Shown: one piece after another, positions 1 to 64,000 of the stretch | How positions within the stretch are numbered: the stretch's first letter is position 1 | Layout: every line of letters begins with the position of its first letter | IMG/VR virus record: IMGVR_UViG_3300029935_000001 | Location: 201,867-265,866 of that record | Length of the DNA: 64,000 nt | Source: a virus | Taxonomy: Duplodnaviria > Heunggongvirae > Uroviricota > Caudoviricetes | Reading direction: 5' to 3' (one strand) | Made by a program: the position numbers and the translations under genes | Notes under the pieces: model-generated | The model's input: the letters and a program-made list of their open reading frames with translations, nothing else | The model's database searches: none | What the model was told of the DNA's origin: nothing

Positions 1-536
1 ACATAGTCGATGAACCTGCACACCCGTTAACTATTCCAGAAGAGGTTGCAACCCAAGCGAAACCATCGTATACTGCTAATTATACTCCGGTCGAAGTAAC
101 TTTTGAGGATATACAACAGCTTGCTGGCCCGGTTAAAGACCTAGTCTCTGTTGATCTTCCTAGCGAGCCAAAACTTTCGTTAGTGCAGGAAATGGCACAT
201 GCTCAACGAGAGGAATCAGCTGCAATTGTTAACCCAACTAATCTTAGCACCACTGATTGCCAATTTGGTGTTAAATTTCCGCTAGTTGCAAACAAAGGGG
301 ATTTATTTTTGCGAGTAGACTTTCTCCCAACTAAACTGTTTAAGTTTAACGGAAGCAAGTGGATTGAAGTTAACAAACAAAACACAGACCAATACGCATA
401 CAACGATGCTTATATCGAAATGCTCATAAGTAAGATTAGTAAAGGCGAATACGAGCCAGACTGGTTGAGTGATATTGAGCGCCAACAAATCGAAACGGTA
501 CTGCAACAAGATCCAAACACAAAAGGTAATGTATGA
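1..536 (+). CDS. hypothetical protein, 5'-truncated at window edge
   Basis: The reading frame of ORF 183..536 stays open back to position 3 with no stop (IVDEPAHPLTIPEEV...), so the gene starts upstream of the window. Confidence 0.5.
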   Translation, partial: IVDEPAHPLTIPEEVATQAKPSYTANYTPVEVTFEDIQQLAGPVKDLVSVDLPSEPKLSLVQEMAHAQREESAAIVNPTNLSTTDCQFGVKFPLVANKGDLFLRVDFLPTKLFKFNGSKWIEVNKQNTDQYAYNDAYIEMLISKISKGEYEPDWLSDIERQQIETVLQQDPNTKGNV

Positions 537-1741
537 GAACTGATGAAAATTACGAACACTGTTCATTTTGCGGAAAGCACAAAGACGCAGTAAAACGCCT
601 GATCGTCGGTAACGATGTTGGGATCTGCGACGAGTGTGTGTCTATGTGCAGCGAGTTGCTCGTGGATCAGCCAGCATCAGATTTGTCATCGCCGACTGAG
701 GAGTCCGACGGTACCATTGATCCGATTGCTCTTAAGGCGTATCTTGATCAGTATGTCATTGGGCAAGATGACGCTAAGATCATGCTTAGCGTCGCGATCG
801 CCAACCATTACAAACGCATTCAGCATAGCGCCGCAGATGTCGAAATTGACAAAGCTAACGTTCTTTTACTGGGGCCTACCGGTTCTGGCAAAACCCTTCT
901 AGCCAGGTCTGTTGCCCGTTATTTGGACGTGCCTTTTGCTATTGCTGACGCCACTTCGTTGACCGAAGCTGGCTACGTTGGCGACGACGTTGAAACCCTC
1001 GTCGCTCGCTTGCTTACAGCCGCCGGCGGCGACGTAGCAAAAGCTGAACGCGGTATAATCTTTGTTGACGAAATCGACAAAATTGCTAGGAAATCGGAGT
1101 CGGCATCAATTACCCGCGACGTATCGGGCGAAGGCGTGCAACAGGCCCTGCTCAAGCTGGTCGAAGGGTCAAGCGTGCGGGTACCTACAACAGGCAACCG
1201 CAAGCACCCTAGTGGGGACATGGTTGAGGTTAACACACGCAACATTCTCTTCATTGCTGGCGGCGCGTTTGTTGGTGTCGAAAACATTGTTAAATCACGA
1301 AAAGCACCGACGTCGTGTGGGTTCACCTCTGCAGTTAAAACTGCAACTAATGTTGATGTTAGCGACGTAACCCCAGATGATTTGGTCAAGTTTGGTCTGA
1401 TACCAGAATTTGTAGGGCGCTTTCCAAACCGTGTTACACTGCAAAAGCTCACCAAGGAAACTCTGGTGCAAATCTTGTCCAGCGTAAAGAACAGCTTGTC
1501 GTCGCAATACAAAACGCTTTTTCATCTCGACGGTGTTGCGCTTGATTTGCCTGTTGATACCCTCGACGACATTGCGCAGCGCACGTTAAAATCCAACACA
1601 GGAGCCCGCGGTCTTCAGACTGAGCTTGAGCGAATTTTGCTGCCACACATGTTCAACATCAAACGGTATCAACGCGCTGGTATCAAAACTCTTACTATCA
1701 CTCCTGAGATGGTAAATAATCCAAAAGCGCTTGAAGCGTAA
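533..1741 (+). CDS. clpX: ATP-dependent Clp protease ATP-binding subunit ClpX
   Basis: N-terminal C4 zinc-binding domain (CSFCGK...CDEC); Walker A LLLGPTGSGKTLLA; Walker B IIFVDEIDKI; full-length AAA+ unfoldase organisation. Confidence 0.9.
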   Translation: MRTDENYEHCSFCGKHKDAVKRLIVGNDVGICDECVSMCSELLVDQPASDLSSPTEESDGTIDPIALKAYLDQYVIGQDDAKIMLSVAIANHYKRIQHSAADVEIDKANVLLLGPTGSGKTLLARSVARYLDVPFAIADATSLTEAGYVGDDVETLVARLLTAAGGDVAKAERGIIFVDEIDKIARKSESASITRDVSGEGVQQALLKLVEGSSVRVPTTGNRKHPSGDMVEVNTRNILFIAGGAFVGVENIVKSRKAPTSCGFTSAVKTATNVDVSDVTPDDLVKFGLIPEFVGRFPNRVTLQKLTKETLVQILSSVKNSLSSQYKTLFHLDGVALDLPVDTLDDIAQRTLKSNTGARGLQTELERILLPHMFNIKRYQRAGIKTLTITPEMVNNPKALEA

Positions 1742-1754
1742 TAAGGAGGATTGA

Positions 1755-1973
1755 GTGGTTTCTGGCAACACCGTTTATATTAACGATGGCAACGTCGAAA
1801 AAGCGTTGCGCAAATTTAAGAAAAAAGTAGCAGAAAGTAAAATTCTGCAAGAACTTCGCGAGCGCGAACATTATACCAAACCAACTACTGCGCGCAAAGT
1901 AAAAAAAACGCAAGCTCGCAGTCGCTGGCTCAAGCACGTTCGTTCACAACAACTACCTGACGCCAAATTTTAA
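1755..1973 (+). CDS. rpsU: ribosomal protein bS21 homolog
   Basis: GTG start 8 nt after AAGGAGG; basic 72-aa protein; VEKALRKFKKKV...REHYTKPTTARKVKK matches the bS21 signature. Confidence 0.8.
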   Translation: MVSGNTVYINDGNVEKALRKFKKKVAESKILQELREREHYTKPTTARKVKKTQARSRWLKHVRSQQLPDAKF

Positions 1974-2065
1974 GATTTTATAACGAGCAAGGGTGCTCGT
2001 TATAAATTAACCGTAGATGCCTAATGGGTCTACATTTTTATCTTGCTTATAAGGAGAAATTTGAA

Positions 2066-2521
2066 ATGGCAACACAAGATCTAGCTCGTTCTATTCGTAG
2101 TATCGACATCCCTGCCCTTCGCCGCTATGCCATTGGGTTTGACACACTGTTTGACGAAATGCAGCGTGCAGTGGACACAAAGGCGATAAATTATCCGCCG
2201 TATAACATCATCAAGCTGTCGGACACCGAGTATGTTGTTGAACTAGCTGTTGCTGGATTCGCCGACGACGAACTTGCCGTTGACGTTCACGAAAACCTGC
2301 TAACAGTAACAGGCACGCCCGAGGACGCAGTTTTGCCAGTGGGGGCCACTGTGCTGACCCAGGGAATTTCGCACCGGGCATTTACTCGCGAGTTTCGGCT
2401 AGCTGAGCACGTAGTAGTTGACTCGGCAGAAGTAGTTCGAGGACTACTGCGGATCAGCTTACACGTTGAGGTTCCTGAAGAAAAACGTCCGCGCCGTATT
2501 GCAATTGAGTTCAAATCGTAA
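2066..2521 (+). CDS. small heat-shock protein (Hsp20/IbpA family)
   Basis: alpha-crystallin domain motifs YPPYNIIKLSDTEYVVELAVAGF...LLTVTGT; SD AAGGAGA upstream of the ATG at 2066 (the six-frame track begins the ORF at 2024). Confidence 0.8.
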   Translation: MATQDLARSIRSIDIPALRRYAIGFDTLFDEMQRAVDTKAINYPPYNIIKLSDTEYVVELAVAGFADDELAVDVHENLLTVTGTPEDAVLPVGATVLTQGISHRAFTREFRLAEHVVVDSAEVVRGLLRISLHVEVPEEKRPRRIAIEFKS

Positions 2522-2539
2522 TACAATAATGTAAATACT

Positions 2540-2560
2540 GTAGGGGCGCGGTGCCCCTAC
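2540..2560 (+). terminator. GC-rich stem-loop downstream of hsp20 (gtaggggc/gcccctac)
   Basis: Perfect 8-bp inverted repeat; no clear U-tract. Confidence 0.35.
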
Positions 2561-2579
2561 ATACACCAAGGAAACTAGT

Positions 2580-2882
2580 ATGGCACACACTGAACTCAAA
2601 GAACAAACCAAGCTTCGGGTTGCTGAACCTCCGATGTTTAAGGTAATTTACCTCAACGACGAAGTAACTACTGTGGAATTTGTAATGGCATCGTTGATGG
2701 AGGTGTTTCATTATGCACCTAGCACCGCCGAGCAAATCACCTGGGACATCCACGAAAATGGCGCGGCTGTAGTTGCTGTGCTGCCATACGAACTGGCTGA
2801 ACAAAAAGGGTCAGAAGTCCTGGTGAGTGCGCGTTCAAAACAGTACCCGTTACAGGTAAAGCTCGAACCCGACATGAGCTAA
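2580..2882 (+). CDS. clpS: ClpS adaptor protein
   Basis: 100 aa; PPMFKVIYLNDEVTTVEFVMASLMEVFHY matches the ClpS core (PxxYKVxLxNDDxTxMEFV). Confidence 0.8.
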   Translation: MAHTELKEQTKLRVAEPPMFKVIYLNDEVTTVEFVMASLMEVFHYAPSTAEQITWDIHENGAAVVAVLPYELAEQKGSEVLVSARSKQYPLQVKLEPDMS

Positions 2883-2887
2883 CTTGC

Positions 2888-3658
2888 TCAAATAGTAAAC
2901 TGCCTCGGATAATAGCACAGCGACTGGTTATTTCCGAGGCATTGTTTTGGGTTGCTAGTAAACCGCACGCGACCGCAGTTGATCCCAACTGGATTGTAGT
3001 AATAGCCGTGAACCCACTGAACAATTTTATGTTCTGTGTCTGCGGGGCTAGCTATGGTAAAGAGTAAGCTCGAAGCTGCTGCAAGTTCGCTAGTAATCGG
3101 CGTTGGGTTAACCAGTTTAAGATCTGGAATAGCGCTAGTGACTATACAAATTTTTTGTACATCCGGGTGCCGCTGGAGCTTTTCTAAGGATGATTTTAAA
3201 TAATTGATGTCGTTAATGCTAGCCCCCATAATCAATTTAACCTCGTGCTCGCTGGCATTATGCTTTTGCATAAACAAAGATTGTACATTTATGAAATTTT
3301 CCGAATCTTCGACATTGAAATTTGACCACCCATTGGTGCCGAGAATTGCAACACCGTCGGAAATAATTACTCGATCATGTAAGTAGACTACATTGTTTAG
3401 TTCGTCGGCAATGTCTTCAAGGAACTGTTGGGTTTCGTTTATCGCGCTCCAATTTGCAGAATGTTCGAGCAAGCCGTCGATAAAAAATACGTGTTTGTAT
3501 AGCCCTGACAGGTGTTTTAGTACACTGTGAACAACAAGCAAGTCGCTAGAGATATTTCCTGCTACCACGCAAAAAAGGCTGGTTTGTTGATTTTTAAAAT
3601 CAAAGTGATCCTGGTCCGTTAAATACAAGTCAGAAATGACATCAAAAGAGTAATCCAT
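2888..3658 (-). CDS. metallophosphoesterase-fold protein, predicted catalytically inactive paralog of 26364..27215
   Basis: Block-by-block similar to the downstream calcineurin-like phosphoesterase, but metal-ligand motifs are replaced: DVH->DLY, GD->GN, GNHE->GLLE, HHAP->TSAIP, GHLH->GYYY. Confidence 0.55.
   Translation of the reverse strand: MDYSFDVISDLYLTDQDHFDFKNQQTSLFCVVAGNISSDLLVVHSVLKHLSGLYKHVFFIDGLLEHSANWSAINETQQFLEDIADELNNVVYLHDRVIISDGVAILGTNGWSNFNVEDSENFINVQSLFMQKHNASEHEVKLIMGASINDINYLKSSLEKLQRHPDVQKICIVTSAIPDLKLVNPTPITSELAAASSLLFTIASPADTEHKIVQWVHGYYYNPVGINCGRVRFTSNPKQCLGNNQSLCYYPRQFTI
2902..2950. terminator. bidirectional hairpin terminator between convergent clpS and the minus-strand gene
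   Basis: gcctcgga...tccgaggc inverted repeat followed by attgttttgg. Confidence 0.5.
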
Positions 3659-3683
3659 AATTCTATTTACAATCGAGGAACCA

Positions 3684-4013
3684 ATGTATATTATTTTTGA
3701 CGATCAAGTAACCACTGAGCTACGTGCCCATTATACGTTGCTAGAGTTAGAAACGTTTGATAGCAAGCATGGGCCCCGAACTGCGTATTGCGTTATTGAC
3801 ACCCAGCGGCTTTCAACTGAGGATTTGTTTTACTTGGACAAGTATTCTGAAGTGCATGCAGCCCTGATAAGTAACTACAAGGAAGGCCACTTTGAATTTT
3901 GCCACCAGGCCCTCGAAGTCTTGCGCGGCAAATGGGGCGGGCAAATAGACAGTTTTTATGAAGTGTTAAACAGCCGCGTGTCTGTAGCACCAAAACAGGA
4001 CAGTGTTTTTTAG
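3684..4013 (+). CDS. hypothetical protein
   Basis: ORF with SD-like GAGGAA upstream. Confidence 0.45.
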   Translation: MYIIFDDQVTTELRAHYTLLELETFDSKHGPRTAYCVIDTQRLSTEDLFYLDKYSEVHAALISNYKEGHFEFCHQALEVLRGKWGGQIDSFYEVLNSRVSVAPKQDSVF

Positions 4014-5256
4014 GAAAATAATGGATTTTATCAACGTTGCTGCATTAAACGAATCAGTCTCGCAAACCGTTACGCAAATGGTTGCCGAGCTGCTTTCGCA
4101 CGAAAACGTTCTAGCCGAGCTTAATCGCACCGCAGCCGATGTATTAAGGGCGCAAATCACCGAACAAGTAATGCAACGAGACTTCCAGCCTCTTGTTCGG
4201 GCTGCTATCGAAAAATTTGTTAGTGAAAATACGTTGCCAACTATCGGTAACATTATCGTCGAGCATCACGGGTCAGCTCCAGTTGACTCGTTTATTGCCC
4301 TAGCAGTTGAACACGAAGTAACTCGCATTGTTGCTGCGCTAGCCCAATCTCCAGAGTGGAATGCACAGATACGTCGTTTATTGTTAAACGACGTAAACCA
4401 CGTAATCTCTACTTATATAGACCGAATCGACGTCAACAGTGCAATAGCGCAAGAAATACAAAAATACCTTGCTGCTAAGCACAGTGAATCGTTACCAAAG
4501 TTTGGTATTGTTGATAATACTACTAAACCTGTGATGTCGTTGTCAGACAATGGCGTTGACACCCAAAAACTTGTTTGTTCTGAACTTACCTGCGATACTA
4601 TCGAAGTGACGGACCTGCAAGTTAATGGGCAGCTTAAATTTGATCCTTCTGCACTCAAAGACGAGCTTACGTCGCAAATTGCCTGCCAATTAGTTGAGCA
4701 AGTTACGTCAGTTGCGATTGCGCAAACTAAAGAGATTGTATCTAGCCACCGGGTACAAGCGGATCAAGTATTTACAGGACCGGTTCCGTTACTAGCTGAC
4801 GGTAAACTAAGCCGGCTGGTTACTCACTCGTCACTAGAGTCCGTTGGCGAGCTCGAGTCGTTGACTGTATTAGGCAAAACGGAACTAAACGATACTGTTG
4901 CGGTCTTAAAGAGTCGGGTCGGTATTAACACCGCAATGCCTGATTCTGCGCTTACTGTGTGGGACGAAGAGACAGCGTTGTCATTTGGCAAACACTCTTC
5001 AAACGCGTGTTATATCGGCAGCAATCGAGGCAATAAACTAGTATTAGGGATCAACCGCAAAGGCGTTGTGGAAATTACAGACACTAAAGTTACTGTTCCT
5101 GCGTTGCAAATTAATAAAAATATGGTAGGGTTTAGTAACACAACGCCAGTGCATGCCGGCACCCGCGGAGACTGGTTATGGAACACTGAAGTTACTGACG
5201 CGTCGCCGTATGCGTGGGTGTGTCTTGGCGGTTCTCGATGGAAGGCGCTAAAATGA
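4003..5256 (+). CDS. hypothetical protein, possibly fibre-like structural (Ser/Thr/Gly/Val-rich C-terminus)
   Basis: 417-aa ORF; start overlaps the previous gene; composition resembles phage fibre/receptor-binding proteins (weak). Confidence 0.45.
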   Translation: MFFRKIMDFINVAALNESVSQTVTQMVAELLSHENVLAELNRTAADVLRAQITEQVMQRDFQPLVRAAIEKFVSENTLPTIGNIIVEHHGSAPVDSFIALAVEHEVTRIVAALAQSPEWNAQIRRLLLNDVNHVISTYIDRIDVNSAIAQEIQKYLAAKHSESLPKFGIVDNTTKPVMSLSDNGVDTQKLVCSELTCDTIEVTDLQVNGQLKFDPSALKDELTSQIACQLVEQVTSVAIAQTKEIVSSHRVQADQVFTGPVPLLADGKLSRLVTHSSLESVGELESLTVLGKTELNDTVAVLKSRVGINTAMPDSALTVWDEETALSFGKHSSNACYIGSNRGNKLVLGINRKGVVEITDTKVTVPALQINKNMVGFSNTTPVHAGTRGDWLWNTEVTDASPYAWVCLGGSRWKALK

Positions 5257-5747
5257 GGATAGCTTGGATTGTAGGGCAAAGCGATCAGAATTACGATGTT
5301 GCTGCCCTCAAGGCAATCGGTCCTCTCTGGGGCACTTGGCAGTCGTGGCGGAAGTTTAAAACTGATAACGTAGTAGTAACAGACTTTAGCAAAGCAGTTG
5401 ACTTAACTGGCCGTGCCTTTCATAGTGTTTGTAACTTGTATCTCCCCGAAGACTTGTATCAAGCTGCTCAACGGCCAGCTGGCGTGCGCTTGTTTGCGCG
5501 TCCTGCAGGCGCTGGCGATTTAGCTGCATTAATGGGAGTAGTAGCAACTGTGGCCGACATTGTTCTTATTATTGGGTTGAGGCCGGGCTCACCTAACGAA
5601 GAACGTGAAGTGAAGTCAATTGTGCTAGCACACCCTAATATTCAATGGGTGAGCCTCGATGCCACTGAACCTTTTTTTGGTGGCAATGCTCCGCCAAACT
5701 GCCTAGTAGACACCACTGCTAATGTCTTGGCGATGCTTTCTGGTTGA
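5253..5747 (+). CDS. hypothetical protein
   Basis: The ATG overlaps the upstream stop (aaATGa); the gene's stop TGA lies inside the -35 TTGACT of the next promoter. Confidence 0.45.
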   Translation: MRIAWIVGQSDQNYDVAALKAIGPLWGTWQSWRKFKTDNVVVTDFSKAVDLTGRAFHSVCNLYLPEDLYQAAQRPAGVRLFARPAGAGDLAALMGVVATVADIVLIIGLRPGSPNEEREVKSIVLAHPNIQWVSLDATEPFFGGNAPPNCLVDTTANVLAMLSG

Positions 5748-5803
5748 CTAGCTGCTGCTACGGCGTTATAATAGCTACATACATTACTACTGCGGAGAAC
5801 ACA
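5744..5803 (+). promoter_or_regulatory. sigma70-type promoter (TTGACT-17-TATAAT) plus conserved leader variant
   Basis: -35 at 5744-5749, -10 at 5767-5772; leader agctacatacattactactgcggagaacacaATG. Confidence 0.6.
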
Positions 5804-6202
5804 ATGACTGCGCTCAACGAAACCGATCTTGTCACAGTTGTCGACCAAAGCTTGGGTTTCTTGCAGGCCCTTGCTGAGGTGTATGGCTCCGAGCGCGCAC
5901 AAGAAGCGTGGGCTAAGATAAGCGAGGCCCTCGGGCACGACGTTAGAGACGCAGTGTTCTTAGCTATGCTCGCCGGCGATAACGGTTCGGCTCGTGTGAC
6001 CTTCAAAATCACAAACCAAATCGTTAGCCATCGAGTGGCTGCTATTCGAGCGATTCGCGAGGCTGCATCGCTGGGCCTTAAAGAGGCCAAAGATCTTACG
6101 GATGCGGCAATGATGCGCGCCACTGTTGTGACGTGTAAAAATCGCCAATCAGCAAAAGGCCTGCGGCAAGCGTTGCGAGATCTTGGCATGGAGGCACAGT
6201 GA
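5804..6202 (+). CDS. protein with a ribosomal protein bL12 (L7/L12) C-terminal-domain-like region
   Basis: The C-terminal 70 aa read RVTFKITNQIVSHRVAAIRAIREAASLGLKEAKDL..., closely matching the bL12 CTD (EFDVIL...KIAVIKAVRxxTGLGLKEAKDL...); the N-terminal half is unrelated. Confidence 0.55.
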   Translation: MTALNETDLVTVVDQSLGFLQALAEVYGSERAQEAWAKISEALGHDVRDAVFLAMLAGDNGSARVTFKITNQIVSHRVAAIRAIREAASLGLKEAKDLTDAAMMRATVVTCKNRQSAKGLRQALRDLGMEAQ

Positions 6203-6286
6203 TGATTGACTAGGGACTGGTTGCGTATGGAGTGATTTTGTTTGCGGTAATTTGTGTTGGTGGGTCCATTTCGACAGGAGCGAAAG

Positions 6287-6511
6287 ATGACTAAGCGTTT
6301 CGAAAAGGTACAGGTAGTTGAGCACAAGATCGATGCCAACGTGGCGTGCGTTGAGCTAGTAGCTGCGCAGCGAGCAGACACTTCATTGGTAGTGGGCAAG
6401 TTCCTGGTTCCAGTTACTGATGATTTTGACGAGTTTGTTGCTACGGTGCGTGAGCGTGCTCGCGAAACTGCGGGTGTTGAGTTTGATCACTTTCGTGTAG
6501 AGTTTCAGTAA
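6287..6511 (+). CDS. hypothetical protein
   Basis: SD GGAG 7 nt before the ATG; followed by a hairpin. Confidence 0.45.
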   Translation: MTKRFEKVQVVEHKIDANVACVELVAAQRADTSLVVGKFLVPVTDDFDEFVATVRERARETAGVEFDHFRVEFQ

Positions 6512-6548
6512 CTTTAGCGGTCAACGCAAAAACTGGCGGTTTTACAAG

Positions 6549-6590
6549 GATTCGGGCATTGTAAGTCTTTGATTTATAAGGGCCCGAATC
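6549..6590 (+). terminator. stem-loop (gattcgggc...gcccgaatc) followed by a T-rich run
   Basis: 9-bp perfect inverted repeat with a 24-nt loop, then ttgttt. Confidence 0.3.
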
Positions 6591-6705
6591 TTGTTTAAAA
6601 CGCTAAAAACTGCAAAGTGCGTGCTTACCAGCAAAGTGTCGAGACTTTTGCTGTAAATGTGCTCGATCAGAAATTACATAAACTGTGCTTAAAAAGGAAG
6701 CAATA

Positions 6706-7119
6706 ATGCCCTGGATCACTAATGTGCCGCTGCGCTGGATCGCCGAAGGTCACTACCCTAACCCGGGCTCAAACAGTATGCTGATCCAAATCGTGGACCC
6801 GGCGATGGAGTTTCCTGTACCAGCGACGCCGTTTCGGGAGATTCATCAGTTTGAGTTTCTCGACCTCGAGGACTCCGACGACTTTGCTGAAGAGTTCAAG
6901 ATCACAGACGAGCAGGCTGCCGAGCTGGTCGCGCTCCTGCAGCACGCGCTCAACCAAGGCATGAACGTTATTGTCCACTGTGTCGCTGGAGTGTGTCGCA
7001 GCGGGGCAGTATGCGAGGTTGGCGTGATGATGGGGTTTGATGATGCTGGCGCGTACCGGGCTCCTAACCTCATGGTCAAACGTCTCATGATGAGGTGTCT
7101 TGGCTGGACCTACGATTAG
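6706..7119 (+). CDS. Cys-based protein phosphatase (dual-specificity/tyrosine phosphatase fold)
   Basis: CX5R P-loop VHCVAGVCRSGAV; SD AAAAAGGAAG upstream. Confidence 0.65.
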   Translation: MPWITNVPLRWIAEGHYPNPGSNSMLIQIVDPAMEFPVPATPFREIHQFEFLDLEDSDDFAEEFKITDEQAAELVALLQHALNQGMNVIVHCVAGVCRSGAVCEVGVMMGFDDAGAYRAPNLMVKRLMMRCLGWTYD

Positions 7120-7120
7120 G

Positions 7121-7179
7121 TTGACAGCACCTGCTCAGATCCGTATAATACGAACATAGACAACGCGCCGGAGAGCAAA
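7121..7179 (+). promoter_or_regulatory. sigma70-type promoter TTGACA-17-TATAAT
   Basis: -35 at 7121-7126, -10 at 7144-7149; leader cgccggagagcaaaATG. Confidence 0.6.
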
Positions 7180-7362
7180 ATGGGTTATCGAGTGTTTGAA
7201 GCCAACGACGGGTTCGGCGCGCGCAAAGGCCTCGAAGGCCCGTTCCGTTACCCCAGCGGTCGCGTTGTATATTACGATCCCAAAGAGGGCAAGTATTATG
7301 ACCCCAAAACGGACTGGTACTTAAGCCATCAAGAGGCGTTAGAACTTTATGCATTAACCTGA
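7180..7362 (+). CDS. hypothetical small protein
   Basis: Promoter-driven 60-aa ORF. Confidence 0.45.
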
Positions 7363-7928
7363 GCACGTTGAGCTGCTCGATACGCGAGCATCTTCTCGCG
7401 TATCTTTTGCTTATGTTCTTCGGTTTGTTTGTGCCCTTTCTTTTTAGGCTTGCCAAGATGCGCTGCTGCTATCTTAGCTTTAGTCTCTTCAGAATGTTTA
7501 TCAGGAGAACCATCTAGACGAGCAGGTTTTTTGCGTCCTTTGAACTTTTCGCTCATCTTCTGTTTCCATTCGTCACTATGTTCAATTTTCTGTTTAGCTC
7601 GTGCAGCACGAATCTTTGCCTTAGCTTCTTCTGTATGGGTTCTACCAAACATATAGTTGAGCTCTCCAGGGAATGATCCCCCATCCCCGCCGTCGGTTTT
7701 GTTATAGAGAATACCTGTACCAATATCCTTTCTGCCATACCAACGGATATACCTGCGCTCAAGAGCCAATGCACCAACTTCGGTTAATCCTGTCTCAAGA
7801 AACACTATTCTCGAACGATCGCGAGGAACAGTAACATTGTGTCGGCCAAACACGCGGTTGCCTTGGCCTTTTCCGATATAGTACGGGGTTCCGTCTTTAC
7901 GGAGATAAGCATATGTATAGTAGTTCAT
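7347..7928 (-). CDS. GIY-YIG homing endonuclease with NUMOD3 DNA-binding repeats
   Basis: N-terminal [20 protein letters not shown]...R...E (GIY-YIG); three NUMOD3-like repeats ([15 protein letters not shown]; [15 protein letters not shown]; [15 protein letters not shown]); minus strand against the genome polarity. Confidence 0.8.
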
Positions 7929-8035
7929 ATTATTATTTATCCGCGCACTGATTTTTACCTCTCAGACGACGAGGTTCGCGCACTCCAGGATTCCATCTAC
8001 AATGTGCTGCGCACGTAAAAAGATTTAGATTTAGG

Positions 8036-8097
8036 TTGCCCAGAGCAGCAGAATACGGTATAATAGCTACATACAGTAACGCAACGGAGCATACAAA
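8036..8097 (+). promoter_or_regulatory. conserved promoter-leader cassette (TTGCCC-17-TATAAT-AGCTACATACAGTAACGCAACGGAGCAtacaaa)
   Basis: Near-identical to more than 13 other copies. Confidence 0.7.
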
Positions 8098-8271
8098 ATG
8101 TTTGAAACTTTCCTCACTATTCTTGCTGTGCTGGTGTTCCTGTTCTGCACGCTTGTGCTGCTTGCGGTAGGCCGCAAGAACCCGTCCAAGATTGATGGGG
8201 CTAAAGTCCTGAAACTTTTGCTGGTGTGGGCTGTCTCTGGTGCGTGGTTGGTTGCTGCTGTTATTTCCTAA
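8098..8271 (+). CDS. small hydrophobic membrane protein (57 aa)
   Basis: ATG sits directly at the end of the conserved leader; two predicted TM helices; below the ORF-track length cut-off. Confidence 0.5.
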   Translation: MFETFLTILAVLVFLFCTLVLLAVGRKNPSKIDGAKVLKLLLVWAVSGAWLVAAVIS

Positions 8272-8283
8272 CTGTCCAAAAAG

Positions 8284-8478
8284 GTGAATGCTATGACTAT
8301 CTCCCAAGAGCGCATGGTTCAAATGATTCGCATGGACGTTCGTGAATGCTACTCCGAGCAAGGTCGTGCAGGCACTGCAACCGAGTACGGAGTTGAAGCG
8401 TTTGTTGGCGCGAGCGAATCGCTTGAACAGTTTGTCGATCGTTGTGTGGCCGCCGAGCTCAACCGCTGCTACGCCTGA
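8284..8478 (+). CDS. hypothetical protein
   Basis: SD AAAAAGGTGA upstream of the ATG. Confidence 0.45.
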   Translation: MNAMTISQERMVQMIRMDVRECYSEQGRAGTATEYGVEAFVGASESLEQFVDRCVAAELNRCYA

Positions 8479-8479
8479 C

Positions 8480-8800
8480 ATGGACTACCGAGACTCGCCA
8501 ACAAAAACTCAAATCGGACTGGTAGTTGAGTGTGTAGGGCCCGATTCGAGCAAGACCTCGGTCATTTATTCCGTTGCTGGATTAGGTGTAATTTGTCCCG
8601 ACTTGCTGCTAACTTGCGGGTCCGCTTTTCGAATGTCAGTGTATCTCAGCGCACTGATTGACGGCACCGATCGATTGGCCGATGCGTTTGGACGCTACGC
8701 TATTAGCGTTTGGATTTCTGGGGAACAATACTACGACGCCGAGTCAATCGCAGCCGCTCTTGTTGCTGCTCACTATAACGCACAAAATAAGACTATATGA
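8480..8800 (+). CDS. hypothetical protein
   Basis: ATG overlaps the upstream stop (tgacATGg); in frame with track ORF 8342..8800. Confidence 0.4.
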   Translation: MDYRDSPTKTQIGLVVECVGPDSSKTSVIYSVAGLGVICPDLLLTCGSAFRMSVYLSALIDGTDRLADAFGRYAISVWISGEQYYDAESIAAALVAAHYNAQNKTI

Positions 8801-9246
8801 AATACACAATCGAACAAGCTGCTCAGATCCTCAACCTTGCTGGGCCTCGGCATGTGTCGGGATATGCTTGGCGCAAAACATTCCTTAATCACGTCACTTT
8901 GACCGAGGCACAGTGGCTGGCTACAAATCGCTGGCGCCGCGACATTCCGCAGCTTCAGAACGAAACTACTTACGATCGGTGTGTCGATGCTTGTGTGTGT
9001 GCACAATCGGGTAAGATTATCGTGACGGTTACTATCTACAACGGCGACCTGGTAGACGGGTTCCCCACTGATGCGCGTTGCAAGTTCGCCGGCGAGTTGA
9101 CCGAAATGTGCCCTGAGGTTGCAACGGTTGTAGAACAGGCGTTTGGGACACTGGTCGAAGCGGAAGTAGAACGACGCGAGAAAGCCCGTATCGACCGGCT
9201 GCGCGCAGAGGTCGAAGCACAGTTTTCCAGAACTTTCAACCTCTAA
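8797..9246 (+). CDS. hypothetical protein
   Basis: ATGA start/stop overlap with the previous gene. Confidence 0.45.
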   Translation: MKYTIEQAAQILNLAGPRHVSGYAWRKTFLNHVTLTEAQWLATNRWRRDIPQLQNETTYDRCVDACVCAQSGKIIVTVTIYNGDLVDGFPTDARCKFAGELTEMCPEVATVVEQAFGTLVEAEVERREKARIDRLRAEVEAQFSRTFNL

Positions 9247-9249
9247 CGG

Positions 9250-9306
9250 TTGACTTAAAACTCCCAAGTAGTTATAATAAGTTATTAAACAAATAAAGAG
9301 GCAAAT
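9250..9306 (+). promoter_or_regulatory. sigma70 promoter TTGACT-17-TATAAT with SD AAAGAGG (the original pnk promoter)
   Basis: -35 at 9250-9255, -10 at 9273-9278. Confidence 0.55.
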
Positions 9307-9339
9307 ATGCAAGCCATTATCACTGTTGGCGTTTCGTAA
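9307..9339 (+). pseudogene. displaced 5' remnant of pnk (MQAIITVGVS-stop)
   Basis: A 10-codon ORF behind a strong SD whose peptide and DNA (..GGCGTTTCG) match the start of the intact pnk gene (MGKAVICVGVSASGKS); it diverges exactly where the endonuclease cassette begins. Confidence 0.6.
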
Positions 9340-9395
9340 GGTAACTATTGCTGTCTCTGCCTAAAAGTGCATAAATAAAGCGTCAGGAGAGAATA

Positions 9396-10388
9396 GTGAT
9401 ACCAACAAGAGCGCAATACTTTTTTACTGAGCGTGGATTTTTTAGAAAAAACGTCCTCAAAGAAGAAAAGTTCAGTCAACGCTATCCAGCTGTTTATGCA
9501 GAAATTAACAAAATTACTTCAACCTCGTTGCCGTGGCGAGAACGAGTGTATCTATATATACATGATGCACAAGAACCCCCACTCTGCCACTGCGGATGCG
9601 GAGAGCGGTGTGCTTTTTCGAACTGCCAAGACTCGAGTCGATTTACATATTTAAAGTTTTATTCAACTAAGTGCAAAGCTCGTGCTTATGGCGGTGTTGG
9701 AAATCCGTTTTTTGGTAAAAATCACTCAGATGAGACAAAAGAAGCAATCAGAGTTAAAAAGCAGGGCAAAACATATTCGCCCGAAGTAAACGCTAAAAAA
9801 GTGCGTCGCGGTGCTCAAAACGGAATGTACCAGCGTTGTAACTATGACGTTTGGCTCGAAAAATACGGCCCAGAAATTGCTTTACAAAAGCAGTTAGCAG
9901 CAAACGCTAAAAAAGTGCGTCGCGGTGCTCAAAACGGAATGTATGGTAAGTCGCCATCAAAAAAAGCTGGCAATTCTGTTAAGTGTTGGTACAAAGGTTA
10001 CTTTTGCCGCAGTTTATCCGAGCTAAGTTTTATAATAAACTACTGCGAGCGATTTAGGTTATTGTTTGAAACTGCCGAAACTACAAAATACAAAGTTGTT
10101 ATAGGTCCTAATAAAACGTACAGACCGGATTTTTTAGTAAACAACAAATTTATTGTTGAGATCAAACCAAAAGGGCTACAGAAGGCCCATGCTGACAAGT
10201 TTAGCATAGCCAAAGCAGAGTTTCTAAAGCAAGGGCTAACGTTTAAAGTCATTGACCCTATTAAAAAACTAAGTTATAATGACATTTTTGCGCTAATGCA
10301 AACGGGTGCCGTAGAAATAATGGCTGCTACGCATAGCAAAACTTATAACAACTTTATGAAAAGGTATCAAAAATGGGCAAAGCGGTAA
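9396..10388 (+). CDS. free-standing homing endonuclease (Zn-finger + NUMOD3 repeats + C-terminal PD-(D/E)xK-like nuclease)
   Basis: GTG start after AGGAGAG; CHCGCG zinc motif; NUMOD3-like GKNHSDETKEAIRVKKQGK; duplicated AKKVRRGAQNGMY module; C-terminal RPDF...VEIKPK motif; inserted between the pnk remnant and the intact pnk. Confidence 0.7.
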   Translation: MIPTRAQYFFTERGFFRKNVLKEEKFSQRYPAVYAEINKITSTSLPWRERVYLYIHDAQEPPLCHCGCGERCAFSNCQDSSRFTYLKFYSTKCKARAYGGVGNPFFGKNHSDETKEAIRVKKQGKTYSPEVNAKKVRRGAQNGMYQRCNYDVWLEKYGPEIALQKQLAANAKKVRRGAQNGMYGKSPSKKAGNSVKCWYKGYFCRSLSELSFIINYCERFRLLFETAETTKYKVVIGPNKTYRPDFLVNNKFIVEIKPKGLQKAHADKFSIAKAEFLKQGLTFKVIDPIKKLSYNDIFALMQTGAVEIMAATHSKTYNNFMKRYQKWAKR

Positions 10389-11281
10389 TCTGTGTCGGCG
10401 TTTCGGCTTCTGGAAAAAGCACCTGGGCGCGCAATTTCATCCACGACCGTACTACGAATGCCGGCGAGCAGTGGGTTGACATCAATCGCGACTGGGAACG
10501 GCGCTGTATTTTGGTCGAAAAGTCGCAAGGTCAGATTGACCGGCTCGTTTGGCGCCACTGGAAGTGGAAGTGGGAGGACGAAGTCACCCAACGTTGTGAA
10601 GCTCGTCTTGCCGAAGCGGCTGCTGCCCAGAAAAGTGTTGTGATCTCGGATACCAACCTGAATCGAGACCGCCGGACGGCTTTGAAGCACAAGCTCGAAG
10701 CACTTGGGTACGATGTTGAATACAAGTTTTTCTCGGTTACGTTCGAGGAAGCGTGCCGGCGCGATGCTGAACGCGAAAACGGTGTTGGTTACTCGGTGAT
10801 CGCTAAGCAGTTTGAGCAGTGGAATGCCGAGTTTCATGCTAAGCACATCCTGCAAGCTGGTTTGCCTGAATGCGTGATCGTTGACATCGACGGCACCATG
10901 GCTCACATGAAGGGGCGCGGCCCGTTTGATTGGGCGCGAGTGGGCGAAGATACAGTCGACCCGGTTGTGGATCGAATGGTCCAAGCCCTTCAAGACCAAG
11001 GATTTAAGATCGTTTTCCTGTCGGGGCGCGATGGCTGCTGCGAAGCTGAAACTCGCGAATGGCTCCGCAACAAGACCAGCGTCGGCGAGTTCGAGCTGTT
11101 TATGCGCACGGCAGGCGATTCGCGACGCGACGACATTGTCAAGCAAGAATTGCTTGCTGAGCATGTCGAAGGGCGTTACAATGTTTTTTGCGTGTTCGAC
11201 GATCGCCCCCAAATGATTCGCAAGTGGCATGCTATGGGTCTCAAGGTAATGGCTGTTAGCAACCCGTACCTCGAGTTTTAA
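10373..11281 (+). CDS. pnk: polynucleotide 5'-kinase/3'-phosphatase (T4 Pnk-like)
   Basis: N-terminal P-loop GVSASGKST; C-terminal HAD phosphatase motif VIVDIDGTM (DxDGT) plus downstream Asp residues; same domain order as T4 PseT. Confidence 0.8.
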   Translation: MGKAVICVGVSASGKSTWARNFIHDRTTNAGEQWVDINRDWERRCILVEKSQGQIDRLVWRHWKWKWEDEVTQRCEARLAEAAAAQKSVVISDTNLNRDRRTALKHKLEALGYDVEYKFFSVTFEEACRRDAERENGVGYSVIAKQFEQWNAEFHAKHILQAGLPECVIVDIDGTMAHMKGRGPFDWARVGEDTVDPVVDRMVQALQDQGFKIVFLSGRDGCCEAETREWLRNKTSVGEFELFMRTAGDSRRDDIVKQELLAEHVEGRYNVFCVFDDRPQMIRKWHAMGLKVMAVSNPYLEF

Positions 11282-11282
11282 C

Positions 11283-11570
11283 ATGTGGTTTGAAGTATTA
11301 GATGAGCGTGTTGGCCCGTATGTAGTAGTTAACGGACACGGATTTGTCTACTACATACGGGCCGAACACTACTATCATCACCTGCTGTCAGGTGATACAT
11401 TCTATTCGCTAACCCTGCTGCAGATTGCTGACTTCGCGATTGATCTACAAACTAATGAGATCAAAAAGTGTCGAGTACCGTGTCACAAGTTAGTCGAATC
11501 TTATATTTTAAGGAATCACCAAGATGATGTTCATCCCGAAAGAAAAACTGAAGAGCGGTGCGTACTATGA
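11283..11570 (+). CDS. hypothetical protein
   Basis: ORF immediately after pnk. Confidence 0.4.
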   Translation: MWFEVLDERVGPYVVVNGHGFVYYIRAEHYYHHLLSGDTFYSLTLLQIADFAIDLQTNEIKKCRVPCHKLVESYILRNHQDDVHPERKTEERCVL

Positions 11571-11784
11571 AGGGCGCAGTCGAAACTCATCGCTGGCCCG
11601 CTGGAACGGCGATGTGTTTATCTACTGGCGCTATAAGATGGGCGAGCATTTTCTCGACGAAATCGGTTGCCCTGAGGATGACCGATACAATGGGTTCGAC
11701 GTGTTTTTGCCTACTCGCGAGCTCAAAGAACTACCAAAGGGCTGCAAGGTTATCCCAATGTCTATAACTCCAGGGAAAGAATAA
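11524..11784 (+). CDS. hypothetical protein
   Basis: ORF with AGGAATCACCAAG ahead of the ATG. Confidence 0.4.
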   Translation: MMFIPKEKLKSGAYYEGRSRNSSLARWNGDVFIYWRYKMGEHFLDEIGCPEDDRYNGFDVFLPTRELKELPKGCKVIPMSITPGKE

Positions 11785-11930
11785 TGGCTAAGAAAAAAGT
11801 CAAAGCAAAGGTGATTACAGCCCGCCCTGCTGAGTATGCTCGATTTTACCTTCGAGTATCCGAAAGCCCGGCGTCTCCGGCACAGCTTCCTGAGCTCATG
11901 GTTCGGCAGGTTCTGGACCGAGGGGTCTAA
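11784..11930 (+). CDS. small basic protein (48 aa)
   Basis: taATGg overlap with the upstream stop; SD GGGAAAGAA. Confidence 0.35.
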   Translation: MAKKKVKAKVITARPAEYARFYLRVSESPASPAQLPELMVRQVLDRGV

Positions 11931-11933
11931 GCT

Positions 11934-12737
11934 ATGCGCGTAGGGATCGTTGGGCATTGTGGCGTAGTTGGTTCTGCATACGCCCGCATTTATACAAATC
12001 GTGGAGCCAATGTCATTGGAATTGATCCAGCTGACCACAACTCTGCTAGCTATAGCGACCTCGATGGTGTTCGGTTAGTGTATGTTTGTGTGCCTAGCCC
12101 AACCACCGGGACTGGCTGGTGCGATACCTCGGTGCTAGAGCAAACGGTTATGCAGGTAGCTGCATTAAATCTGAAGGTGCCGATTGTGTGCAAGACTACT
12201 GCGCCGCCGTCGGTCTATGCGCAACTTCAAGCGCAGGCACCGGAAGTGATTCATGCACCTGAATTTTTGCGGCAAGACCACGCTCGCTACGATATTGAGC
12301 ATGCTGAGCTGTTAGTGTATGGGGGCGCAGCCCGAGTGACCCAACTGGTTGCGCGGCTCGAAGCTGAGTTTATTTACGATTCATTTCGTGCTCGCGTCGA
12401 AATGACTGACATCAAGACTGCTGCGCTATACAAATACCTGCGCAACGCGTACCTGGCTGCTAAGGTCACGTTCATGAATGATTTCTACAATCTAGCCACA
12501 GCCGCACAGGTAGATTGGAAGAACGTCCAGCACATCCTCGAGCGCGACGAGCACCTCGGTCCTACTCACAACGCAGTACCTGGCAAGGACGGGTTTGGCT
12601 GGGCCGGTCCGTGTTTTCCGAAAGACTTGACTGCGCTAGTTAGCTATGCTAACGTACATGCTGTAGACTTACCTGTGCTCGAAACCGTTCTCAAGCGCAA
12701 TCAACAACATCGTCTAAAAAACAAGGACACAAAATGA
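11934..12737 (+). CDS. UDP-glucose/GDP-mannose dehydrogenase-family protein (short form)
   Basis: Rossmann GIVGHCGVVGSA; APEFLRQDHARYD (compare NPEFLREG); catalytic-Cys motif GWAGPCFPKDL (compare GGSCFPKD); lacks the C-terminal UDP-binding domain. Confidence 0.55.
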   Translation: MRVGIVGHCGVVGSAYARIYTNRGANVIGIDPADHNSASYSDLDGVRLVYVCVPSPTTGTGWCDTSVLEQTVMQVAALNLKVPIVCKTTAPPSVYAQLQAQAPEVIHAPEFLRQDHARYDIEHAELLVYGGAARVTQLVARLEAEFIYDSFRARVEMTDIKTAALYKYLRNAYLAAKVTFMNDFYNLATAAQVDWKNVQHILERDEHLGPTHNAVPGKDGFGWAGPCFPKDLTALVSYANVHAVDLPVLETVLKRNQQHRLKNKDTK

Positions 12738-13285
12738 AAGTTCAAACTGAAGAAAGTATTGTTAACCAACTCGCTGATCAAATCGCGCGACTAGAAACTC
12801 TTATTGCTGAGGCCAAGGCAGTTCTTGGCATTAAAGCAGACACTCAAACTGCTGATCTATCCAGCACTTCGCCCATCATTTACCGTCGGCTTCGCTTGCA
12901 GACTGAACAAGGCACCCCCGACAACCTCAACTGTATTACGTTTGCGTTCCGCATCAACTACGCTGCCAACGTATTGCAGGCGGGCTGGAGTATTGCTAAC
13001 AACGAAAACGTGGATCTCGAGCGTGGTCGTGCGTTGGCTGCTGAACGCCTTGACAAGGATCCACTTGAAGTAGAGTACAAGGCTGGTCGCAGCCTAGTCA
13101 ACAACGTATATGCTCACTTTTTTGGTGCGGGGCCGCTGGCTCACCTGCTTAACGGTTCGTTTAACAACAATCTATACAACGCGCTAAAGCGCAAGCTTCG
13201 CGGCATGCAGTCACAAAAAACTGTGCACATCGAAGACGCGTTCGAACAGGTAGTTCAAACTATGAATCGTAGAAAAAAAGGTTGA
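12734..13285 (+). CDS. hypothetical protein
   Basis: ATGA overlap with the previous gene; ends ...RRKKG-stop, with the TGA inside the next -35 box. Confidence 0.45.
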   Translation: MKVQTEESIVNQLADQIARLETLIAEAKAVLGIKADTQTADLSSTSPIIYRRLRLQTEQGTPDNLNCITFAFRINYAANVLQAGWSIANNENVDLERGRALAAERLDKDPLEVEYKAGRSLVNNVYAHFFGAGPLAHLLNGSFNNNLYNALKRKLRGMQSQKTVHIEDAFEQVVQTMNRRKKG

Positions 13286-13341
13286 CCAGAGCAGCCACGT
13301 TGCGTATAATACGTACATAAGATAACGCAACGGAGCAAGCA
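13282..13341 (+). promoter_or_regulatory. conserved promoter-leader cassette
   Basis: aaaaaaGGTTGACC-17-TATAAT-acgtacataagataACGCAACGGAGCAAGCAATG. Confidence 0.7.
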
Positions 13342-13503
13342 ATGCGCCAAGTTACTAAGAAAGAGTTTTACGAAGTATGCAAGAGCAAACCCCGTGCTGC
13401 GTCGGTCGTTGGCGGCGTTGAACTGCGTTATTACAGCCGAGCCAAACAACTAATCGGCAAGGCGTGCCGCATCAACAAAAAAATTACATATTGGGTGTTC
13501 TAA
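13342..13503 (+). CDS. small basic protein (53 aa)
   Basis: ATG at the canonical position after the conserved leader. Confidence 0.5.
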   Translation: MRQVTKKEFYEVCKSKPRAASVVGGVELRYYSRAKQLIGKACRINKKITYWVF

Positions 13504-13516
13504 GAAAGGCCACAAA

Positions 13517-13909
13517 ATGATCTCTTACGCAAACGCATGTGCCGCAGTTGGTTATGACCCGCGTGCCGAACGTCCGGCTCCCGAGTACCAGTTTTACGCC
13601 TACAAAGCCGGAAAGGCTGTAGCATTTCCCGCCTTCGACCTTGCGATGAAGTATAGCCGGAACGTCGAGCGAGTAGCTGTCAACCAAAACGAGATCGACG
13701 CCTTCCGGGACAACCAACGCAAGCGCGAGCAGCAAGCCGCTAAGTATTGGTACGATGAGCTGCGTAGCGACTTCCGGGACCTCTCGGACAAGCAATTTGC
13801 GCTGGTGTATGCTCGCGCGTACGAAGAGTGCCACAGCTCAGGCTACGACGATATTGCTGCTGAGGTTGACACGCTTGTGGATCTATGCCGAGCGTTCGCT
13901 AACGCCTAA
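13517..13909 (+). CDS. hypothetical protein
   Basis: SD AAGAAAGG upstream. Confidence 0.45.
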   Translation: MISYANACAAVGYDPRAERPAPEYQFYAYKAGKAVAFPAFDLAMKYSRNVERVAVNQNEIDAFRDNQRKREQQAAKYWYDELRSDFRDLSDKQFALVYARAYEECHSSGYDDIAAEVDTLVDLCRAFANA

Positions 13910-13920
13910 TCGCAAAAAAA

Positions 13921-13984
13921 GGTTGCTCGCCTGGGCAGCCTTTGCTATAATGTTTTTGTTAAGACACTACTAAGGAACCGCACA
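13921..13984 (+). promoter_or_regulatory. sigma70 promoter TTGCTC-17-TATAAT
   Basis: aaaaaaaGGTTGCTC...TATAAT at 13944-13949; drives the RNA ligase gene. Confidence 0.55.
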
Positions 13985-15082
13985 ATGCGTAAGCTTGCTA
14001 CCATTCGTAAGATCGCCGAGATCAAGCCCATCGAGGGCGCCGACGCCATTGAACATTACCGCGTACTTGGGTGGTGGGTCGTTGACAAAAAAGGTGCCCA
14101 TCAAGTCGGCGACCTTGTCATTTACCTCGAGATCGATTCCTGGGCGCCCAATGAGCTGGCTCCGTTCCTGAGCAAGGGCAAAGAGCCGCGCGAATACAAC
14201 GGCGTTAAGGGCGAGCGCCTCAAAACTGTTAAGCTTCGCGGCGCTATCTCGCAAGGGCTGCTGCTGCCCGTTAAAACCGGAATCGGCGGCTACCCGTTTG
14301 TTGAGGGCTCCGCCGGCGAGCACACTGTTGTTCACGAAGGCGACGATGTCTCCGAACTGCTCGGCATTCAAAAATACGAGCCGCCCGTTCCGGCTCAGCT
14401 GCGCGGCAAGATTGCCGGCACGTTCCCGAGCTGGCTGCGAAAAACTGACCAGGAACGGATCCAATCTTGTTTTGCGGAGATTGAGCCTCTGCTCAGCGGC
14501 CTTTGGGTGATTGAAGAAAAGCTCGATGGGTCGTCTATGACTGTTGGCTACCGCAAGGGTGATTTTATCCTCGACAAGGATGGCCAGCCCATCCCTGAAG
14601 AAACTGTGGTTTGCTCGCGTAATCTGTCGCTCAAGCTCGACGATGACGCTAACTCGTTTGTGCGTGTGGCCCGAGAAACTGGCGTGCTTGACGCGCTGAA
14701 GGCGTATGGCCGTAACCTGGGCATTTCAGGCGAGCTGTGCGGCGAGGGCATCCAGGGTAACAAGTATAACCTCAAGGGCCAGCGCTGGTTTGTTTTCGAC
14801 ATTCTCGACGTTGATCGGGCCGAGTACGTTAGTTACGAAGAGCGCCAGCTGATCATCAATGATCTCGTTGCGCTCGGCGCCCAACTTGATCAAACTCCAC
14901 TGATTGCTGAGGGCGTTACGCTTGAGGGCATGACCGTCGACGGCTTGCTCCGAGCTGCTGAAGCGAAGAGTGCGCTGAATATTCAAGCCGAGCGTGAAGG
15001 ACTGGTATATAAGAGTGTTGAGCGGCCTGATGTGTCGTTCAAGGCTATTAGCAATCGGTGGTTGCTTAAAACTGGGGAATAA
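13985..15082 (+). CDS. ATP-dependent RNA ligase with N-terminal OB/tRNA-binding-like domain (Rnl5/DraRnl-like)
   Basis: N-terminal Myf/EMAP-like OB segment (RKIAEIKPIEGADAIEHYRVLGWWVV); nucleotidyltransferase motif I KLDGSS, motif IV EGLVYK, motif V FKAIS. Confidence 0.75.
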   Translation: MRKLATIRKIAEIKPIEGADAIEHYRVLGWWVVDKKGAHQVGDLVIYLEIDSWAPNELAPFLSKGKEPREYNGVKGERLKTVKLRGAISQGLLLPVKTGIGGYPFVEGSAGEHTVVHEGDDVSELLGIQKYEPPVPAQLRGKIAGTFPSWLRKTDQERIQSCFAEIEPLLSGLWVIEEKLDGSSMTVGYRKGDFILDKDGQPIPEETVVCSRNLSLKLDDDANSFVRVARETGVLDALKAYGRNLGISGELCGEGIQGNKYNLKGQRWFVFDILDVDRAEYVSYEERQLIINDLVALGAQLDQTPLIAEGVTLEGMTVDGLLRAAEAKSALNIQAEREGLVYKSVERPDVSFKAISNRWLLKTGE

Positions 15083-15086
15083 CAGT

Positions 15087-15188
15087 ATGACCAATCGTTT
15101 TGTTGCTTGGGTAGAATATCACTGCCCTGTTATTAGTGCAGCCGCGCAAGCGGCTGCGTTTGGCTACGTTACTGGAATGCAGCTATGA
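15087..15188 (+). CDS. very small ORF (33 aa)
   Basis: SD GGGGAA ahead of the ATG. Confidence 0.25.
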   Translation: MTNRFVAWVEYHCPVISAAAQAAAFGYVTGMQL

Positions 15189-15601
15189 AAAATCACACCG
15201 TTACGTTCTACAGTCCAGGCACGTTTGTGTCCGAAACCACCAAGGTCGAAATCTCCGAGTGGGATGTTGATACTGCGCTGCGGCTTGCGTTTGGGATTAC
15301 TGAACGCCACGGTGCTCGACCGTACGCGTTCCGCTTTGCTACCGAAACAGTCGGGCTGGATGCCCCAGCTACCGAAACAGCAAGATCGCCATTGCACTTT
15401 ATTGGCGGTCGTGTTCGCACGTTAGCTGAAGTCGAAGCAGACAACCTGCCCGGCGAAGAAGTGCTGCGCTGGAACATGAAGCACAACGGTATTGCTCGTG
15501 TGATCGAAACCAACACATCATACAAGCATACCTCCGAGCTAAAAGACGACGATATCGTTCTCGACGAGAAATATCTGACAGCTTTTAGACTCGCAAACTG
15601 A
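15185..15601 (+). CDS. hypothetical protein
   Basis: ATGA overlap with the previous ORF; followed by an intrinsic terminator. Confidence 0.45.
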   Translation: MKNHTVTFYSPGTFVSETTKVEISEWDVDTALRLAFGITERHGARPYAFRFATETVGLDAPATETARSPLHFIGGRVRTLAEVEADNLPGEEVLRWNMKHNGIARVIETNTSYKHTSELKDDDIVLDEKYLTAFRLAN

Positions 15602-15609
15602 TGTAAATA

Positions 15610-15643
15610 GCGAGGTGTGTTGAAAAACCACCTCGCTTTGTTG
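15610..15643 (+). terminator. intrinsic terminator (gcgaggtg...cacctcgc + tttgttg)
   Basis: 8-bp GC-rich stem followed by a U-tract. Confidence 0.65.
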
Positions 15644-16117
15644 CATCAACAGTGGGACCGCAAACCACTATAAAAAGTGCGCTAACAGGACAGTCTGGTA
15701 TGCGCTCGCATACTCCCATTGAGCTAGCCGAGGTAGTGCTCGTAGCCAGCAGATCTTGGGTCCGCCGCCAGCAGGCAAACGGTTGCCGATTTTGTGACCC
15801 GAGGAAAGCCGCCGAGAGGAGATGCGAGAGTTCTCTAAATGATGTGGGCAACTGTGAAAAAGATACAACCCACGCTTTGTATAACTGAAGGTGTAGAGGT
15901 TATACAAGGAACCGTTGAAAGCCAATAACCGATGTAGGGGGTACAGGTCAACCGCCTCCGCGCTGCAGATGTTCGGCAGTAATCAGGGCTACACCCACGC
16001 GGAAACGCCCGACTCGTCGAATTCCTGTGAAAATTTGCCCGCTCTGGGCAAATTACGACCAATCTTTCGAATATCCCTTAAAAACTTTAAAATAATTGCC
16101 ATAAGAATTTGTTTGCG

Positions 16118-16157
16118 AACGAGTTGAACACGAGTGACAAACGAGTGTGAGCGAGTG
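16118..16157. repeat. four iteron-like ACGAGTG repeats phased about 11 bp apart, next to an AT-rich stretch
   Basis: aACGAGTTg / cACGAGTG / aACGAGTG / gCGAGTG at 16118-16157; the AT-rich run aaaactttaaaataattgccataagaattt lies at 16081-16110. Confidence 0.45.
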
Positions 16158-16289
16158 AAGCAAACAGGTGTTTGTAGAACACCTTCATACAGTAAAACCC
16201 GTTTGGGCATTTGTAAGTGTCTAGAATTCTGAGTTGACAATCAGCGTTCGTTTTTGTAAACTATGATTTATTAACCACAGAGGTGTTAA

Positions 16290-16616
16290 ATGCCTAGAAC
16301 TAAAGCCGAACGGCTTGCTGCAATCCAAACAATGTATTTGCTTGCAGCTGATAATGGACGGCTCTCAGAGAGCCAAATTGCCCAACTTATTGCAGATGTC
16401 GAACAGGTAATGGATCCTCACTATACTGTGACTTTTCGGTGCCGGCACAGTCAGATGAAAAAACTTCTGCAAGCAGTAAACCGAAAGCGCAATCGTTTAT
16501 TCTTTGACGTTGACCTCGAAGTAAATGAAATTAAAAAATCGTATTTCAAACTCGAAGATACTCAATACGCGGTAACTATGCGCTATGCTACTCGCCCGTC
16601 CGGCGCGCATTATTAA
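16290..16616 (+). CDS. hypothetical protein
   Basis: SD GAGGTG ahead of the ATG. Confidence 0.45.
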   Translation: MPRTKAERLAAIQTMYLLAADNGRLSESQIAQLIADVEQVMDPHYTVTFRCRHSQMKKLLQAVNRKRNRLFFDVDLEVNEIKKSYFKLEDTQYAVTMRYATRPSGAHY

Positions 16617-16624
16617 CGTACTTT

Positions 16625-16870
16625 ATGCATTTGTTAGAAATTGGCAGCAAAGACATTGAGTGGCTAGGTCCACTCACCGACGAATTTCGAGCCCGGCACA
16701 ACTGCCCTGAGGGCCAAGTTTTGGATGGCGAATTGTTTTGCTATGAGTACGGCATTGCTAGTATAAAAACCGAGCCTGCGCCTGACTGTGAAGGTTTGTT
16801 GTCGCTAATGTGGTTTGAGTTTGCTTCGGAGGCTGATTTACTTTTGTTTGTAATGAGGTACAAAAAGTGA
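16625..16870 (+). CDS. hypothetical protein
   Basis: ORF in the same operon. Confidence 0.4.
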   Translation: MHLLEIGSKDIEWLGPLTDEFRARHNCPEGQVLDGELFCYEYGIASIKTEPAPDCEGLLSLMWFEFASEADLLLFVMRYKK

Positions 16871-17127
16871 AGGTGTTTGAGGAGTACGTACACGATCGCA
16901 CTAACCGCATGCTCGGATATAGGGTTGACACAATTTTGCTAACCAATGCAGAACTGACCAAACTTGATAAGTTTGCTCAGCAAGTTGGCGTGAGCGCAGA
17001 AACATTTTTAGATTACGAAGTTACTATGGCGGGCGATGTTGACATTCCGGCGTTGTTACTGTATTATAACGACGGTGCTGACGTAGACTATATTCGAACC
17101 TGGTTACGCCTTTATTACGAGAGCTAA
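16867..17127 (+). CDS. hypothetical protein
   Basis: GTGA/ATGA-type overlap with the previous gene. Confidence 0.4.
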   Translation: MKVFEEYVHDRTNRMLGYRVDTILLTNAELTKLDKFAQQVGVSAETFLDYEVTMAGDVDIPALLLYYNDGADVDYIRTWLRLYYES

Positions 17128-17128
17128 G

Positions 17129-18115
17129 ATGCAGATTGGATTTTGTTGCAAGATGGTTATGCCGGCGGTGAAAAAAGGTTTTGAAAACATCGAATCCTGC
17201 AACTTCAAGACTACTACGGCTAAGTGGCTGCGCGAGCATCCGGGCTCGGCTCCTGAACGGCTTGATAGTATCTTGCGTCACAATTTGCAAGCAGTCAAGG
17301 ACCTAATCAGGCGGGTAGCTCAGCGGCCGCAAGTGGGACGCATGGTTCGCATTGGCTCGGATATTTTTCCACTCTTCACGCACCCTGACGCTCGGTGGTA
17401 TTGGTCAGACCCGCTAGTGCTCAAGTTTGCTGAGTCTCAACTAGCTATAGCGGGTGCTACTGCTCGCGCAAGCGGTGTTCGTTTGTCTATGCACCCGGGA
17501 CAGTTTGTTGTACTCGCGTCCGAATCAGAGAACGTCCGCGCTAACTCAGTCGAAGAGTTTGAGTACCACGCGTTAGTAGCTCGCATGATGGGCTACTGTG
17601 TCACCGATCACGATTTTAAGATTAACGTTCATTTATCGGGCAAAGGCGGCACAGCAGTGTTTCGTCAGACTTACGCTCAGCTCAGCCCCGAAGCACGTTC
17701 CTGCATTACCATTGAGAACGACGAGTTTCAAGCTGGGCTCGATCGAGTGCTTGAAATTGCTGATTTGTGCCCGATTGTGCTTGACCTACACCACCACTTT
17801 ATTCACTCCGGCGAGTACATCCAGCCCACCGATCCTCGCATTCAGCAAGTTATTGCGTCGTGGCGCGGCGTTCGACCAGTTATCCACTACTCGCAGTCTG
17901 GTGAGCAGTATCTTGCTCACTTCCCTAACACCTTGCCTACTCATGCCGAGCTACTCCAAGTTGCTCCGCGCAGCAAGCTTCGCGCACACTCGGACTTTTA
18001 CACCCACACTCAAACAAACGCCTGGGCGCTGCAACACTTAGAGTGGGCAGACATCCAGGCAGAATGTAAAGCCAAAAACTTAGGTGCCGACCAGCTTATT
18101 GCTGCTTTGTCTTAG
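17129..18115 (+). CDS. UV-damage endonuclease (UvdE/UVDE family, TIM barrel)
   Basis: MQIGFCCK start (compare M-R-L-G-Y-x-C); ITIENDE (compare LENDD); IVLDLHHH triple-His; 328 aa, typical length. Confidence 0.6.
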   Translation: MQIGFCCKMVMPAVKKGFENIESCNFKTTTAKWLREHPGSAPERLDSILRHNLQAVKDLIRRVAQRPQVGRMVRIGSDIFPLFTHPDARWYWSDPLVLKFAESQLAIAGATARASGVRLSMHPGQFVVLASESENVRANSVEEFEYHALVARMMGYCVTDHDFKINVHLSGKGGTAVFRQTYAQLSPEARSCITIENDEFQAGLDRVLEIADLCPIVLDLHHHFIHSGEYIQPTDPRIQQVIASWRGVRPVIHYSQSGEQYLAHFPNTLPTHAELLQVAPRSKLRAHSDFYTHTQTNAWALQHLEWADIQAECKAKNLGADQLIAALS

Positions 18116-18287
18116 TAGCAGGCTTGCGACGCCGCGGCTTTTTAGGTGCCGCGACGGGCTGTGCAGTCGCGGCTGCTACAGGGTCTGGCTCTTTGGCTGG
18201 AGCAGAGCATTCTGTTTTTTCAAACAGTTTTTTGATGCGGTTAACAACCCCTGCTACCCACGAAAGACTTTGTATCCAATTAAGCAT
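18096..18287 (-). CDS. small Lys/Pro/Ala-rich basic protein (63 aa), minus strand
   Basis: Strong SD AAGGAGG 6 nt upstream of the ATG on the minus strand; C-terminus PKKPRRRKPATKTKQQ looks like a histone-like DNA binder. Confidence 0.45.
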   Translation of the reverse strand: MLNWIQSLSWVAGVVNRIKKLFEKTECSAPAKEPDPVAAATAQPVAAPKKPRRRKPATKTKQQ

Positions 18288-18426
18288 GTTTTTCCTCCTT
18301 GTGTGTGTATTTATGGTTGATTATCCGAGGAAAAATGTGTTATGCTGCACTGCAAGGTAAATAACATTGTTGAGCGCCGAATGGTTCGGGCCGACACTTT
18401 ACACTCGCTTAATAAAGGAGCTTTTT

Positions 18427-18645
18427 ATGTTTAAATCTTTCACCCCGTTTGCTTCAGTAACTGCTTTTGCCAACTCAGCTATCGACGCCACTGAGCGCAC
18501 CGTAGAACAGCTTGTTAGTTTTGCGCCAGACGCAGTTAAAGGTCACGCTCAACAGTTTAACCAATCGTACTTTGCGATCGTCCGCGCCAACTCTGCTGCA
18601 GTCAGTAATTTTTACGAGCAAGCCACAAAGAGCTTTGCTAAGTAA
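18427..18645 (+). CDS. small Ala/Ser-rich helical protein
   Basis: SD AAAGGAG 7 nt upstream; followed by a strong bidirectional terminator. Confidence 0.5.
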   Translation: MFKSFTPFASVTAFANSAIDATERTVEQLVSFAPDAVKGHAQQFNQSYFAIVRANSAAVSNFYEQATKSFAK

Positions 18646-18646
18646 C

Positions 18647-18670
18647 AAAAGCCCCGCAAGGGGCTTTTTT
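18647..18670. terminator. bidirectional intrinsic terminator aaaaGCCCCgcaaGGGGCtttttt
   Basis: Perfect GC stem flanked by an A-tract and a T-tract. Confidence 0.75.
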
Positions 18671-18674
18671 GTGG

Positions 18675-18731
18675 TTGCTCTTCCTGCATCAATACCGTAT
18701 AATACGGCATAGACACCACTGAGCGAGCACT
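18675..18731 (+). promoter_or_regulatory. sigma70 promoter TTGCTC-16-TATAAT
   Basis: -10 at 18697-18702. Confidence 0.5.
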
Positions 18732-18866
18732 ATGAGAGGCGTTGAACTTGAGCTATTAGATCGCCTAAAGACACCATATCTTGCAGCGCCCCGAAGCGTG
18801 CTCCATCAAGCATTGGCTGAGCTTATCAGCTTGCGCGAAGAATTCGCCCACGCCACTTTACTGTAA
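18732..18866 (+). CDS. small ORF (44 aa)
   Basis: First ATG after the promoter. Confidence 0.3.
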   Translation: MRGVELELLDRLKTPYLAAPRSVLHQALAELISLREEFAHATLL

Positions 18867-18878
18867 GGAATACCTACC

Positions 18879-19835
18879 ATGGGATCATGGAACAAGACGT
18901 GTGGTTTGTCAAACTTGCACATCTACTCTGGCACGCCAGTCTATGTGTTTGTAATGGAACAAAACCGAGACCGCTACGACCGTTGTTACACGACTGCGCT
19001 GTATAAGCCTTGCCTGCTCGCGTTCAAAAGTGTCTACAACGACTACGGCGGCGGCGAAAACTCTAGCGGACCCGGTCTCCCATTCATCATGGCTGCGCTC
19101 AAAGAGCATCTACACGAAATGCCATTGGGCAAAAACAAGTACCACGACATTGCTGTGACCAAAGCTGCGTTTGACGAGGAACTGTTTTTCCGCGCGGTTC
19201 ACGAAGGGCGACTCAAGCTGGACCTACACTGCAGCGAACCCGTTGACGTTGAGTTTGTAATGTTCCGCCAAGACGTAGTAGATCAAATCCTGCGTACTTA
19301 CGTAGCCGAACGTTATGTTGGCGCAGGCCAGGGCACCGGCGGCTGGAACAACGCCTATGTTCACTACTCGTGGGCTGACGTAGCAACTGACGTGCCTGCG
19401 CTAGTAGACGCCATTGCTGCAAAGGTCAACGCCGTTGACAGCAGGTTTGCTGGTATGCCTGCGCAGTGGCGGCCTGGGACCAGCCTTGATCAAATCAGTG
19501 ATCGCTGCGGTAGCAACAAGGCAGCATGGTATGTGCCTGTTAACGCCCACCAATACGCTAGCTTTTTGCGGGTTGATAGGCTTGTAATTGACCTAGTTGA
19601 AGCCAAGGACAGCAGCACTGCCGTTGCTGTGCTCACAGAGTACCTACGTGGCGCCTTTCTAGACGAGTTTATGATGGCCACGCGCCGGATCTGGGTCCCA
19701 GGCTGTCACGAAGGCAGTCAGGGAGCTGGCTATAAAGAGTACCTGGTCCTAGCCGACACTGTTCGCGATTGCTTGCGCCGCGAGATTGAGGAAAACGAAG
19801 AAGAAAACGACGACACCGTTGACCTTTCTGAATAA
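18879..19835 (+). CDS. hypothetical protein (318 aa, acidic C-terminus)
   Basis: SD-like AAGGAATACC ahead of the ATG. Confidence 0.5.
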   Translation: MGSWNKTCGLSNLHIYSGTPVYVFVMEQNRDRYDRCYTTALYKPCLLAFKSVYNDYGGGENSSGPGLPFIMAALKEHLHEMPLGKNKYHDIAVTKAAFDEELFFRAVHEGRLKLDLHCSEPVDVEFVMFRQDVVDQILRTYVAERYVGAGQGTGGWNNAYVHYSWADVATDVPALVDAIAAKVNAVDSRFAGMPAQWRPGTSLDQISDRCGSNKAAWYVPVNAHQYASFLRVDRLVIDLVEAKDSSTAVAVLTEYLRGAFLDEFMMATRRIWVPGCHEGSQGAGYKEYLVLADTVRDCLRREIEENEEENDDTVDLSE

Positions 19836-19878
19836 TTCCGGTATAATAGCTACATAACGTAACGCAACGGAGCAAGCA
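19819..19878 (+). promoter_or_regulatory. conserved promoter-leader cassette
   Basis: TTGACC-17-TATAAT-AGCTACATAACGTAACGCAACGGAGCAAGCAATG; the -35 lies inside the end of the upstream gene. Confidence 0.7.
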
Positions 19879-20232
19879 ATGGTTGAAGGCACAGTAATTC
19901 AAACGGACGGTAATGGGCTGTGGAGTCGAGTCGCAAAAGATGTCCGCCTCACCAGGCTGACTGTTGACACCTGGGAAGGCCTCGACGAAGATCTTCCCGG
20001 GGAAATGCGTGTTTTCTTTGACACAGCAACCTGGAATGTCTACGAAGACGGCTTGATTTACACTGACGAGCAGTTTAAAGGCCGCCTGGCGCTGTTGTTA
20101 AAAATCAAAGGCTTTGATGCCGACGATTGGTTTGAGTATTCAGAACAAGGGATGCAAGGTCGTGACTTTGTTTCGTTTGACGTCGGCGGCAAACTACTTC
20201 ATGAACTGATTGCTGCTCAAGCAAAGGATTGA
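19879..20232 (+). CDS. hypothetical protein
   Basis: Start at the end of the conserved leader. Confidence 0.5.
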   Translation: MVEGTVIQTDGNGLWSRVAKDVRLTRLTVDTWEGLDEDLPGEMRVFFDTATWNVYEDGLIYTDEQFKGRLALLLKIKGFDADDWFEYSEQGMQGRDFVSFDVGGKLLHELIAAQAKD

Positions 20233-20236
20233 TACT

Positions 20237-20386
20237 ATGGGCAAGTTTATTCTTGGCTTTATCCTGGGGCTGGTTGTTGCTACCATCGGCCTCGACGGAG
20301 TGTATAACCTCACTACCCGCGCAGTTGACGCATCCAAAACGGTGATCGTCGAAAACGCCAAGCCCATCGAAGGAGCCGCAAAATGA
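20237..20386 (+). CDS. small membrane protein (49 aa)
   Basis: One TM helix (FILGFILGLVVATIGL); ATGA overlap into the next gene. Confidence 0.4.
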   Translation: MGKFILGFILGLVVATIGLDGVYNLTTRAVDASKTVIVENAKPIEGAAK

Positions 20387-20646
20387 AAGTCATTCCGGTA
20401 ATTGAAGTGAGCACTTGGGACGGCGGTGATCGCCATAACTTTGCGTTTTACATTGACAATACCAATCGGTGCGGCGTAAGCCACGCGCGTGCTTACCAGG
20501 ACAAACACCCTCACGACATCGTTCGTGAAACCGAGATTGTTATTTTTGAGGGCCAGGTCGATTACAACGAGTTCCGTTCAGGCAAGGTGCGCGAGCGCGC
20601 GCTGGCCAAGCTGACAGCCGAAGAACGAAAAGCGCTCGGCTTCTAA
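20383..20646 (+). CDS. hypothetical protein
   Basis: Translationally coupled ORF. Confidence 0.45.
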   Translation: MKVIPVIEVSTWDGGDRHNFAFYIDNTNRCGVSHARAYQDKHPHDIVRETEIVIFEGQVDYNEFRSGKVRERALAKLTAEERKALGF

Positions 20647-20655
20647 GGAATAGCC

Positions 20656-21066
20656 ATGACAAAGCCTAACGCGTTTGTGTTTTACTTTGCTTTCGTGCAC
20701 GATGGGCTGCCCGGCGTGACCATGGGCTTTGTTGTGCCCGACGCCGAAGCAGTCTTTAAAAAGTTTTACGCATCTGACTTCGAAGATATGGTCGAAAAGC
20801 TTTACGCCGACGGACCATTCGACGACCTCGAATCGGCGTTTGGGGTTCACGACTGGAGAACATCGCCGAGCCAAGAAGTCGACGCAGTCGGGTTCAACAC
20901 TTACGAAGTTGAACCCAGTCAAATCGCAACGCTGATGGAACGGTGGCGCGAGGTATTTACAACCAACGTTGCCCCCGGGCCGGCTGTTGAGATCCCTGAG
21001 ATTGTCGCGTCAGGCTCGGATCACAGCATCTACAAATATATCACCGAACGCTACGAAAAAGGTTGA
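20656..21066 (+). CDS. hypothetical protein
   Basis: SD AAGGAATAG ahead of the ATG; ends ...YEKG-stop inside the next -35 box. Confidence 0.45.
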   Translation: MTKPNAFVFYFAFVHDGLPGVTMGFVVPDAEAVFKKFYASDFEDMVEKLYADGPFDDLESAFGVHDWRTSPSQEVDAVGFNTYEVEPSQIATLMERWREVFTTNVAPGPAVEIPEIVASGSDHSIYKYITERYEKG

Positions 21067-21124
21067 CTGCTAAGCTCTGTCTGCATATAATACGTATATA
21101 AAATAATGCAACGGAGCAGCCGAC
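21063..21124 (+). promoter_or_regulatory. conserved promoter-leader cassette (variant)
   Basis: TTGACT-17-TATAAT-acgtatataaaataATGCAACGGAGCAgccgacATG. Confidence 0.65.
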
Positions 21125-21424
21125 ATGATGAGCATGAAGACCCTCGAGCGGTACCATCAACTTCAAGGACTGATGGTCGGCTATAGCACCGAACCAGAAA
21201 AAAAGCAAACTCTCACGGAGATGCAACGGCTGTTCCAGCACCTCGATGTTGTTTCCTGTGTTGAGTATGCTCGCGCGTGCAAAACCGAACTAGTGCTAGT
21301 TGATTGCAAGCTCGAGGGCGAAGACATGTTCCAGGTCGCGCACAGCAAAACTAAATTCTGCTTCTTTATCGGCACTCGCACCGCTTGTGAAGAATTTCTC
21401 TCCAAGGTGTTTAAAAAAGGTTGA
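21125..21424 (+). CDS. hypothetical protein
   Basis: Ends ...FKKG-stop inside the next -35 box. Confidence 0.45.
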   Translation: MMSMKTLERYHQLQGLMVGYSTEPEKKQTLTEMQRLFQHLDVVSCVEYARACKTELVLVDCKLEGEDMFQVAHSKTKFCFFIGTRTACEEFLSKVFKKG

Positions 21425-21482
21425 CCGCCTGCCTGCTTTCTGGTATAATAGCTACATACAGTAACGCAACGGAGCAAAGATC
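21421..21482 (+). promoter_or_regulatory. conserved promoter-leader cassette
   Basis: TTGACC-17-TATAAT-AGCTACATACAGTAACGCAACGGAGCAaagatcATG. Confidence 0.7.
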
Positions 21483-21647
21483 ATGCAAGTCACCAAATAT
21501 GTTTCAAAGCAGAGCCCGGCGAACTTGGACTTTGCGGTTGTTGTTGTTGGCATTCTCGATAAGCTCTCCTACATGATCGACGACTACGAAGAAGGTCTCC
21601 AAGCTGAGCGCGACATGATGAGTTTTATCTACGGCGATGGACAGTGA
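21483..21647 (+). CDS. small protein (54 aa) with a hydrophobic segment
   Basis: Starts at the leader ATG; ends in a gTGAttGTG overlap with the next ORF. Confidence 0.4.
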   Translation: MQVTKYVSKQSPANLDFAVVVVGILDKLSYMIDDYEEGLQAERDMMSFIYGDGQ

Positions 21648-21811
21648 TTGTGACTCACGAACGTTTCAAACCTCCGCGCATTCGACGCCGGCCAACCGAA
21701 CTTTACGACGCTGACAGCCCGTTTCGCTATCAGCGGGTAGTTCAAGACAAGACCCGTCCTAAACGCAAAGACAAACATCCGGTGCGTTATGATCTCAAAG
21801 ACCTTGATTAG
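21644..21811 (+). CDS. small basic protein (GTG start)
   Basis: Start overlaps the upstream stop; Arg/Lys-rich. Confidence 0.3.
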   Translation: MIVTHERFKPPRIRRRPTELYDADSPFRYQRVVQDKTRPKRKDKHPVRYDLKDLD

Positions 21812-22037
21812 TTTAGCCGCAGCAACACTGGTAGGGTGTTCGACTGTTGCTGTGCCAAACGCGCGCAATGTAATGATAATACCCGACGACTGTGCCAATT
21901 CAAAGGCAATTGGTCAGTGGCTCGAAGAGCAGTCGCAGCGTCCTAAGCTTATTATTGAATCTCGTGAGCATCATAATGAAAGTGTTCAAGCAGTCAAAGT
22001 TCGTTTGTGGAGCTTGCGTTATCGTTGCCAGTCTTAG
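21789..22037 (+). CDS. lipoprotein (lipobox LVGC)
   Basis: Signal peptide MISKTLISLAAATLVGCSTV. Confidence 0.5.
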   Translation: MISKTLISLAAATLVGCSTVAVPNARNVMIIPDDCANSKAIGQWLEEQSQRPKLIIESREHHNESVQAVKVRLWSLRYRCQS

Positions 22038-22314
22038 CACAGGATGTAGCTCTGTGCCCGAAGCGCGATTTCCGCGAGCAATGCTTGACACTTTTGTAGT
22101 GGACTGTTCAAAAAAACGCGAACAAATTGAATTTATCAACTCGCAGCGGACCAGCGGCGGCGACCGGGCAGTTGCGCGTGTTTTGGTGTATCTAACACCG
22201 TGGCAAATGATCACCAACCCGGGGCCAAGGACCAACCAAATTGAAGTTGGGTACGGACAGCAGGATTGGATGTTGAACCAAATTTTGTGGGAGCTAGGAC
22301 AATGCCCCGAGTAA
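21976..22314 (+). CDS. lipoprotein (lipobox LSTGC)
   Basis: MKVFKQSKFVCGACVIVASLSTGCSS; overlaps the previous gene in another frame. Confidence 0.45.
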   Translation: MKVFKQSKFVCGACVIVASLSTGCSSVPEARFPRAMLDTFVVDCSKKREQIEFINSQRTSGGDRAVARVLVYLTPWQMITNPGPRTNQIEVGYGQQDWMLNQILWELGQCPE

Positions 22315-22871
22315 TGTTTGCTGTTGCTGGTATGATTGTGGCTGCTAATGCGGTAGCACAAGATAACTGTGTGCTTCAAATCGCAACCGTGACCAATGCT
22401 GACGCAGTCGTTGAGCGTGGTGCAGTGACCGCAAATATCGTCACTGATTACCGCGGCGTTAAGAAATGCGTGGTATCGTTTCGCGCCAGAGTAGGGTCAG
22501 ATTGGCACGTCACCGGAGGCGAGTGGCAGTGGGACGGAGTTTCGCCTCCCGAAACCGCGTGTGCGCTTGCGGTTAAAGAAGGCGAAAAAGCCTTAGTCGA
22601 AACAATTGCACCAGTTGCTTTGCGTAGCGAGCAACGAATGCTTTGTAATGACAGCGAAAGTCTTCGGACCCTACCGCTGTCGGAAATCGGACAGCGCGGA
22701 AACCTCGATCAGTTTAGAGTCCATCCAGAGTATCCAAATGTGTTTTATCACAACGGAACTGAGTGCCGTTGGACGCTAGACACCGTATTTGAGCGCAGTA
22801 AAGTCAAAACCTACCAAGGTATTATTTGTAAGATGGCCGGTAACCAATGGGTTCTGGTCGATCGCTTCTAA
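22302..22871 (+). CDS. secreted protein with cleavable signal peptide
   Basis: MPRVMFAVAGMIVAANAVAQDN; the track shows a TTG start at 22266. Confidence 0.5.
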   Translation: MPRVMFAVAGMIVAANAVAQDNCVLQIATVTNADAVVERGAVTANIVTDYRGVKKCVVSFRARVGSDWHVTGGEWQWDGVSPPETACALAVKEGEKALVETIAPVALRSEQRMLCNDSESLRTLPLSEIGQRGNLDQFRVHPEYPNVFYHNGTECRWTLDTVFERSKVKTYQGIICKMAGNQWVLVDRF

Positions 22872-22883
22872 CCGGAGAATGTC

Positions 22884-23471
22884 ATGAAAGTCAAAATGAT
22901 TGCAATTGCCTGTCTTGCTGCCACGCTTGCTGCGTGCTCGAGCACCCCTAACGTAGTGAAAGAAGCCCGCGAAGCCGAGCGAGTTGCTGCCAAGCAAGTT
23001 GAGAAAGCAATTGACCGCGCGCCGAGCTGGTATCTTCGTCCACCGGAGACCACGCGCGAAGTAGTCTTTGTTACTGGCACCAGCACGTCCAACAACATGA
23101 GCATGAGCCGTAACAAAGCTGTTCTTGACGCACAAGCCCAACTTGGCGACCAGCTCAACGCCCTGGTATTGGGTATGACCAAGCAGTATTTACGCGACGC
23201 AGGCGTGAACATCACGTCTACTATCGAAGACACTGAAATGATCACGCGTAAGCTGATTGCCGAAGCCAACGTAGCTGGCTACCGCGTGGAAAAGATCGAA
23301 GTTTACCCCGAAGGTCGTTACTTCCGCACCTACGTAATGCTGGCTTATCCAATTGGTGAAACTAATACTATCCGCGCCCAGCAAGAGCAAGCTCAGATGC
23401 TCAAAGCCCTGCCCGAGCAAAAGGCAAAAGCGTTTGATGAGCTCGACGCCCTACTTCAGGAGCGCCAATAA
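22884..23471 (+). CDS. lipoprotein with C-terminal coiled-coil
   Basis: MKVKMIAIACLAATLAACSS lipobox; Gln/Glu/Ala-rich helical C-terminus. Confidence 0.55.
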   Translation: MKVKMIAIACLAATLAACSSTPNVVKEAREAERVAAKQVEKAIDRAPSWYLRPPETTREVVFVTGTSTSNNMSMSRNKAVLDAQAQLGDQLNALVLGMTKQYLRDAGVNITSTIEDTEMITRKLIAEANVAGYRVEKIEVYPEGRYFRTYVMLAYPIGETNTIRAQQEQAQMLKALPEQKAKAFDELDALLQERQ

Positions 23472-23710
23472 TGGGGGCCTGGACTAACGTAGACGTCCCA
23501 ACGTTTGCTGAATGGCAGCGCGATGAGTACGAGCTCAAACTTGCTGCTGAACGAGAGTTTTGGAAAAAGCGTGCCGAACATCTACGCGACCAGCTTAACA
23601 ATATCCCAGCGGCAGTCAAGCAATACGGATACTGCGACATTACTGACACTAATGGGGTCAAGGTCCGACTTGTTGCTGAGTCGCAAGCCTCAGCGACGAG
23701 CCCGACCTAA
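23471..23710 (+). CDS. hypothetical protein
   Basis: taATGg overlap with the previous gene; 3' end overlaps the convergent minus-strand gene by 20 nt. Confidence 0.4.
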   Translation: MGAWTNVDVPTFAEWQRDEYELKLAAEREFWKKRAEHLRDQLNNIPAAVKQYGYCDITDTNGVKVRLVAESQASATSPT

Positions 23711-25258
23711 TGAGCTGGTATCTTTTTTCACAGTCTTTTTAGAATCACTAGCCTTTACGGTTGACTTAGATGTGCCGACGTCGACTGTATCGGCGCTAAT
23801 TTCAACAGGCGCGGTGGGCTTGTCGTTGTCTACGTCTGGCAGGTCTTTGGTGCCGTTTTTTAATATTTTAAACGTGAAGTTGCCTTTGATGCCGGTGCTG
23901 TAGTAGCTTTTTGACGCAGAAAACAGTACGCCGGTGGTAGCGCTGCCTGGATAGGTGGCTTTGAATTCCTTCAATACCCATTCGTGTTCGCGCTCGATTG
24001 CTGAAGTATGCACTTGAACCAGCGCACCGTGATTGAGAATATCTGCTGCTGCTGCAGAAAATCCAGTACGGGTGTTTATATGCTCGGCGACTCGGTGTGC
24101 AATAGCGGCGAGCATATGATAGTAAGCGCTAGCCGAGTTAGCATCAGCAGTATTGCGGTCTGCGTACAATTTCTTTAAACGAGGCGAAAGGGCATTCGAT
24201 CCGAGCGCAGTGGTGTAGGTTACTAATCCGCGCTGCTCTAGTCCGGCAAGGTCGTCTACTTGGCCAGCCTCGGCGTCAGATATTATACCAAGCTGAACTC
24301 CGAGCACCAGCGGCGCACTCTTGTAACCAGCTGATTTTACCGCTCGGATCATGCTAATAGTTTCTTGATAACGGTTCTTGAGCTTGGTATTGCCTGCCAT
24401 TGAAAGCTCGTCGATAGCGTCAATTAGATTTTTAATCGACGCTTGCGCCCCTAACCCGCCCTTGGAGGAAATGCGGACTAACTCGCCTCCGGGTCCGTTA
24501 AAGACCGAATCCGACAAGCCCTCAGTTTTAGTGCCACCAAAGGAAATTTTGCAACCAGCAAACCCAACATCGCCGAGAAAGATTTCCTCAGCTTCCGCAG
24601 CATTGCCTGTGACTAAGTTGCGTTGCAAAGCGATTGGGTGCATTAGCTCGCAAAAATAGTCTCGGAACGCAGTAAATGACGTGTCCAGAGGTTTAGGTAC
24701 TGAGATAGGCAACGGCATTCCGGCGTTGATGCGGTTGGCTATTGCAGTAAGGGGATGATCAGATCCAAACCGCTCAGACACCTGCTCCACAATGTGGTCC
24801 GCATCAAGGTCGTCAAGTGAAGTTAGGATATCTTGAGGCATCATTCCTGCTTGCGCTTTTGAAGCAGTTTTGCTACTATACTTGTATCCAGGAATTCCAG
24901 AGTTTGGCCAAAAGTTATCGTTGATAAAACGCTTTACTTCTTGGAAGTATCTGCCAAAATAAATAGACTGCCCTGTTTCAGTTTCGAATGTAGCGATTGC
25001 AAATCCGCCCATGCGTGCGTTGGGTTGGTTAGACCAAACCAATCCAGGATGTTGCTCAGTAGCTACCGCACCGGCTGTTGCAAGCGCCTGGGGATCAAGC
25101 TTTCCTCCTTCGGCAGGCACAAACTTGATGGATTTGAAGTAAATTTCGCCACTACCGTCGGCAGCAACAAAAACATCACCGGGTTTACGATGCGCAATAC
25201 CAGTGGATTCGGCTAAAAAAAGTTTGTTTAGGATGTCTCTCATAACTATAGTTATCAA
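23690..25258 (-). CDS. large hypothetical protein (522 aa) with Lys/Ser/Thr-rich C-terminal tail
   Basis: Long uninterrupted minus-strand ORF divergent from clpP; no recognisable motifs; the tail ([19 protein letters not shown]) suggests a nucleic-acid-binding or virion-internal protein. Confidence 0.55.
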
Positions 25259-25263
25259 AAAAA

Positions 25264-25321
25264 GCGACTAACGTATCGCTATCGTGTATTATTTAACTTT
25301 GTTTTTTTACCAGGACCAAAT
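25264..25321 (+). promoter_or_regulatory. extended -10 promoter (TGTATTAT) upstream of clpP
   Basis: tgTATTAT at 25285-25292, 29 nt upstream of the ATG; weak -35. Confidence 0.35.
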
Positions 25322-25918
25322 ATGACCACCCTTATCCCCATCGTTGTTGAACAAACTGCCCGCGGCGAACGCTCCTACGACATCTTTAGTCGTATGCTCA
25401 AGGACCGTATTGTTTTCCTCAACGGCCCTGTTCGCACTGAGATGTCGCATTTGATTGTAGCGCAGCTTCTTCTACTTGAAGCCGAAGATCCTGAGCGAGA
25501 CATTGTTATGTACATTAACTCGCCAGGCGGCGAAGTCACTGCAGGCCTGGCAATCCTTGACACTATGCGTTTCATCAAGCCTGACGTAGTTACGGTAGTA
25601 ATGGGGCAGGCGGCGTCAATGGGCTCACTGCTTGCATCCTCGGGCACTAAAGGAAAGCGCTATCTGCTGCCCAATGCGCGGCACCTCATCCACCAGCCAC
25701 TCGGCGGCGCCTCGGGCCAAGCCTCGGACATCGAGATCCATGCCAAGGAGATTATCCGCCTCAAGCGCGAGCTCACTGAAATTTACGTAGGCAACACAGG
25801 CAAGACATTTGAAACACTCGAGCGCGACATGGATCGTGACAACATTATGACGGCTGCTGAATCCGTGGCATATGGCCTCGCTGACAAAATCATTACTAAC
25901 CGACTTGACGGGCTATGA
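25322..25918 (+). CDS. clpP: ATP-dependent Clp protease proteolytic subunit ClpP
   Basis: 198 aa; [14 protein letters not shown]; active-site Ser in QAASMGS; His in LIHQP; canonical Ser-His-Asp triad spacing. Confidence 0.9.
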
Positions 25919-25962
25919 GATTAACTGTATACTAATAACAGTTAAACAAATGGAGCTCGATT

Positions 25963-26361
25963 ATGCTCGACAGTCTCTTGTACATTGTTACTGCACTCGT
26001 TGTTGGATTTGTAGCGCAAATCGTGTATTACTTTGTTAAGTTTCTAATCGAGCTCCGGGCTAGCGGCTGGGATGTCGACGAGCTCGAACGCCGGCTTGCT
26101 ATCGAGGAGGCAGCAACCGCTGCCGCAGCAGCACCCACTTCGCTGATAATCGAGCTCGAAGCCGAAGCTCACAATGGGGTAGTTTATTGCTTTTCGCCAA
26201 GCACTCGAGAGTTTATATGCCAAGGTGCCACAATAGATGAACTGGTATCGAACCTCTCGCACCGTTTTGGGCATCGAAACGTTAAAGGCAAAATTGTATC
26301 AACGACGCAAGAAGCACGAAATCTGCTTATCAAAGCGGGTGCTAGCTTGATTAAGGATTAG
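25963..26361 (+). CDS. membrane-anchored hypothetical protein
   Basis: N-terminal TM helix (LLYIVTALVVGFVAQIVYYFV). Confidence 0.45.
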   Translation: MLDSLLYIVTALVVGFVAQIVYYFVKFLIELRASGWDVDELERRLAIEEAATAAAAAPTSLIIELEAEAHNGVVYCFSPSTREFICQGATIDELVSNLSHRFGHRNVKGKIVSTTQEARNLLIKAGASLIKD

Positions 26362-26363
26362 GT

Positions 26364-27215
26364 ATGCCTAAGGTAGCAGTAGTAAGTGATGTTCACCTCG
26401 AGTTTGGGTCTGGAACCATCGAAAACAAAGAAGCTGCAGATATTTTGCTCCTCGCCGGCGATATTTGTGTAGCCGAAGACCTTAAGCGACACCCGGTTGA
26501 CGCTACAGTAGTAGACAAACGAACAAGCCCGCGCCTAGTTAGTGCAATGGCTTATCGCGAGTTTTTCCGCGAGTGTGCTAAACAGTTTGAGCATGTAGTT
26601 TATGTGCTAGGCAACCACGAGCACTATGACGGCAACTACGACGAGTCTTATTCAGTAATTAAGGCAGCACTGGCTGAGATTAGCCCCCGGTTTCACGTGC
26701 TCGAGCAAGAAGCAGTCACGCTTGATGGTGTAGTATTTGTTGGGAGTACCTTATGGACTGATATGTTCAAAGGCGATTCGTTAGCGGTGTATCACGCCCG
26801 CGAGAGAATGAGTGATTACAACTGTGTTCGGGTGGCAAAGAAAAGCTATCGCAAGTTGCAACCTGCTGACACCATGCATGACCACTGGCGCAGTGTTCAG
26901 TTCATCAAGACCGTAGCCGAAAACAATCGAGCTAGTGACACACCTAAGTCGATTGTGGTCGTATCGCACCACGCGCCTGCGTCACTGTCGCTGAATCCTG
27001 CTTATCGCGGTGACTTGCTCAATGCGGCGTATTACTCGGACTTGTCGGATCTGATCCTAGACAACCCAGAGATTCGCCTTTGGATTCATGGTCACCTGCA
27101 CAACGAATCTGATTACATGGTAGGAGATCAGACTCGGGTGGTCTGTAACCCACGTGGATACTACGGCGAGCAGCATGCTGATCGCGAGATTCGCTTAGTT
27201 TATGTTGACATTTAA
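26364..27215 (+). CDS. calcineurin-like metallophosphoesterase
   Basis: All conserved motifs present: DVHLE, GDIC, GNHEHYDG, HHAP, GHLHN. Confidence 0.8.
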   Translation: MPKVAVVSDVHLEFGSGTIENKEAADILLLAGDICVAEDLKRHPVDATVVDKRTSPRLVSAMAYREFFRECAKQFEHVVYVLGNHEHYDGNYDESYSVIKAALAEISPRFHVLEQEAVTLDGVVFVGSTLWTDMFKGDSLAVYHARERMSDYNCVRVAKKSYRKLQPADTMHDHWRSVQFIKTVAENNRASDTPKSIVVVSHHAPASLSLNPAYRGDLLNAAYYSDLSDLILDNPEIRLWIHGHLHNESDYMVGDQTRVVCNPRGYYGEQHADREIRLVYVDI

Positions 27216-27262
27216 CTCGGTGCCTGTTATAATCTAATCATCAACTACAAGCAGCGACGAAC
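27205..27262 (+). promoter_or_regulatory. sigma70 promoter TTGACA-17-TATAAT
   Basis: -35 at 27205-27210 overlaps the end of the phosphoesterase gene; -10 at 27228-27233. Confidence 0.55.
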
Positions 27263-27490
27263 ATGAAGCGTAAAGTTTATAGCAAAAGTGACAAGTTTGC
27301 GCTTGTGCGCGAACTCGGCCCCAAGGGCAAATACCGATACGCAGTAAAGTCATTGCGCTGGCTGCCATCAGACGAAGTAACGCGTATGTTTCAAGTCTTG
27401 CCCAAGGATCAATGGCAGGGTAGTGTGGCTTATTTTAATAAGCATGCAGATGCTAAGCGTTTGTTTCTTGCTCTTGTGTTAATTGTATGA
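27263..27490 (+). CDS. hypothetical protein
   Basis: Promoter-driven ORF. Confidence 0.45.
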   Translation: MKRKVYSKSDKFALVRELGPKGKYRYAVKSLRWLPSDEVTRMFQVLPKDQWQGSVAYFNKHADAKRLFLALVLIV

Positions 27491-27690
27491 AATGGACCCC
27501 TAACAAAAGCTCGCGGCCAGGGTGGACAATGTTAAAAGCGCCGTACACACATGAAGCCCGCCAGTGGTGCCGCGCGAACTATCCAGACTCTGGATGGTGG
27601 TATTGTTGGATGACCGGCAATTTTTACTTCAAACACGAAGAAATTGCATGCGAGTTTGTGCTAAAGTACGGAGCACAATGTAATGTTTAA
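27487..27690 (+). CDS. hypothetical protein (Trp/Cys-rich)
   Basis: ATGA overlap with the previous gene. Confidence 0.4.
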   Translation: MKWTPNKSSRPGWTMLKAPYTHEARQWCRANYPDSGWWYCWMTGNFYFKHEEIACEFVLKYGAQCNV

Positions 27691-27710
27691 CTAGTTAAAA
27701 GGTGTGTAGT

Positions 27711-27881
27711 GTGAAAATATATGTTTGTTACGAGTGTGAATTTGCATATGGTAGCCAGCGGCAAGTAATTTCAACAGTAGTAAAAATCGCACGCAACGAA
27801 GATGCAGCGCTTATATGGTGCAGCGAGCTCGGCGAAAGCAAACTTAAGTGGCGTGAATATGAGGAGCGAGAAGTAGAATGA
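27711..27881 (+). CDS. small Cys-containing protein (GTG start; CYECE motif)
   Basis: SD AAAAGGTG upstream; stop overlaps the next ATG (aATGA). Confidence 0.3.
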   Translation: MKIYVCYECEFAYGSQRQVISTVVKIARNEDAALIWCSELGESKLKWREYEEREVE

Positions 27882-28180
27882 ACCCATCCTTAGCTGAACA
27901 AATGAATCGTAAGATCTCAAACATCATCAAAGAGCTTAATTCAGTACGTTACGAGACTAGTCAAGACAACGATCACTCGTGGCGGTCGATGTGCGCTCAG
28001 ATTCTCATAATGGTACAAACTGAATCCAAGCGAGCTCGAGACTTGGTCGAAGACATGAAGCACGAAGGCTTCACTGTTGGCCTTATCGAGGCCGAAGGCT
28101 TCTTGCGTGCTGTGCGCACCATCGAAGAAGAAGTTAAGGGCATTCTCGAGGACAAGCTCGACGAAGTTCAACTTGACTAA
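27878..28180 (+). CDS. hypothetical helical protein
   Basis: Translationally coupled ORF. Confidence 0.45.
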   Translation: MNPSLAEQMNRKISNIIKELNSVRYETSQDNDHSWRSMCAQILIMVQTESKRARDLVEDMKHEGFTVGLIEAEGFLRAVRTIEEEVKGILEDKLDEVQLD

Positions 28181-28188
28181 CTGCTAAC

Positions 28189-28503
28189 ATGAACCACTTC
28201 TACCTTCTGTTAGTTCCAAACTCTGAAATATGGCAACTAATTGACGTAACAGCCGTTGAAAAACAAGCAGTTTGGGATCAGTTATCCAGCACACTAAGTA
28301 ACCCACTAGCGATGTGTGCAGCTTCAATTACACGATTCTATCTCAAACACAAAAACATAAAGGTATTATCGTTTGAATCTGAGCTAACACTAGCTGAGCT
28401 CCGTAGTCTACTAACGGCGGAGCAAACGCGCATGATTGCTCTTATTAGCGAAAACAGTAACTTGGTTTTTCTGCCCACTGGATTTAGTCATGACATCACC
28501 TAA
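28189..28503 (+). CDS. hypothetical protein
   Basis: ORF in the same gene train. Confidence 0.4.
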   Translation: MNHFYLLLVPNSEIWQLIDVTAVEKQAVWDQLSSTLSNPLAMCAASITRFYLKHKNIKVLSFESELTLAELRSLLTAEQTRMIALISENSNLVFLPTGFSHDIT

Positions 28504-28960
28504 CGCATCAACTCTGTATCGCAAAGAAGGTCGAAAGTATGTTCCAGTTCAGCTTGTAGAAGACGTGTATCACCGATTCCCGCACGGGGCGCATTTGGTA
28601 GTCGCCGATTTGCCCCATTGTACAATCTTCCGCTATAATGTAGAAAACTTGGATGTAGCTGTGCTAGCTGCCTTAGTTCGTTGCGAGAATCGGCTTGTTG
28701 AAGAGATTTGCGTCGAATCCGCATTGCGCCCTTCACGCCCTCCAATTACACCGGAGCAACACCGGGCTTGGAAAAACTTCATTGCTGTAATGGGCGACAG
28801 CGGGCGCACAGTAACCCACAATTCTGCCCAGCAAATAGCAGCTTCTGCGTTACAAAAGCTCAGCAAAGACATTGAGCAGACTTTGGCTGATCCACGCGTT
28901 CGGGAAGCATACGAAAAATTTAAACTTGTAGTAACAATGCTCGACAACGAGGAAAAATAA
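28490..28960 (+). CDS. hypothetical protein
   Basis: Internal ATG of track ORF 28436..28960 chosen to minimise overlap. Confidence 0.4.
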   Translation: MTSPNASTLYRKEGRKYVPVQLVEDVYHRFPHGAHLVVADLPHCTIFRYNVENLDVAVLAALVRCENRLVEEICVESALRPSRPPITPEQHRAWKNFIAVMGDSGRTVTHNSAQQIAASALQKLSKDIEQTLADPRVREAYEKFKLVVTMLDNEEK

Positions 28961-29601
28961 TGCTCTTTGATCTTGACGAACTTTCGTGGACTCGTCCGGT
29001 CCCAGTCAGGCCATCAATTAAAGTGATCCCAGGGCAATATCCGTTGGTGCCCGAAGCTGACCAAGGTGCAGTGACGCTAATTGGACCAAATCTCGAGCAC
29101 GGGCCTTGGATTGCCGGCGGAGCCCCCTTACATTGGTATCGCGGGGAGTCGATTGGTCTACATCACGACATTGACGTGTGGTTTAAAGACTTGGAACAGT
29201 TTTCGGCGGCAGTGTTACGCCTCCGCGATTATGGGGACGTGGTGTGTGAATCACCTAATGCACAGACTTTCCGATATTATCACCCTGACAGTGGCACCTG
29301 CACAATCCAGTTAATCAAGGTAAACTTTTTTGCTAGCGCACAAGAAGTTATTGATCACTTTGACTTCAGTGTGTGCCAGCTAGTTACCGATGGCAAAGTT
29401 ATGCTCTATGGCAAACACACGCGCGAGGACATCGAATCCAAGCGCCTTCGAGTAGTAAAGGTTCGAGCTGATTGCGCTAAACGCATTGTGAAATACCTGT
29501 CGTATGGTTACAAAATGGCGCTTACTGACATTAAAGAGCACTTTGCTCTAACTGAAAATTGGGAGTTCACCCACGAGGATTACGAGGCAACAAAGCTATG
29601 A
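28960..29601 (+). CDS. possible minimal nucleotidyltransferase-fold protein
   Basis: RGESIGLHHDIDVWF resembles a G[GS]...DxD pol-beta NTase motif, with a later DHFDFS acidic patch; weak. Confidence 0.3.
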   Translation: MLFDLDELSWTRPVPVRPSIKVIPGQYPLVPEADQGAVTLIGPNLEHGPWIAGGAPLHWYRGESIGLHHDIDVWFKDLEQFSAAVLRLRDYGDVVCESPNAQTFRYYHPDSGTCTIQLIKVNFFASAQEVIDHFDFSVCQLVTDGKVMLYGKHTREDIESKRLRVVKVRADCAKRIVKYLSYGYKMALTDIKEHFALTENWEFTHEDYEATKL

Positions 29602-30002
29602 CTGTGCAATACAACGAATCGCTCAAACTGTTCACGAAGTTTGCACCTCTCCCGGCAGTAGATCCCACCACTCGAGTTGAAGACCGGCTGGTGTATTGGG
29701 CCGGTCATGCAATGCCAGTGCCACTTGCTCTTGCTATTGCCATCGCTGCAGGTGGCGCCTTTCCTACGCCAGCAATGAAAAAAGAGCTGACACAGCGGTT
29801 TATTGAGGCGTATGAATCTGGTATGTTTAAAGGCGCAGATGGAGTGCACGACCCTGACGCAGCCTACTTGTATGAACGTGCGCTTGTTGGGCGTTGTGTG
29901 TATGGCTTTTATCAAAACTACGTCTTCACTCGTTTTTACGGAACCCAGCCACGTCCGTCTGATGCAGAAGCACTCGTGGACATTATTTTGAGTACTGAAT
30001 AA
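29598..30002 (+). CDS. hypothetical protein
   Basis: ATGA overlap with the previous gene. Confidence 0.4.
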   Translation: MTVQYNESLKLFTKFAPLPAVDPTTRVEDRLVYWAGHAMPVPLALAIAIAAGGAFPTPAMKKELTQRFIEAYESGMFKGADGVHDPDAAYLYERALVGRCVYGFYQNYVFTRFYGTQPRPSDAEALVDIILSTE

Positions 30003-30401
30003 ATGTTGCAACATATCTGGTTGCTACTAACGTTTCGACACCGCGGACAAGGGCTTTCCCGTACTCCGTTGGCGTTTGCTGCTGTAATAGTAGGTATTGC
30101 TGTAGCGTTGGATGCGTTCCGGTTTGGGGTAGCAAGCGCGGAACCAATGGTCACTGCAGCAGCATGGACCGCGTGGGCGATCGCCCAAGCACTTGGTGCA
30201 ACCTTGCTCTGGGCTATTTCTCGAGGAACGGAACATCGGCCCATGTTCGCAGGATGGTATATGATTGCTATAGCGTTTGACGTTGTTGCAATCACGTTGT
30301 TTGCAGCTGGAGTGCCTTACCCGGGGTTACTTGTGCTGTATGAAGTAGCTGCTGCAATAACCTTTGCAACCCGCCTGCGGGTCTCGGTTGACCAAACATA
30401 A
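30003..30401 (+). CDS. integral membrane protein (4 TM)
   Basis: Hydrophobic throughout (AAVIVGIAVALDAF..., WAIAQALGATLLWAI..., MIAIAFDVVAITLFAAGV...). Confidence 0.5.
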   Translation: MLQHIWLLLTFRHRGQGLSRTPLAFAAVIVGIAVALDAFRFGVASAEPMVTAAAWTAWAIAQALGATLLWAISRGTEHRPMFAGWYMIAIAFDVVAITLFAAGVPYPGLLVLYEVAAAITFATRLRVSVDQT

Positions 30402-30450
30402 CTATTCTGTTACAATGTTGTTTACTAATTAATAGTTTTGAGAGCTAACT
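30388..30450 (+). promoter_or_regulatory. sigma70 promoter TTGACC-17-TACAAT
   Basis: The -35 overlaps the stop of the upstream gene. Confidence 0.45.
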
Positions 30451-31242
30451 ATGGCAATCATTCAAGCGTGGAAGTGCCTAAAAACCGGCAAGTTGTTTGA
30501 ATCTGAGCGAGCTTACAAAAAACATCGCCGGCAACTGGCGGTCTTGGCTCGGAATTTGCTTATGAACAAGCGCAGCCTGCGAAACTACGCACATGACCTA
30601 CAAGAGCTGGTTGAGGTTGAGCGCAGCCTGCCAATGCTCATGGACGCGCTCATTGCCAAGCAAGGTAAGTTCTGGGCCCGCGCAAAACAGCTCAACAGCT
30701 GGATCCATGGTCGAAAAGATTTTGAAGAGTGGCCCGAGTTGGTTAAGGTCAATTTTCGCAATATTACCTATCGCGATCGAGTGTCTAACTCACACAGCCG
30801 CCCAGTCGGCGGAGTAACCAATTGGGGCGGCGACCCCAATAAACCGCGTGGATATCCCGGGTGGACCGGCAATATCGACTTCAAGTACCGGTATCTCAAA
30901 AAAGCGAGCGGCTACTACCCGGGCGGTGCTCTGTTTGCTGCGATCAATGTCCATACCGGAACCGGTGGCGGCGGCGGCCACATAGACGACCCAACTAGCA
31001 AAGATCACATCATCCAGTCGTATAGCTACGGCGTCGAGATCTTTGCTCACGATCACCCAGGGCTGTGGAAGCATCATGCTCGTCAGGTAGAGCAAAAGCG
31101 GCGCGCAGCGGCGTGGAAGGCTGTTGGCGGCAGGGAGTTCGTGCTCCCTGCCCTCGAAGATGACTGGGAGCCGCCTGCCTTGCCGAGTCTCGAAGAATAC
31201 CTCGTTAACCCTTCTCTTAACATCGGATATGAGCATGCGTAA
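30451..31242 (+). CDS. hypothetical protein (263 aa, Gly-rich loop HTGTGGGGGH)
   Basis: SD GAGAGCTAACT ahead of the ATG. Confidence 0.5.
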   Translation: MAIIQAWKCLKTGKLFESERAYKKHRRQLAVLARNLLMNKRSLRNYAHDLQELVEVERSLPMLMDALIAKQGKFWARAKQLNSWIHGRKDFEEWPELVKVNFRNITYRDRVSNSHSRPVGGVTNWGGDPNKPRGYPGWTGNIDFKYRYLKKASGYYPGGALFAAINVHTGTGGGGGHIDDPTSKDHIIQSYSYGVEIFAHDHPGLWKHHARQVEQKRRAAAWKAVGGREFVLPALEDDWEPPALPSLEEYLVNPSLNIGYEHA

Positions 31243-31456
31243 ACCACAAGCGGCTGTTTTGCCAGCCCCAAAATCGGTGACTGAAAAGCGTATTGAGCTA
31301 TTTGTGCAGCTCAAGGCGCTTGGCTTGCCAACCTCAAAAGCCAAAACCGAGGCATGGACAAAAGCGTGGCAACTATTTTACTCAGGAGAGCTAGATGATA
31401 AACCCGCGGCCGTATTTTACTCAGGCAGTCCCGAAGCCACCAGTCCAACTTGTTGA
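31235..31456 (+). CDS. hypothetical protein
   Basis: Overlapping start (ATGcgTAA). Confidence 0.4.
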   Translation: MRKPQAAVLPAPKSVTEKRIELFVQLKALGLPTSKAKTEAWTKAWQLFYSGELDDKPAAVFYSGSPEATSPTC

Positions 31457-31491
31457 GGAACGATGTTGGCTAGTAACCCCACCAAAAAAGC

Positions 31492-31552
31492 TTGACCCTG
31501 TTGGCCTAAACCAGTATAATACAACTTCCAAAACTAAGCAAGGAGAACTCAA
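31492..31552 (+). promoter_or_regulatory. sigma70 promoter aaaaaagcTTGACC-17-TATAAT with SD AAGGAGAA
   Basis: -10 at 31515-31520. Confidence 0.6.
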
Positions 31553-32467
31553 ATGAATTTCAAATCTGTACCTGCCGTAATCTTCGACTTTCCGCCCCTT
31601 GCGGCAATTCTCGTAACTCTCTCTACACTGTTTCTTGCTGCGTGCGGCGACCGAGTTGAAGTGCCCCCAGCACATGTAGCCAAGATCATGACCAAGGATG
31701 GCTACAAGGCCGACACCATCGGCACGTCAAAATTTCGTCTTGAATGGTGCTGGGCATACTGCGACAAGCTGGTTCTGCTTGACGCGTCTGACCAAGCAGT
31801 GTCTGAAAAGATGGAACTTTTCATGCCGCAAGACAAGTTGAACATGGCGTTTGACTTGCGTCTAACGCTAGTGGTCAATCCCGACAAGTACGAAGAACTT
31901 TTTGCGCGGGTGCCGCCAGTTGAACAAAACGGCATCGAGTACATTGCCTGGGCAAAAGCATATCAAACGTATGCGCAGCAAATCGTTCGAGCCGAGGCAC
32001 GTGAATTCCTGAGCGGTTTTACGATTGCTGAAATCGCCAGCTCGCGCGAAGCGATTAACGCACAGCTTAGCACACGACTGACTGAGAGCATCAACAAGCG
32101 CACCCCGTTCCAAGTACGGTACGTTGGGCTAGCTGACATTCAGTACCCAGCAATTATTGTCGAAGCGCAAGAAAATGCAGCGCAGCGACGTGAGCAGATC
32201 CAACAAGAAGAAGCGCAGCTCGAAATTAGCAAAGTGGCACTTGAGCGACAACTGCAAGAGCAACAACTTCAGCGCCGAATTGACGTTGAACGCGCTCAAG
32301 CAGAAGCAGAAGTTGCGCGCATTCAATCGCAATCGCTTACTCCGCAATACATGAAGTATCGCGAACTTCAGATCCTAGAGAAGCTCGCAACAAGCGACAA
32401 CAAGGTGTTTGTGCCTAGCACGATGCTAGATTCGATCGCCGGTCAAGTGCAACTTGGTCGTCAGTAA
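31553..32467 (+). CDS. SPFH/band-7 (stomatin/prohibitin/HflKC-like) lipoprotein
   Basis: Lipobox LAAC after the signal peptide; central SPFH-like region; long C-terminal coiled-coil Q/E/A/R heptads (EQIQQEEAQLEISKVALERQLQEQQLQRR...). Confidence 0.5.
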   Translation: MNFKSVPAVIFDFPPLAAILVTLSTLFLAACGDRVEVPPAHVAKIMTKDGYKADTIGTSKFRLEWCWAYCDKLVLLDASDQAVSEKMELFMPQDKLNMAFDLRLTLVVNPDKYEELFARVPPVEQNGIEYIAWAKAYQTYAQQIVRAEAREFLSGFTIAEIASSREAINAQLSTRLTESINKRTPFQVRYVGLADIQYPAIIVEAQENAAQRREQIQQEEAQLEISKVALERQLQEQQLQRRIDVERAQAEAEVARIQSQSLTPQYMKYRELQILEKLATSDNKVFVPSTMLDSIAGQVQLGRQ

Positions 32468-32477
32468 ATAACGCAAC

Positions 32478-32498
32478 CGAGGGGCCTGAGGCCCCTCG
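32478..32498 (+). terminator. GC-rich stem-loop cgaggggcc-tga-ggcccctcg
   Basis: Perfect 9-bp stem; no U-tract. Confidence 0.35.
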
Positions 32499-32513
32499 CA
32501 ATGGGAGAATAGG

Positions 32514-32885
32514 ATGCTTGATTATCTGTATAACGTAGCGCAAAGCTTTATGCCATATTTAGTAGGCGGAGTGTTTGTGCTTGCTATGTTTGTAGCGATT
32601 CTATCGATTGTTAATGTTTCAACCGAGCAACGTGCTCGAGTGCGAAGATACGTATTTAAAACTGTGCTCGCGATTTGGGTGCTCGGTTTGCTCCTTGCGC
32701 TGGTAGCGCCAGCAAACACATTTAAGCGCGAACCGCACAACAAGGCTGCGACAAACGCTCAGATTGAGCAGCATCAAAAGTCCTTGACAAGCAATCAACT
32801 AATTGTCGATCGCTCGAGAAAGCCGGCGATGACAGACGAAGAACGCGCAGCCCATGTTCGAAATTTAGTGGATTACCGAAAATGA
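32514..32885 (+). CDS. membrane protein (2 TM)
   Basis: SD GGGAGAATAGG; TM helices in the N-terminal half. Confidence 0.5.
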   Translation: MLDYLYNVAQSFMPYLVGGVFVLAMFVAILSIVNVSTEQRARVRRYVFKTVLAIWVLGLLLALVAPANTFKREPHNKAATNAQIEQHQKSLTSNQLIVDRSRKPAMTDEERAAHVRNLVDYRK

Positions 32886-33100
32886 AAGTAGTAATGGACA
32901 CTGACGAAGTTGGTCGAGCTGACGGTCTGCCAGTTTCGCTCGAGATTGGGTACAATATGATCAATGACGGCGAAGATAACTCTATTCGGCCTTTGCTGTG
33001 GTTCGAAACTCCGATGGAAACCGTAACGGTAGAGTTGTCCCCAGCGAAAGCTCGGCGATTGATTCGGGCTCTTGAAATGCTCGTTGACACCTTGGAGTAA
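32882..33100 (+). CDS. hypothetical protein
   Basis: ATGA coupling. Confidence 0.4.
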   Translation: MKVVMDTDEVGRADGLPVSLEIGYNMINDGEDNSIRPLLWFETPMETVTVELSPAKARRLIRALEMLVDTLE

Positions 33101-33102
33101 GC

Positions 33103-33348
33103 ATGCGAGCACGCAAACTGATACGAAGCGGAAAGTGGATCAGCTATACGGTCCCTTGTCACGCACCGATTCGGCGGTTTTCTGAGCTCGCAAATAGGTT
33201 TACCCTGATGGCCAGCATGCGATCGTGGTGCTCAGAAAACCTCCAAGAACCGTTTGTTGTTAAGTGGCACTCAGGTAATGACATTGTGTGCTTGGTTACA
33301 AACTCGCTTGATTTGATGCGTGTGATGGCAGAGTTCCCTAATGAATGA
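33103..33348 (+). CDS. hypothetical protein
   Basis: Coupled ORF. Confidence 0.4.
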   Translation: MRARKLIRSGKWISYTVPCHAPIRRFSELANRFTLMASMRSWCSENLQEPFVVKWHSGNDIVCLVTNSLDLMRVMAEFPNE

Positions 33349-33574
33349 ATACGATCGCGAAGATTTTACTTACCTGCTCGAGCTCACGGTCGAAGGCATG
33401 ACCGATCGGGGCTACGAGTGGGTAAACGATCAAATGGCGGTAAACCCGGAGCGAATGTGCTGGTTAATAGCCCTTGCTGCCGAAATGGTGGATTTGGCTG
33501 CTATTGACAAAAAAACAGCCAACACTCTGGATTTTCCTGAAATTATCAAAATACTCAAAGAGATTTTAAAGTGA
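33341..33574 (+). CDS. hypothetical protein
   Basis: Overlapping start. Confidence 0.4.
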   Translation: MNEYDREDFTYLLELTVEGMTDRGYEWVNDQMAVNPERMCWLIALAAEMVDLAAIDKKTANTLDFPEIIKILKEILK

Positions 33575-33849
33575 CACTACTTTACGTGGCTGAATCAACC
33601 GCCTGGCCAGCCTCCTTGGTGCCACTAATGTACGAACCAGCGCAACGCAAGCTTGTCGCTGTTGGGAGTAACATGGTATATACAGAAGTGAGTTTTGCAC
33701 ATCCCCCTGAGCTCCTCGCTGTAGTAACCTGGGCAAAACAAAAAATGCTCGAAGAAAGCGAGATCAATCACCTCGTACAATCTAACCCTGCGATTCGTGA
33801 CGCAAAAACTGCCCTTGATGTATTATTGGCGCTGAACAAATCCAGTTGA
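33571..33849 (+). CDS. hypothetical protein
   Basis: GTGA overlap. Confidence 0.4.
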   Translation: MTLLYVAESTAWPASLVPLMYEPAQRKLVAVGSNMVYTEVSFAHPPELLAVVTWAKQKMLEESEINHLVQSNPAIRDAKTALDVLLALNKSS

Positions 33850-33896
33850 CATCTGGACATAGTGTGCTATAATAGCTTATACCAAGGAGAAGCAGC
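33846..33896 (+). promoter_or_regulatory. sigma70 promoter TTGACA-16-TATAAT, leader with SD AAGGAGAA
   Basis: -10 at 33868-33873. Confidence 0.55.
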
Positions 33897-34151
33897 ATGG
33901 ATAACTCTGTTGTTGAAGTAGCCGAAGATCTCGAAGAATTTGTCAAGACAATCGCAGCAACCGAACCAATGCAGAAGGTCTACTATAATCCTGGTGTGGT
34001 CAAGTATGAGTTTCAGTTTCGCTCGTCGCAAATAAATAACGGTAAGGTGGTTGTTGCGTCAAAGAAAGACATTGTGTTGGTGCTCGATAACGAGATTTAT
34101 CATAGCACTGATTTTTTCGACGCCCGCCGGAATCTTATAATGATGACTTGA
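33897..34151 (+). CDS. hypothetical protein
   Basis: Promoter-driven ORF. Confidence 0.45.
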   Translation: MDNSVVEVAEDLEEFVKTIAATEPMQKVYYNPGVVKYEFQFRSSQINNGKVVVASKKDIVLVLDNEIYHSTDFFDARRNLIMMT

Positions 34152-34154
34152 CAC

Positions 34155-34421
34155 ATGGGACCTTACGCGGAAGTGGATATAGATTTAGAATTTGCAAATT
34201 TGCGGAGTCACTCGCTTGCCCGCATTGCGGACAGGATTGAGTCGATTTGGGGGACCTCCGAAGCTGTGTCTTACCTCAACAGCTTAATAATCGACTACCG
34301 CGGCAATCGATCAGGGTTTCCGCGTTCGGTGATGTCAAGTTTGCTTAAACTATACAGTGCGCATCCAAGCCTTGGGCAACCTGATGGGAGCAACCCGTGG
34401 ATAACAACTCGGTACCAGTAG
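34155..34421 (+). CDS. hypothetical protein
   Basis: ORF in the gene train. Confidence 0.4.
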   Translation: MGPYAEVDIDLEFANLRSHSLARIADRIESIWGTSEAVSYLNSLIIDYRGNRSGFPRSVMSSLLKLYSAHPSLGQPDGSNPWITTRYQ

Positions 34422-34756
34422 GCGACTTGCATCTTGCAATGTGGTGCAGCGAAGGCCTCGAAGCTTTAGTTAATCTTAGCGAGCAATCGCGGGCTGACAC
34501 TTTTTCTGTTCTTTCTACCAGCAAGGCTGACCCTAAGTCTTTTAACAGCCACCAATTGGAAATGATGAAATTGCGCGCTCGTATGAATTCGCAACGCTGC
34601 TACGAAATCTATGCGTTTTGGTCTACAGTCGACACCAACACCGTTCGTGAAGTGTTTGATAGCGATCCGCAAATGCTGGTAGACTGGGTCCGCGAGCATG
34701 GCGAAAAAATTTACTCAGACCGTGTAGTTCACCATCGCAAAATCCTTATTACTTAA
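34397..34756 (+). CDS. hypothetical protein
   Basis: Overlapping ORF. Confidence 0.4.
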   Translation: MDNNSVPVGDLHLAMWCSEGLEALVNLSEQSRADTFSVLSTSKADPKSFNSHQLEMMKLRARMNSQRCYEIYAFWSTVDTNTVREVFDSDPQMLVDWVREHGEKIYSDRVVHHRKILIT

Positions 34757-34794
34757 CGTTATCTTGCCTATAACAACACCTGCCCTGAGGTAGC

Positions 34795-35124
34795 ATGAGC
34801 GACCAACCAGAACTATTCACACTCGACGACAGCAGCCAGGATTGGTGGCTTAACGGCGAACTACATCGCGATGATGGCCCTGCTGTAATCGATAGCGACG
34901 GAACCGAGTGGTGGTTCCGCAATGGGCGATTACATCGCGAAGACGGGCCTGCTGTAATTCGGACCGATGGTACCCAGGAGTGGTATCGCAACGGCCAACT
35001 ACATCGCGAAGATGGTCCTGCTGTTATCTATGCAAACGATGGCACCCAGGAGTGGTTTCTTGATGGCAACCGAGTAGACCCCATTGTTCACTTAATGCTG
35101 CGTTATGAGCAAGAAACAGGTTGA
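34795..35124 (+). CDS. MORN-variant repeat protein, paralog 1 (3.5 repeats)
   Basis: 23-aa repeats DGTxEWWxRNGxLHREDGPAVI; conserved tail VDPIVHLMLRYEQETG. Confidence 0.65.
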   Translation: MSDQPELFTLDDSSQDWWLNGELHRDDGPAVIDSDGTEWWFRNGRLHREDGPAVIRTDGTQEWYRNGQLHREDGPAVIYANDGTQEWFLDGNRVDPIVHLMLRYEQETG

Positions 35125-35178
35125 CCGTTGCGTTAATTCCGGTATAATATAAATATACAGATAATCCAGGAGTTTCGC
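35121..35178 (+). promoter_or_regulatory. promoter unit duplicated with the MORN genes
   Basis: cagGTTGACCgttgcgttaattccggTATAAT; the -35 overlaps the ...ETG-stop of the upstream gene. Confidence 0.6.
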
Positions 35179-35505
35179 ATGAACAACAAACCAACCCTAC
35201 AAAAACGCACAAACGGCACCCAGCAGTGGGTCCTCAATGGGCAACTACATCGCGAAGATGGGCCTGCTGTTATTCAAGCCGATGGTACCAGGATGTGGTA
35301 TCTTAATGGCCAGCGACATCGCGAAGATGGCCCTGCTGTGATCGATAGCGACGGAACCGAGTGGTGGTTCCGTAATGGCGAACTACATCGCGAAGATGGC
35401 CCTGCTGTTGTTCAAACAGACGGAACCAAAGAATGGTGGATCAACGGCGAAGAAGTAGACTTCGTGACTCACGCAGTGCTGCAACACAAAAATAAAAATC
35501 GTTGA
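35179..35505 (+). CDS. MORN-variant repeat protein, paralog 2
   Basis: Same repeat type; divergent tail VDFVTHAVLQHKNKNR. Confidence 0.65.
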   Translation: MNNKPTLQKRTNGTQQWVLNGQLHREDGPAVIQADGTRMWYLNGQRHREDGPAVIDSDGTEWWFRNGELHREDGPAVVQTDGTKEWWINGEEVDFVTHAVLQHKNKNR

Positions 35506-35561
35506 CCATCCGGGCTTGTTTTGGTATAATAACTATATCAACAACGCATTAGGTACGTGTT
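35502..35561 (+). promoter_or_regulatory. promoter TTGACC-17-TATAAT
   Basis: -10 at 35525-35530. Confidence 0.55.
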
Positions 35562-36029
35562 ATGAGCGGCAAACCAGAACTACACAAGCTCACCGACGGC
35601 ACCCAAAAGTGGTATCGCAACGGCGAACTACATCGCGAAGATGGGCCTGCTGTTATTCGGGCAGATGGCACTCGGTGGTGGTACCTCAATGGTCAAATTC
35701 ACAGAGAAGATGGTCCTGCGTGTATTTGCTCCAATGGCACCCAGGAGTGGTGGATCAACGGCCGACTACATCGAGAAGACGGGCCTGCATATATCGATGC
35801 AGACAGCACCCAGGAGTGGCACCTCACTGGCCTGCGACATCGCGAAGATGGGCCTGCATACATTGGTGCAGATGGCTCTCAGTGGTGGTACCGCAATGGC
35901 CGACTACATCGCAAAGACGGGCCTGCTGTTATCTATGCAAACGATGGCACCCAGGAGTGGTACCTCAATGGCAACCGAGTAGATCCTATCGCTCACTTAG
36001 TGCTGCGTTATGAGCAAGAAACGAGTTGA
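35562..36029 (+). CDS. MORN-variant repeat protein, paralog 3 (6 repeats)
   Basis: Six consecutive W-x-x-N-G-x-x-H-R-E/K-D-G-P-A repeats; tail VDPIAHLVLRYEQETS. Confidence 0.65.
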   Translation: MSGKPELHKLTDGTQKWYRNGELHREDGPAVIRADGTRWWYLNGQIHREDGPACICSNGTQEWWINGRLHREDGPAYIDADSTQEWHLTGLRHREDGPAYIGADGSQWWYRNGRLHRKDGPAVIYANDGTQEWYLNGNRVDPIAHLVLRYEQETS

Positions 36030-36086
36030 CCACCTGGGCTCGTTTCGGTGTAATAACTACATACAACAACACATTGGGTATGTGCA
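36027..36086 (+). promoter_or_regulatory. promoter TTGACC-17-TGTAAT
   Basis: The -35 overlaps the ...ETS-stop. Confidence 0.5.
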
Positions 36087-36482
36087 ATGAGCAGTAAGAC
36101 AGAAATGCGCGAATTCGCGGATGGCGGCCGGATGTGGCTACTTAATAGCCAACCACACCGCACGGACGGACCTGCTGTTATTCAAGCAGATGGAACCCAA
36201 AAGTGGTTCAGGAATGGCCGACTACATCGCGAAGACGGACCTGCTTTTATTCATGCAGATGGAACCCAAAAGTGGTATCGCAACGGCGATCTACATCGCG
36301 AAGATGGACCTGCTGTTACTTGGATTGATGGAACACAAGCCTGGTATCGAAATAGCCAACTACATCGCGCGGATGGACCTGCATATATTGATGCAAACGG
36401 CACCCAAATGTGGTACCTCAATGGCAAACGAGTAGATCCCATCACTCACTTAGTGCTGCGTTACGAGCAAGAAACAGGTTGA
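36087..36482 (+). CDS. MORN-variant repeat protein, paralog 4 (5 repeats)
   Basis: Same family; tail VDPITHLVLRYEQETG. Confidence 0.65.
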   Translation: MSSKTEMREFADGGRMWLLNSQPHRTDGPAVIQADGTQKWFRNGRLHREDGPAFIHADGTQKWYRNGDLHREDGPAVTWIDGTQAWYRNSQLHRADGPAYIDANGTQMWYLNGKRVDPITHLVLRYEQETG

Positions 36483-36524
36483 CCGTTGCGTTTAATTCTG
36501 GTATAATAGCATTGGGTATATGCC
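36479..36524 (+). promoter_or_regulatory. promoter TTGACC-17-TATAAT
   Basis: Nearly identical to the unit at 36848. Confidence 0.55.
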
Positions 36525-36851
36525 ATGAGCAACCGACTAAAACTACGTAAACTCGCTAATGGCACCCAGATGTGGGCCCTTGGCGGCCGACTACATCGCG
36601 AAGACGGGCCTGCTGTTATTCACGCCGACGGCGACCAGATGTGGTATCGCAATGGCCAACTACATCGAGAAGATGGGCCTGCAGTTGTCTACTCTGATGG
36701 ACAACAAGAGTGGTGGATCAACGGCCAACTACATCGCGAAGATGGACCTGCTGTTGTTTGGCCCAATGGCACCCGAATGTGGTGGCTTAATGGCAAACAT
36801 GTAGACCCCATCACTCACCTAATGCTGCGTTATGAGCAAGAAACAGGTTGA
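36525..36851 (+). CDS. MORN-variant repeat protein, paralog 5 (4 repeats)
   Basis: Same family; tail VDPITHLMLRYEQETG. Confidence 0.65.
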   Translation: MSNRLKLRKLANGTQMWALGGRLHREDGPAVIHADGDQMWYRNGQLHREDGPAVVYSDGQQEWWINGQLHREDGPAVVWPNGTRMWWLNGKHVDPITHLMLRYEQETG

Positions 36852-36909
36852 CCGTTGCGTTTAATTCTGGTATAATAACTACATACGGTAATTGAACGGA
36901 CAAAAAGAA
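36848..36909 (+). promoter_or_regulatory. promoter TTGACC-17-TATAAT plus leader variant (actacatacggtaattgAACGGAcaaaaagaaATG)
   Basis: -10 at 36871-36876. Confidence 0.6.
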
Positions 36910-37605
36910 ATGGCTCGCCAACAATACGCAAAACCTGCACCAGTAATGATTCCGGCTGAACGAGTGTGGGCGGCTATCGCTCTTGCTTGGCGTGTAGTTG
37001 GTAATCAATATCTCGCCGAACCTTTGGTGGTCTACGGCAACCAAGGCGAAGTGCTGTCGACCACACCGCCCAACAAAGTCCTGGTTCGCCAAATTCTAAC
37101 CAACGAATCAGAGTATCGAATCACTGCTGCCGACCAGGAAAAAGGCGCCGAGTTCCGGCAGCAAATCAATGCCCTGAGCTTTGCAGTGCTTATGGGCCGT
37201 CGGCTCAATAGCTTTCTCACCAACTTGGTTGAGCTTGCGCAAAAAGATGAAGTTGACCTCAACGACCGGTTCGCCGTTGGTGTGCTCTCATGTGCGCCCA
37301 AGACTGCTATCGCCGAGCATACGCGAGCAATGCAAGATCAGCGACTGGCGTTTGCCAATACCAAGCACCTTGGCAAAGTTGGCGAGCGCGTCAACATACA
37401 AGTTGAAGTGATTAAATCCGTCTACTCGCAGCAGTGGAACACTTATTACATCACTGCTATTTCCGAAACTGACCAAGCGGTCTGGTTTGCGTATCGCAAG
37501 CCAATTGAGCTTGGCACCAAGATCTCGATTGCTGGCACAGTCAAGCGGCTGGCTGACAACGGGCAAACCCAACTCAGTCGCGTGACTGTTAAATCCACCC
37601 TGTAA
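36910..37605 (+). CDS. hypothetical protein (231 aa)
   Basis: ATG at the canonical leader position; the track's 36892 start lies inside the leader. Confidence 0.5.
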   Translation: MARQQYAKPAPVMIPAERVWAAIALAWRVVGNQYLAEPLVVYGNQGEVLSTTPPNKVLVRQILTNESEYRITAADQEKGAEFRQQINALSFAVLMGRRLNSFLTNLVELAQKDEVDLNDRFAVGVLSCAPKTAIAEHTRAMQDQRLAFANTKHLGKVGERVNIQVEVIKSVYSQQWNTYYITAISETDQAVWFAYRKPIELGTKISIAGTVKRLADNGQTQLSRVTVKSTL

Positions 37606-37627
37606 TAATCCTCCAAAGGAGTAGTAT

Positions 37628-37954
37628 ATGAGTAAAGATCTATTTTCTGTTGCTGGCGTCGCACGCAACCCCGACGGCGAAATGAAGGTTCGCTTTGCAA
37701 ACGACATTGTGTCCAGGACCAAGATCCTCGTCAAGGCCAACTGCACTGATATTGACCTTAACGAGCTTCCGGCGCCAATGAGCAAGCTCGAAGCCCTCAA
37801 ATGGCTTAATGCCAACAAGAACTACGAAGGCGATGCTCAGTTTGTTGTTCAACTCAAGCTTCAAGAAAAGAACAAAGAAGCAAAGAAAGCTCAACTCAAG
37901 CTCAGCGGCATCGTCACGCACCTCAAAGAAAAGGAACCCGCTACTGAGGGGTAA
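37628..37954 (+). CDS. hypothetical protein with Lys-rich coiled-coil C-terminus
   Basis: Strong SD AAAGGAG. Confidence 0.5.
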   Translation: MSKDLFSVAGVARNPDGEMKVRFANDIVSRTKILVKANCTDIDLNELPAPMSKLEALKWLNANKNYEGDAQFVVQLKLQEKNKEAKKAQLKLSGIVTHLKEKEPATEG

Positions 37955-37978
37955 TAAATACCCCTACAAGGGGGTTAA

Positions 37979-38206
37979 ATGGCTTTGTCGGCATTATGTC
38001 TCAAATGGCTTACTACAGCGTTATTTTTAGCCGCCGGGTTGATATTAGCGCTTAATCTGCCGTTTAGCGTTTTGGGATTTTTCCTGTTTTTAACAGGACA
38101 CTTAATACTAATCGCGGTCTTTCTGCAAGCCAAAGACTGGCCGCTGGTATCGCAAAATTTAATGTTTTGCACAATAGATCTGATTGGGATCTATAGATGG
38201 CTTTAA
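37979..38206 (+). CDS. small membrane protein (2 TM)
   Basis: Hydrophobic 75-aa ORF; SD-like GGGGTTAAATGG. Confidence 0.45.
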   Translation: MALSALCLKWLTTALFLAAGLILALNLPFSVLGFFLFLTGHLILIAVFLQAKDWPLVSQNLMFCTIDLIGIYRWL

Positions 38207-38218
38207 TAAGGAGAATAT

Positions 38219-38410
38219 ATGACATCGCATGAAATTATCGTTGAGCAGTTTAACCAGTACCTTGCCGAACACGCCAAGTTTACGGAAAAAGGCGTTAAGG
38301 CCAGTGCCGCCCGCGCCCGCAAAGCGCTGCAAGAAATTGCTAAAGCAGTGAAAGAGCGTCGCAAAGAAATCACAGCCGAAAAAGAAGCAATGTCGGCTGT
38401 TGCTGAGTAA
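38219..38410 (+). CDS. small basic helical protein (63 aa)
   Basis: SD AAGGAGAA; Lys/Ala/Glu-rich; followed by a hairpin. Confidence 0.5.
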   Translation: MTSHEIIVEQFNQYLAEHAKFTEKGVKASAARARKALQEIAKAVKERRKEITAEKEAMSAVAE

Positions 38411-38421
38411 TACTTACCTGC

Positions 38422-38444
38422 GGGCACGGCTATAAACCGTGCCC
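38422..38444 (+). terminator. stem-loop gggcacgg...ccgtgccc
   Basis: 8-bp perfect stem with a weak T-run. Confidence 0.4.
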
Positions 38445-38792
38445 AATTTGACTATGTCAGTTATTAACCCACACCAGCAGACTGCTGGCCACACAGTTGT
38501 AAACATAAGTTCCGCGGCAGCGATCCCGTGGTCAGATGCTAATTTGCCCCACAAAATTAGCAACACTATAAATACATCTTTGCGTATTGATTCAGATTCT
38601 ATTGTAATCGGCGACCAAACACTCAGTGTTATTTTGCAAAACTTGCAAGAGCAAATAGCTCTTTTGGTTCCAAGTCTTGAGCTGCACAAAGAGTATGCCG
38701 AGCTTCGAGAGCTCTACGATCAGTACCAAACTAAGCGCAACGAAATCAAGGAGAAGCGCCGAATGTGGGAAACACTAAAAAGCAATGGCTAA
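38439..38792 (+). CDS. hypothetical protein
   Basis: ORF; C-terminal helical region. Confidence 0.4.
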
Positions 38793-39003
38793 AGAAGAAG
38801 CAATCCGTTTAGACGGGGTAGTAACCGAAGTCCTGCCTAACGCAATGTTCAAGGTAGAAGTTGGTGACACAAAGCACCAAGCAGTAGCACATATTAGTGG
38901 ACGAATGCGCCAAAACTCGATCAAAGTGATTGCCGGGGATCGCGTAGAGATTGAGTTTTCGCCCTACGATTTGACCAAGGGCCGAGTAGTGCGTCGCCTG
39001 TAA
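38785..39003 (+). CDS. infA: translation initiation factor IF-1
   Basis: 72 aa; the S1-like OB signature [64 protein letters not shown] aligns along its full length to bacterial IF-1. Confidence 0.85.
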
Positions 39004-39036
39004 AATAGCTAAATACTCGTATAAAACGAGTAAGCT

Positions 39037-41811
39037 ATGACGCAAATACGCTGGATAACAAGTGCCGGGTCGTTAGGGACCATTCCGGAAGGACGATTTT
39101 ACCGACTACCACTCCAGGCGGTTGCTCCCGGTGAAGATGTGAAATTTAAACTGATCTCAGGCAGGCTTCCTGCAGGGATTCAAGTAAAAATAAACGGAAC
39201 ACTTGAGGGCATACCAGAAGCAGTGGCAATAACACAAGGTGTTCCACTTCCGGTTGACCGCAATGTAACTTCAAAATTCACTGTTCGAGCATACGTCACT
39301 GACGCCCATGGCACAGTGATTGGCATTGCTGACCGGACGTTCGAAGTTACCGTCACGGGTCAAGACGCGCCGCGGTTTGTTACCCCAAGCGGTAGTCTCG
39401 GCGGTTTTTTAGATGCCACCGAGGTCCGCATTCCTATTCAAGTAGCTGACGACGACAACGAAGAGTTAACAATCACTGTCGCGTCTGGCCAGCTCCCACC
39501 GGGCCTTACTGTTGTTGGTAATGTTATTCAAGGCATTATTGAGCCCGAACTTACTCTCGAAAACACTGCTATTCCTGGATTTGACAGATCATCATACGAC
39601 CAGTATCCGTTTGACTTTTCTGCTATCGCAGTGGACCGTAATTATCAATTTACCTTAGAAGTTACCGACGGAAAAGAAACCGATCGCCGCCAATACTCAA
39701 TATTTGTAATGGCGCGCAACAACATCCCACTGGATCCGAGCGAACGGTTTGCGTTATTATCAGGGTTGGTATCAAATTCCGACTCCGATTGGACAGTTGA
39801 GCGGCCTCCGTTTATTACAAACGCATTAAACGAGTTAACAGTTCGCCACGACAACTACTTTTTTTTAAAATTTAATACTGTCGATTTCGACGGCGATCAA
39901 GTGGGAGTTAGGGTCGTCGGCGGGGTGGTGCCGCCATTTCTTTATAATTTCAAAGACACAAACACAACGTTCGATAATGGGACTACTACATTTAAAGAGC
40001 GTTTAGAGGCGTATAAGACTGTTACCTTTGATAATAAGACTACAGTGTTTGATAGCGGCCGTACTCAAATGTTTGTTTCTGGGCATATAACTTTCGACAC
40101 AACCACTCCGAATTTAACATCTAACGCAACAACATTTGATTGCAGGTTGAGCAGCGGCGAAACCTCCGCTACGAGGTTTTATAGTTATTTGCCAGTTAAT
40201 GTTGCTACTTCTTTTGTTAACAATTCGTTGTTCGGCCAACTACCAGACCAGGGTGCCACTGAAGAAGAGTATGTGTTTGTAGTCGAAGCCTACAAACTCA
40301 ACAACCCCGCAATTCGAAGCCGCCCATACCAGTTTAAAATAACCGTAGTCGGCGACATCGAAAAAGAGGTTACCTGGTTAACTGCTACAGTAGACTCAGT
40401 TTGGACTGGCCAGCCATCAACGTCGTTTGTTCAAGCAGCCAGTAAGCTGGGTTATCCGCTACAGTATCGGTTAGCGAAGAACACAGCTAGCAAGTTGCCG
40501 CAAGGCTTACAACTGTTGCCAACAGGTGAAATTGCCGGCCGCCCAAGTATTAACCAGCTAATGTTCGACGGTGAAAAAACCACATTTGATTCGGAACTGG
40601 CCACCCGTCGCGAAGTTAAACCAACTACGTTTGACCGAACTTTTGAATTTGTTGTTGAAGCTTTTTACGTCGATCCTGCCGACGCAACTAACACAATTGT
40701 TTCGACATTTAAGCAATTTACCATCCAGGTGCGTGATTCCGCTAAGCGGCCGTGGGAAGGGTTGTATATTCAAGCAATGCCTCCACTGGACGACCGCGCA
40801 ATAGTGCGGGAGTTTTTATCTAGTACCATTTTTGATCCTGAGATGTTGTTTCGGCCAAATGACCCAAACTTTGGCTTAGCTCGAAACATAGTTTATCATC
40901 ACGCGTTTGGTGTCACTGCTGCTGATTTAGAACAATATGTAGATGCCGTGCAACAATCGCATTATTCCAAAGAAGTCACAATCGGTGAACTGAAGAGCGC
41001 ACAAGCCCTGGACGACAACGGTCAAGTTGAATATGAAGTAATTTATGCGTCTATTGTCGACGATTTAGTCACCGCTAGCGGAGAGTCAATTTCTACTCGT
41101 GTTCAGTTACCGCCATTAAAAAATCGTCCGGTTGATGCTAGCGGAGTTCCAGTCTCTGGTGTTTATCCAAACAGTTTGCAAAATATGCAGAAGCGTATAT
41201 TTACTGAAGTTGGGAGAGTAATACCGTCACTCCCAGCTTGGATGCGTTCTAAACAACCCGACGGCCGGGTGTTAGGCTTTACACCTGCGTGGGTTATAGC
41301 TTACACCAAACCCGGAAAATCACGCGAACTGCTGTATCGAATACAAGAAAATTTTATAAATGTTTTTAATAAAATTGACTTTTCGGTTGATCGATTTATT
41401 GTTGACAAAGAACTAACGTATATCTGGGGTGCAACGCGAACCCCTTCGTATGCAGCTTCGCTTGCGGGTGCAGGAGTTACTGTGTTGCCTGGCGCGTGGG
41501 ATACTCCAACATACACTACGTTTGACATTGATGTCAATCGCACATTTGATCCAGTTAACACATACGACCGTGGCACGGTCACAACAGAAACGCTCGCAGA
41601 CCCGCCGTTTTGGATCAGCGGCGCTGTGTCAACTATTATTTCAAATTCGTGTGGCCAGTGGGACTGCGGCGAAGTGTTGGGTCTAAGCGGCGGAACTGGC
41701 ACTACTTTTGATCGAGCCCGGTTGCGGTTTGTTGCTCCTGTGATTTCCTACGGGCAAGGCGACATTCATAATAAATATGTTATGTTCACAAAACGAGGTA
41801 TTTTTAAATGA
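39037..41811 (+). CDS. large structural protein (924 aa) with N-terminal Ig-like (He_PIG-type) repeats and multiple T-T-F-D motifs
   Basis: Repeats ISGRLPAGIQVKINGTLEGIP / ASGQLPPGLTVVGNVIQGIIEP / ASKLPQGLQLLPTGEIAGRP; at least 8 copies of (T)TFD; likely tail-fibre, baseplate or decoration protein. Confidence 0.55.
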   Translation: MTQIRWITSAGSLGTIPEGRFYRLPLQAVAPGEDVKFKLISGRLPAGIQVKINGTLEGIPEAVAITQGVPLPVDRNVTSKFTVRAYVTDAHGTVIGIADRTFEVTVTGQDAPRFVTPSGSLGGFLDATEVRIPIQVADDDNEELTITVASGQLPPGLTVVGNVIQGIIEPELTLENTAIPGFDRSSYDQYPFDFSAIAVDRNYQFTLEVTDGKETDRRQYSIFVMARNNIPLDPSERFALLSGLVSNSDSDWTVERPPFITNALNELTVRHDNYFFLKFNTVDFDGDQVGVRVVGGVVPPFLYNFKDTNTTFDNGTTTFKERLEAYKTVTFDNKTTVFDSGRTQMFVSGHITFDTTTPNLTSNATTFDCRLSSGETSATRFYSYLPVNVATSFVNNSLFGQLPDQGATEEEYVFVVEAYKLNNPAIRSRPYQFKITVVGDIEKEVTWLTATVDSVWTGQPSTSFVQAASKLGYPLQYRLAKNTASKLPQGLQLLPTGEIAGRPSINQLMFDGEKTTFDSELATRREVKPTTFDRTFEFVVEAFYVDPADATNTIVSTFKQFTIQVRDSAKRPWEGLYIQAMPPLDDRAIVREFLSSTIFDPEMLFRPNDPNFGLARNIVYHHAFGVTAADLEQYVDAVQQSHYSKEVTIGELKSAQALDDNGQVEYEVIYASIVDDLVTASGESISTRVQLPPLKNRPVDASGVPVSGVYPNSLQNMQKRIFTEVGRVIPSLPAWMRSKQPDGRVLGFTPAWVIAYTKPGKSRELLYRIQENFINVFNKIDFSVDRFIVDKELTYIWGATRTPSYAASLAGAGVTVLPGAWDTPTYTTFDIDVNRTFDPVNTYDRGTVTTETLADPPFWISGAVSTIISNSCGQWDCGEVLGLSGGTGTTFDRARLRFVAPVISYGQGDIHNKYVMFTKRGIFK

Positions 41812-42116
41812 GCACAATCGATCCAACTACTATTGATGTAAACTATCCTATTCCAGGCCAGGATAATGATTCGCAAGGATTCCGCGATAACTTTTTCAAC
41901 ACCCGCAGAAACTTTGAATTTGCTGCAACCGAACTTGACCAGCTAAACCTAAACTTTTCGAGGCTGGGCCGCCCCGGCCCCAATGGCATACTGACCTTAT
42001 GGCCGTCCACTAGCGCAGTAATTCCAGCCGGCTGGAGTGATACTAATCATAAGTTAGTGGCAAAAGACGCTGCCAACGCCGATGTAGAGTACAAAATTAT
42101 TCGATTTGACGGCTAA
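41808..42116 (+). CDS. hypothetical protein (probably structural partner)
   Basis: ATGA coupling to the large gene. Confidence 0.45.
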   Translation: MSTIDPTTIDVNYPIPGQDNDSQGFRDNFFNTRRNFEFAATELDQLNLNFSRLGRPGPNGILTLWPSTSAVIPAGWSDTNHKLVAKDAANADVEYKIIRFDG

Positions 42117-42130
42117 TTTACCAAAATCTA

Positions 42131-42184
42131 TTGCTTGCAGCACCCGTGTGCTATATACTCAAGTTATAAGGAGATATAGCACAC
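42131..42184 (+). promoter_or_regulatory. sigma70 promoter TTGCTT-17-TATACT with SD AAGGAGA
   Basis: -10 at 42154-42159. Confidence 0.45.
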
Positions 42185-42589
42185 ATGACACAAGTAAATC
42201 TACACGCTTACCAAGATTTTGTTCAAGCAATCACCAGCGAGGACAGCAATGACCCTGAGGCGTTTGTTCGACGCATTCAAGCGCTCGTTGAGCAAGGAGT
42301 AAATCCGGCGCTGCTTAATACTGCAGCCATTGGTCTGCCTAGCGAAGCCGGTGAATTTTCGGACCTGGTGAAAAAAGTTTTGTTCCATCGCAAAGAACTT
42401 ACAGCCGAGGTTCGCAACAAACTCAACCAGGAACTTGGCGACGTGGCTTTCTATTGGATTACAGCATGCCGCGCACTTGGCTTAGACCCGAACCAAGTGA
42501 TTCAAGACAACATTCAAAAATTATCAAATCGATACCCTAACGGGTTTGATGTTTTTCGAGCTGAGAATAAAGACAAGCTAGGCATTTAG
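42185..42589 (+). CDS. mazG: MazG-like nucleoside triphosphate pyrophosphohydrolase
   Basis: All-alpha NTP-PPase motifs EAGEFSDLVKK and ELGDVAFYW. Confidence 0.65.
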   Translation: MTQVNLHAYQDFVQAITSEDSNDPEAFVRRIQALVEQGVNPALLNTAAIGLPSEAGEFSDLVKKVLFHRKELTAEVRNKLNQELGDVAFYWITACRALGLDPNQVIQDNIQKLSNRYPNGFDVFRAENKDKLGI

Positions 42590-42602
42590 TATATGCGCAT
42601 TT

Positions 42603-42646
42603 AATGTCTCCTAGTGGAGCATAAGTATTATGAACTAGGAGACATT
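42603..42646 (+). promoter_or_regulatory. 13-bp perfect hairpin that occludes the SD of the homing endonuclease gene
   Basis: aatgtctcctagt...actaggagacatt; the 3' arm contains AGGAGAC 5 nt before the ATG at 42651. Confidence 0.55.
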
Positions 42647-42650
42647 ATCT

Positions 42651-43559
42651 ATGAGGCTAGACGACCACACCCTCGTTGCAAATTTTATCAAACGGGTGCA
42701 ATTAAGACAGCCGAACTTTTTTGCGTATTATGATTACTCTGAGGCCGAGCTCAACAGAAGCAATGGCAAAATTAAATTAAAATGCCCAGCACATGGGGAA
42801 TTCTGGACAAACAGGGGCGATCATTTAAGTGGGTATGCAGGGTGTTCTGAATGCTCGGCAGAAAAAAGAAAGAAGACGCTTTTAGCAAAATACGGGGTTG
42901 ACAATTTTTTTAAGAGGACGGACTTAGTTGAGCAAGCGATGCTCAAAAAACACGGGGTTAAAAATCCCGGGTTGTTGCCAGATCACGTGGCTAAAATTCA
43001 AGAAACTAGTCAACAAAGATACGGAATACTGTGGGCCAACCAAACTGATGTATCAAAAGCACATCGAAAGAAAACTAATTTAGAAAAATTCGGCCACGAA
43101 TATCCGATGCAAAATACCGCAGTATCAAAAAAAATGGTCGCAACTAAGATAAAAACTGGCGGATTTACAAAGTCAAATTCAAGCAAACAAGCTACATCCT
43201 ATATTAAAAGTTATATTGAGAGTAAACACTACGACTTATCACAGTGCGCTTTTGCTAGTGTTGAGGATGGCCTCTACGAGTGGGGTATTTATGTTAGCGG
43301 CCGGTGGCTGTTGTTTGACTTAGTAGTGTTTGAAAAAGGGCATCGTGGAAATAAAGAAAAGATACTCGAAATACTCGAATTCCACGGGCCTTTCCACTAT
43401 AATGAAATAGATGTTCAGTTGCGCGGCAATGATGCGGCATATCCTTGGAAAACTAATCGAACCACTATTATGGAGAGCTATATGCGAGATAAAGAAAAAG
43501 AAGCCGTTGCGTTATTGTTAACGGATAAGTTTACAATTGTATGGGGCAAAGATTTATGA
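42651..43559 (+). CDS. free-standing homing endonuclease-like protein (repeated KYGV-N DNA-binding modules + C-terminal nuclease-like domain)
   Basis: Four ~22-aa modules (AKYGVDNFFKRTDLVEQAM / KKHGVKNPGLLPDHVAKIQET / QRYGILWANQTDVSKAHRKKT / EKFGHEYPMQNTAVSKKMVAT); inserted between mazG and a duplicated mazG 3' fragment. Confidence 0.55.
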   Translation: MRLDDHTLVANFIKRVQLRQPNFFAYYDYSEAELNRSNGKIKLKCPAHGEFWTNRGDHLSGYAGCSECSAEKRKKTLLAKYGVDNFFKRTDLVEQAMLKKHGVKNPGLLPDHVAKIQETSQQRYGILWANQTDVSKAHRKKTNLEKFGHEYPMQNTAVSKKMVATKIKTGGFTKSNSSKQATSYIKSYIESKHYDLSQCAFASVEDGLYEWGIYVSGRWLLFDLVVFEKGHRGNKEKILEILEFHGPFHYNEIDVQLRGNDAAYPWKTNRTTIMESYMRDKEKEAVALLLTDKFTIVWGKDL

Positions 43560-43681
43560 GACAAGCGCTCGGCCTGGACCCAAATCAAGTGATTCAAGAC
43601 AACGTAACCAAGCTCGAGGCGCGGCATCCTGCTGGTGTGTTTAATGTTAATTTCGAAAACACTCGCAATGAACCAAAATAA
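43556..43681 (+). pseudogene. displaced 3' fragment of mazG (MRQALGLDPNQVIQDNVTKLEARHPAGVFNVNFENTRNEPK)
   Basis: The peptide duplicates the MazG C-terminus (ACRALGLDPNQVIQDNIQKLSNRYPNGFDVF...), but with diverged codons. Confidence 0.6.
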
Positions 43682-43923
43682 TGGAACACCCATTTATTCA
43701 CGGCTTGGGCCATCTTAGTGCAGACGAGATTCAAGCCACGCTTTCGGAGTTGTATAAAAAACTAGCGTTCGCATCTCGCTCTGGAAATAGTATGCTAGCG
43801 AATCAGATTCGAATGGCAATAGAATCATACCAAGTTGCACATACTCGTAAGCTAGAGGAAATGATCCCTAAGCCCAACGATGATGACGACAGCGACCCTT
43901 TTACTCTAATAGATATATCATGA
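43681..43923 (+). CDS. hypothetical protein
   Basis: taATGg coupling. Confidence 0.4.
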   Translation: MEHPFIHGLGHLSADEIQATLSELYKKLAFASRSGNSMLANQIRMAIESYQVAHTRKLEEMIPKPNDDDDSDPFTLIDIS

Positions 43924-44525
43924 ATGTACGAATCCAGCAGTCATTTGGCTTTTTAGCCGGAGTCTTTGATTCATCCGAGGGACTACTTATGAATGAGTAT
44001 TCCTTGACGCTAGATCTTATTACCAACACTGTTGACTCGATTGAACAAAACATTGCGTTCGACCGGATAACTCACTTTATTGAGAATGTGGTGTCGAATG
44101 CGGTCTTTGTGCGCGACACAGACGTTGAGGTTTGTAAAAATTTGCACGCTGCTGGAGTTCGAGTAATCACTCTACCCGAAGAGCCGTACGATCAAATTGT
44201 TGGGCTGGCATTGTATGCCAAGCTAAGTGCAATAATGGAGCAGCGAATGTTTATCACCGACTGCGAAATTTCCAGCAGCGAAGGCCGTCATGTTGTGTAT
44301 ATGCACGCTGCTGAAGAATCTATCGGACCATTCGAGCTGCCAGGCTGGTGGAATGACCCCAGCAGGTCGTACTGCGATAAAAAGTTGTTTGCCTGGGATA
44401 AAAAAATAATCAAACTTAGTAAATCCGACGACTCGTGGCGGAACTTCAATTTAGATTGGGAAGCTGCAACAGAACCCGCCGATTCGAATGTGGTGGTAGT
44501 AAAATTCGACTATGAAAAAGAGTAG
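43920..44525 (+). CDS. hypothetical protein (201 aa)
   Basis: ATGA coupling. Confidence 0.45.
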   Translation: MNVRIQQSFGFLAGVFDSSEGLLMNEYSLTLDLITNTVDSIEQNIAFDRITHFIENVVSNAVFVRDTDVEVCKNLHAAGVRVITLPEEPYDQIVGLALYAKLSAIMEQRMFITDCEISSSEGRHVVYMHAAEESIGPFELPGWWNDPSRSYCDKKLFAWDKKIIKLSKSDDSWRNFNLDWEAATEPADSNVVVVKFDYEKE

Positions 44526-45015
44526 TGTTGGCGAAAATATTTACTCCGAAGACGAGTTAATTGACTCGTTAATGCGCGACCCTGCTGCGCAACTGTCAGG
44601 CGCTACTGCCGACGTTACACTGCCGACAAATTTAGCCGAAGTGTTAGACGATGTGCCGCATTTTGTTCAACCGACTAAGTTACTGGATGTAGCGGCGTTT
44701 GATCAAAAAAATCAACAACAGTGGCTAATGCCAGACGAGTACAAAGAGTTTGATGTTGCCAAATATGTATTAGAGTTGTGTACCACTGACGCCGAGTTGC
44801 AGCGAGTAGGAAATGAATTATTACTTTACCAAGAGAGGGATTTGTTTAACTTGCTGCGGTATTTAAAGTTTTTAGTAGACACAATGCAACAGCACAATAT
44901 TATTTACGGCGTTGGTCGTGGATCGAGTGTTGCGTCGTATGTGTTGTACTTATTAAAAGTACATAGAATTAATTCTATGTACTATGATTTAGACATTGGT
45001 GAGTTTTTACGCTAA
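44512..45015 (+). CDS. hypothetical protein (167 aa)
   Basis: Overlapping start. Confidence 0.45.
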   Translation: MKKSSVGENIYSEDELIDSLMRDPAAQLSGATADVTLPTNLAEVLDDVPHFVQPTKLLDVAAFDQKNQQQWLMPDEYKEFDVAKYVLELCTTDAELQRVGNELLLYQERDLFNLLRYLKFLVDTMQQHNIIYGVGRGSSVASYVLYLLKVHRINSMYYDLDIGEFLR

Positions 45016-45039
45016 GTAAGCGTATAGGAGATTATCAAA

Positions 45040-45471
45040 ATGACAAAACGAATATATAGATCAGCCAATGGCAAAATGGTCGACCTTGGTCAGTTAATTT
45101 TGCAAAACGAAGATGCGGTTGCAGTTGGCAACATGAATGTAAATGCTCGCGGGGATGTGGTTTCCCCAACAGGAGCGATTGTAGAACCGCGAGCAGCAAC
45201 GGTTGCTGCATATGTTGATGATCAGATTGAGTATGCAAAGCCAGGCCGAGTGCCTACATCGCGTCGAGCTGCAACAATAGAAGCTGCCGAAAAAGTCAAA
45301 TCCCCAGCGATCTCAGGCGAGCACACCACCAAAGCAGAAGTGGAAGCCGAGGAAGTAGCTGCACTAAGTGGCATTGCTGCTGCACTGGCCCGGACTAAAT
45401 TGGTTCAACAAGATGAGTTAACTCCGCCAAATAAAGTGGCTCGAGCCAAGACTGGAGTGAGTAAAATCTAA
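45040..45471 (+). CDS. hypothetical protein (Ala/Val-rich)
   Basis: SD AGGAGATTATC. Confidence 0.45.
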   Translation: MTKRIYRSANGKMVDLGQLILQNEDAVAVGNMNVNARGDVVSPTGAIVEPRAATVAAYVDDQIEYAKPGRVPTSRRAATIEAAEKVKSPAISGEHTTKAEVEAEEVAALSGIAAALARTKLVQQDELTPPNKVARAKTGVSKI

Positions 45472-45848
45472 TGGCAGTAATTTTTCAACCACATCGGATT
45501 AAATCATTTACTGCATTGGCTGATCATGTCATTGTCGAAGACATGAACTTCGAAGGACGGAAACTCGCATCGGGTATTATACTTCACTCAGATAATGCCA
45601 AGTCGGAAGGTATTCGACCACGGTGGGGTCGAGTTTACGCAGTCGGTCCGGAACAAAAAGAAATTCAAGTCGGGCAGTGGGTTTGCGTAGAGCACGGCCG
45701 GTGGACCCGCGGGGTAAAGATTGAAGACTCTGCAGGCAATCATACAATTCGCAGAGTAGACATTAACGCGATCATGATGGTCTCAGACGAACAACCGTCC
45801 GACGAGACAATGTCCGACGCTATTTCGGTGACTGCAAAATCATGCTAA
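45471..45848 (+). CDS. GroES/Cpn10-like co-chaperonin (T4 gp31-like)
   Basis: LADHVIVEDMNFEGRKLASGIILHSD...GRVYAVGPE...VGQWVCVEHGRW follows the GroES beta-barrel pattern (RVLVK...GGIVLP...GxVVAVGxG...GDxVxF). Confidence 0.55.
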   Translation: MAVIFQPHRIKSFTALADHVIVEDMNFEGRKLASGIILHSDNAKSEGIRPRWGRVYAVGPEQKEIQVGQWVCVEHGRWTRGVKIEDSAGNHTIRRVDINAIMMVSDEQPSDETMSDAISVTAKSC

Positions 45849-46084
45849 ACCTAACCCAAGAAGAGGCGAGAGCGCGGATTCGTAAGCTCTCGCCTTACCG
45901 CACTGTATCTGGCACCGAGCGCAAGCAGCTTGAGCTAGTGTTTGCGCTCATGGAACCGGTTTATCAATTTAATGATCAGCGTAGCTGGACCGACGTATAT
46001 CACTTAGATGACCAGATATTTTATGTGTCAAGTGGCTGCGGCGACGAAGTTGAAATAGTTGAGCGCCTGCCGGACGTGGATTAA
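45842..46084 (+). CDS. hypothetical protein
   Basis: Overlapping ORF. Confidence 0.4.
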   Translation: MLNLTQEEARARIRKLSPYRTVSGTERKQLELVFALMEPVYQFNDQRSWTDVYHLDDQIFYVSSGCGDEVEIVERLPDVD

Positions 46085-46149
46085 TTATGACACCAACAAA
46101 AGAACTAATTATCACCAACATCATGTTGGCAACTTGTCGTCCGGAATAA

Positions 46150-46236
46150 CTGACACCGAAGCAGCGTTTTTGTATAATCAAATGAAACAAGTGTTTGAAA
46201 ACTGTATCGAACCCTACGTAACGTTTAAGGAATAAT
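46150..46236 (+). promoter_or_regulatory. sigma70 promoter CTGACA-17-TATAAT with long leader, SD AAGGAATAAT
   Basis: -10 at 46173-46178. Confidence 0.45.
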
Positions 46237-47160
46237 ATGAGTAAGCTCTGGACGGAACATTACCGCCCTAAAACCGTTGATGGTTATGTGTTTCGCGACG
46301 CCAGCCAAAAAGAACAAGTAGCAGCCTGGCTACGAGAGGGAATGATTCCCCACTTACTGTTTTCGGGTGCGCCGGGTACTGGCAAAACCACCTTAGCCAA
46401 GGTGTTGCTCAATGAGCTCGGCGTTGACGATTACGATGTGCTTGAGATCAACGCATCGCGCGAAAACTCGGTCGACACCATTCGTGACAAGATCACAAAC
46501 TTTGTTCAAACCATGCCGTTTGGCAAGTTCAAAGTGGTGTTACTCGACGAAGCTGACTACATTTCGCCCAATGGCCAGGCCGCCTTGCGTGGGGTAATGG
46601 AAATGTATGCTGCGACTGCCAGATTCATCCTGACTTGTAACTACCCGCACAAAGTTTTGCCGGCACTAAAGTCTCGGTGTCAAGGATTTCACATCGAACA
46701 GCTGGACGAAGTTGAATTCACTGCGCGAGTTGCTACGGTACTGGTCGAAGAAGGAGTTGAGTTTGACCTCGATACTCTGGACTTGTATGTTAAGGCTACT
46801 CGTCCAGACTTGCGCAAGTGCTTAAACCTACTCCAGATGAACTCAGGTACGGGTAAGTTGCTTGCGCCGGCTGCTGAAGAGTTGTCAGACACAAGTGGAT
46901 ACTTGCTACAAGCGGTAGAGCTATTTAAAGCAGGGCGCAGCCGAGATGCCCGGCAAGTGCTATGCAGCAACACGCGCGTCGACGAAGTAGAAAAAGTGTT
47001 CCGCTGGATGTATGATAATCTCAGTTTGTGGGGGCAGTCGCCAGAACAGCAAGACCGGGCGATTGTGATCATTCGTCAAGGCTTAGTAAATCATTCGTTT
47101 GTTGGCGACCCAGAAATCAACCTCAGCGCTACTATCACAGAACTAATCAATATAGAGTAA
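46237..47160 (+). CDS. clamp-loader ATPase (RFC small-subunit / T4 gp44 type)
   Basis: HYRPKTVDGYV; Walker A LLFSGAPGTGKTT; DEAD box VVLLDEADYIS; sensor-1 TCN; SRC motif LKSRCQGF. Confidence 0.85.
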   Translation: MSKLWTEHYRPKTVDGYVFRDASQKEQVAAWLREGMIPHLLFSGAPGTGKTTLAKVLLNELGVDDYDVLEINASRENSVDTIRDKITNFVQTMPFGKFKVVLLDEADYISPNGQAALRGVMEMYAATARFILTCNYPHKVLPALKSRCQGFHIEQLDEVEFTARVATVLVEEGVEFDLDTLDLYVKATRPDLRKCLNLLQMNSGTGKLLAPAAEELSDTSGYLLQAVELFKAGRSRDARQVLCSNTRVDEVEKVFRWMYDNLSLWGQSPEQQDRAIVIIRQGLVNHSFVGDPEINLSATITELINIE

Positions 47161-47162
47161 CT

Positions 47163-47441
47163 ATGCGATACCTAATCATCCGTTATACCCGACAGCCATC
47201 GGGCGAATTCAAAGAGCAGGCCACTGTTGCTGAAACCCTCAAAAACCATGACTTACAAATGGCCGCAGTGATTTTGGACTATCGAGCCCAGGCGGTAGTA
47301 AAGGCGGTCATCGACGGCAAAACTTTGCCACGAGTATTCCAGCGCTTTCACACTTACTATCAAGAATTTTTCCCAGCGATCGTCGACCGCTTAGAAAAAG
47401 AAAACAAATCGGTTGTTGTACCGGAGCCTCCTGTGTTATAA
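47163..47441 (+). CDS. hypothetical protein (possible clamp-loader accessory subunit)
   Basis: ATG 3 nt after the stop of the clamp-loader gene; the gp44-gp62 analogy is based on position only. Confidence 0.4.
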   Translation: MRYLIIRYTRQPSGEFKEQATVAETLKNHDLQMAAVILDYRAQAVVKAVIDGKTLPRVFQRFHTYYQEFFPAIVDRLEKENKSVVVPEPPVL

Positions 47442-47448
47442 TCTATTC

Positions 47449-47835
47449 ATGATTGCTGCTATTATTGGTTCGCGCGGATTTAACAACTACGTCGGCCTCA
47501 GTCGCGTACTCTCGGAGTATCCGATCACTCGGATCGTGTCGGGCGGCGCCGTTGGGGCCGACACCTTAGGCGCTGAGTGGTCTGACGCGCAAGGCTTGCC
47601 TGAGCCGATTATCTTTCTCCCAGACTGGACCCGGTATGGTCGAGCGGCCGGCCCTATTCGCAACCAAGACATTGTTGACGCTGCAGATTTTGTGGTAGCA
47701 TTTTGGGACGGCAAATCCCGTGGCACACGGTCTGCGCTGCGTTACGCAAAAAAAGTAGGCAAGCCGGCTCACGTGTGGTTATACGATGCCGAGACCTTTG
47801 AAATTCTGCGCCTCCTCGATCCCGCCGAGCATTGA
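47449..47835 (+). CDS. SLOG-superfamily (DprA/Smf-like Rossmann) protein
   Basis: IVSGGAVGADTLGAEW matches the DprA/SLOG glycine-rich loop (VSGxAxGxD); about 128 aa. Confidence 0.5.
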   Translation: MIAAIIGSRGFNNYVGLSRVLSEYPITRIVSGGAVGADTLGAEWSDAQGLPEPIIFLPDWTRYGRAAGPIRNQDIVDAADFVVAFWDGKSRGTRSALRYAKKVGKPAHVWLYDAETFEILRLLDPAEH

Positions 47836-48599
47836 TGGAACTTGACAATAAATACTGCATGTTCCTAAATGATTTGTTCGATGATATTAACGTTGTTAAC
47901 GATAAGTTAGCGTTTGACTACCGCGACCGCACCGGTGTTTCTACTGCGCTTGGCAAAAGCAACTTTGTGCCATATGCTCGCAAAGACAAAACACTTGATG
48001 GCTATACTATATATAGCGTCTACGCCAGCGGCGACGATTCCCTTACTGACGTGTTGCTTGCGTTAAAAAAGAAGTCGTTTATTAAAGTAGATCCGCAGGA
48101 TTACGAGTATTTTCTCAAGCGCACAGCAATTTTCATCACCAGCAAAATCTTGCGCCCTACGCGGTGTGACATCATCATCACACCGCGGTCGTCGACGAAC
48201 ATTCTCAACGACATTCTCAAGTATCTACAAGCGCAAAATCCGCACATTGAGTTTCTACCTGAGTCGTATGTCAAAACCGTAGATCTGACGCGAATCGAGG
48301 TAGATCGAGCCCACCCGCAGATCACTGACAAGATTGCGTATGGCTTAGAGCGCATTATCAAAAACGCTCAGCAAACAGGCAAGTTTGAAATCAAAAAAGC
48401 GCTCCCGCAGTATCGAAAATTTTTCCGCAACTTTTTCGAAGTAGTAGACCCAAGGTTGACAAAAAAGTTTGCAGGTCGTAACATATGTGTATTAGATGAT
48501 GTGCTTTCGTCAGGAACTACTGTAGTTCAAATACTCAAGGATGTGGCCAATTATGCGCCTGCAGAAGCATTCGGCTGCACCCTCTTCAAGACAAAATAA
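47832..48599 (+). CDS. phosphoribosyltransferase-domain protein
   Basis: PRPP-binding motif ICVLDDVLSSGTTV near the C-terminus; ATGA coupled to the SLOG gene. Confidence 0.55.
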   Translation: MMELDNKYCMFLNDLFDDINVVNDKLAFDYRDRTGVSTALGKSNFVPYARKDKTLDGYTIYSVYASGDDSLTDVLLALKKKSFIKVDPQDYEYFLKRTAIFITSKILRPTRCDIIITPRSSTNILNDILKYLQAQNPHIEFLPESYVKTVDLTRIEVDRAHPQITDKIAYGLERIIKNAQQTGKFEIKKALPQYRKFFRNFFEVVDPRLTKKFAGRNICVLDDVLSSGTTVVQILKDVANYAPAEAFGCTLFKTK

Positions 48600-48876
48600 A
48601 TGTGACCCCATACAAGTCCACCTAACGGCTGAATTTGACTACGACATATTAACTAAACTGGTTAGCGTGGCTGAGTTTTACGACCTGATTACCGCCGTGA
48701 CCTCTTTTGCTGTCCAGAAACTACCAGGGCAGTTGCCCGATAATGAGTTGTTTCGAGACCACTTTGGATTTTGGTTTGACATGACCAAATCGGCGGTAAA
48801 GATCAACGACCAGCAAAAATATCTTCTTTTTGTCTTGCAATCAGGGATGACGGTTGACCAGTTTGTGGCTGAGTAG
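48541..48876 (+). CDS. hypothetical protein (start uncertain)
   Basis: ORF overlapping the PRTase 3' end by 59 nt; the next promoter's -35 lies inside its 3' end. Confidence 0.35.
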   Translation: MWPIMRLQKHSAAPSSRQNKCDPIQVHLTAEFDYDILTKLVSVAEFYDLITAVTSFAVQKLPGQLPDNELFRDHFGFWFDMTKSAVKINDQQKYLLFVLQSGMTVDQFVAE

Positions 48877-48913
48877 TATAATACTTGTTGTCTACTAACT
48901 AAGCGGTGGTTAT
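48854..48913 (+). promoter_or_regulatory. sigma70 promoter TTGACC-17-TATAAT
   Basis: -10 at 48877-48882. Confidence 0.55.
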
Positions 48914-49237
48914 ATGAATGTCACTCTCGATGCCAGGCGCAATGCCTACGACCATCATGATCGCGAGCAGGTTCGAAAGCAGCTATTGTTTCACGCACAC
49001 TATCCTTATGTAATAGTTGTAGACGGTGGCACGCCTGCGCGGACAGTGCACGGCACGCCAGGCCGCGACGAGCGCAAGGCATGGTGTTACTCAGCTAAAC
49101 TGCACGGTGCATGGATGACCGTCGACACGTACCGCAGCCGAGATTATTATTTTGCCGTTGAGCAAGACGCTCTGCTGTTTGTTATGACCTTTGGTGGCAA
49201 CTACGTCAAGCAAGAAGATACCAATGACAACCCCTGA
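48914..49237 (+). CDS. hypothetical protein
   Basis: Promoter-driven ORF. Confidence 0.45.
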   Translation: MNVTLDARRNAYDHHDREQVRKQLLFHAHYPYVIVVDGGTPARTVHGTPGRDERKAWCYSAKLHGAWMTVDTYRSRDYYFAVEQDALLFVMTFGGNYVKQEDTNDNP

Positions 49238-49424
49238 CGATACCTATCGCGCCCTTGCCGGGCACCCGCTTCCGGTCCGCAGAATCTGGTGCCGAGTAGG
49301 CATTCATATGTGGACACCATGGTCTGAGTCGCGATCGGTAAAGTGGTCGTCTTACTACGTCCAAGAATCGACATGCGTGTTCTGCAACCGACTCCGCGTG
49401 CGAAGAATCAAGGGTACCGGTTGA
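49191..49424 (+). CDS. hypothetical protein (Trp/Cys-rich)
   Basis: Overlapping ORF. Confidence 0.35.
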   Translation: MVATTSSKKIPMTTPDDTYRALAGHPLPVRRIWCRVGIHMWTPWSESRSVKWSSYYVQESTCVFCNRLRVRRIKGTG

Positions 49425-49475
49425 CCTTTCAGAATGATTCTAGTATAATAGCTACATAACGAACGGAGCAAATAA
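49421..49475 (+). promoter_or_regulatory. conserved promoter-leader cassette (short-leader variant)
   Basis: TTGACC-17-TATAAT-AGCTACATAACGAACGGAGCAAATAAATG. Confidence 0.7.
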
Positions 49476-49643
49476 ATGACCCAAGTTTTTGTTTCAAAGC
49501 GCACAGGCAAGCAAATAACCGCAACTCCGCTGGTAGTTGGGTTCACAAATCGACGAGCCGATATGTTTCGGGTCACGCATGCCGACGGCCGCGTAACGAC
49601 TGTTGACCGCGATTCGATTCGTCGTCGATACTGCGCAGCCTAA
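49476..49643 (+). CDS. small protein (55 aa)
   Basis: ATG at the end of the conserved leader. Confidence 0.45.
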   Translation: MTQVFVSKRTGKQITATPLVVGFTNRRADMFRVTHADGRVTTVDRDSIRRRYCAA

Positions 49644-49651
49644 GGCGGTAA

Positions 49652-49858
49652 TTGAATGCATCTGGTCTGGTACTAACAACAAGTGTCTCTGAAATGAATC
49701 GACTATATAAACTAACAGGCACAGTCACAAAAACTAAGTCTGTTGACACAATTTACGTTATTGCTCCAACTGCGGCGCAAGCGCAAGCTGATGCGGAAGC
49801 CTTTGCTACTGCAGTCACGGTTGTAAGTTCAGAAAAACTCAGTGAGGAATGGAATTAA
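49652..49858 (+). CDS. hypothetical protein
   Basis: ORF in the gene train. Confidence 0.4.
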   Translation: MNASGLVLTTSVSEMNRLYKLTGTVTKTKSVDTIYVIAPTAAQAQADAEAFATAVTVVSSEKLSEEWN

Positions 49859-50088
49859 TGGAGTCGTTTCAACTTGAAAATCTGGCCGAAGAAGAATTTG
49901 GCCAGCTACAAGCATATCACTTCAGCGAAGACGCAGTGCGCGCCTTTCGTGAAGCACTGCCAAAGGGACCAAGTCTTTCGGAGTGTATCGACTGTGGCGA
50001 TGACATTCCCGAAGCACGACAACAAGCTGTTGCTGGGTGCAAGCGCTGCGTTGATTGCCAAACTATGTACGACAAGTATAAAAAATGA
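49849..50088 (+). CDS. TraR/DksA-family C4 zinc-finger protein
   Basis: CIDCGDDIPEARQQAVAGCKRCVDCQ matches the C-x2-C-x17-C-x2-C DksA/TraR finger; 79 aa, typical of phage TraR. Confidence 0.6.
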   Translation: MELMESFQLENLAEEEFGQLQAYHFSEDAVRAFREALPKGPSLSECIDCGDDIPEARQQAVAGCKRCVDCQTMYDKYKK

Positions 50089-50237
50089 TTACTGCTGCCG
50101 AATCGACGATTCTGTCAACTCCTGATGAGCTCACGGTAACACTAATTATGGAACAGGTTGTAGACGGCCTCGGACTAAGCTGTCAGACCCCCAGCGTCCT
50201 CTGAGGACTGCTTAATAGTTATTTAATAGGTTAAATT

Positions 50238-50507
50238 ATGCTAAAAGTAGCGTTTAGTGTAGCTATTAGTCCGCCCGAGTTTCAGAACGAAGATTCCTGG
50301 CGAAGTCTTTGCGAATGGATGGCCAAGCAATCGGATCTGATTACGACGGTCTCGCAACTGATTCAAATACACTCGCCTAACCTTTCAACCAAGCCAACGG
50401 CTTGTCAGTGCCAGACAATAAATTGTTGGGAATTCGCCAACACTGGCGACCTTGAATATTTTCTCTTATGCTTGCCGCCGGGCGTATGTTATCAGATCCA
50501 CGAGTAA
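50238..50507 (+). CDS. hypothetical protein
   Basis: ORF. Confidence 0.4.
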   Translation: MLKVAFSVAISPPEFQNEDSWRSLCEWMAKQSDLITTVSQLIQIHSPNLSTKPTACQCQTINCWEFANTGDLEYFLLCLPPGVCYQIHE

Positions 50508-50710
50508 TTGCGCAAAAGCCTGCGGAGCCACCGTTTCTCTACAAAATAGTGATCGAGCGGCACTACAATCCCGCATATGGTGACAGCCGATTGTGTGAGT
50601 GCGGGCATCCGTACCGCCGGCACTTTGACTTTTACGAAAGCACAGAACTATGCGGCTGTAAGCATTGTGGATGTTTTGAGTTCAAACCGGTTGACACTGA
50701 GGTAACTTGA
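50468..50710 (+). CDS. hypothetical Cys/His-rich protein
   Basis: CECGHPYRRH...CGCKHCGC suggests a zinc-binding fold. Confidence 0.4.
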   Translation: MLAAGRMLSDPRVIAQKPAEPPFLYKIVIERHYNPAYGDSRLCECGHPYRRHFDFYESTELCGCKHCGCFEFKPVDTEVT

Positions 50711-50749
50711 CACTACAATGTAGCTTTATATAGTAAAGCGAACAAACTT

Positions 50750-51223
50750 ATGACTACTTGTTATCGCATTTGGCCTTGTTTGGGCTACTTCTATGACGTT
50801 GACTCAGGAATGGTCTACTCAGAAGCCCGCGGGAATAACCGCCTACTTTCGTGGAATCGGCGGAGTGATTCGCTGAACGACTCTATGAGGTTTTATATCC
50901 ACGGAGTGCAAGTGAGTCGAACCCGACGTCAAATTCTTGACTTAATTCAACCCCAGATTGACAGAGCAAACACACTTACTGAGGAAATTCAAATGATCAA
51001 AAATTCGCATCGCACCAGTGCTATGCACACCACAAAGGGCTATATTGTTGGGTCAATCCGCCAAGACGGCACCCACAGCATTTCGACCAAGCCGAAGTAT
51101 CACGAATCCTACGCCGAAGCCAGCGCCGAGGCTGCGCGCCTTGCTACACAACACCCCGGTGTCAGGTTCATGGTCCTGACCGTTGGCGGTGTTGTGTCTG
51201 TTAGCACCATCAGCTGGGAGTAA
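50750..51223 (+). CDS. hypothetical protein
   Basis: ORF. Confidence 0.45.
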   Translation: MTTCYRIWPCLGYFYDVDSGMVYSEARGNNRLLSWNRRSDSLNDSMRFYIHGVQVSRTRRQILDLIQPQIDRANTLTEEIQMIKNSHRTSAMHTTKGYIVGSIRQDGTHSISTKPKYHESYAEASAEAARLATQHPGVRFMVLTVGGVVSVSTISWE

Positions 51224-51227
51224 ACTT

Positions 51228-51527
51228 ATGCCCGTTGTGGCTCATTTCCAAGTTGAAGATCGTTACTTTCAGCACCAGATAAATTACGTCACTGACGAAG
51301 TTGTGTGTGTTGAGCTATCCGACAGTGCCGCAGTAGACCCACTGGTAGTCTACACTGCCGACGGTACAGTTACTACCGGCGGGAAGTGCGCTGGACGAAT
51401 GAGCCTCGGGCTTGATGGCTACTGGTCATTTGTGGACAACAGCGGTGCCCGGCACCAACTTGGCGCTGACTTGTACGCCGCCGAAGCACTGGTTAGTCAA
51501 CTTTTAATTGGAGATAGTAATGTTTGA
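51228..51527 (+). CDS. hypothetical protein
   Basis: Internal ATG chosen right after the upstream stop. Confidence 0.4.
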   Translation: MPVVAHFQVEDRYFQHQINYVTDEVVCVELSDSAAVDPLVVYTADGTVTTGGKCAGRMSLGLDGYWSFVDNSGARHQLGADLYAAEALVSQLLIGDSNV

Positions 51528-51780
51528 ATGGTTTACAAAAAAAGACAAGGTCGACGCTACGCCGGAGTACACAGAGTTTGATTGGAAGATTCATCACCTT
51601 ACATTAGGCCACATCACTGTTCGAGCAGCTTGTGTTGATGTTGGTACTACCGGTGCATGGTTCCGCGACCAGTCGCTGGCAGGGATTTTGTTTGTGCCAA
51701 CGTCTGAACTTGGATGTATCCAGCGAGTCGACTGTGCTGGAGAGGAAGTAGATGCTGATCTACCCGGCACAGCTGACTGA
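51520..51780 (+). CDS. hypothetical protein
   Basis: GGAG 8 nt upstream of the ATG. Confidence 0.4.
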   Translation: MFEWFTKKDKVDATPEYTEFDWKIHHLTLGHITVRAACVDVGTTGAWFRDQSLAGILFVPTSELGCIQRVDCAGEEVDADLPGTAD

Positions 51781-52351
51781 TCTCACGTCATTGCACAACC
51801 ACCAAGCAGAGGTATGTATTGCGCAGTGGTTTGCGCAATGGACAAAGTGGCCTGTCCTATATGAGCCCAAGGCAAGCTATTTTCCAGACTGGGATTTTGT
51901 TATTGCACACTCGAATTCTCGAAAGGTTGCCCGCGTAGAAATCAAGATTTCCGCAAAAGGAAATTATGACGGCTCGTTAGAAATCAGCCGAAGTGACGGA
52001 TCACCGTCGGGATTGACGGCTACTACGGCGGATTTTTATCTAATGCTTAATGTAGCAAGCAGATCTACTGGCAAGATCCGAGCCATTCGTACTGAACATC
52101 TTAGGCAATATGCCGCTTCGCGCATTCACACTGCAATTGACTTGCCAACCCGCGGCACAAACATAGGCTCGAAGGTGTTGCCGCTAAATCTTACATCGTC
52201 GCAGATACAGGACTTAATGATAGCTGAGTTGCCGTGGGATAGCAGCACAGGTGCGTTCGACTTTGATCCTGCGCGTTTCAAATACAACACTTTTGCAAAC
52301 CGAAATATTTCACGCTTTTTAGTAGACGATAACTGGTACAGTAGTAAATAG
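51752..52351 (+). CDS. hypothetical protein (199 aa)
   Basis: ORF. Confidence 0.45.
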   Translation: MLIYPAQLTDLTSLHNHQAEVCIAQWFAQWTKWPVLYEPKASYFPDWDFVIAHSNSRKVARVEIKISAKGNYDGSLEISRSDGSPSGLTATTADFYLMLNVASRSTGKIRAIRTEHLRQYAASRIHTAIDLPTRGTNIGSKVLPLNLTSSQIQDLMIAELPWDSSTGAFDFDPARFKYNTFANRNISRFLVDDNWYSSK

Positions 52352-52505
52352 TATTTTACACTGAGGCATTTATGTCGTTGTTTGCTTTTATGCAGTTGCA
52401 CGTTCAGTATTCCTGTAACCTTAGTACCTACTATATATTGCACAAGCGTAGGCTGACTGAAGAGGAGAATCGCGTGCTCGACGACGCATTTACTTTTATG
52501 TGAGG

Positions 52506-52566
52506 TTGACCGTCGGTCTCGGTTGCCGTATAATACGTACATAAGATAACGCGACGGAGCAAGCAA
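52506..52566 (+). promoter_or_regulatory. conserved promoter-leader cassette
   Basis: gaGGTTGACC-17-TATAAT-acgtacataagataACGCGACGGAGCAAGCAAATG. Confidence 0.7.
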
Positions 52567-53091
52567 ATGAACCCGATAGAAACCGCAGTTCTCCCGCTCA
52601 AAGCTGCTGCTATCGAACGCGCTCGCAATCGCGCTGTTGAGCTTGTTGAAACCATGCGCCAGCAACTCGAAGCCGTTGACTTTGATCTCAACAAGGCTGC
52701 TCCCTACCCCAAAGCCAACATCGGTCGTCCGGCGTACATGGCTGCAATGTCGCGTCGCCAAATGTTCCAACGCGTGTTCCGCCCTACTCAGTGCTCGCGC
52801 AAAATGACCGATCCCGACACTGTCTACCTCAACGAAGAATGCCGTGACCTGTTTATCCAGCACGCTGGCGAAAACGCTGCGTTCGAGTACGATGCGTTTG
52901 TGGCCAAGCTCAACGCTAAGATTGGCGAGGTGGTCAGTGCCGAGCTCGAAGGCAACCACGTGTGGGGCCACTCAATTCTGCGTGTTGTTAAGGCCGACGG
53001 CTCCAAAGAAAACTGGAAAACGCAGATGATCATCAACGTGAGCAAGCTGGGTAAGCTGTTCAACCAATACCCAACCCGTAAGGTTAAGTGA
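52567..53091 (+). CDS. hypothetical protein (174 aa)
   Basis: Leader-positioned ATG. Confidence 0.5.
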   Translation: MNPIETAVLPLKAAAIERARNRAVELVETMRQQLEAVDFDLNKAAPYPKANIGRPAYMAAMSRRQMFQRVFRPTQCSRKMTDPDTVYLNEECRDLFIQHAGENAAFEYDAFVAKLNAKIGEVVSAELEGNHVWGHSILRVVKADGSKENWKTQMIINVSKLGKLFNQYPTRKVK

Positions 53092-53609
53092 TGGGCAATT
53101 TTACTTCCATCTTCCGACACCCTGAAAAAGGGGTGTATCGCTACAGCTTCGGCTCGGGCTCGCTCGAAGAAGAAAGAAAAACAGCCGAGCTTATGGGCGC
53201 CATGTCCAGTGAGATCTTCGGCGACTTTCTCTACAGCAGGCCAGTGCGTCAGGTACTGCCCCGCTGCGGTCAAAGGTACCAGTTTAGGGTTGACAAAGCA
53301 GCAATGCGCCTACACTATCGAGCCGTAAACGAGGAGATGTTCGGACAGTTTGACTATTTTAACATTAACGGGCCTCATAACTCCACTATTGACTTTTTAG
53401 TCGACGTTATCAAAACCGGCGCCTTTGAGACTCAAGCTCGCGGCAGTTTTAACGCTGCAATGTCATTCAAATTTGCCGACTTTTGTAACCAGTGCGAGTT
53501 TGAGTTTGTGCGTGCTGACGGCGGGATTTACTTGTTAGGAGTCGACGCGTCTCGCCGAAAAATTGTTCAAATCCCGCTCGAAATCGGTCACACTCATATG
53601 TGGTTATGA
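53088..53609 (+). CDS. hypothetical protein (173 aa)
   Basis: GTGATG coupling. Confidence 0.45.
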   Translation: MMGNFTSIFRHPEKGVYRYSFGSGSLEEERKTAELMGAMSSEIFGDFLYSRPVRQVLPRCGQRYQFRVDKAAMRLHYRAVNEEMFGQFDYFNINGPHNSTIDFLVDVIKTGAFETQARGSFNAAMSFKFADFCNQCEFEFVRADGGIYLLGVDASRRKIVQIPLEIGHTHMWL

Positions 53610-53757
53610 TGCGGTTATTAGCGCTTCGTGTGGATGCTGTCCACCCCACAGTATCTGAGGCAGTGAATAACTTTTGCCGCGACCACGGTGCTCACTGGTA
53701 CTCAATCGGTTGACTTTGCTGTAGCTGTGTATATAATGTTTGTACGTTAATGCGTAG

Positions 53758-53958
53758 GTGCCCGCAATGATCCGCAAAAATTTCCAACTCACAATCACCA
53801 AAGCAGACCGTCGGCACAAGAGCGGTGTTCGACTGTGGAACACGTACACCTACTCTGATGTTGACCCAGCGTGGATGGCCGAGGAAGTTCGAGTCTTGCG
53901 CAACCAGCTTTACCGAGTTGAGGATGGCTTTGCCCTTACTGTGGAGGAAGTGCAATGA
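53758..53958 (+). CDS. hypothetical protein
   Basis: Upstream TATAAT-like element at about 53732. Confidence 0.4.
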   Translation: MPAMIRKNFQLTITKADRRHKSGVRLWNTYTYSDVDPAWMAEEVRVLRNQLYRVEDGFALTVEEVQ

Positions 53959-54248
53959 GCGTGTCCAAGGTCGAGGAACTCCTCAAAGTAGCCGGGCAGA
54001 CACTGTACTTTGAGCTGCCCGAGTCAGTGCAGAAGCAACTCAATCTGCCCAAATACGTATGTTCAGGCCCGATTGTCACCCAGCGATTGACTTACGTTGC
54101 GCATCGAATCTGGCAAGTAAGCAATGGCGAAGCTCGGTATCTAAAAAATAGGTTCGCGCCAGTGCAATGCCCGCCTGATCCTGCCGAGCTAACGGCTATC
54201 ATCCTCTCGGCGCGGCGGATTCAAAACACGGATTTATATGACTTATAA
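53955..54248 (+). CDS. hypothetical protein
   Basis: ATGA coupling. Confidence 0.4.
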   Translation: MSVSKVEELLKVAGQTLYFELPESVQKQLNLPKYVCSGPIVTQRLTYVAHRIWQVSNGEARYLKNRFAPVQCPPDPAELTAIILSARRIQNTDLYDL

Positions 54249-54549
54249 AATTTTAAAATATCGCAAGCGTCACTCGGCTTCGATCCCAGAGCCGAAAAGC
54301 ATCGACGATCAGTTGCGCGATGTGCTGTTCCGACCGCGGGTAACGGGCGCAGCTCGCCGAGCCGAGATTGTACGTTTGCTTGCGCAATCAGAACATAAGC
54401 AAATCCCCGTTAATCGTCGCTATTGTATCGTTGTTGATCGCGACGCTGACTTCCGGTATATGATCAAACACGGCATTGGTCGCCTTGTGCGCCAGCATCT
54501 TTCGCGTACAAACGCCCGCACATACTTTGAGCTTGTTGACTGTGATTAA
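54238..54549 (+). CDS. hypothetical protein
   Basis: Overlapping ORF. Confidence 0.4.
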   Translation: MTYKILKYRKRHSASIPEPKSIDDQLRDVLFRPRVTGAARRAEIVRLLAQSEHKQIPVNRRYCIVVDRDADFRYMIKHGIGRLVRQHLSRTNARTYFELVDCD

Positions 54550-54716
54550 ATGGATCATTAATCACGCCCCGGCGGGGGTCCTGGCAGTGCTCTTTTACAT
54601 TGCTATAGGGCTTGGTGCCGCAGCGACTCGCGTACAAGAAGCGTACTATATCGTTTTTCGGATTCCGTATTACAAAGGTACGGGCAAGTTCCACTATTAC
54701 GTAGTGAGGAAGTCGA

Positions 54717-54905
54717 ATGTTCGGTAAAAAGCTATCGTTCCGTGACGTGCTTGTTGCTCGCGGTTGGGTTGGTCACATCGATCGAATGTATGAGTATGCG
54801 CATACCCTCGATTACCCTTACTTTTTGTGGAACGGTCGTATCTACCAGCTCGTTAATGAAGGCGGGTTTGTTCCTACTAATTATTTGCTCGAGGATGTAG
54901 AATAA
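54717..54905 (+). CDS. hypothetical protein
   Basis: ORF. Confidence 0.35.
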   Translation: MFGKKLSFRDVLVARGWVGHIDRMYEYAHTLDYPYFLWNGRIYQLVNEGGFVPTNYLLEDVE

Positions 54906-54982
54906 TGGATATTTTGTTACGAGTATCTTCGCAGGCTGGCTAATCACCGCGGTTATCGTAGCAGTGTATCAGCTCTCTTAGG

Positions 54983-55038
54983 TTGACCTTCGGCGCCTAT
55001 GTCCGTATAATAACAACATACGCTAACGGAGAGAAGCA
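54983..55038 (+). promoter_or_regulatory. conserved promoter-leader cassette (variant)
   Basis: taGGTTGACC-17-TATAAT-aacaacatacgctAACGGAGAGAAGCAATG. Confidence 0.65.
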
Positions 55039-55203
55039 ATGTCGAACGAATGGGTTGTGTATTTTGTAGAATACGGTCTCGACGGCGAGCAATGGGAATC
55101 TCACGTTGAATACTGCCCGACCGAGGCAGAAGCCGAAGTGGCGCGCGCCGAGTGGCAAGCAGCTGACCCCCACAACACGTATCTGGTTCGGGAGGCATTC
55201 TAA
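55039..55203 (+). CDS. small acidic protein (54 aa)
   Basis: Leader ATG; taATGc coupling into the next gene. Confidence 0.45.
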   Translation: MSNEWVVYFVEYGLDGEQWESHVEYCPTEAEAEVARAEWQAADPHNTYLVREAF

Positions 55204-55697
55204 TGCGCAAAGGCGAAATGCTCAGCCTGGCGATCCTAATCGCTACTCTTGCCCACGAAGGTCAGTTTGACAAGGGCGGCAAGCCCTACATTCTCCATTC
55301 GCTCACTGTCCTATACAAGCTCAACACCAACGACGAAGAGCTCCAGTGCGCTGCTGTGCTTCACGACGTCATTGAAGACTGCTCGGGCAAGCGCATCCAC
55401 TTCGCCGGTGAAGATCGAGTGATCAGCTTCGCGATGCTTGCAGACGCAGGCATGTCGACTCGAGTGATCGATATCGTGCGGCGCCTCACTAAGATGCCAG
55501 GCCAAACCTACGAAGAGTACCAAGCCGCAGTGCTCGGCGATGTTGGTGCTATGCTGGTCAAGCGCGAAGACCTGCGCACCAATAGCGATCTTCGCCGACT
55601 GAAGTCTCGCACAATTACTGAAAAAGACGTTGCCCGCGTCGCAAAGTACATGACATTTTACGCCTTGATTGAGGCCAAACTCGCAGAAAAAGGTTGA
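55203..55697 (+). CDS. small alarmone hydrolase (RelA/SpoT-type HD-domain (p)ppGpp pyrophosphohydrolase)
   Basis: LAHEGQFDKGGKPYILHSL...AAVLHDVIEDC matches the SpoT/Mesh1 HD motif (AHxGQxRxxGxPYIxHP...LHDxxED); 164 aa with no synthetase domain. Confidence 0.7.
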   Translation: MRKGEMLSLAILIATLAHEGQFDKGGKPYILHSLTVLYKLNTNDEELQCAAVLHDVIEDCSGKRIHFAGEDRVISFAMLADAGMSTRVIDIVRRLTKMPGQTYEEYQAAVLGDVGAMLVKREDLRTNSDLRRLKSRTITEKDVARVAKYMTFYALIEAKLAEKG

Positions 55698-55699
55698 CC
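55672..55699 (+). terminator. perfect 12-bp hairpin CGCAGAAAAAGG-ttga-CCTTTTTCTGCG at the end of the HD-hydrolase gene
   Basis: The stem embeds the GGTTGACC -35-like box in its loop; a copy of the 5' arm occurs in the promoter at 56773. Confidence 0.5.
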
Positions 55700-55776
55700 T
55701 TTTTCTGCGGAATCAGTGCCCTTACTAAGACAGAGTTTGCCTATAGGAGTCATAAATAAAAAAAAAAGGAAAACCT

Positions 55777-56187
55777 ATGCCAACTTCTTTATTATCGACT
55801 GGGATTCAATTCCCAGACAACACTATCCAAACTACAGCAGCGTCGGGGTCCGGTGGCGCAGCATTTGCGTGGGTCAATTTCAACGGCTCGACGGCCGGCA
55901 TCCGCGCAAGTTTAAACGTGTCGAGCATTACCCGACACGCTGCTGGACAATACACTATTAACTTTATTAATGCAGCAGTAGACAACAACTATGTTGTATG
56001 CGGTATTACTCGCCGAATCGGCTCTGGTTCGGCTACTGACATAAACGCTGGCTTATCGTTAGTGGGCGGCCAAGTCTCAACATGGCCGTATAATGCAGTT
56101 AAAACTACATCTGGTGTGCGAATTTTAGGTGGCACCCGCGACACTATACAAGATTCTGACATGTTTGATATTATTATTTTTCGATAA
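55777..56187 (+). CDS. hypothetical Gly/Ser/Thr-rich protein, possibly fibre/structural
   Basis: SD AAAGGAAAACC; low-complexity beta-rich composition. Confidence 0.45.
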   Translation: MPTSLLSTGIQFPDNTIQTTAASGSGGAAFAWVNFNGSTAGIRASLNVSSITRHAAGQYTINFINAAVDNNYVVCGITRRIGSGSATDINAGLSLVGGQVSTWPYNAVKTTSGVRILGGTRDTIQDSDMFDIIIFR

Positions 56188-56189
56188 CT

Positions 56190-56420
56190 ATGACTAATTT
56201 AGTAATTATATATTTACAAGATAACAACGTCCCGGCGGTGGTAATTCCAGCACCTGGGGCGCTGGAAGCCTTTGCAATCAACGACATCGCAAATAAAGAC
56301 GTACCGTTTGGTAAGAAGTACAAAATATTATCAATTGACGATCTCCCGCTGGATTCGCCGCAAGAATCCTGGACGGTCGACGAAGAAGATTTAACCGACG
56401 GCATAGGATCAAAACTGTGA
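56190..56420 (+). CDS. hypothetical protein
   Basis: ORF. Confidence 0.4.
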   Translation: MTNLVIIYLQDNNVPAVVIPAPGALEAFAINDIANKDVPFGKKYKILSIDDLPLDSPQESWTVDEEDLTDGIGSKL

Positions 56421-56626
56421 GCATAGTTAAAGTTAACCCAGAGATTAAAAGCAAACTTGCAAGACAACGCAGAATTGCAGAGTTACAAGAGTTGCTAAGG
56501 CAAACGGATTACGTTGCACTCTCAGATTATGACGGCTCTTGCGATGCGATTATTCAGCAACGCGCAGCCTGGCGCTCAGAAGTGAGGGCACTAAAGTCAG
56601 ATGCTGACCCGGATGTTATTAGGTAA
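56417..56626 (+). CDS. hypothetical protein
   Basis: GTGA coupling. Confidence 0.4.
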   Translation: MSIVKVNPEIKSKLARQRRIAELQELLRQTDYVALSDYDGSCDAIIQQRAAWRSEVRALKSDADPDVIR

Positions 56627-56791
56627 ACGCACCACTACAGCAGACAACAACAAAAATATATAATCGCGTTGATTGACTATATTTACGTTGCGCTCGCAGT
56701 GCGGTCAAATTGCAGACTATTAGTTTGCGGACTGGCATGCAGCTAGTCGCACACGGCGTTACCAGCATAAGACCAAACTCGCAGAAAAAGG

Positions 56792-56853
56792 TTGACCAGG
56801 TCGCGCCCGCGCTGTATAATAGCTACATACAGTAAACAAACGGAGTAAGAAAC
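56792..56853 (+). promoter_or_regulatory. conserved promoter-leader cassette
   Basis: aaaaaGGTTGACC-17-TATAAT-AGCTACATACAGTAAacAAACGGAGtAAGaAacATG. Confidence 0.7.
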
Positions 56854-57216
56854 ATGGCACGCGAAACCCGAGCACAACGTGAAGCCCGCCTTGCTGCCGA
56901 GCAAGAAGCAAACCGCCGCAAACACCAAGAGCACTACATGCCTCGCTTGCTGGCGCTGCTCGAATCCGCCTTCATTGAGGGATTTGCGCTGCGTGTTGAA
57001 GCCGGGCGCTTTGTGCTCTCCGAAAAGTTTAACAGTCACGGAACTTTCTCGTTTGCTGCAGAGTACAACGACGACGACTGGTTTGACATGGAACGCCTGT
57101 ACCAAGAAATCAACTATCGTAAACAGGAGCGCGAAGAACAAGCTCAACGGGCCGAAGCCAAGCGGGCTGCGCTGGCCAAGCTGACAGCCAATGAACGCGA
57201 CCTGCTGGGGCTTTAA
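56854..57216 (+). CDS. hypothetical Arg/Glu/Ala-rich helical protein
   Basis: Leader ATG. Confidence 0.5.
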   Translation: MARETRAQREARLAAEQEANRRKHQEHYMPRLLALLESAFIEGFALRVEAGRFVLSEKFNSHGTFSFAAEYNDDDWFDMERLYQEINYRKQEREEQAQRAEAKRAALAKLTANERDLLGL

Positions 57217-57245
57217 CCTAAGGCAAATACTCGTTTGGAAAAACA

Positions 57246-57545
57246 ATGACTGACCTACAACAACTCTTCGCCGACCAGCTGGCAATCACGGATCCGATTA
57301 CTCCCGAAATGGCCGCCGCAATGCAAAGCCGTTGCGACGAGCGCAGCAGCAAGCATTGGCTAACGGATCGCATCGAAAACGGAACAATCATTGGGCGCAA
57401 GTTGGTGTTCTTTATGTTCGAAGACGACAACAAGCTTCGTATGCTCGAAGCAGTTGACGACGAACTCGACACTGTGTTGGCTTCACTAATGTATGTGAGA
57501 AGTTCCGGAGTGTATCCTGTATTTCGACATAAGCATAGCGATTAA
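57246..57545 (+). CDS. hypothetical protein
   Basis: ORF. Confidence 0.4.
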   Translation: MTDLQQLFADQLAITDPITPEMAAAMQSRCDERSSKHWLTDRIENGTIIGRKLVFFMFEDDNKLRMLEAVDDELDTVLASLMYVRSSGVYPVFRHKHSD

Positions 57546-57577
57546 CGCGAGAACCGCTCTACCTTAGGAATCGAAAC

Positions 57578-57763
57578 ATGAAACCCAGAACTATTATCGG
57601 AATCTTTCTGTGGGTTGCCCTTAGCGTTGCCCTTGGCTATATGGGTATCGACGCAGTCAACGACCCGTTGAAGTTTCTTGCAATCATTATGATTGTCGGC
57701 GGCATCTACATCAATGGTCGAATGAGCGGTCGACCTCGGCCTGAAGTCGACAGCAGTGATTGA
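57578..57763 (+). CDS. small membrane protein (2 TM)
   Basis: SD TAGGAATCG; hydrophobic. Confidence 0.45.
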   Translation: MKPRTIIGIFLWVALSVALGYMGIDAVNDPLKFLAIIMIVGGIYINGRMSGRPRPEVDSSD

Positions 57764-57806
57764 TGATCGCTAACTCGATGCCCGTCAGCAAATGGAAGGC
57801 CCGCCA

Positions 57807-58076
57807 ATGCAAATCCGAGTAGAAGAATGCTCGTACATCAACATCCGATTTGACGGCGGCCAAGCAGTTCTGCGCCAAGGACTGGTTGCAAACGAGCTCG
57901 AGATTGTGTTCTTCCATGTGTGCTTAGCTAAGCGCAATCAAGGCCTGGCTAAGCAGGCACTACGCGAAATTCAGGCACACTTCCAAGACTGTGTGCTCAA
58001 GCCAATCGACATCCTTGAGACTGCCGAAGGGTTCTGGAACCGAATGGCAACCGAGGGCCTAGTCTCATTACAGTAA
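57807..58076 (+). CDS. possible GNAT-fold acetyltransferase-like protein
   Basis: GGAAGG 7 nt before the ATG; CLAKRNQGLAKQALREI resembles the GNAT motif A (weak). Confidence 0.3.
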   Translation: MQIRVEECSYINIRFDGGQAVLRQGLVANELEIVFFHVCLAKRNQGLAKQALREIQAHFQDCVLKPIDILETAEGFWNRMATEGLVSLQ

Positions 58077-58086
58077 GGAAACAGCT

Positions 58087-58203
58087 ATGAAAAAGATTCT
58101 TGTTCTTGCGGCCGCTGCTCTTGCTCTCGTTGGTTGTGACCAGTATGTCACCCGCACATTCGGCGGCGAAACAAGCTTGAGATTCCTGCCGGCACGCAAC
58201 TGA
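58087..58203 (+). CDS. short lipoprotein ORF (38 aa), possibly the 5' part of a frameshifted gene
   Basis: SD TAAGGAAACAG; MKKILVLAAAALALVGC lipobox; the downstream ORF (to 58367) is open in the -1 frame from about 58140. Confidence 0.4.
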   Translation: MKKILVLAAAALALVGCDQYVTRTFGGETSLRFLPARN

Positions 58204-58537
58204 TGTCGATAACGTGGAAGGGCTCAGACTTGTGGTACCTGTACTTTGACCCTGCAACCAATCGTTGCGTGTTCCGAGAGTCGTCGATGGTGGGCGTAAT
58301 GGAAGGCTCTGTTGTGGTTCCTAATTGCAATCCGGTTGGCGCACATGAAAAAGCGATGGGCGATTAAGTTTGCTTGGTTGCCCACGCGTGTTCAGGCGCG
58401 TTGGGTTTGGCTCAACTGCTACTGGGAACTCGAAGTGTACCGGTGGGCCGGCGACGGGTTTTACTGCTGGTGCTCGACGTTCCCGGAACCTACTCGAGAC
58501 TTTCTCGAATCTTAGCAACCGTTTGCTAAGATTCTCC

Positions 58538-58599
58538 TTGACACCTCCGGTCAGATCCGGTATAATAGCTACATAACGTAACGCAACGGAGCAAGTCAA
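58538..58599 (+). promoter_or_regulatory. conserved promoter-leader cassette
   Basis: TTGACA-17-TATAAT-AGCTACATAACGTAACGCAACGGAGCAAGtCAAATG. Confidence 0.7.
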
Positions 58600-58926
58600 A
58601 TGATCACCGCAGCCGAAGCCAAAACACTGTACGACGACTCGGGCGCCGAGGTTGACAAGTATCTCCAGTACAAGATCGAGCCTGAAGTCAAAGCTGCTGC
58701 GACCTCAGGCAAGCGCATGGTGTTCCATTGCATTGGGTCCCGCGACGTTTTTACGCATCCGCGCCCTGACGCGCTCCAAGCCCGGATCATCGAAAAGCTG
58801 CGCAGCCTTGGTTACACCGTTCAGTGGATGGCATCCGTTGGCGACAGCTATGTTCCGCGCGCCCTGGCCGACGACGACGGCAACGGCCCGGCCTATACCG
58901 ACTACGGCATCCAGATCACCTGGTAA
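58600..58926 (+). CDS. hypothetical protein
   Basis: Leader ATG. Confidence 0.5.
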   Translation: MITAAEAKTLYDDSGAEVDKYLQYKIEPEVKAAATSGKRMVFHCIGSRDVFTHPRPDALQARIIEKLRSLGYTVQWMASVGDSYVPRALADDDGNGPAYTDYGIQITW

Positions 58927-58937
58927 GGCATAGCATA

Positions 58938-59435
58938 ATGACTACGCTCTACGTTGTTCACAGCACCACAGGCGGCTTTGCTCGCGAAGATGCTGCCCAA
59001 AGCACAGTCGAAGGCGCCTACACTGACGAAGCTGTTGCGCGAAAAGTGGCTGCTCTTGTCGGCGGTTGGGTTGCTACTGTAACGCTCAACAAGATCGCGC
59101 CTGGATATCTCAACGCTGCCCAAGAGATGGGTATCTTGCTCCGGCCAACGTCGACCCCACTTGCGAGGTTTGAGCAGATCTACAAAGCCGTTGCTACCCG
59201 TGAGAACCACGTTCGGCCAAGTCATCCCCAAATGGATAATTGGGCTGTTGACCGCTATGAGCGCGCCGACGGCTATTTTGCTGGCATGATGGACAATGGC
59301 TATTACAAGTACGTCGGGCTCAAAATCGACGGCAAGCAAGTGTGGCGTGTAAGCTGCGCCTATACTAGCCCGAGTGACGCGCTGCGTTACGATAATATCT
59401 CTTGTGAAGACTTTGCAACAATGGAGTTCCAATGA
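58938..59435 (+). CDS. hypothetical protein
   Basis: Internal ATG of track ORF 58824..59435 placed after the upstream stop. Confidence 0.4.
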   Translation: MTTLYVVHSTTGGFAREDAAQSTVEGAYTDEAVARKVAALVGGWVATVTLNKIAPGYLNAAQEMGILLRPTSTPLARFEQIYKAVATRENHVRPSHPQMDNWAVDRYERADGYFAGMMDNGYYKYVGLKIDGKQVWRVSCAYTSPSDALRYDNISCEDFATMEFQ

Positions 59436-59629
59436 AGCTCACCGACGTTCGATCTTTGCTCCGCCAGACTATTTACAACAAGAAAGCGTACCTCGCGGAC
59501 CTGGCTAAAGATCAGCCTGCTACTGTAGCTGAGCGCCAAACTCGGTCAACTGTGGTCCAAGTGCTTGACATTAACATCGCCGAGCTCGAGCGGATTCTTG
59601 TTGATCTCGACCGGTGCGATCAACTATGA
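59432..59629 (+). CDS. hypothetical protein
   Basis: ATGA coupling. Confidence 0.4.
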   Translation: MKLTDVRSLLRQTIYNKKAYLADLAKDQPATVAERQTRSTVVQVLDINIAELERILVDLDRCDQL

Positions 59630-59982
59630 AAGTCAACGAAGTCGACAGCGAGGACATTCTGTATGAAATGTCCAACTTCAACGCTCGCACCACCGGCCTA
59701 CCGTCGAGCATCGACATATGGGCGCGCACCGATCTGCAGAATCACGGTCATTCACGCTACCGCGTTAAAATCACAAAGCAACAAGCGTGGGCAGCTATTT
59801 TTACTGTAGGGTCAAGTCCAGGGTTGGTGAAGGACATCAACCAATCTCTTTTGCCCAAAGAGGTTGCGCAAATCCAAGAGTGGATTCGGCAGTTTTACCC
59901 GCTGATCATCAGTCTCATTGACGGAAAAATCGACTCTGCTGAGTTTGCTATAGAGATGCAAAAGATCAGAAATTCTGGTTGA
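59626..59982 (+). CDS. hypothetical protein
   Basis: ATGA coupling. Confidence 0.4.
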   Translation: MKVNEVDSEDILYEMSNFNARTTGLPSSIDIWARTDLQNHGHSRYRVKITKQQAWAAIFTVGSSPGLVKDINQSLLPKEVAQIQEWIRQFYPLIISLIDGKIDSAEFAIEMQKIRNSG

Positions 59983-60040
59983 TCGTTTGAGCTATCTCCA
60001 GTATAATGGCTACATAACGTAACGCAACGGATCAAACCAA
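59979..60040 (+). promoter_or_regulatory. conserved promoter-leader cassette
   Basis: TTGATC-17-TATAAT-gGCTACATAACGTAACGCAACGGAtCAAaCcAAATG. Confidence 0.7.
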
Positions 60041-60433
60041 ATGATTACACCCGCTATCATTGACGCAGTCAAAGTTCAGTTCCTCAAGCCGATCTTCGAA
60101 GACGACTTCCCCGAAAAAGGCATGCGGGCGTGGCTGACCGACGTCAAGTGGGACAAAGGACACGAGTGTTACAAACTCTACTTTGACTTCGCTGACTTTG
60201 AGGCTGAGAACGAGAAATACTTCAAGTGCTGCTACTACGCAAACCGGCATACAGCTGAGATCGCTGCTGCTACTGGTCGCTCGCTTTTTACTGCGCGCGA
60301 AGCTGGGCACTATACGTCCAAATACTCGGTTTATTTCAGCGTCGGAGATATGACCAAGCGCGATGACGCTGCGTTTGCCGAAGAAATCAAAAATTCCTGC
60401 GCGAGGTTGAATGATGAACAAACTCATGCTTGA
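60041..60433 (+). CDS. hypothetical protein
   Basis: Leader ATG. Confidence 0.5.
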   Translation: MITPAIIDAVKVQFLKPIFEDDFPEKGMRAWLTDVKWDKGHECYKLYFDFADFEAENEKYFKCCYYANRHTAEIAAATGRSLFTAREAGHYTSKYSVYFSVGDMTKRDDAAFAEEIKNSCARLNDEQTHA

Positions 60434-60650
60434 ACTGTACCGCCGGGCCCATGTGCCGTCAACTGCGATCGACCCGTCAAACAACATGCCGTACGAAACA
60501 ACGTCGTTTAGCGCTGATCGGTTTGCTGAGCTAATCGTTGAGGAGTGTTTGTCAACGATCAAGACGCAGGCCTTAGAAAAGCCAATGAGCGACTACTACG
60601 TTGCCCAGATTCGCAAGCATTTTGGAAAATCGAAGAACTGTTTGGGGTGA
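60411..60650 (+). CDS. FAELIV-motif small protein, paralog A
   Basis: Shares RFAELIVEEC...with the next two genes. Confidence 0.45.
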   Translation: MMNKLMLELYRRAHVPSTAIDPSNNMPYETTSFSADRFAELIVEECLSTIKTQALEKPMSDYYVAQIRKHFGKSKNCLG

Positions 60651-60654
60651 AATT

Positions 60655-60876
60655 ATGAGCCATGATCTACTGATGAGACTGGTCGAGCAATCGGGGTGCT
60701 TTATGAGCGAGCACCCCGATGACTATGTCAAGTTTGCTGAGCTGATCGTTCGCGAATGCGCTGCTCACTTGGAAACTACTGATTACGGCGATATCGTCAC
60801 CGGGGGCAACACTGTTGCTGAAATTGCTGCGGTGGACTTGCTGGAACTTTTTGGCGTTGACCGGATCGAACCGTGA
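60655..60876 (+). CDS. FAELIV-motif small protein, paralog B
   Basis: KFAELIVRECAAH...LLELFGV. Confidence 0.45.
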   Translation: MSHDLLMRLVEQSGCFMSEHPDDYVKFAELIVRECAAHLETTDYGDIVTGGNTVAEIAAVDLLELFGVDRIEP

Positions 60877-61118
60877 ATAAACAGCTTCAAAAGATTGCCA
60901 AGCAAGCAAGCGGCCACAACAATATCACAAAGTTTCGCGGGCACTGCCTTCCGCCTCCTCCTGATTACATCGACCCCGCGACCGTAGACTTGGAAAAGTT
61001 TGCCGAGTTAATTGTTCTCGAGTGTGCTGCCGTTGCCGACAAAGGCTACGCGTCAGACAACTTCGGCAACGGCATCACCGGAACGCAACTGCTCAAACTC
61101 TTCGGACTTGAAAAATGA
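60873..61118 (+). CDS. FAELIV-motif small protein, paralog C
   Basis: KFAELIVLECAAV...LLKLFGL; GTGA coupling. Confidence 0.45.
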   Translation: MNKQLQKIAKQASGHNNITKFRGHCLPPPPDYIDPATVDLEKFAELIVLECAAVADKGYASDNFGNGITGTQLLKLFGLEK

Positions 61119-61465
61119 GAGCCGTCGACTTGTTTGAAATGAGCAACATCCGGAAGACAGAATCCGGATTGCCGGTTAACATATATGTAAGCAGCGGTGG
61201 CAGTGTTAACAAGCAGCACGGTCCGCGTATAAAAGTAATGACAGACGCAGGGGATCGATTCAATCCAACGCAAACTGTCAGCGTGTTGCTCAAGCCAAAC
61301 ATTACTGCCGAGGACGTTGTGGGCTACAACCGGTTGCCCGAGTCAACATTGCGCGCTGTGCGAGCGTTCATTAACCTAAACTACACTGTGCTCTTGGCTT
61401 ACTGGAACGACGAGATCAGTACCCGAGAAATGATTCTTTCCCTGCAGGCACTACCTAAGGATTAA
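61115..61465 (+). CDS. hypothetical protein
   Basis: ATGA coupling. Confidence 0.4.
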   Translation: MRAVDLFEMSNIRKTESGLPVNIYVSSGGSVNKQHGPRIKVMTDAGDRFNPTQTVSVLLKPNITAEDVVGYNRLPESTLRAVRAFINLNYTVLLAYWNDEISTREMILSLQALPKD

Positions 61466-61467
61466 AA

Positions 61468-61833
61468 ATGTCATTCAATATCTTCCCTGCAAATCGTGCC
61501 CGTGAACTGGTCGAGGCCAGCGAAAAGACTCTTCGTGGCCGTCTTGAAGAAGTTAGCAAAAAGATCGAAGCCTTGGCAGCCAAGGGCGAGCGCGAGTGCT
61601 ACCCGGTTGACTACTTTGGCCCGTCTTCGATCTACGCTGTAGCCAGCGTGAGTCAAACGCAAGCACCCACGTTCACCGCGCAGCAACTCGCAGTCAAAGT
61701 CGAGCTCGAAAAGGCCGGGTACCAAGTGAAGATTACTCGTTACGAATATCGCGAGCTGACCACAATTGATCCTGAACCCGGACAAGCTCCGTACTCGGTC
61801 AAAATCGGCTATAAGTTCGGCATCTTCTGGTAA
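61468..61833 (+). CDS. hypothetical protein
   Basis: ORF. Confidence 0.4.
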   Translation: MSFNIFPANRARELVEASEKTLRGRLEEVSKKIEALAAKGERECYPVDYFGPSSIYAVASVSQTQAPTFTAQQLAVKVELEKAGYQVKITRYEYRELTTIDPEPGQAPYSVKIGYKFGIFW

Positions 61834-61956
61834 TCTGTATGCCATCAAGAGACGAGTTAGACCAGTGCTACATGCAGGTAGCACTTGCGCACCGCTTTGC
61901 TCATCGCAGCGTGCGCAAGGGTGGCACGGTACCAATACAACGTATGTGAGACTACC

Positions 61957-62163
61957 ATGATTAGATACGCGGTTAAGTTCGAAGATGTCAAGACGGGCGA
62001 GGCTCGTTACGAAGCTATCGGCCTAGGCACTAGCCCTGACCGTCAGTACGCCCACCTATACACCACACCGGAACTAGCTGAGAAGAAAGCTGCCCAGTAC
62101 CGTAAGGGCAAGCAGTGGTGGAAGAATGTTGAAGTGATTCCGGTGGAGGTTATTTGGAAATAA
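61957..62163 (+). CDS. hypothetical protein
   Basis: Internal ATG of track ORF 61885..62163. Confidence 0.35.
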   Translation: MIRYAVKFEDVKTGEARYEAIGLGTSPDRQYAHLYTTPELAEKKAAQYRKGKQWWKNVEVIPVEVIWK

Positions 62164-62285
62164 GTGATAGATTATATTCCGACACGGATTTCTATGTCCG
62201 CGTTCAAAAAGACTAAGCTGGCTATCGTTGTCGCCGGCATAGATTTTCTCGCCCGGGCTGGGGTCGAAGTGCGTCAACTTGGTGG

Positions 62286-62346
62286 TTGACAACTTCTCTA
62301 CTTCTTGTTAAAATAGCTACATAACGTAACGAGACGGAGCAACAAA
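62286..62346 (+). promoter_or_regulatory. conserved promoter-leader cassette (-10 TAAAAT)
   Basis: TTGACA-17-TAAAAT-AGCTACATAACGTAACGaGACGGAGCAAcaAAATG. Confidence 0.65.
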
Positions 62347-62550
62347 ATGGCGCGCTGGTTTAGTGAAGACCCCGAGTACTCCGAGATCTCCCCAGCCGAA
62401 AAGGCCATCCGTGATCGCATTGTTGCGGTGATGGCCAGGCATACCCAAGAGATGGAAGGGTATAGCTACTATGGCTCCAACCCTGGCATCGCCGAAGAGG
62501 ACTACGAAGACATCGCCGACGAACTTATGAAGGAGTTTGGCCTCAAATGA
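62347..62550 (+). CDS. small acidic protein
   Basis: Leader ATG. Confidence 0.5.
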   Translation: MARWFSEDPEYSEISPAEKAIRDRIVAVMARHTQEMEGYSYYGSNPGIAEEDYEDIADELMKEFGLK

Positions 62551-62708
62551 TCCCTCTCCATCTCGCAATCATCCTGTACTCGGTAGCAGTGATTTACAGC
62601 TATCGGCGCCAAAAAGACAGTCGTGACACCACAGTAGTCATTGTCAACACGGTTATCATCGCCCTGAACGTGCTGGGCATCCTGTACCGACTTGTTACCC
62701 CTATCTGA
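62547..62708 (+). CDS. small membrane protein (53 aa, 2 TM)
   Basis: ATGA coupling; hydrophobic. Confidence 0.4.
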   Translation: MIPLHLAIILYSVAVIYSYRRQKDSRDTTVVIVNTVIIALNVLGILYRLVTPI

Positions 62709-62716
62709 GAGACACC

Positions 62717-63055
62717 ATGCCTTTTATCATCGAAGTTGTTGACCTCGAAACCGGCCGCACTACCTATGTCACACGAGGCGAGTGGAGTGATTTCAGTCTC
62801 GACGATCGTGTATCTTCGGCCAAGCATTTTGATACGCTTGACGATGTCAACCAAGCACTTCAAAGCCCTGATTTTACGAAGTGTTCGGAATTTTCTGGTG
62901 GCAGCAAAGCCCCTCCGTCGATCTTGTGGACGGGGCTGAAGATCAGCTACGCAAAGCCGCGTGGCCGTGGCGAGATCAGGGTGTATGAATTGATTTACAA
63001 AACAGTAAGCCAACATCGTGTTGAGGCTGAGCTGATTCGAGGCAAGGAGGACTAA
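62717..63055 (+). CDS. hypothetical protein
   Basis: SD GAGAGACACC. Confidence 0.4.
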   Translation: MPFIIEVVDLETGRTTYVTRGEWSDFSLDDRVSSAKHFDTLDDVNQALQSPDFTKCSEFSGGSKAPPSILWTGLKISYAKPRGRGEIRVYELIYKTVSQHRVEAELIRGKED

Positions 63056-63246
63056 CCGTGCGTTGGAATCTCAAAAAAAGCTGAGCTTGGCACTAAACGC
63101 ACGGTTAGGCGGTTTGCGTTTTGGCCGACCCGGTTATGCGATGACAACACTGTAGTATGGCTCGAGTCCTACCTCGAAGACCACGAGTATCGTGAGTATG
63201 GTTACGGTCATCCGTATGCTTGGATTGTTTTGCGGCGACATTTAGG

Positions 63247-63308
63247 TTGACCTCCACCAGCTTGCTCTGTATAATAGTTACATAACGTAACGCAACGGAG
63301 CAAGCCAA
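63247..63308 (+). promoter_or_regulatory. conserved promoter-leader cassette
   Basis: taGGTTGACC-17-TATAAT-AGtTACATAACGTAACGCAACGGAGCAAGCcAAATG. Confidence 0.7.
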
Positions 63309-63506
63309 ATGAAAGCCACTCTTAGCATGATCTCTGCTGTTAAGGCCGTTCAAAAAAGCCAGCGCCTTCAGGCGGCTGCTCTGGCGGAACAAACGTTCCA
63401 CACTTACTACGTTGCGCTCCAAACGATCGACAAATACACTGAAGCCGAGCTGATCGAGATGGCCGGCGACGCTGCTGCGGCCGAAGTTCGCTTTTACTTC
63501 CACTAA
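63309..63506 (+). CDS. small Ala-rich helical protein
   Basis: Leader ATG. Confidence 0.5.
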   Translation: MKATLSMISAVKAVQKSQRLQAAALAEQTFHTYYVALQTIDKYTEAELIEMAGDAAAAEVRFYFH

Positions 63507-63515
63507 GAGGCGGCC

Positions 63516-63674
63516 ATGACTGTTTATATGGTGATCAGTAACGACAAAGTCGTCCAGGTGTTTTGGAGCGTGTATCCTCCGGACGCAAAACAGGCAGCCG
63601 AAGACCTGGTGCGTGAGCTCACAAAGAAATGGGCAATCGCCCGAGTTGTTGAACAGCAAGTAACGGTGGTATAA
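63516..63674 (+). CDS. small protein (52 aa)
   Basis: SD AGAGGCGGCC; taATGa coupling downstream. Confidence 0.35.
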   Translation: MTVYMVISNDKVVQVFWSVYPPDAKQAAEDLVRELTKKWAIARVVEQQVTVV

Positions 63675-63922
63675 TGACCAAGTACCCTAATCTCCGCGAT
63701 GTTCCTGCTAAACTGGCTTACGAATGGGTTCGTACCTGTCGCTGGAACAAACAACAGTTTGTTGCGTGGCTTAACGCCAAGCAGCTCGACCACGGTTCGA
63801 TCCGCACTTTGCCTGGCGGCACTGTAGTGTATCGAACCAGCGCTGAGCTAGCATACGAATGGGTGCGAACTAAGCACTGGAATCGCTGGTTGTTTCAGAA
63901 CTGGTTGAACCACATGCTATGA
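63674..63922 (+). CDS. protein with two tandem ~25-aa Trp-rich repeats
   Basis: LAYEWVRTCRWNKQQFVAWLNAKQL / LAYEWVRTKHWNRWLFQNWLNHML. Confidence 0.45.
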   Translation: MTKYPNLRDVPAKLAYEWVRTCRWNKQQFVAWLNAKQLDHGSIRTLPGGTVVYRTSAELAYEWVRTKHWNRWLFQNWLNHML

Positions 63923-64000
63923 ACCCAATCGTTGAACGCTTTATCGAACACGCGACTCGCGCCGCCACCGCAAACGGCAAGTTAATGGACGACTGGAAGC
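63919..64000 (+). CDS. hypothetical protein, 3'-truncated at window edge
   Basis: ATGA coupling; ORF runs off the end of the window. Confidence 0.3.
   Translation, partial: MNPIVERFIEHATRAATANGKLMDDWK

Follow-up and report, generated by a model that had tools for sequence, protein, structure and literature searches.

A tandem array of five MORN-like repeat genes with sigma-70-type promoters in a novel jumbo-type phage

MORN repeats of eukaryotic proteins carry the motif YxGxWxxGxxxGxG, and solved structures include those of MORN4-Myo3a (6JLE), MORN1 (6T4R/6T68), RSP1/RSP10, and junctophilin-2 (7RXE). MORN4 (6JLE) is a protein-binding module, and lipid binding by MORN repeats was reportedly questioned in the paper on the MORN1 structure (6T4R/6T68). 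In bacteria, YwqK is the MORN_2-repeat antitoxin or immunity protein of the Bacillus YwqJ toxin, and orphan immunity genes occur as arrays that resemble tandem arrays of paralogs. Among the giant viruses, MORN proteins constitute the most abundant paralogous family of Marseillevirus genomes and have no known function (PMC8208085, PMC7192143).

In this study, an array of five repeat genes was analyzed in a 64-kb stretch of phage DNA (hereafter, the window). The array had no detectable sequence homology to the eukaryotic MORN structures listed above, and the motif of its family is WYxNGxLHRxDGPA. Its proteins belong to the same fold class as those of the MORN families of giant viruses (Marseilleviridae, Mimiviridae/Klosneuvirinae, and Pandoravirus), and the motifs are often similar. 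However, the giant viruses infect eukaryotes and often encode larger proteins with several domains, whereas the present array belongs to a virus with a bacterial host and encodes minimal proteins of 108-155 aa, the genes having individual sigma-70 promoters joined to the stop codon of the gene before. Literature searches for DUF6745, MORN repeats of phages or jumbo phages, and the HREDGPA motif returned nothing relevant and no published function. Likewise, no paper on the WYxNGxLHRxDGPA repeat family was found, a comparative review of jumbo phages does not mention the family, and the accessible part of a polymorphic-toxin paper mentions neither MORN nor YwqK.

Five consecutive repeat genes were located on the plus strand, at exactly the positions given in the original prediction:

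34795-35124, plus strand, array gene 1: 109 aa, three full 23-aa repeats and a half repeat, tail VDPIVHLMLRYEQETG
35179-35505, plus strand, array gene 2: 108 aa, three full repeats and a half repeat, divergent tail VDFVTHAVLQHKNKNR
35562-36029, plus strand, array gene 3: 155 aa, five full repeats and a half repeat, tail VDPIAHLVLRYEQETS
36087-36482, plus strand, array gene 4: 131 aa, four full repeats and a half repeat, tail VDPITHLVLRYEQETG
36525-36851, plus strand, array gene 5: 108 aa, three full repeats and a half repeat, tail VDPITHLMLRYEQETG

Gene 1 is preceded by a GAGG Shine-Dalgarno sequence. The consensus of the 23-aa repeat is xDGTxxWYxNGxLHREDGPAVIx, the DGPA anchors are spaced by exactly 23 aa in all five proteins, and a C-terminal helix closes each protein. 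At the DNA level, TRF detected a 69-nt period in every array gene (5.4 copies in gene 3), and, apart from a single 3-nt indel, the coding sequences differ in length by exact multiples of 69 nt. When the whole 64-kb window was translated in six frames, the repeat motif appeared 18 times, always within the 2.1 kb of the array. The repeat number varies as had been predicted, but the counts of 3.5, 4, 6, 5, and 4 proposed for genes 1 to 5 have to be replaced by 3, 3, 5, 4, and 3 full repeats, each with a half repeat; the count of 3.5 for gene 1 was also inconsistent with the others, as gene 1 equals genes 2 and 5. Similarly, the tail VDPIxHLxLRYEQETG, which had been assigned to four genes, was present in genes 1, 4, and 5, whereas gene 3 ends with ...ETS and the tail of gene 2 is unlike that of genes 1, 4, and 5. 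The scaffold residues W, NG, LHR, and DGPA are fixed, and about six positions per repeat vary between the paralogs together with the repeat number. The variable positions are residues 1, 6, 8, 9, 12, and 23 of the repeat. The proteins (12.5-18 kDa, pI 4.3-6.6, GRAVY about -1) are expected to be soluble and acidic to neutral, and neither a hydrophobic segment nor a signal peptide was predicted in any of the five. The codon-position entropy over the 18 repeat units was 0.60, 0.54, and 0.96 in the annotated frame, with the third position highest. This fits coding in the annotated frame; the alternative-frame ORFs were rejected as genes and are by-products of the repeats, as had been assumed.

The AlphaFold model of the gene 5 product (pLDDT 96.9) consisted of beta-hairpins followed by a helix at residues 95-107, and a single-sequence AlphaFold model of the gene 3 product showed the same pattern of strands and helix at a pLDDT of only 44. 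In the gene 5 model, the beta-hairpin repeats are stacked into the elongated antiparallel single-layer sheet that characterizes MORN proteins, and the repeat period of about 23 residues, also characteristic of MORN, was found in all five array proteins. Structure prediction, which had been proposed as a check, thus yielded the expected MORN-like stack. The best matches of the model among solved structures were MORN1, MORN4, radial spoke protein 1 (RSP1), and junctophilin, with TM-scores of 0.46 or less. The identification as MORN variants is supported for the fold, and sequence membership in the Pfam MORN families lies below threshold: PF02493 (MORN) gave no match at E<=1 in the five proteins, and PF07661 (MORN_2), whose gathering score is 29.6 bits, scored 11.8-15.9 bits (E 0.015-0.31) in three of the five. 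The array resembles the MORN_2/COG2849 YwqK-like proteins in its bacterial beta-hairpin repeats with an NG turn and in these weak matches, but it differs from them in the low scores and in the lack of a toxin partner gene. A profile of the five paralogs found no PDB sequence at E < 0.05, the best hit (0.069) being an unrelated curlin-repeat protein, and a single-sequence phmmer search of PDB gave no match. The sole Pfam family reaching its threshold was DUF6745 (PF20530), which is also the commonest precomputed label on the homologs; gene 5 scored 32.1 bits against a cut-off of 27, and the other four scored 17.5-24.5 bits. All five alignments are confined to positions 63-80/87 of the roughly 206-position profile, which are matched repeatedly, so that, as judged from the alignments, the array proteins appear to share a short motif with DUF6745 and not the domain. 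NCBIfam and PHROGs searches of the array region gave noise or families of no known function.

Every array gene ends within a near-consensus sigma-70 promoter, whose -35 box (TTGACC) contains the TGA stop codon. These promoters and the nearest one upstream of the array are as follows:

33846..33873, plus strand, consensus sigma-70-type promoter: TTGACA-16-TATAAT, TG-extended
35121..35148, plus strand, gene 2 promoter: TTGACC-16-TATAAT, spacer type A, TGA of gene 1 within the -35 box
35502..35530, plus strand, gene 3 promoter: TTGACC-17-TATAAT, TG-extended, spacer type B, stop of gene 2 within the -35 box
36026..36054, plus strand, gene 4 promoter: TTGACC-17-TGTAAT, spacer type B', stop of gene 3 within the -35 box
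36479..36507, plus strand, gene 5 promoter: TTGACC-17-TATAAT, TG-extended, spacer type A, stop of gene 4 within the -35 box
36848..36876, plus strand, tail-promoter junction after gene 5: spacer type A

Of the five junction promoters, the one after gene 3 has TGTAAT as its -10 box; the other four are perfect matches. The original prediction described an almost identical promoter after each gene. This was correct for genes 1, 4, and 5, the only three whose following promoters have the spacer GTTGCGTT(T)AATTCYGG in common, but not for genes 2 and 3, after which a second spacer type (AYCYGGGCTYGTTTYGG) is shared. The tail of gene 2 has A-rich codons just ahead of the next -35 box. The promoter at 36848..36876 drives the unrelated downstream gene at 36910-37605 (231 aa, phrog_2319). 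No comparable promoter was found directly upstream of gene 1; the nearest upstream consensus promoter is that at 33846, which probably drives the small genes at 33897-34756 and, by read-through, gene 1 as well. Throughout the window, TTGAC-N16-19-TATAAT occurred as 23 perfect sites, all on the plus strand, against 0.13 expected, indicating that this promoter type is genome-wide and not special to the array. The characteristics of PA5oct-type host sigma-70 promoters, namely TTGAC and TATAAT(A) boxes, a spacer of 16-18 nt, enrichment over chance, and strand bias, were all observed in the window. No convincing terminators were found within the array, and an Rfam search of the 33.5-39.2 kb region gave no match.

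The clamp loader of the source phage shares 55% identity with its counterpart in Pseudomonas phage PA5oct; the source is a novel jumbo-type phage to which PA5oct is a distant relative. PA5oct has TTGAC/TATAATA promoters at the sites where transcription starts, and its early transcripts come almost exclusively from one strand; the promoter class is not explicitly assigned to a single temporal class (doi 10.1101/679506). The promoters in the window match this type, suggesting by analogy with PA5oct that the array is probably expressed early. Because genes 2-5 and the following gene possess their own near-consensus host sigma-70 promoters, strong transcription of the array by host RNA polymerase would be expected, probably as soon as infection begins, and since there are no convincing terminators between the genes, transcription would accumulate along it.

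The mosaic sharing of tail, promoter, and leader among the units supported the proposal that the array originated from duplication of gene-plus-promoter units combined with gain and loss of 69-nt repeats. The array is a paralog expansion by tandem duplication, which is ordinary in itself. Pairwise comparison of the paralogs gave dS values of 0.59-0.98 (roughly 0.6-1.0) and dN/dS values of 0.24-0.44, and the repeat units were only 55-88% identical at the DNA level. The copies are therefore old and maintained under purifying selection, and the description of the array as "rapidly evolving" had to be abandoned. When sites were divided into classes, dN/dS was 0.15 for the scaffold and 0.57 for the variable positions. 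No class had a ratio above 1, and the variable repeat positions gave no sign of positive selection, with synonymous sites near saturation; given this saturation and the variable-site ratio, a diversifying arms race is not demonstrated.

No close relatives suitable for a copy-number comparison were found in phage records, IMG/VR, JGI metagenomes, or GTDB. The window had no megablast match among 50,697 phage records; IMG/VR contained neither the exact promoter-junction pattern nor a match to the flanking gene at 36910-37602; gene 5 matched only family members in IMG/VR and JGI metagenomes (<=67% identity over the repeats); gene 4 had no match in GTDB genomes; and an exact-protein look-up returned no record. 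The family itself comprises 35,510 cluster representatives at E<=1e-3, and every annotated relative is a "hypothetical protein". Among viral models, Foldseek matched numerous proteins of phages as well as "MORN repeat" proteins of giant viruses, including those of Harvfovirus, Hokovirus, Pandoravirus, Mimivirus ("MORN repeat" and R871), and Powai lake megavirus (E 1e-10 to 1e-4). In big phage contigs, members are found within stretches of small accessory genes; in Duganella, they adjoin MobC/NikA. A neighbor survey of large contigs revealed no recurrent functional neighbor, and a Pfam scan of six very long members detected only LRV/HEAT repeats, in one of them.

Of 39 related loci with a length of 6 kb or more, 22 contained tandem arrays. 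As in the window, adjacent same-strand paralogs were found in arrays of uncultured phages and bacteria (for example L016, L025, L031, L022, and L001) and in an array of the same family in Duganella qianjiadongensis (L101); at least eight paralogs were found in Agrobacterium phage Atu_ph07. The related arrays likewise have array-specific N- and C-termini and a repeat number ranging from 2 to >14, and the tail of the L022 array is homologous (YEPSAHELIVYKM). In contrast to the window array, however, their genes mostly abut or overlap, suggesting operons, and no intergenic consensus sigma-70 promoter was observed. None is a close relative of the window array, the best identity being 67% over the repeats.

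We propose that the array encodes small, soluble, cytoplasmic MORN-fold proteins that act as host-sigma-70-driven, probably early, protein-binding modules, a reading in which our confidence and our doubt are about equal. Each protein is a short single-layer sheet of 23-residue beta-hairpins capped by the C-terminal helix, and the paralogs would probably be adaptors or inhibitors that bind different host or phage partners in host takeover or counter-defence. Which targets they bind is a matter of speculation.

A special case of the binding-module reading is that the proteins are YwqK-type immunity proteins blocking toxic effectors of the host, such as abortive-infection or polymorphic toxins, which we regard as unlikely. 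Three close homologs bear the JGI name "antitoxin component YwqK of YwqJK toxin-antitoxin module", but this name is an automatic COG transfer. The weak MORN_2 matches (E 0.015-0.3) point in the same direction, yet they lie far under the gathering score (11.8-15.9 against 29.6 bits), and no NCBIfam antitoxin model was matched. Although the tandem paralogs are reminiscent of orphan immunity-gene arrays and the family genes lie in phage accessory regions and adjoin mobilisation genes, no toxin gene lies beside the array in the window, and none was seen in those related loci that were inspected. It is very unlikely that the array encodes structural or membrane- or surface-binding proteins whose MORN repeats tether them to a membrane or to the virion surface, the role suggested originally. 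MORN is historically short for "membrane occupation and recognition nexus", and a hydrophobic segment is present at the N-terminus of one relative, encoded in L001 (5212-5832). However, the five array proteins are soluble, acidic to neutral, and lack any such segment or signal peptide, and their best structural matches are protein-binding MORN modules. Moreover, the genes have host-type sigma-70 promoters and are surrounded by small accessory genes, not by a structural module, and such PA5oct-like promoters, whose class is not linked to a single temporal class in PA5oct, argue against late virion genes.

Repetitive DNA with a 69-nt periodicity and repeated gene units might suggest that the gene or repeat copy number results from assembly collapse or expansion. 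This is extremely unlikely, and the artefact was rejected: the longest exact repeat in 34701-36950, shared by the regions at 36479 and 36834, is just 44 nt, which is under ordinary read length, the divergence of the repeat units and of the gene bodies (dS 0.6-1.0) is considerable, and each of the five genes has an intact frame, with starts, stops, and promoters that agree. We also consider it distinctly unlikely that the genes are functionally redundant or decaying duplicates without separate roles, produced by selfish expansion of repeat DNA. Repeat families do expand readily through unequal recombination, and comparable paralog families in Marseilleviruses are expressed very unevenly (PMC7192143), but all copies here are intact and, although old, retained, the scaffold is strongly constrained (dN/dS 0.15), and each of genes 2-5 has kept a near-consensus promoter.

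Within its family, which is very large, uncharacterised, and often found as arrays of this kind in phages and mobile elements, the array is a real but fairly ordinary member. It points to a family of 35,510 cluster representatives that has neither its own Pfam family nor a solved structure and that recurs as multi-gene arrays in big phages and some bacterial mobile elements. The junction grammar, in which the stop codon lies in the -35 box and the last codons at the position of an upstream element, can aid the annotation of transcription units in this phage group, and the minimal 108-aa members would be attractive scaffolds for structural work. If the proteins are indeed entry-phase binders of host factors, such arrays would be handy for finding host-takeover or anti-defence activities. 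It is rather doubtful, but conceivable, that the family, with its tandem arrays in jumbo phages, other phages, and mobilisable elements, represents a major unrecognised class of diversifiable binders, expressed immediately on entry of mobile elements and neutralising host proteins such as defence effectors or toxins. In that case, specificity would depend on how many repeats a protein has and on about six surface positions in each repeat, and the family would be the bacterial-virus counterpart of the ankyrin/MORN host-range families of large eukaryotic viruses.

Five consecutive open reading frames (genes 1 to 5) occupy positions 34795-36851 on the plus strand.

34795-35124, +, gene 1, 109 codons, 3 complete repeats
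35179-35505, +, gene 2, 108 codons, 3 complete repeats
35562-36029, +, gene 3, 155 codons, 5 complete repeats
36087-36482, +, gene 4, 131 codons, 4 complete repeats
36525-36851, +, gene 5, 108 codons, 3 complete repeats

Each product begins with a short hydrophilic N-terminus (MSxKxEL.K..), followed by 23-residue repeats of the form xDGTxxWYxNGxLHREDGPAVIx, in which the DGPA anchors are spaced by exactly 23 residues. After the last full repeat, a half repeat (DGTxxWxLNG) precedes the tail, which reads VDPIxHLxLRYEQETG in genes 1, 4, and 5 and ends as the variant ...ETS in gene 3; that of gene 2 differs from the others (VDFVTHAVLQHKNKNR) and is encoded by AAAAATAAAAAT. Tandem Repeats Finder indicated a 69-nt period in all five genes (2.5-5.4 copies, 69-78% matches), and, apart from one 3-nt indel, the coding sequences differ in length by whole multiples of 69 nt. 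In a six-frame translation of the 64-kb window, the repeat motif occurred 18 times, always in the array and nowhere outside it. The proline codon of DGPA was CCT in all 18 units with zero synonymous variation, while other codons varied freely; codon preference or a constraint at the DNA level may account for this.

For every array gene, the TGA stop codon was found to lie in TTGACC, which forms the -35 box of a near-consensus sigma-70 promoter.

35121, +, promoter, TTGACC-16-TATAAT
35502, +, promoter, TTGACC-17-TATAAT
36026, +, promoter, TTGACC-17-TGTAAT
36479, +, promoter, TTGACC-17-TATAAT
36848, +, promoter, TTGACC-17-TATAAT

Each gene is fused in this manner to a promoter for the next one, and the promoter at 36848 drives an unrelated 231-aa gene (36910-37605). 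The promoters after genes 1, 4, and 5 have the spacer GTTGCGTT(T)AATTCYGG in common, and those after genes 2 and 3 a second spacer, AYCYGGGCTYGTTTYGG; the leaders 3' of the -10 box are mosaic, with AACTAYATAC... found behind both spacer types. The five-gene repeat array described in the original prediction is real, with its 69-nt period in each gene and its motif confined to the array; the repeat counts given there, and the claim of four identical tails and promoters, needed the small corrections evident from these data. A junction-type promoter was absent for gene 1, whose transcription probably rides on the promoter at 33846, and no convincing terminators were found within the array. The 48-nt tail was better conserved than the gene bodies, third codon positions included (genes 4 and 5 match at 14 of 16 third positions in the tail versus 44 of 69 in the body). 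This conservation is compatible with gene conversion and also with a double constraint on the last codons, which occupy the place expected for a promoter upstream element; we infer that they might act as such an element.

The promoter type is not peculiar to the array. The window contained 23 perfect TTGAC-N16-19-TATAAT sites, all on the plus strand, versus 0.13 expected, and at no fewer than five sites besides those of the array an upstream ORF of 100 codons or more ends at the TGA within the -35 box. Sites at which the TGA in TTGAC(C) is the upstream stop include 5744, 13282, 21063, 21421, and 33846 (all +), and GG and an A-rich run often lie 5' of TTGAC(C) at such junctions throughout the window. 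Specific to the array are the promoter density (five in 2.1 kb versus about one per 2.4 kb elsewhere in the window) and the co-duplicated spacers. A study of the jumbo Pseudomonas phage PA5oct reported 32 promoters at transcription start sites, bearing TTGAC and TATAATA motifs, and a single strand accounted for almost all early transcription (doi 10.1101/679506). Four of the array promoters read TATAATA. By analogy with PA5oct, the array promoters are inferred to be host-polymerase promoters, with activity probably early.

The window is phage-like, with small genes mostly on the plus strand, and encodes the following other products.

533-1741, +, ClpX with a zinc finger
9396-10388, +, 330-aa probable homing endonuclease carrying a NUMOD3 motif and a TnsA-like endonuclease N-terminal domain
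13985-15082, +, Rnl-type RNA ligase with a PHA02142 OB domain
17129-18115, +, UvdE UV endonuclease
31553-32467, +, SPFH/Band-7 protein
38219-38410, +, 63-aa protein matching the Hc1 histone H1-like family (PF07432, E 3.4e-12, 46.5 bits vs cut-off 23.5), possibly a phage nucleoid or DNA-compacting protein
38785-39003, +, 72-aa translation initiation factor IF-1 homolog (Pfam eIF-1a/IF-1, E 1.3e-21, 76.4 bits vs cut-off 30.2)
39037-41811, +, 924-aa protein with no Pfam match, whose residues ~412-796 show ~26% identity to regions carrying an S8 or extracellular serine protease annotation in Agrobacterium phage Atu_ph07 and Sinorhizobium phage Phosso
46237-47160, +, clamp-loader AAA+ ATPase

The clamp loader was 55% identical to that of PA5oct, and ClpX was ~50% identical to those of Atu_ph07 and Phosso. 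No phage record matched the window at the DNA level, and neither exact-protein look-up nor searches of IMG/VR, JGI metagenomes, and GTDB genomes revealed a close relative of the phage.

The AlphaFold model of the gene 5 product, based on a 125-sequence alignment, had a pLDDT of 96.9 and a pTM of 0.85, and in it regular beta-hairpins lead into a helix (residues 95-107). Foldseek matched this model to MORN1, MORN4, and radial spoke proteins, with E-values between 3.5e-3 and 0.05, probabilities of up to 1.0, and TM-scores no higher than 0.46; PDB 6JLE was among the matches. Among predicted viral structures, 42 fold matches were obtained at E<=1e-3, including many uncultured Caudovirales proteins, at least eight proteins of Atu_ph07, gp09 of Celeribacter phage P12053L, and giant-virus proteins, several of them named "MORN repeat". 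The beta-hairpin MORN stack anticipated earlier thus agrees with the model and its fold matches. At the sequence level, Pfam MORN had no match to the array proteins, their MORN_2 scores were 11.8-15.9 bits versus a cut-off of 29.6, and PDB sequence searches returned nothing. The sole Pfam family at threshold was DUF6745 (gene 5, 32.1 vs cut-off 27), in a match covering just 18 of 206 profile positions. Thus, a MORN-like fold is supported, whereas sequence-level membership in curated MORN families is not demonstrable.

Out of 1.84 billion cluster representatives, a profile of the five paralogs retrieved 35,510 with an E-value of 1e-3 or lower, and 21,055 when the threshold was tightened to 1e-10; a word-index search gave more than 7,300 matches, mostly proteins of 130-190 aa. 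Tandem arrays are the rule, not the exception, in this family: among 39 related loci that each span 6 kb or more, family genes were adjacent in 22, with runs of at least three in 15 and of at least five in 7. Locus L016 has 11 family genes in a row and L025 has 15 in 13 kb; further arrays lie at L031, L015, L022, and L001. As in the window, their N- and C-termini are array-specific and their repeat number is variable (from 2 to more than 14), and the L022 tail is homologous to that of the window array (YEPSAHELIVYKM). At the extremes, one ORF of locus L033 (1225-3255) holds 21 repeats, and family proteins P0121-P0138, which contain many repeat blocks, are up to 1,927 aa long; one of these proteins is fused to LRV/HEAT repeats. 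L001, a groundwater phage-like contig, carries 13 family ORFs in 11.6 kb adjoining an AAA (MoxR-like) and DUF2201 gene pair; its member at 5212-5832 differs from the window proteins in having a hydrophobic N-terminal segment that resembles a membrane anchor. The family is also present in bacterial genomes and is rare on plasmids. In Duganella qianjiadongensis (NZ_WWCM01000007.1, 3771-6040), five tandem family genes with a common C-terminal tail (...EEEFNQWLMKKNLNEKLQ...KRGKI) lie directly 3' of a MobC/NikA-like mobilisation gene and an HTH gene, probably on a mobilisable element. In the related arrays the genes mostly abut or overlap with no sigma-70 promoters between them, whereas the window array has a promoter per gene; this layout is therefore the phage's own transcription grammar.

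The array ORFs are genes. Codon-position entropy over the 18 units was highest at the third position of the annotated frame (0.96 vs 0.60 and 0.54), and paralog pairs gave dN/dS of 0.24-0.44 at dS 0.59-0.98. Accordingly, ORFs that overlap the genes in other frames are by-products, as had been proposed. dN/dS was 0.15 at scaffold positions of the repeat and 0.57 at six variable positions (1, 6, 8, 9, 12, and 23). The units were 55-88% identical with a longest exact repeat of 44 nt, so that the copies are old and maintained, not "rapidly evolving" as first suggested; with such diverged copies, an array produced by misassembly is highly improbable. It is quite unlikely that the paralogs are redundant or decaying duplicates; all five genes are intact and selectively maintained.

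The array proteins are small (12.5-18 kDa, pI 4.3-6.6) with a GRAVY of about -1, and none of the five has a hydrophobic stretch; they are therefore soluble and cytoplasmic, and a role in the membrane or virion is decidedly unlikely. MORN modules such as MORN4 bind proteins. Because of this, the accessory-gene context, and the recurrence of the family in phages and mobile elements, we propose that the array proteins are protein-binding modules. Host RNA polymerase would transcribe the array strongly, probably early, and additively; the invariant W/NG/LHR/DGPA scaffold would present a few variable residues per repeat to different partners, and repeat number would also vary what each paralog presents. 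Such binding may serve host takeover or counter-defence. We regard this scheme as a whole as evenly balanced between right and wrong; a YwqK-like toxin-neutralising role, which would be one form of it, is unlikely.

Literature searches found no paper on DUF6745, the repeat motif, or phage arrays of this type. Among described systems, the nearest counterpart is the MORN-repeat paralog family that Marseilleviruses and other giant viruses carry; it is the most abundant paralog family in Marseilleviruses, and no function has yet been assigned to it (PMC8208085, PMC7192143). The window array is one more case of repeat-protein paralogs expanded in a large virus, a kind already known; its local twist is a stop codon inside the -35 box together with one promoter per gene. 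The protein family to which it belongs is uncharacterised and strikingly large.

Follow-up and report, generated by a model that had tools for sequence, protein, structure and literature searches.

The window analysed here, a 64,000-nucleotide stretch of a jumbo phage genome (positions 201,867 to 265,866 of IMG/VR record IMGVR_UViG_3300029935_000001), contains a mazG gene (42185..42589, + strand; 134 aa; Pfam MazG E 6e-9) followed by the gene of a putative free-standing homing endonuclease (42651..43559, + strand; 302 aa) and by a second, partial copy of the mazG 3' end. The preliminary description of this locus had proposed a homing cassette at the 3' end of mazG, and this proposal was borne out by presence/absence polymorphism among relatives and by near-identical cassettes in two mazG backgrounds. 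We are highly confident that the last third of mazG has been invaded by a mobile homing-endonuclease cassette, which consists of a replacement mazG 3' end of ~45 codons, a 61-nt spacer with a hairpin that sequesters the Shine-Dalgarno (SD) sequence, and the 302-aa endonuclease gene. The data establish the anatomy of this cassette, the precise insert-free alleles in relatives, the association of the endonuclease with mazG throughout its family, and the conservation of the hairpin among related cassettes.

The upstream mazG had been described as the intact copy, and we found it to be full length and functional-looking (within the 129-142 aa of its homologues, with the Pfam MazG match given above) rather than truncated; a homology search also identified a protein identical to it on a 323-kb contig. 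The 5' part of this gene is the resident gene, and the 3' part, from ~42427-42450 (mazG nt ~243-266), is a cassette-borne tail that we call type A. In the window this left boundary was placed by homology with a sister population, since the retrieved sequences included no close relative of the window's lineage that lacks the insert. In the sister population, locus L095 follows its insert-free counterpart L088 up to mazG nt 243-249 and the cassette from there on, and for L087 the corresponding change, from L096, falls at nt 233-266. Wherever MazG had the type A tail (P0002-P0005), the endonuclease and the orphaned mazG end followed (L082, L085, L087, L095, L098 and L099), and close relatives with the other tail, type B (P0006-P0008), were insert-free, with a mazG stop codon overlapping the next gene. 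A-like alleles (FYW..T, short tail) had been predicted to be accompanied by the endonuclease in every case, which was so for P0012 and P0018 and failed for P0013, an insert-free allele. F89/T93 with a short tail was thus ruled out as a diagnostic of insert-bearing alleles, and because of P0013 the W89F/N93T changes near the junction are only suggestive as 'immunity' changes.

The 41-codon open reading frame downstream of the endonuclease gene (43556..43681, + strand) represents the native mazG 3' end, with a type B tail covering codons ~97-134. A tblastn search of the window with MazG recovered it (E 1e-7; 25 aa, 72% identical), and it gave a weak Pfam MazG match below the cut-off (E 0.029). 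Its earlier interpretation as an orphaned duplicate, rather than the start of an unrelated gene with chance similarity, was confirmed by insert-free relatives, in which the intact mazG ends in exactly this tail type and overlaps the next gene by the same 1 nt. Identity to the nearest insert-free tails is 70-71% for the window orphan and 55-63% for tail A, and by comparison with the sister population the window orphan has lost 6 nt and shows substitutions (NACR to RQ). The proposal that aligning the two copies would locate the junction, and with it the cleavage site, held in part: a direct repeat of 39 nt (42473-42511 / 43565-43603), 85% identical and ending in an 18-nt identical run, was seen at the DNA level, but the cleavage site can be placed from the junction only approximately, since related cassettes have their junctions at differing points over codons ~92-101. 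The ATG of the right junction corresponds to native mazG codon 92 in the sister population.

The orphan is joined closely to both of its neighbours, as its start overlaps the endonuclease stop codon (ATGA, 43556-43559) and the following gene begins within its stop codon (TAATG, 43679-43683). That gene, p80 (43681..43923, + strand), encodes a conserved 80-aa protein and forms the right flank of the insertion; its homologues lie directly after mazG in insert-free relatives and were present in 80/80 distant relatives. As no SD of its own is obvious in the sequence, translation of p80 is probably coupled to the reading frame that ends at 43681. Among the loci the orphan was in some a separate reading frame, in others fused in frame to the endonuclease or incomplete, and in others missing. 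It is possible, although we think it rather doubtful, that the orphan is a working part of the cassette that serves as right homology arm and as translational bridge to p80, perhaps also acting in its own right as a 41-aa peptide; as a right arm it would allow homing into mazG whatever lies downstream, mazG placement differing among phages. Support for such a role comes from the ATGA and TAATG overlaps, which are common to two cassette lineages whose endonuclease genes are only 64% identical, from purine-rich SD-like tracts just ahead of the orphan ATG, and from relatives that have lost most of the orphan and kept its last codons (..EGDI/L), which bear the next gene's SD and overlapping start. 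In the same direction, the first 38 orphan codons of the window and L098 differ by 5 synonymous and 0 non-synonymous changes.

Insert-bearing and insert-free alleles were found side by side in the near-clonal sister population, in which p80 is 99.6-100% identical: the insert was present in L082, L085, L087 and L095 and absent, leaving precise empty sites, in L088-L093, L096 and L097. The 5' part of mazG occurred there as two alleles, X and Y, that are 77% identical (differing by 23%), and the cassette (replacement tail, spacer and endonuclease gene) was 99.6-100% identical in both backgrounds. Tail A always travelled with the endonuclease gene, with boundaries at mazG nt 243-266, as is expected of co-conversion. 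The sister orphans were 98.5-99.3% identical to insert-free tails and only 51-55% identical to tail A, and L082 was a recombinant, X-type in its 5' part and Y-type in its orphan. The nuclease gene lies at a boundary of genetic exchange, marked by the X and Y alleles of the mazG 5' part and by a hypervariable upstream gene.

We conclude that recent mobility is shown only for this sister population, because the window's lineage lacks a close insert-free relative and its cassette has diverged (64% nt identity to the sister cassette in the endonuclease gene and 77% in tail A, with 75-80% in the flanks). Searches for further relatives returned little: in 50,697 phage records, blastn gave no match to the locus, the phage lineage being absent from GenBank phages; tblastn found in these records only weak partial matches to the repeat region of the endonuclease; and a MazG peptide scan of IMG/VR yielded no confirmed relative. 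We also considered, as empty sites, 80 IMG/VR relatives retrieved through a downstream 201-aa gene, and these were too distant to be usable because they have no mazG at this position altogether. A 302-aa reading frame at 10373-11281, considered as a second copy of the endonuclease, proved to be a polynucleotide kinase.

The endonuclease has its own cistron, placed between mazG and the orphan and not within an intron. Its N-terminus comprises a helix and a zinc ribbon of DUF723 type (C45, H48, C65, C68), which is followed by four DUF7487 helical repeats (aa 67-169, Pfam E 6.6e-12). The four K-Y/H-G-V-x-N modules noted in the preliminary description, which had left them without a family, are therefore real (K80-YGVDN, K100-HGVKN, R123-YGILW and K146-FGHEY) and correspond to DUF7487, with the zinc ribbon ahead of them; no NUMOD family was detected in the protein by Pfam at E values up to 0.1. 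Some relatives (L103, L136) carry tandemly repeated zinc modules. For the C-terminal part (aa ~175-302), whose fold had been left for assignment, fold comparison of the model predicted a Vsr-type restriction-endonuclease (PD-(D/E)XK) domain. This comparison was the one informative source, as there was no match to the Pfam Vsr or DUF559 models, none in a PDB sequence search with profiles, and none at the sequence level to the conserved motifs and catalytic residues of EDxHD or I-Bth0305I-type enzymes. The residues D223, E240, E243 and H249, invariant in the family, are plausible catalytic candidates, and it is as candidates that they may be set beside D51, H69 and D97 of Vsr. The endonuclease family adjoined mazG in 44/52 retrieved loci; in six of the remaining eight the locus was cut by contig ends, and the other two were one divergent copy from two collections. 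A literature search for a mazG-targeting endonuclease found nothing specific, and this mazG-specific family appears to be undescribed.

The spacer between mazG and the endonuclease gene had been described as containing a perfect 13-bp hairpin (42603-42646) that buries the endonuclease SD. We found the hairpin to be perfect and to bury the SD, and its stem to be 14 bp long, with an 18-nt loop (42602..42647, + strand; arms 42602-42615 / 42634-42647). The SD (AGGAG, 42637-42641) is located within the 3' arm, 9 nt ahead of the ATG, and the structure (MFE -24.2 kcal/mol, z -3.6) was equalled by none of the shuffled sequences (0/200). No sigma-70-like promoter or terminator was called at this hairpin, no U-run follows the stem, so that it is not an intrinsic terminator, and an Rfam search gave neither a match at the hairpin region nor an intron match. 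Because the related leaders could not be aligned by sequence, MAFFT with RNAalifold on 12 leaders returned no consensus structure, and we therefore judged conservation by folding each sequence separately, with shuffles and with the mazG leaders of the same loci as a control set. The SD was paired in 13/13 distinct short leaders of related cassettes (P 0.65-1.0), whose stem sequences differ, whereas the control leaders gave a mean P of 0.42 and a mean z of -0.9. This conservation across different stems bears out the suggestion that the hairpin occludes the SD as in T4, and the arrangement matches the device described there (PMC2988022). In the window's loop lies a late-promoter-like sequence, CATAAGTA (42620-42627), with one mismatch relative to an ATAAATA core; TAAATA was found in the loop of 12/12 related leaders, 17-33 nt ahead of the ATG, at which position the window has TAAGTA. 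Across the window, ATAAATA was weakly enriched (12 found, 6.4 expected) and TATAAATA was not (2 found, 1.3 expected).

The nuclease activity, cleavage and regulation of the cassette can be predicted from these features as follows. During co-infection, the endonuclease would cut an insert-free mazG at about codons 88-97 (TGG TAC TGG ATS AAC GC...), and the cassette-bearing genome would serve as template for repair of the break, so that tail A and the endonuclease gene would be copied into the recipient, with the mazG 5' part as left homology and the orphan and p80 as right homology. Carriers would be immune, since the insertion divides their site and tail A has a different sequence at that point (W89F, N93T and synonymous changes), and mazG would remain functional because its new C-terminus comes with the cassette, which would make the insertion cheap for the phage. 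The orphan would probably have originated when a cassette first located immediately after mazG was copied into a phage without the downstream homology, its right end being joined at the break. On read-through transcripts from mazG, the hairpin is expected to block translation of the endonuclease, which might proceed on transcripts initiated within the loop from a T4-type late promoter, or otherwise at a low level.

We weighed this model against other explanations of the locus. Within the window alone, the two mazG ends resemble each other over a short stretch (25 aa; 39 nt at 85%), and this might be attributed to local tandem duplication, to gene conversion unrelated to the endonuclease, or to chance. 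We consider such an origin extremely improbable, because the two copies in one sister genome are too dissimilar for a recent local duplication and the orphans match the 3' ends, and the next-gene overlap, of insert-free mazG genes. Ordinary recombination in a hypervariable region, beside a tail-fibre-like gene, could account for part of the presence/absence pattern. It is unlikely, in our judgement, that the window's cassette is a fixed relic that homed long ago and now co-diverges with its phage, with an endonuclease that is inactive or has been domesticated for excluding competing phages or stimulating recombination. The lineage of the window and L098 does lack a close insert-free relative, its cassette differs from that of the sister lineage to an extent similar to or greater than the flanks, and the promoter motif in its loop is degenerate; but all family-invariant residues are intact, including the zinc ligands and the four candidate catalytic residues, the endonuclease genes of the window and L098 differ by 10 synonymous and 5 non-synonymous codons with the frame undamaged, the window hairpin is perfect, and the sister cassette is demonstrably polymorphic.

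A different role for the hairpin also has to be considered, namely that it is not a late switch but couples the endonuclease to mazG translation, with terminating ribosomes melting its 5' arm, or that it acts as an element of RNA processing or stability. The stem begins only 2-8 nt past the mazG stop codon in L121, L101 and L100, where a terminating ribosome could reach it, whereas in the window it begins 12 nt past the stop, probably beyond that reach. Similarly, the lack of a called promoter in the window's loop and of clear enrichment of late-promoter motifs across the window would fit coupling, but the TAAATA motif keeps a constant distance from the ATG in related leaders and the same arrangement has been verified experimentally for I-TevI, segB and mobE (PMC2988022). 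We regard these alternative roles as improbable.

The locus provides a clear natural phage example of a homing endonuclease that would render its insertion harmless through a replacement gene end, with no intron or intein. It also gives a likely role and a target, mazG, to a widespread and uncharacterised phage family that combines DUF723, DUF7487 and an unannotated Vsr-like domain, and for annotation it accounts for the small 'hypothetical' reading frames past such endonucleases and for endonucleases with a MazG-like C-terminal extension. As insert-bearing and insert-free alleles come from the same populations, direct tests can be made of the recognition site, of the substitutions that may confer immunity and of control by the hairpin. 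A literature search for a phage endonuclease with partial target duplication or a replacement gene end found no phage report, and every design element is already precedented, in intronless homing, in Vsr-like phage endonucleases with hairpins, and in fungal mobile ORFs that replace a C-terminus.

The architecture is shared with the mitochondrial mORF 'gene hybrids' of fungi (Allomyces macrogynus atp6; Glomus atp6, atp9, cox2 and nad3; PMC3630166 and work cited there), in which a native core is followed by an in-phase foreign C-terminus, an endonuclease ORF and, downstream, the native C* terminus (PMC3630166). In Glomus, the native remnant is 91-98% and the inserted copy 64-81% identical to insert-free relatives (PMC3630166), and here too the inserted C-terminus is in phase and, of the two copies, it is the downstream remnant that stands nearer to insert-free relatives (98.5-99.3%, against 51-55% for the inserted copy, in the sister population). 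The differences are that the host is a phage and not a mitochondrion, that the nuclease is a predicted Vsr-like PD-(D/E)XK enzyme with DUF723 and DUF7487 rather than LAGLIDADG or GIY-YIG, that the orphan remains an open reading frame bridging to the next gene, and that the cassette carries a stop codon and an SD-sequestering hairpin, which make the endonuclease a separate, translationally controlled cistron.

With the free-standing endonucleases that T-even phages encode (SegF/gene 56, SegG/gene 32, MobE/nrdB; PMC2988022) this cassette shares a position adjoining its presumed target, presence/absence polymorphism between relatives, co-conversion of flanking target sequence, and, as in the T4 hairpins (PMC2988022), a hairpin that sequesters the SD and has a late-promoter-like motif before its 3' arm. 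The T4 examples, in contrast, are intergenic GIY-YIG or HNH enzymes with no described duplication of a target-gene end, and it is in the present case that cleavage and late transcription are predictions. Vsr-like phage homing endonucleases also have hairpins, containing TATAAATA (PMC2677866), but the 'fractured genes' of the EDxHD / I-Bth0305I type (PMC2677866) split the host gene, often with split inteins and with no duplication, and the window protein differs from those enzymes in having no sequence match to Vsr/DUF559 models or PDB entries and in its DUF723 and DUF7487 DNA-binding part. Finally, the T5orf172 endonucleases with CapR/DUF723 modules in ICP1-like phages (PMC10448857) resemble the present enzyme in their DUF723-type zinc ribbon and in the location of the nuclease gene at a recombination boundary, whereas their catalytic domain is T5orf172/GIY-YIG-like and that of the window endonuclease is predicted to be Vsr-like PD-(D/E)XK.

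The mazG gene of the window (42185-42589, 134 aa; Pfam MazG, E 6e-9) is separated by a 61-nt, hairpin-containing spacer from a 302-aa endonuclease ORF (42651-43559), all on the plus strand. On the same strand follow a 41-codon ORF that we call the orphan (43556-43681), with its ATG overlapping the stop codon of the endonuclease gene (ATGA), and an 80-aa gene, p80 (43681-43923), whose start overlaps the orphan stop (TAATG). The region bore out the layout claimed in the preliminary description: mazG, spacer hairpin, endonuclease and 41-codon ORF. A tblastn search of the window with MazG matched the orphan, with 72% of 25 aligned residues identical (E 1e-7). The DNA-level alignment of both mazG 3' copies, proposed in that description, yielded a 39-nt direct repeat (42473-42511 and 43565-43603) that was 85% identical and ended in an 18-nt identical run.

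We asked which of the two mazG ends is native. GenBank phages gave no DNA-level match to the locus, and 80 distant IMG/VR relatives had the flanking genes in common, with mazG absent at this position. A protein search recovered the same MazG, residue for residue, from a 323-kb contig, together with relatives of graded similarity; two classes could be told apart, diverging only from about residue 87 onward. The type A tail (..FYWITACRALGLDPN.VIQ.NI.KLS.RYPNG-FD..RAENKDKLGI) is that of the window MazG and of the homologs P0002-P0005, and the type B tail (..WYW.NACRAL..DP..VI..NV.KL..RHP.GKFNV...) that of P0006-P0008 and the window orphan. On the fetched contigs, all type A genes (loci L082, L085, L087, L095, L098, L099) were followed by an endonuclease of ~300 aa and an orphan of 41-44 codons, and all close type B genes (L088-L094, L096, L097) were insert-free, with a stop that overlaps the p80 homolog exactly like that of the window orphan. 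This identifies the orphan as the native mazG 3' end, the expressed tail having come in with the endonuclease. The earlier reading of the 41-codon ORF as an orphaned duplicate was therefore upheld by the comparison with insert-free relatives suggested with it, as the type B tail ends intact mazG genes there.

The loci L082-L097 form a near-clonal sister population (p80 99.6-100% identical), in which the mazG 5' part has an X and a Y allele with 77% identity, each found with and without the insert. The cassette (tail A, spacer and endonuclease) was 99.6-100% identical across both backgrounds. The orphans of L082, L085 and L095 were 98.5% identical to the Y-type insert-free tail, and that of L087 was 99.3% identical to the X-type tail, versus 51-55% between any orphan and tail A. 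In L082 and L085 the 5' part is X-type but the orphan Y-type, which marks both as recombinants. Base-by-base comparison placed the left switch into cassette sequence at mazG nt 243-249 (L095 versus L088) and nt 233-266 (L087 versus L096); at the right junction, the orphan starts at the ATG that encodes Met92 in the native X allele (TGG ATG AAC GCG...).

The cassette of the window and L098, its own lineage, was 64% (endonuclease, nt), 77% (tail A) and 65% (spacer) identical to the sister cassette, and has the same ATGA junction; it represents the same element, in a diverged lineage. Since the junction formed, a 6-nt deletion and several base changes have altered the window orphan (NACR to RQ). 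Recent mobility of the cassette is evident in the sister population; we infer it for the window, because no insert-free close relative of its lineage was among the sequences retrieved.

The 18-nt run CAAGTGATTCAAGACAAC (42494-42511 and 43586-43603) is identical in the replacement tail and orphan of the window. Because the sister tail A differs from it at 6 of 18 positions, a short intragenomic gene-conversion patch between both copies is suggested. The endonuclease could also be deleted by way of this repeat, with a hybrid but intact mazG remaining. Near the junction, W89F and N93T track with the insert-bearing alleles of the closest clade, whose sequences are not independent. The homolog P0013 has an A-like allele yet is insert-free, and may stem either from the lineage in which tail A originated or from one whose endonuclease has been lost. 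The orphan itself is an open ORF with conserved overlaps, and differs between the window and L098 by five synonymous and two non-synonymous codons, the latter both within the last three codons. These features hint that translation into p80 maintains the orphan or that recombination with native alleles renews it, the counts being too low to choose between the two.

The spacer hairpin, previously described as a perfect 13-bp structure burying the Shine-Dalgarno (SD) sequence, is indeed perfect, with AGGAG (42637-42641) in its 3' arm, 9 nt before the endonuclease ATG, but its arms measure 14 bp (42602-42615 and 42634-42647) around an 18-nt loop. Its MFE was -24.2 kcal/mol (z -3.6; 0/200 shuffles folded as well). 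It has no U-run, terminator prediction was negative, and Rfam gave no match. The SD was paired in all 13 distinct short mazG-endonuclease spacers (pairing probability 0.65-1.0), with folding z-scores of -1.6 to -9.5 (below -2.5 in 11), compared with a mean z of -0.9 and mean SD pairing of 0.42 for mazG's own leaders at the same loci. Stem sequences vary widely (TGTCTCCTAGT/ACTAGGAGACA in the window, ATCTTCTTGTT/AACAAGGAGAT in L082, TCTCCCTGTTCA/TGAACAGGGAGA in L101), and the SD-pairing hairpin is, by folding prediction, a conserved property of the cassette. With its SD in the stem and a TAAATA-type loop, the arrangement resembles that of I-TevI, segB and Aeh1 mobE, where the ribosome-binding site is sequestered on read-through transcripts and freed by a late promoter (PMC2988022); it has also been noted for Vsr-like endonucleases in marine phage 'fractured genes' (PMC2677866). 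The loop of every related short spacer carries TAAATA, 17-33 nt ahead of the ATG. A late promoter appears weaker as a reading for the window, because its loop motif, TAAGTA, carries a single mismatch, the window shows no enrichment of TATAAATA and only a weak one of ATAAATA, and no sigma-70-like promoter was called in the loop.

Spacers of 100-127 nt (L104, L106, L109, L112, L127-L129, L135, L136) contain a GC-rich terminator-like hairpin and T-run, then TATAAATA, with a long-range stem joining the stretch that immediately precedes the endonuclease start to sequence upstream of the terminator; they read as the same kind of control region in a more complex form. The mazG leader (42146-42184) forms an 11-bp perfect hairpin (GTGTGCTATAT/ATATAGCACAC) exposing the SD AAGGAG in its loop, also in sister locus L082.

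In the endonuclease, the four K-Y/H-G-V-x-N modules noted earlier, there assigned to no NUMOD family with confidence, are real and lie within DUF7487 (Pfam, residues 67-169); the protein contains no NUMOD motif. Precomputed matches for the identical protein added DUF723, a zinc-finger DNA-binding module of T5orf172 homing endonucleases (PMC10448857), and the protein matches PHROGs 'homing endonuclease' families. A homology search gave about 90 full-length homologs (33-60% identity); in a 30-sequence alignment, zinc-ribbon residues C45, H48, C65 and C68 and C-terminal residues D223, E240, E243 and H249 were invariant and intact in the window protein. The AlphaFold2 model was confident (pLDDT 91), and the predicted Vsr-like nuclease domain is assigned at fold level only, because sequence profiles of the C-terminal domain matched nothing in the PDB or Pfam.

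Alignment-based scans of IMG/VR and JGI metagenomes gave 52 loci, some being the same contig in both collections. By HMM mapping, 44 loci have mazG immediately beside the endonuclease, mostly upstream (downstream in eight); of the other eight loci, contig ends truncate six, and two represent a single divergent second copy from a 166-kb contig. This distribution ties the family to mazG. Junctions span mazG codons ~92 to ~101, and the orphan occurs as a separate ORF (window group; L113/116/140/141), as an in-frame fusion to an endonuclease ending ..NPNDVIAENVxKLExRYPGGxFD..SENRxxGDL (L122, P0025/27/32/34/46/56/79), as a partial remnant (L100, SFDPYYSENRQAGDL; L105, EGDI) or, in some related cassettes, not at all. 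Surviving final codons often hold the next gene's SD and overlapping start (e.g. L105, GAAGGAGATATTTAATG). In L103 (2725-4350), L136 (823-2451) and L123, three extra tandem N-terminal zinc-ribbon modules of ~75 residues precede the full endonuclease, echoing the repeated zinc-finger domains of T5orf172 endonucleases (PMC10448857).

Elsewhere in the window, a mirror-image cassette (9260-11281), probably the 'first cassette' of the preliminary description, duplicates the 5' end of its target, pnk. An orphaned start (9307-9339, ATG CAA GCC ATT ATC ACT GTT GGC GTT TCG TAA, MQAIITVGVS*), served by a TTGACT..TATAAT promoter and an SD of its own, precedes a 330-aa NUMOD3 and TnsA-like endonuclease ORF (9396-10388) and the intact polynucleotide kinase gene (10373-11281, MGKAVICVGVSASGKST); the pnk repeat (9311-9336 and 10380-10405) is 77% identical. 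A 45-nt direct repeat within this endonuclease gene (9785-9829 and 9899-9943; 98% identical, 114 nt apart) probably reflects duplicated DNA-binding modules. An intergenic module, CCGTTGCGTT .. GGTATAATA(G/A)CTACATA .. TAACGCAACGGAGCAAGCAATG, recurs at 13286-13341, 19836-19878, 21067-21124, 21425-21482, 35125-35178, 36483-36524, 36852-36891 and 59983-60031; a sigma-70-like -10 box lies between the arms of an inverted repeat, CGTTGCG and CGCAACG, of which the 3' arm abuts the SD, suggesting a 'promoter in the loop, SD in the stem' design used across the genome. The gene directly upstream of mazG (41808-42116; loci L001-L098), which follows a 924-aa tail-fibre-like protein, is hypervariable in length (102 aa here; 97-449 aa among close relatives, 247-889 aa among distant ones) and conserved only in its first ~46 residues, which puts the cassette at the border of a frequent-exchange region. 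A 167-aa ORF (44512-45015) is conserved, with its position unchanged, in all relatives; its match to the NTPase domain of bacterial DNA polymerase III alpha covers no more than a fragment (PF07733, E 3.5e-7).

Our literature search found no description of mazG specificity in the DUF723-DUF7487-nuclease family or of C-terminus replacement in phages, and both appear to be new. The cassette has the architecture of fungal mitochondrial mobile ORFs (PMC3630166) and the genetics of T-even intronless homing (PMC2988022), while its endonuclease matches Vsr-like phage endonucleases in fold and hairpin (PMC2677866) and ICP1-type endonucleases in its zinc module (PMC10448857).

Follow-up and report, generated by a model that had tools for sequence, protein, structure and literature searches.

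Stand-alone alarmone hydrolases are common in phages, where annotation usually names them '(p)ppGpp hydrolase' or 'metal-dependent phosphohydrolase'. The 64,000-nucleotide stretch of viral DNA analysed here (the window) carries such a gene on the + strand (55203-55697, ATG start, 164 aa), which the first-pass annotation had read as a (p)ppGpp hydrolase that blocks the host stringent response during infection and whose transcript ends in a perfect 12-bp hairpin. The locus raises the question of which nucleotide this enzyme would act upon and what its role would be, and of what the hairpin at its stop codon represents.

Fold, catalytic residues and substrate signature

Both motifs quoted for the protein, AHEGQFDKGGKPYILH and LHDVIED, are present in the 55203-55697 ORF. 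As had been claimed, the protein corresponds to the RSH-type HD hydrolase domain alone; in an AF2 model (pLDDT 95.5) the hydrolase fold spans the full length, a synthetase domain is absent and there is neither a TGS nor an ACT domain. The phage origin of the gene is likewise borne out by phage families in the window (50 PHROG families match its ORFs at E <= 1e-8), by relatives on viral contigs and by homologues in cultured phages. The searches gave homologues from 265 records of cultured phages, 359 IMG/VR contigs and thousands of protein clusters; the IMG/VR and metagenome contigs that carry relatives reach 375 kb. Phages were already known to carry this family, of which the hydrolase is an ordinary member. 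The gene has a dN/dS of ~0.1 and is evidently a real ORF under purifying selection. As a side observation, one relative of the phage has a genome of ~340 kb.

The metal and catalytic residues of the protein are H32, H54-D55, E58-D59, D123 and N127. In alignments the His/HD residues fall on the HD motif of Aph1 and of Rel, with H32, H54, D55 and D123 corresponding to H53, H77-D78 and D144 of RelSeq. The metal ligands are kept throughout the alignment, H32, H54 and D123 in 189/189 homologues and D55 in 188/189, and none of the 189 departs from the ED motif (E58-D59) or from the ribose-contacting N127, the counterpart of N114 in Aph1 and of N150 in TtRel. A 12-aa beta-hairpin insert, present in about half of the hydrolase family, follows directly after the catalytic ED motif at about residues 62-73. 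We read the protein as a predicted active metal-dependent 3'-pyrophosphohydrolase of the RelA/SpoT superfamily.

Pfam detected only HD_4 and HD in the protein, each just under the cut-off (24.8 vs 27.2 bits and 20.4 vs 22 bits, respectively), NCBIfam gave a sub-threshold spoT_relA match, and PHROG 990, 'metal-dependent phosphohydrolase', matched at 4e-45. Since the Pfam and NCBIfam matches could not assign a subfamily, we used profile searches of the PDB together with a published residue signature. The best PDB match of the single sequence is Aph1 (7SMG, 8.5e-16). The family profile matched Aph1 at 6.4e-29, Rel at 2.1e-12, CgRelH at 1e-7 and MESH1 at 3e-5, a gap in profile E-value between Aph1 and any (p)ppGpp hydrolase of about 17 orders of magnitude. 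A profile of the C-terminal 65 residues, which does not contain the HD motif, matched 7SMG alone in the whole PDB (4.2e-7), with no Rel, SpoT, Mesh1, RelH or PaSAH entry at E <= 10; it is by the C-terminal HD-free region (Aph1 Y90-E143) that Ahmad et al. delimited the Aph family (PMC10083569). In the structural comparison by Foldseek the top four matches are chains of 7SMG (target-normalised TM 0.89-0.91, rmsd 1.4-2.8 Å), followed by MESH1, RelH, PaSAH and Rel/SpoT HD domains, and the top 40 are all RSH hydrolases (Aph1, MESH1, RelH, PaSAH, Rel, SpoT and RelA). A generic HD phosphohydrolase was rejected, as generic HD proteins such as YpgQ reached only E about 0.2 in this search. Judged by its sequence and its modelled structure, the protein belongs to the Aph (Aph1-like, 'PbcSpo') branch.

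The analysis of the substrate-binding residues points in the same direction. Aph1 residues D24, D116, R119, K133 and Y134 correspond to D23, D129, R132, K148 and Y149 in the phage protein, where D23 lies in GQFDKGG and D129 and R132 in NSDLRRL. D23, D129 and R132 are each found in 188/189 homologues, K148 in 184/189 and Y149 in 189/189. Of the six Aph signature residues the protein retains five, among them the equivalents of both specificity determinants, D24 and R119. The counterpart of the sixth, R96, is A108/A109 in a variable stretch without a conserved Arg among the 189 homologues; R96 is the sole signature residue of Aph1 located away from the active site (PMC10083569). Where TtRel has the guanine-contacting R43, the R in 'GQxRKSG', the phage protein has an Asp, D23. 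The TtRel positions R43/R44/S45 ('RxSG' after GQ) become D23-K24-G25 here and D24-K25-A26 in Aph1, and all aligned (p)ppGpp hydrolases (Rel, SpoT and RelH) carry Arg at the D23 position. In Aph1, D24 and R119 determine the specificity for (p)ppApp; the wild-type enzyme shows no detectable ppGpp hydrolysis and needs D24R plus R119A to gain it (PMC10083569). Tested members of the branch convert pppApp to ATP and ppApp to ADP with little or no activity on (p)ppGpp, ppApp being hydrolysed by 12/12 tested Aph homologues and ppGpp, weakly, by two of the 12 (PMC10083569). From this published work on homologues we infer that the phage hydrolase would be specific for adenine.

The first-pass annotation had instead favoured a (p)ppGpp-specific hydrolase, which would lower (p)ppGpp and prevent the stringent response from stopping phage production. 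Such an activity would be compatible with a bona fide RSH hydrolase domain whose catalytic residues are complete, with the SpoT/RelA-type HD similarity that is all that NCBIfam and Pfam detect, and with the name '(p)ppGpp synthase/HD superfamily hydrolase' given to homologues; alarmone build-up during phage infection is also discussed in the literature (PMC7229694). However, the (p)ppGpp-naming annotations of the homologues are automatic transfers and not tests, and the reading is opposed by the presence of D23 instead of the guanine-binding Arg, by the near-invariance of D129, R132, K148 and Y149, by the double substitution that Aph1 needed at exactly these residues for ppGpp hydrolysis, and by the lead of Aph1 in profile E-value. 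Hydrolysis of (p)ppGpp by the 164-aa protein is disfavoured, and a (p)ppGpp-specific enzyme appears very unlikely. The claim of (p)ppGpp degradation and of a stringent-response block does not find support, in view of D23, of the Aph1 signature and of a phage PVP-SE1 homologue taken to neutralise toxSAS (see below).

Subfamily membership alone leaves (p)ppGpp activity possible, because ATfaRel, which is classed as PbcSpo, reportedly degrades both ppGpp and ppApp. A promiscuous hydrolase that both damps the stringent response and detoxifies toxSAS products would agree with this report, ATfaRel belonging to the same subfamily as the PVP-SE1 SAH, and with the modest ppGpp activity of the two tested Aph homologues; in addition, specificity could be relaxed by the 12-aa insert beside the ED motif and by the lack of an R96 equivalent. 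We nevertheless regard promiscuity as unlikely, given that the D24 and R119 equivalents are both present and near-invariant and that 10/12 tested Aph homologues had no ppGpp activity. It is also conceivable that the enzyme acts on another 3'-phosphate or 3'-pyrophosphate, for example a defence-signalling nucleotide or a cofactor, as MESH1 does on NADPH and PAPS. RSH hydrolases are chemically versatile, and the structural neighbours include MESH1 in complex with NADPH and with PAPS; yet the MESH1 match is much weaker than that of Aph1 and the conserved signature is experimentally tied to adenosine 3'-pyrophosphates, and we consider such a substrate highly improbable.

Predicted early expression and a proposed counter-defence role

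An early sigma-70-type promoter of the operon was located by promoter scan at 54981-55011 (+), with the GGTTGACC box and 11/12 consensus matches. It is formed by a -35 TTGACC (54983-54988), a 17-nt spacer and a -10 TATAAT (55006-55011), after which comes a conserved leader, ACATACGCTAACGGAG. This promoter is conserved in three relatives (L002, L003 and L006) and the same architecture is found at about 12 other boxes in the window, in which the GGTTGACC box is enriched (15 copies vs 1.4 expected, 14/15 of them on the + strand). On this sequence evidence, the box is the -35 box of the early sigma-70-type promoters of the phage. The first gene of the bicistron encodes 54 aa (55039-55203, +) and its stop TAA overlaps the hydrolase ATG (TAATG), which suggests translational coupling of the two ORFs. 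The gene pair is called in relatives L002-L008 and L010; in the closest relative, L009, the 54-aa ORF is missing upstream of the hydrolase. This small ORF has no match in Pfam or NCBIfam or, by tblastn, in the phage collection, and in view of the missing homologues and of its absence beside the gene in L009 it was discarded as an obligate partner.

The RSH synthetase motif E-[VILMF]-Q-[VILMF]-[RK]-T, a regular expression that a divergent toxSAS could escape, was found neither in the six frames of the 64-kb window nor within +-4 kb of the gene in 80 IMG/VR loci. The hydrolase gene is regarded as stand-alone because no synthetase gene lies nearby. Across the same 80 loci there is no conserved neighbour, the best gene cluster occurring in 12/80. 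When the 3-kb neighbourhood was compared by megablast with 50,697 phage records, nothing matched, and by this comparison the phage has no close cultured relative. Separately, a 924-aa ORF gave weak matches only, to the Agrobacterium/Sinorhizobium jumbo phages Atu_ph07 and Phosso.

The genomic context bears on whether the enzyme might confer self-immunity, protecting the infected cell or lysogen against a (p)ppApp synthetase toxin of the phage itself. This is the native role of Aph1, which protects against the MuF-fused Apk2 toxin. Here, however, besides the missing synthetase motif, neither RelA_SpoT nor MuF appears among the best 25 of the 46 Pfam families matched by the 148 ORFs of the window, the region resembles an early-gene block of a lytic jumbo phage, and most Aph homologues have no toxin context according to Ahmad et al. 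(PMC10083569). A self-immunity function seems to us scarcely probable.

We propose, as a probable though by no means assured reading, that the hydrolase is an early counter-defence enzyme of the Aph type, which would take the 3'-pyrophosphate off (p)ppApp and perhaps also off the CCA end of tRNA. Counter-defence against (p)ppApp-producing or tRNA-pyrophosphorylating toxins is better supported than a block of the stringent response because of the Aph1 signature and of a toxSAS-neutralising homologue. The latter is gp220 of Salmonella phage PVP-SE1, 45% identical over 93% of the query and the closest experimentally tested homologue from a phage. The 'PbcSpo' SAH of PVP-SE1 neutralises every toxSAS toxin tried, namely CapRel, PhRel, PhRel2, FaRel2 and FaRel, in E. 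coli (PMC7229694), and we take gp220 to be the SAH tested by Jimmy et al., since a search at E <= 10 still gave no other SAH locus in the PVP-SE1 genome. The SAHs examined for this activity, human MESH1 and the PbcSpo member ATfaRel, take the 3'-pyrophosphate off tRNA (10.1101/2021.04.30.441581). It is from such published work on homologues that we infer the activity on pyrophosphorylated tRNA and the counter-defence role.

In the proposed mechanism, a strong host-type sigma-70 early promoter would transcribe a two-gene operon in which the hydrolase comes second and is translationally coupled to the first gene, and therefore the enzyme would be made immediately after infection. It would cleave the 3'-diphosphate of adenosine alarmones, thereby detoxifying (p)ppApp from host FaRel- or Tas1/Apk-type enzymes triggered by, or used against, the phage. 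Plausibly, it would also strip the 3'-pyrophosphate put on A76 of tRNA by toxSAS of the CapRel/PhRel/FaRel2 type. Such detoxification would keep ATP pools and translation going.

The (p)ppApp-specific Aph signature found here supports a re-reading of the whole phage clade, which would then be devoted to counter-defence against RelA/SpoT-type toxins (toxSAS and Tas1/Apk) and not to suppression of the stringent response. Since Jimmy et al. 2020 already proposed the counter-defence idea (PMC7229694) and Ahmad et al. 2023 established the enzymology of the Aph family (PMC10083569), the present analysis refines an annotation rather than describing a new system.

The hairpin at the stop codon and the inserted cassette

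The hairpin reported at the gene end (55682-55709) does form a perfect 12-bp stem, with 12 Watson-Crick pairs between the 5' arm CGCAGAAAAAGG (55682-55693) and the 3' arm CCTTTTTCTGCG (55698-55709) closing a TTGA loop (55694-55697). The 81-nt hairpin region folds with a z-score of -3.3 and 0/200 shuffles fold as well. The 5' arm corresponds to the last four hydrolase codons, the stop codon TGA (55695-55697) lies inside the loop, and the 3' arm is made up of the first 10 nt of an inserted cassette plus the CC of the box. The loop had been described as carrying the box; this is correct for TTGA, but GGTTGACC (55692-55699) also covers two closing pairs on each side. A canonical terminator, on the other hand, was not recovered: no U-tract follows the stem, the next bases being GAAUCAGUG, and the hairpin was not called in a terminator scan.

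Alignments, repeats and GC content define an inserted cassette at 55700-56769 (+). It contains three small ORFs, one of 136 aa with a tail-fibre-like segment (55777-56187), one of 76 aa (56190-56420) and one of 69 aa (56417-56626), and its GC content is 44-46% vs 53-56% in the flanks. The cassette is bordered by 28-nt direct repeats of family D2. The left copy, AGGCCAAACTCGCAGAAAAAGGTTGACC (55672-55699, +), joins the end of the hydrolase gene to a -35 box that is orphaned, as no -10 follows at a spacing of 16-18 nt. The right copy (56770-56797), 27/28 identical to the left one, lies within a complete promoter (56770-56820, +; -35 56792-56797, -10 56815-56820), which would drive the gene at 56854-57216 (MARETR...). 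In the relatives this gene directly follows the hydrolase, and the alignments show that the cassette plus one repeat copy, a 1,098-bp insertion, is absent from them. The GGTTGACC copy at 55692, which in the relatives is part of a complete predicted promoter, has been orphaned by the cassette, which would have been inserted into, or recombined at, the promoter directly following the hydrolase. The exact hairpin 26-mer had zero matches in the viral and metagenome contig collections, and no donor of the cassette was identified by this search.

The hairpin might still act as an intrinsic terminator, or as part of a terminator-promoter cassette like the PeSLs of T4-type phages, ending the hydrolase transcript. 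The stem is stable and perfect, it is placed exactly at the ORF end and no sigma-70 promoter is detected before the next ORFs; PeSLs are promoter/stem-loop cassettes that terminate transcription and mediate indels (PMC2839356, PMC4122927). In contrast, the stem has no U-tract, the close relatives have no hairpin at this site, where the same box serves as the -35 of a complete promoter, and only 1/15 boxes forms such a stem, a strong hairpin being found at box 55692 and at none of the other 13 + strand boxes. Moreover, efficient termination would leave the three cassette ORFs without a detectable promoter. We consider termination rather unlikely, and the hairpin was rejected as a terminator on the grounds of the missing U-tract and the missing conservation. 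The best explanation, considering also that the 3' arm is absent from the relatives, is that the hairpin represents the left junction of the 1.1-kb cassette and not a designed terminator.

Two bolder and separate proposals, which we hold to be unlikely, are that the insert-bearing clade is specialised for 3'-pyrophosphorylated tRNA and that the palindrome at the stop codon is a recombination site. The clade might target tRNA pyrophosphorylated by abortive-infection toxins of the CapRel/PhRel/FaRel2 type; if true, it would form an extended tRNA-repair toolkit together with the polynucleotide kinase-phosphatase (10373-11281) and the RNA ligase (13985-15082) of the phage. The promoter-embedded palindrome might serve as an active site of recombination at which cassettes are captured by jumbo phages that are not known to be T4-like.

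Comparison with known systems

Aph1 (adenosine 3'-pyrophosphohydrolase 1) of Bacteroides caccae (7SMG), a (p)ppApp-specific enzyme, is, like the phage protein, a compact single-domain RSH hydrolase with an identical catalytic set; in the Aph family the compact fold permits a tetramer (PMC10083569). Aph1 is only about 28% identical to the phage protein and does not have the 12-aa insert after the ED motif. Aph1 comes from a temperate phage, where its neighbour is a (p)ppApp synthetase toxin fused to MuF; the hydrolase described here stands alone, and its surroundings are a block of early genes in a large phage of lytic type. The HD domains of SpoT and Rel and metazoan Mesh1 share the fold and the His/HD/ED/Asp/Asn machinery but are far more distant (1e-12 to 1e-3); they carry Arg at the D23 position, have no equivalents of D129 and R132, possess extra helices and act on (p)ppGpp and, in the case of Mesh1, on NADPH too.

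The PVP-SE1 gp220 is likewise a stand-alone SAH of a lytic phage and presents the same signature residues as the query, although without the 12-aa insert and encoded by a gene that follows a thymidylate-kinase gene. ATfaRel, a type IV antitoxin of Cellulomonas marina, and PaSpo of Salmonella phage SSU5 detoxify toxSAS by hydrolysis of their products, among them the 3'-pyrophosphate on tRNA CCA. ATfaRel differs from the phage hydrolase, which is stand-alone, in being operon-linked to its toxin and in reportedly cleaving ppGpp too, and PaSpo is a member of a different SAH subfamily.

The orphaned promoter and the hairpin junction illustrate, on a small scale but cleanly, cassette exchange mediated by promoters in the early region of a jumbo phage, which may be compared with the PeSLs (promoter-early stem-loops) known from T4-type phages (Arbiol et al. 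2010; Comeau et al. 2014). In PeSLs, strong early promoters of the sigma-70 type, preceded by A-rich tracts, are repeated and act as short homology patches for the gain and loss of ORFan cassettes between close relatives. The locus described here shares with them the repeated early promoters with A/T-rich upstream tracts and the 28-nt promoter-containing repeats flanking a 1,098-bp indel. In contrast to PeSLs, in which the stem-loop lies upstream, the hairpin overlaps the -35 box, a stem-loop occurs at 1/15 boxes, there are no G/C tracts and the phage is not shown to be T4-like; a full classification as PeSL was ruled out, since the other promoters have no stem-loops.

Identity and family of the hydrolase

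The ORF at 55203..55697 (+) has an ATG start, and its 164-aa product contains the motifs AHEGQFDKGGKPYILH and LHDVIED, as the first-pass annotation had described it. Against three relatives at ~80% DNA identity its dN/dS is ~0.10-0.11, so this is a functional gene. Its only Pfam matches lie below their cut-offs (HD_4, 24.8 bits against 27.2; HD, 20.4 bits against 22), and PHROG 990 ('metal-dependent phosphohydrolase') is hit at 4e-45. In a search of all PDB sequences Aph1, the Bacteroides caccae (p)ppApp hydrolase (7SMG), was the top match by a wide margin (8.5e-16), the hydrolase domains of Rel, SpoT and RelA reaching merely 1e-5 to 1e-2. The gap was wider still with a profile of 29 homologues (Aph1 6.4e-29; best Rel 2.1e-12; CgRelH 1e-7; MESH1 3e-5). 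With a profile of the C-terminal 65 residues, which excludes the HD motif, Aph1 was the sole match in the PDB (4.2e-7), no further RelA/SpoT-type (RSH) hydrolase appearing there at E <= 10; this is the criterion by which Ahmad et al. delimited the Aph family, searching with Aph1 Y90-E143 (PMC10083569).

The AlphaFold2 model of the protein (pLDDT 95.5, pTM 0.90) best matches the four 7SMG chains, with TM of 0.89-0.91 normalised to Aph1 and rmsd of 1.4-2.8 Å, followed by MESH1, RelH, PaSAH and the Rel/SpoT hydrolase domains. A generic HD phosphohydrolase, the alternative raised in the first-pass annotation, is ruled out, since the structural neighbours are RSH hydrolases and generic HD proteins such as YpgQ were not significant in this comparison. 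Sequence and structure bear out the label of a phage-encoded small alarmone hydrolase (SAH), and the protein belongs to the RSH-type hydrolases.

The residue analysis drew on 189 homologues, of which the protein search supplied 120 and IMG/VR loci 69. H32, H54, E58, D59, D123 and N127 are invariant in 189/189 and D55 is kept in 188/189, so the His-Asp metal ligands and the ED motif, whose alignment had been proposed as a check, are intact. Aph1 residues were located in the query by counting along HMMER alignments, and the numbering holds, as each of the six named Aph1 residues lands on the correct letter. Aph1 D24, D116 and R119 correspond to D23, D129 and R132 (each in 188/189 homologues), K133 to K148 (184/189) and Y134 to Y149 (189/189); the sole signature residue without a counterpart is R96, which is also the only one of the six to lie away from the Aph1 active site (PMC10083569). 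Cleavage of ppGpp by Aph1 is enabled by D24R plus R119A (Ahmad et al., PMC10083569), and every aligned (p)ppGpp hydrolase (S. aureus Rel, B. subtilis Rel, SpoT and CgRelH) has Arg at the D23 position, equivalent to the guanine-stacking R43 of TtRel (PMC10083569). By sequence, predicted structure and signature residues the query belongs to the (p)ppApp-specific Aph/PbcSpo branch. Directly past the catalytic ED motif, at ~residues 62-73 (window 55384-55422), lies a 12-aa insert, GKRIHFAGEDRV, a predicted β-hairpin (E64-67/E70-73) found in 92/189 homologues.

Early promoters and the junction at the hydrolase 3' end

The window contains 15 copies of the 8-nt box GGTTGACC, where 1.4 would be expected, and 14 of them are on the + strand. 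When aligned with their flanks, ~12 of these 14 read GGTTGACC-N15/16-GTATAATA, preceded by an A-rich stretch and followed by a conserved leader/RBS (...ACATAC..AACG.AACGGAG.., or ACATAC..AACGCAACGGAGCAAG). The box represents the extended -35 of the early promoters in this phage. Near-consensus early promoters (+) have boxes starting at 13280, 21419, 30386, 35119, 36477, 36846, 48852, 49419, 52504, 54981, 56790 and 63245, and the -10 is missing at boxes 39252 (inside a 924-aa ORF), 55692 and 15953 (- strand). The promoter copies in the stretches 35119-35505, 36477-36851 and ~36846-37954 have ~40 nt of upstream sequence in common, and behind them stand paralogous 108-aa ORFs with NGxLHREDGPAV-type repeats (35179-35505 and 36525-36851 are 61% identical); the arrangement points to tandem duplication of cassettes.

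The hydrolase is gene 2 of a two-gene unit: a promoter and a conserved leader come first, then a 54-aa ORF ending in a TAA that overlaps the ATG of the hydrolase. This promoter (GGTTGACC, -35 TTGACC, 17-nt spacer, TATAAT) is near-consensus, 11/12 in the promoter scan, and together with the gene pair it is kept in relatives. At the other end of the gene, CGCAGAAAAAGG (55682-55693) and CCTTTTTCTGCG (55698-55709) are the arms of a perfect stem closed by the loop TTGA (55694-55697), which includes the stop TGA. This perfect hairpin had been read correctly; its role as the transcript end is not borne out. The box at 55692 has no -10, whereas five relatives (L002, L003, L005, L006 and L010) have a complete promoter there, driving the MARETR... 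gene that in the window starts at 56854, downstream of the 56790 promoter. The window carries 1,098 bp extra between the hydrolase end and that promoter, absent from the five close relatives and flanked by 28-nt direct repeats (55672-55699 and 56770-56797, 27/28 identical). This inserted segment (55700-56797) holds three small ORFs at a GC of 44-46%, against 53-56% in the flanks, and its initial 10 nt form the hairpin 3' arm, which repeats in inverted orientation the A-rich tract upstream of the promoter. The hairpin is a junction created by an insertion into a promoter, and gives no evidence of a transcript end. The exact hairpin sequence had zero occurrences in the viral and metagenome collections.

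In L009, the closest relative (90% protein identity), a different gene (MEVQAHGFVFENL...; L009:800-1278) is fused at nearly the same point, after CTCGCAGAAA. With distinct genes at almost one position, the hydrolase 3' end, at its promoter, is a hotspot for indels and cassette exchange. Promoter-mediated shuffling is likewise known from the promoter-early stem-loops (PeSLs) of T4-type phages (PMC2839356, PMC4122927); here, however, a strong stem-loop occurs at only one window box and no U-tract follows the stem, and for these reasons we rejected classification of the hairpin as a PeSL or a terminator.

The first cassette ORF (55777-56187, 136 aa) has a tail-fibre-like start, STGIQFPDNTIQTTA..., and its residues 32-100 show weak similarity to proteins annotated as tail or tail-fibre in unrelated phages (E 7e-7 to 8e-4), which is odd for a gene among early promoters. 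No sigma-70 promoter stands ahead of this ORF; directly upstream lie CATAAATA and then an A10 run.

Genomic context

The window is a single-strand block of ~148 small ORFs, which take up 90.6% of the + strand, and 50 PHROG families match these ORFs at E <= 1e-8. One close relative sits on a 340-kb contig, and the window is the early or auxiliary part of the genome of a jumbo phage that has no close cultured relative. The phage has its own ClpX (533-1741), Hsp20 (2024-2521), ClpS-like adaptor (2580-2882) and ClpP (25322-25918; CLP_protease 8e-80), clamp-loader genes, a ribosomal L7/L12 C-terminal domain protein (5744-6202), and, among the 148 ORFs, matches to IF-1 (eIF-1a family, 1e-21), ribosomal protein S21 (2e-17) and histone-like Hc1 (3e-12). 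A dual-specificity/polymorphic-toxin-type phosphatase domain (6685-7119), a UvdE UV-endonuclease (17129-18115), an SPFH/Band 7 protein (31553-32467) and a YAcAr/SLOG-family protein (47413-47835) are also encoded. A MazG-like nucleotide pyrophosphohydrolase (42185-42589; Pfam 6e-9, PHROG 229 2e-33) lies 13 kb upstream of the SAH; action on alarmones has sometimes been proposed for MazG-type enzymes.

The RSH synthetase motif is absent from the window and from ±4 kb around the gene in 80 related IMG/VR loci, among which no neighbouring gene family is common to more than 12, so the hydrolase gene is stand-alone.

Substrate, role and comparison with known systems

In the cultured-phage collection 265 records contain a homologue (hosts including Aeromonas, Streptococcus, Klebsiella, Escherichia, Cronobacter and Salmonella), as do 359 IMG/VR contigs, searched by two peptide patterns only; 7,146 representatives of a clustered protein library match at E <= 1e-10. 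Gp220 of Salmonella phage PVP-SE1 shares 45% identity with the query across 93% of the latter, has the same signature residues and is the single such locus of its genome, no second being found there even at E <= 10. Jimmy et al. 2020 placed the PVP-SE1 SAH in the PbcSpo subfamily, found that it neutralised all five tested RelA/SpoT-type toxins, or toxSAS (CapRel, PhRel, PhRel2, FaRel2 and FaRel), and explicitly proposed that hydrolase-encoding phages evade alarmone-based defence on entry (PMC7229694). The tRNA 3'-pyrophosphate modification (tRNA-PP) is reversed by the SAHs tested, human MESH1 and ATfaRel (10.1101/2021.04.30.441581), and later work states the same for PaSpo, the SAH of phage SSU5.

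The first-pass annotation had the enzyme degrading (p)ppGpp and blocking the stringent response; neither the substrate nor the blockade is favoured by the placement in the Aph/PbcSpo branch and the toxSAS neutralisation by the nearest tested phage homologue. The 3'-terminal nucleotide of tRNA is adenosine, and therefore an adenine-selective 3'-pyrophosphohydrolase would, by our own reasoning, have a chemistry that fits (p)ppApp and tRNA-PP alike. The window also encodes a polynucleotide kinase-phosphatase (PNKP, 10373-11281; HAD_PNKP 9e-45) and an RNA ligase (13985-15082; PHA02142 OB domain plus RNA_ligase), which make up a T4-like tRNA-repair pair and have a NUMOD3/TnsA-like putative homing endonuclease (9396-10388) upstream. 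Alongside the hydrolase, this pair points to several functions against tRNA damage within a single phage.

Aph1 confers immunity to Apk2 and ATfaRel is an antitoxin, whereas the query has no synthetase neighbour. The family, its toxSAS role and Aph enzymology are already published (Jimmy 2020; Kurata 2021; Ahmad 2023), and the query is a moderately divergent new member, whose residual novelty lies in the promoter-junction palindrome and in the uncharacterised 12-aa insert past the ED motif, which both Aph1 and PVP-SE1 gp220 lack.
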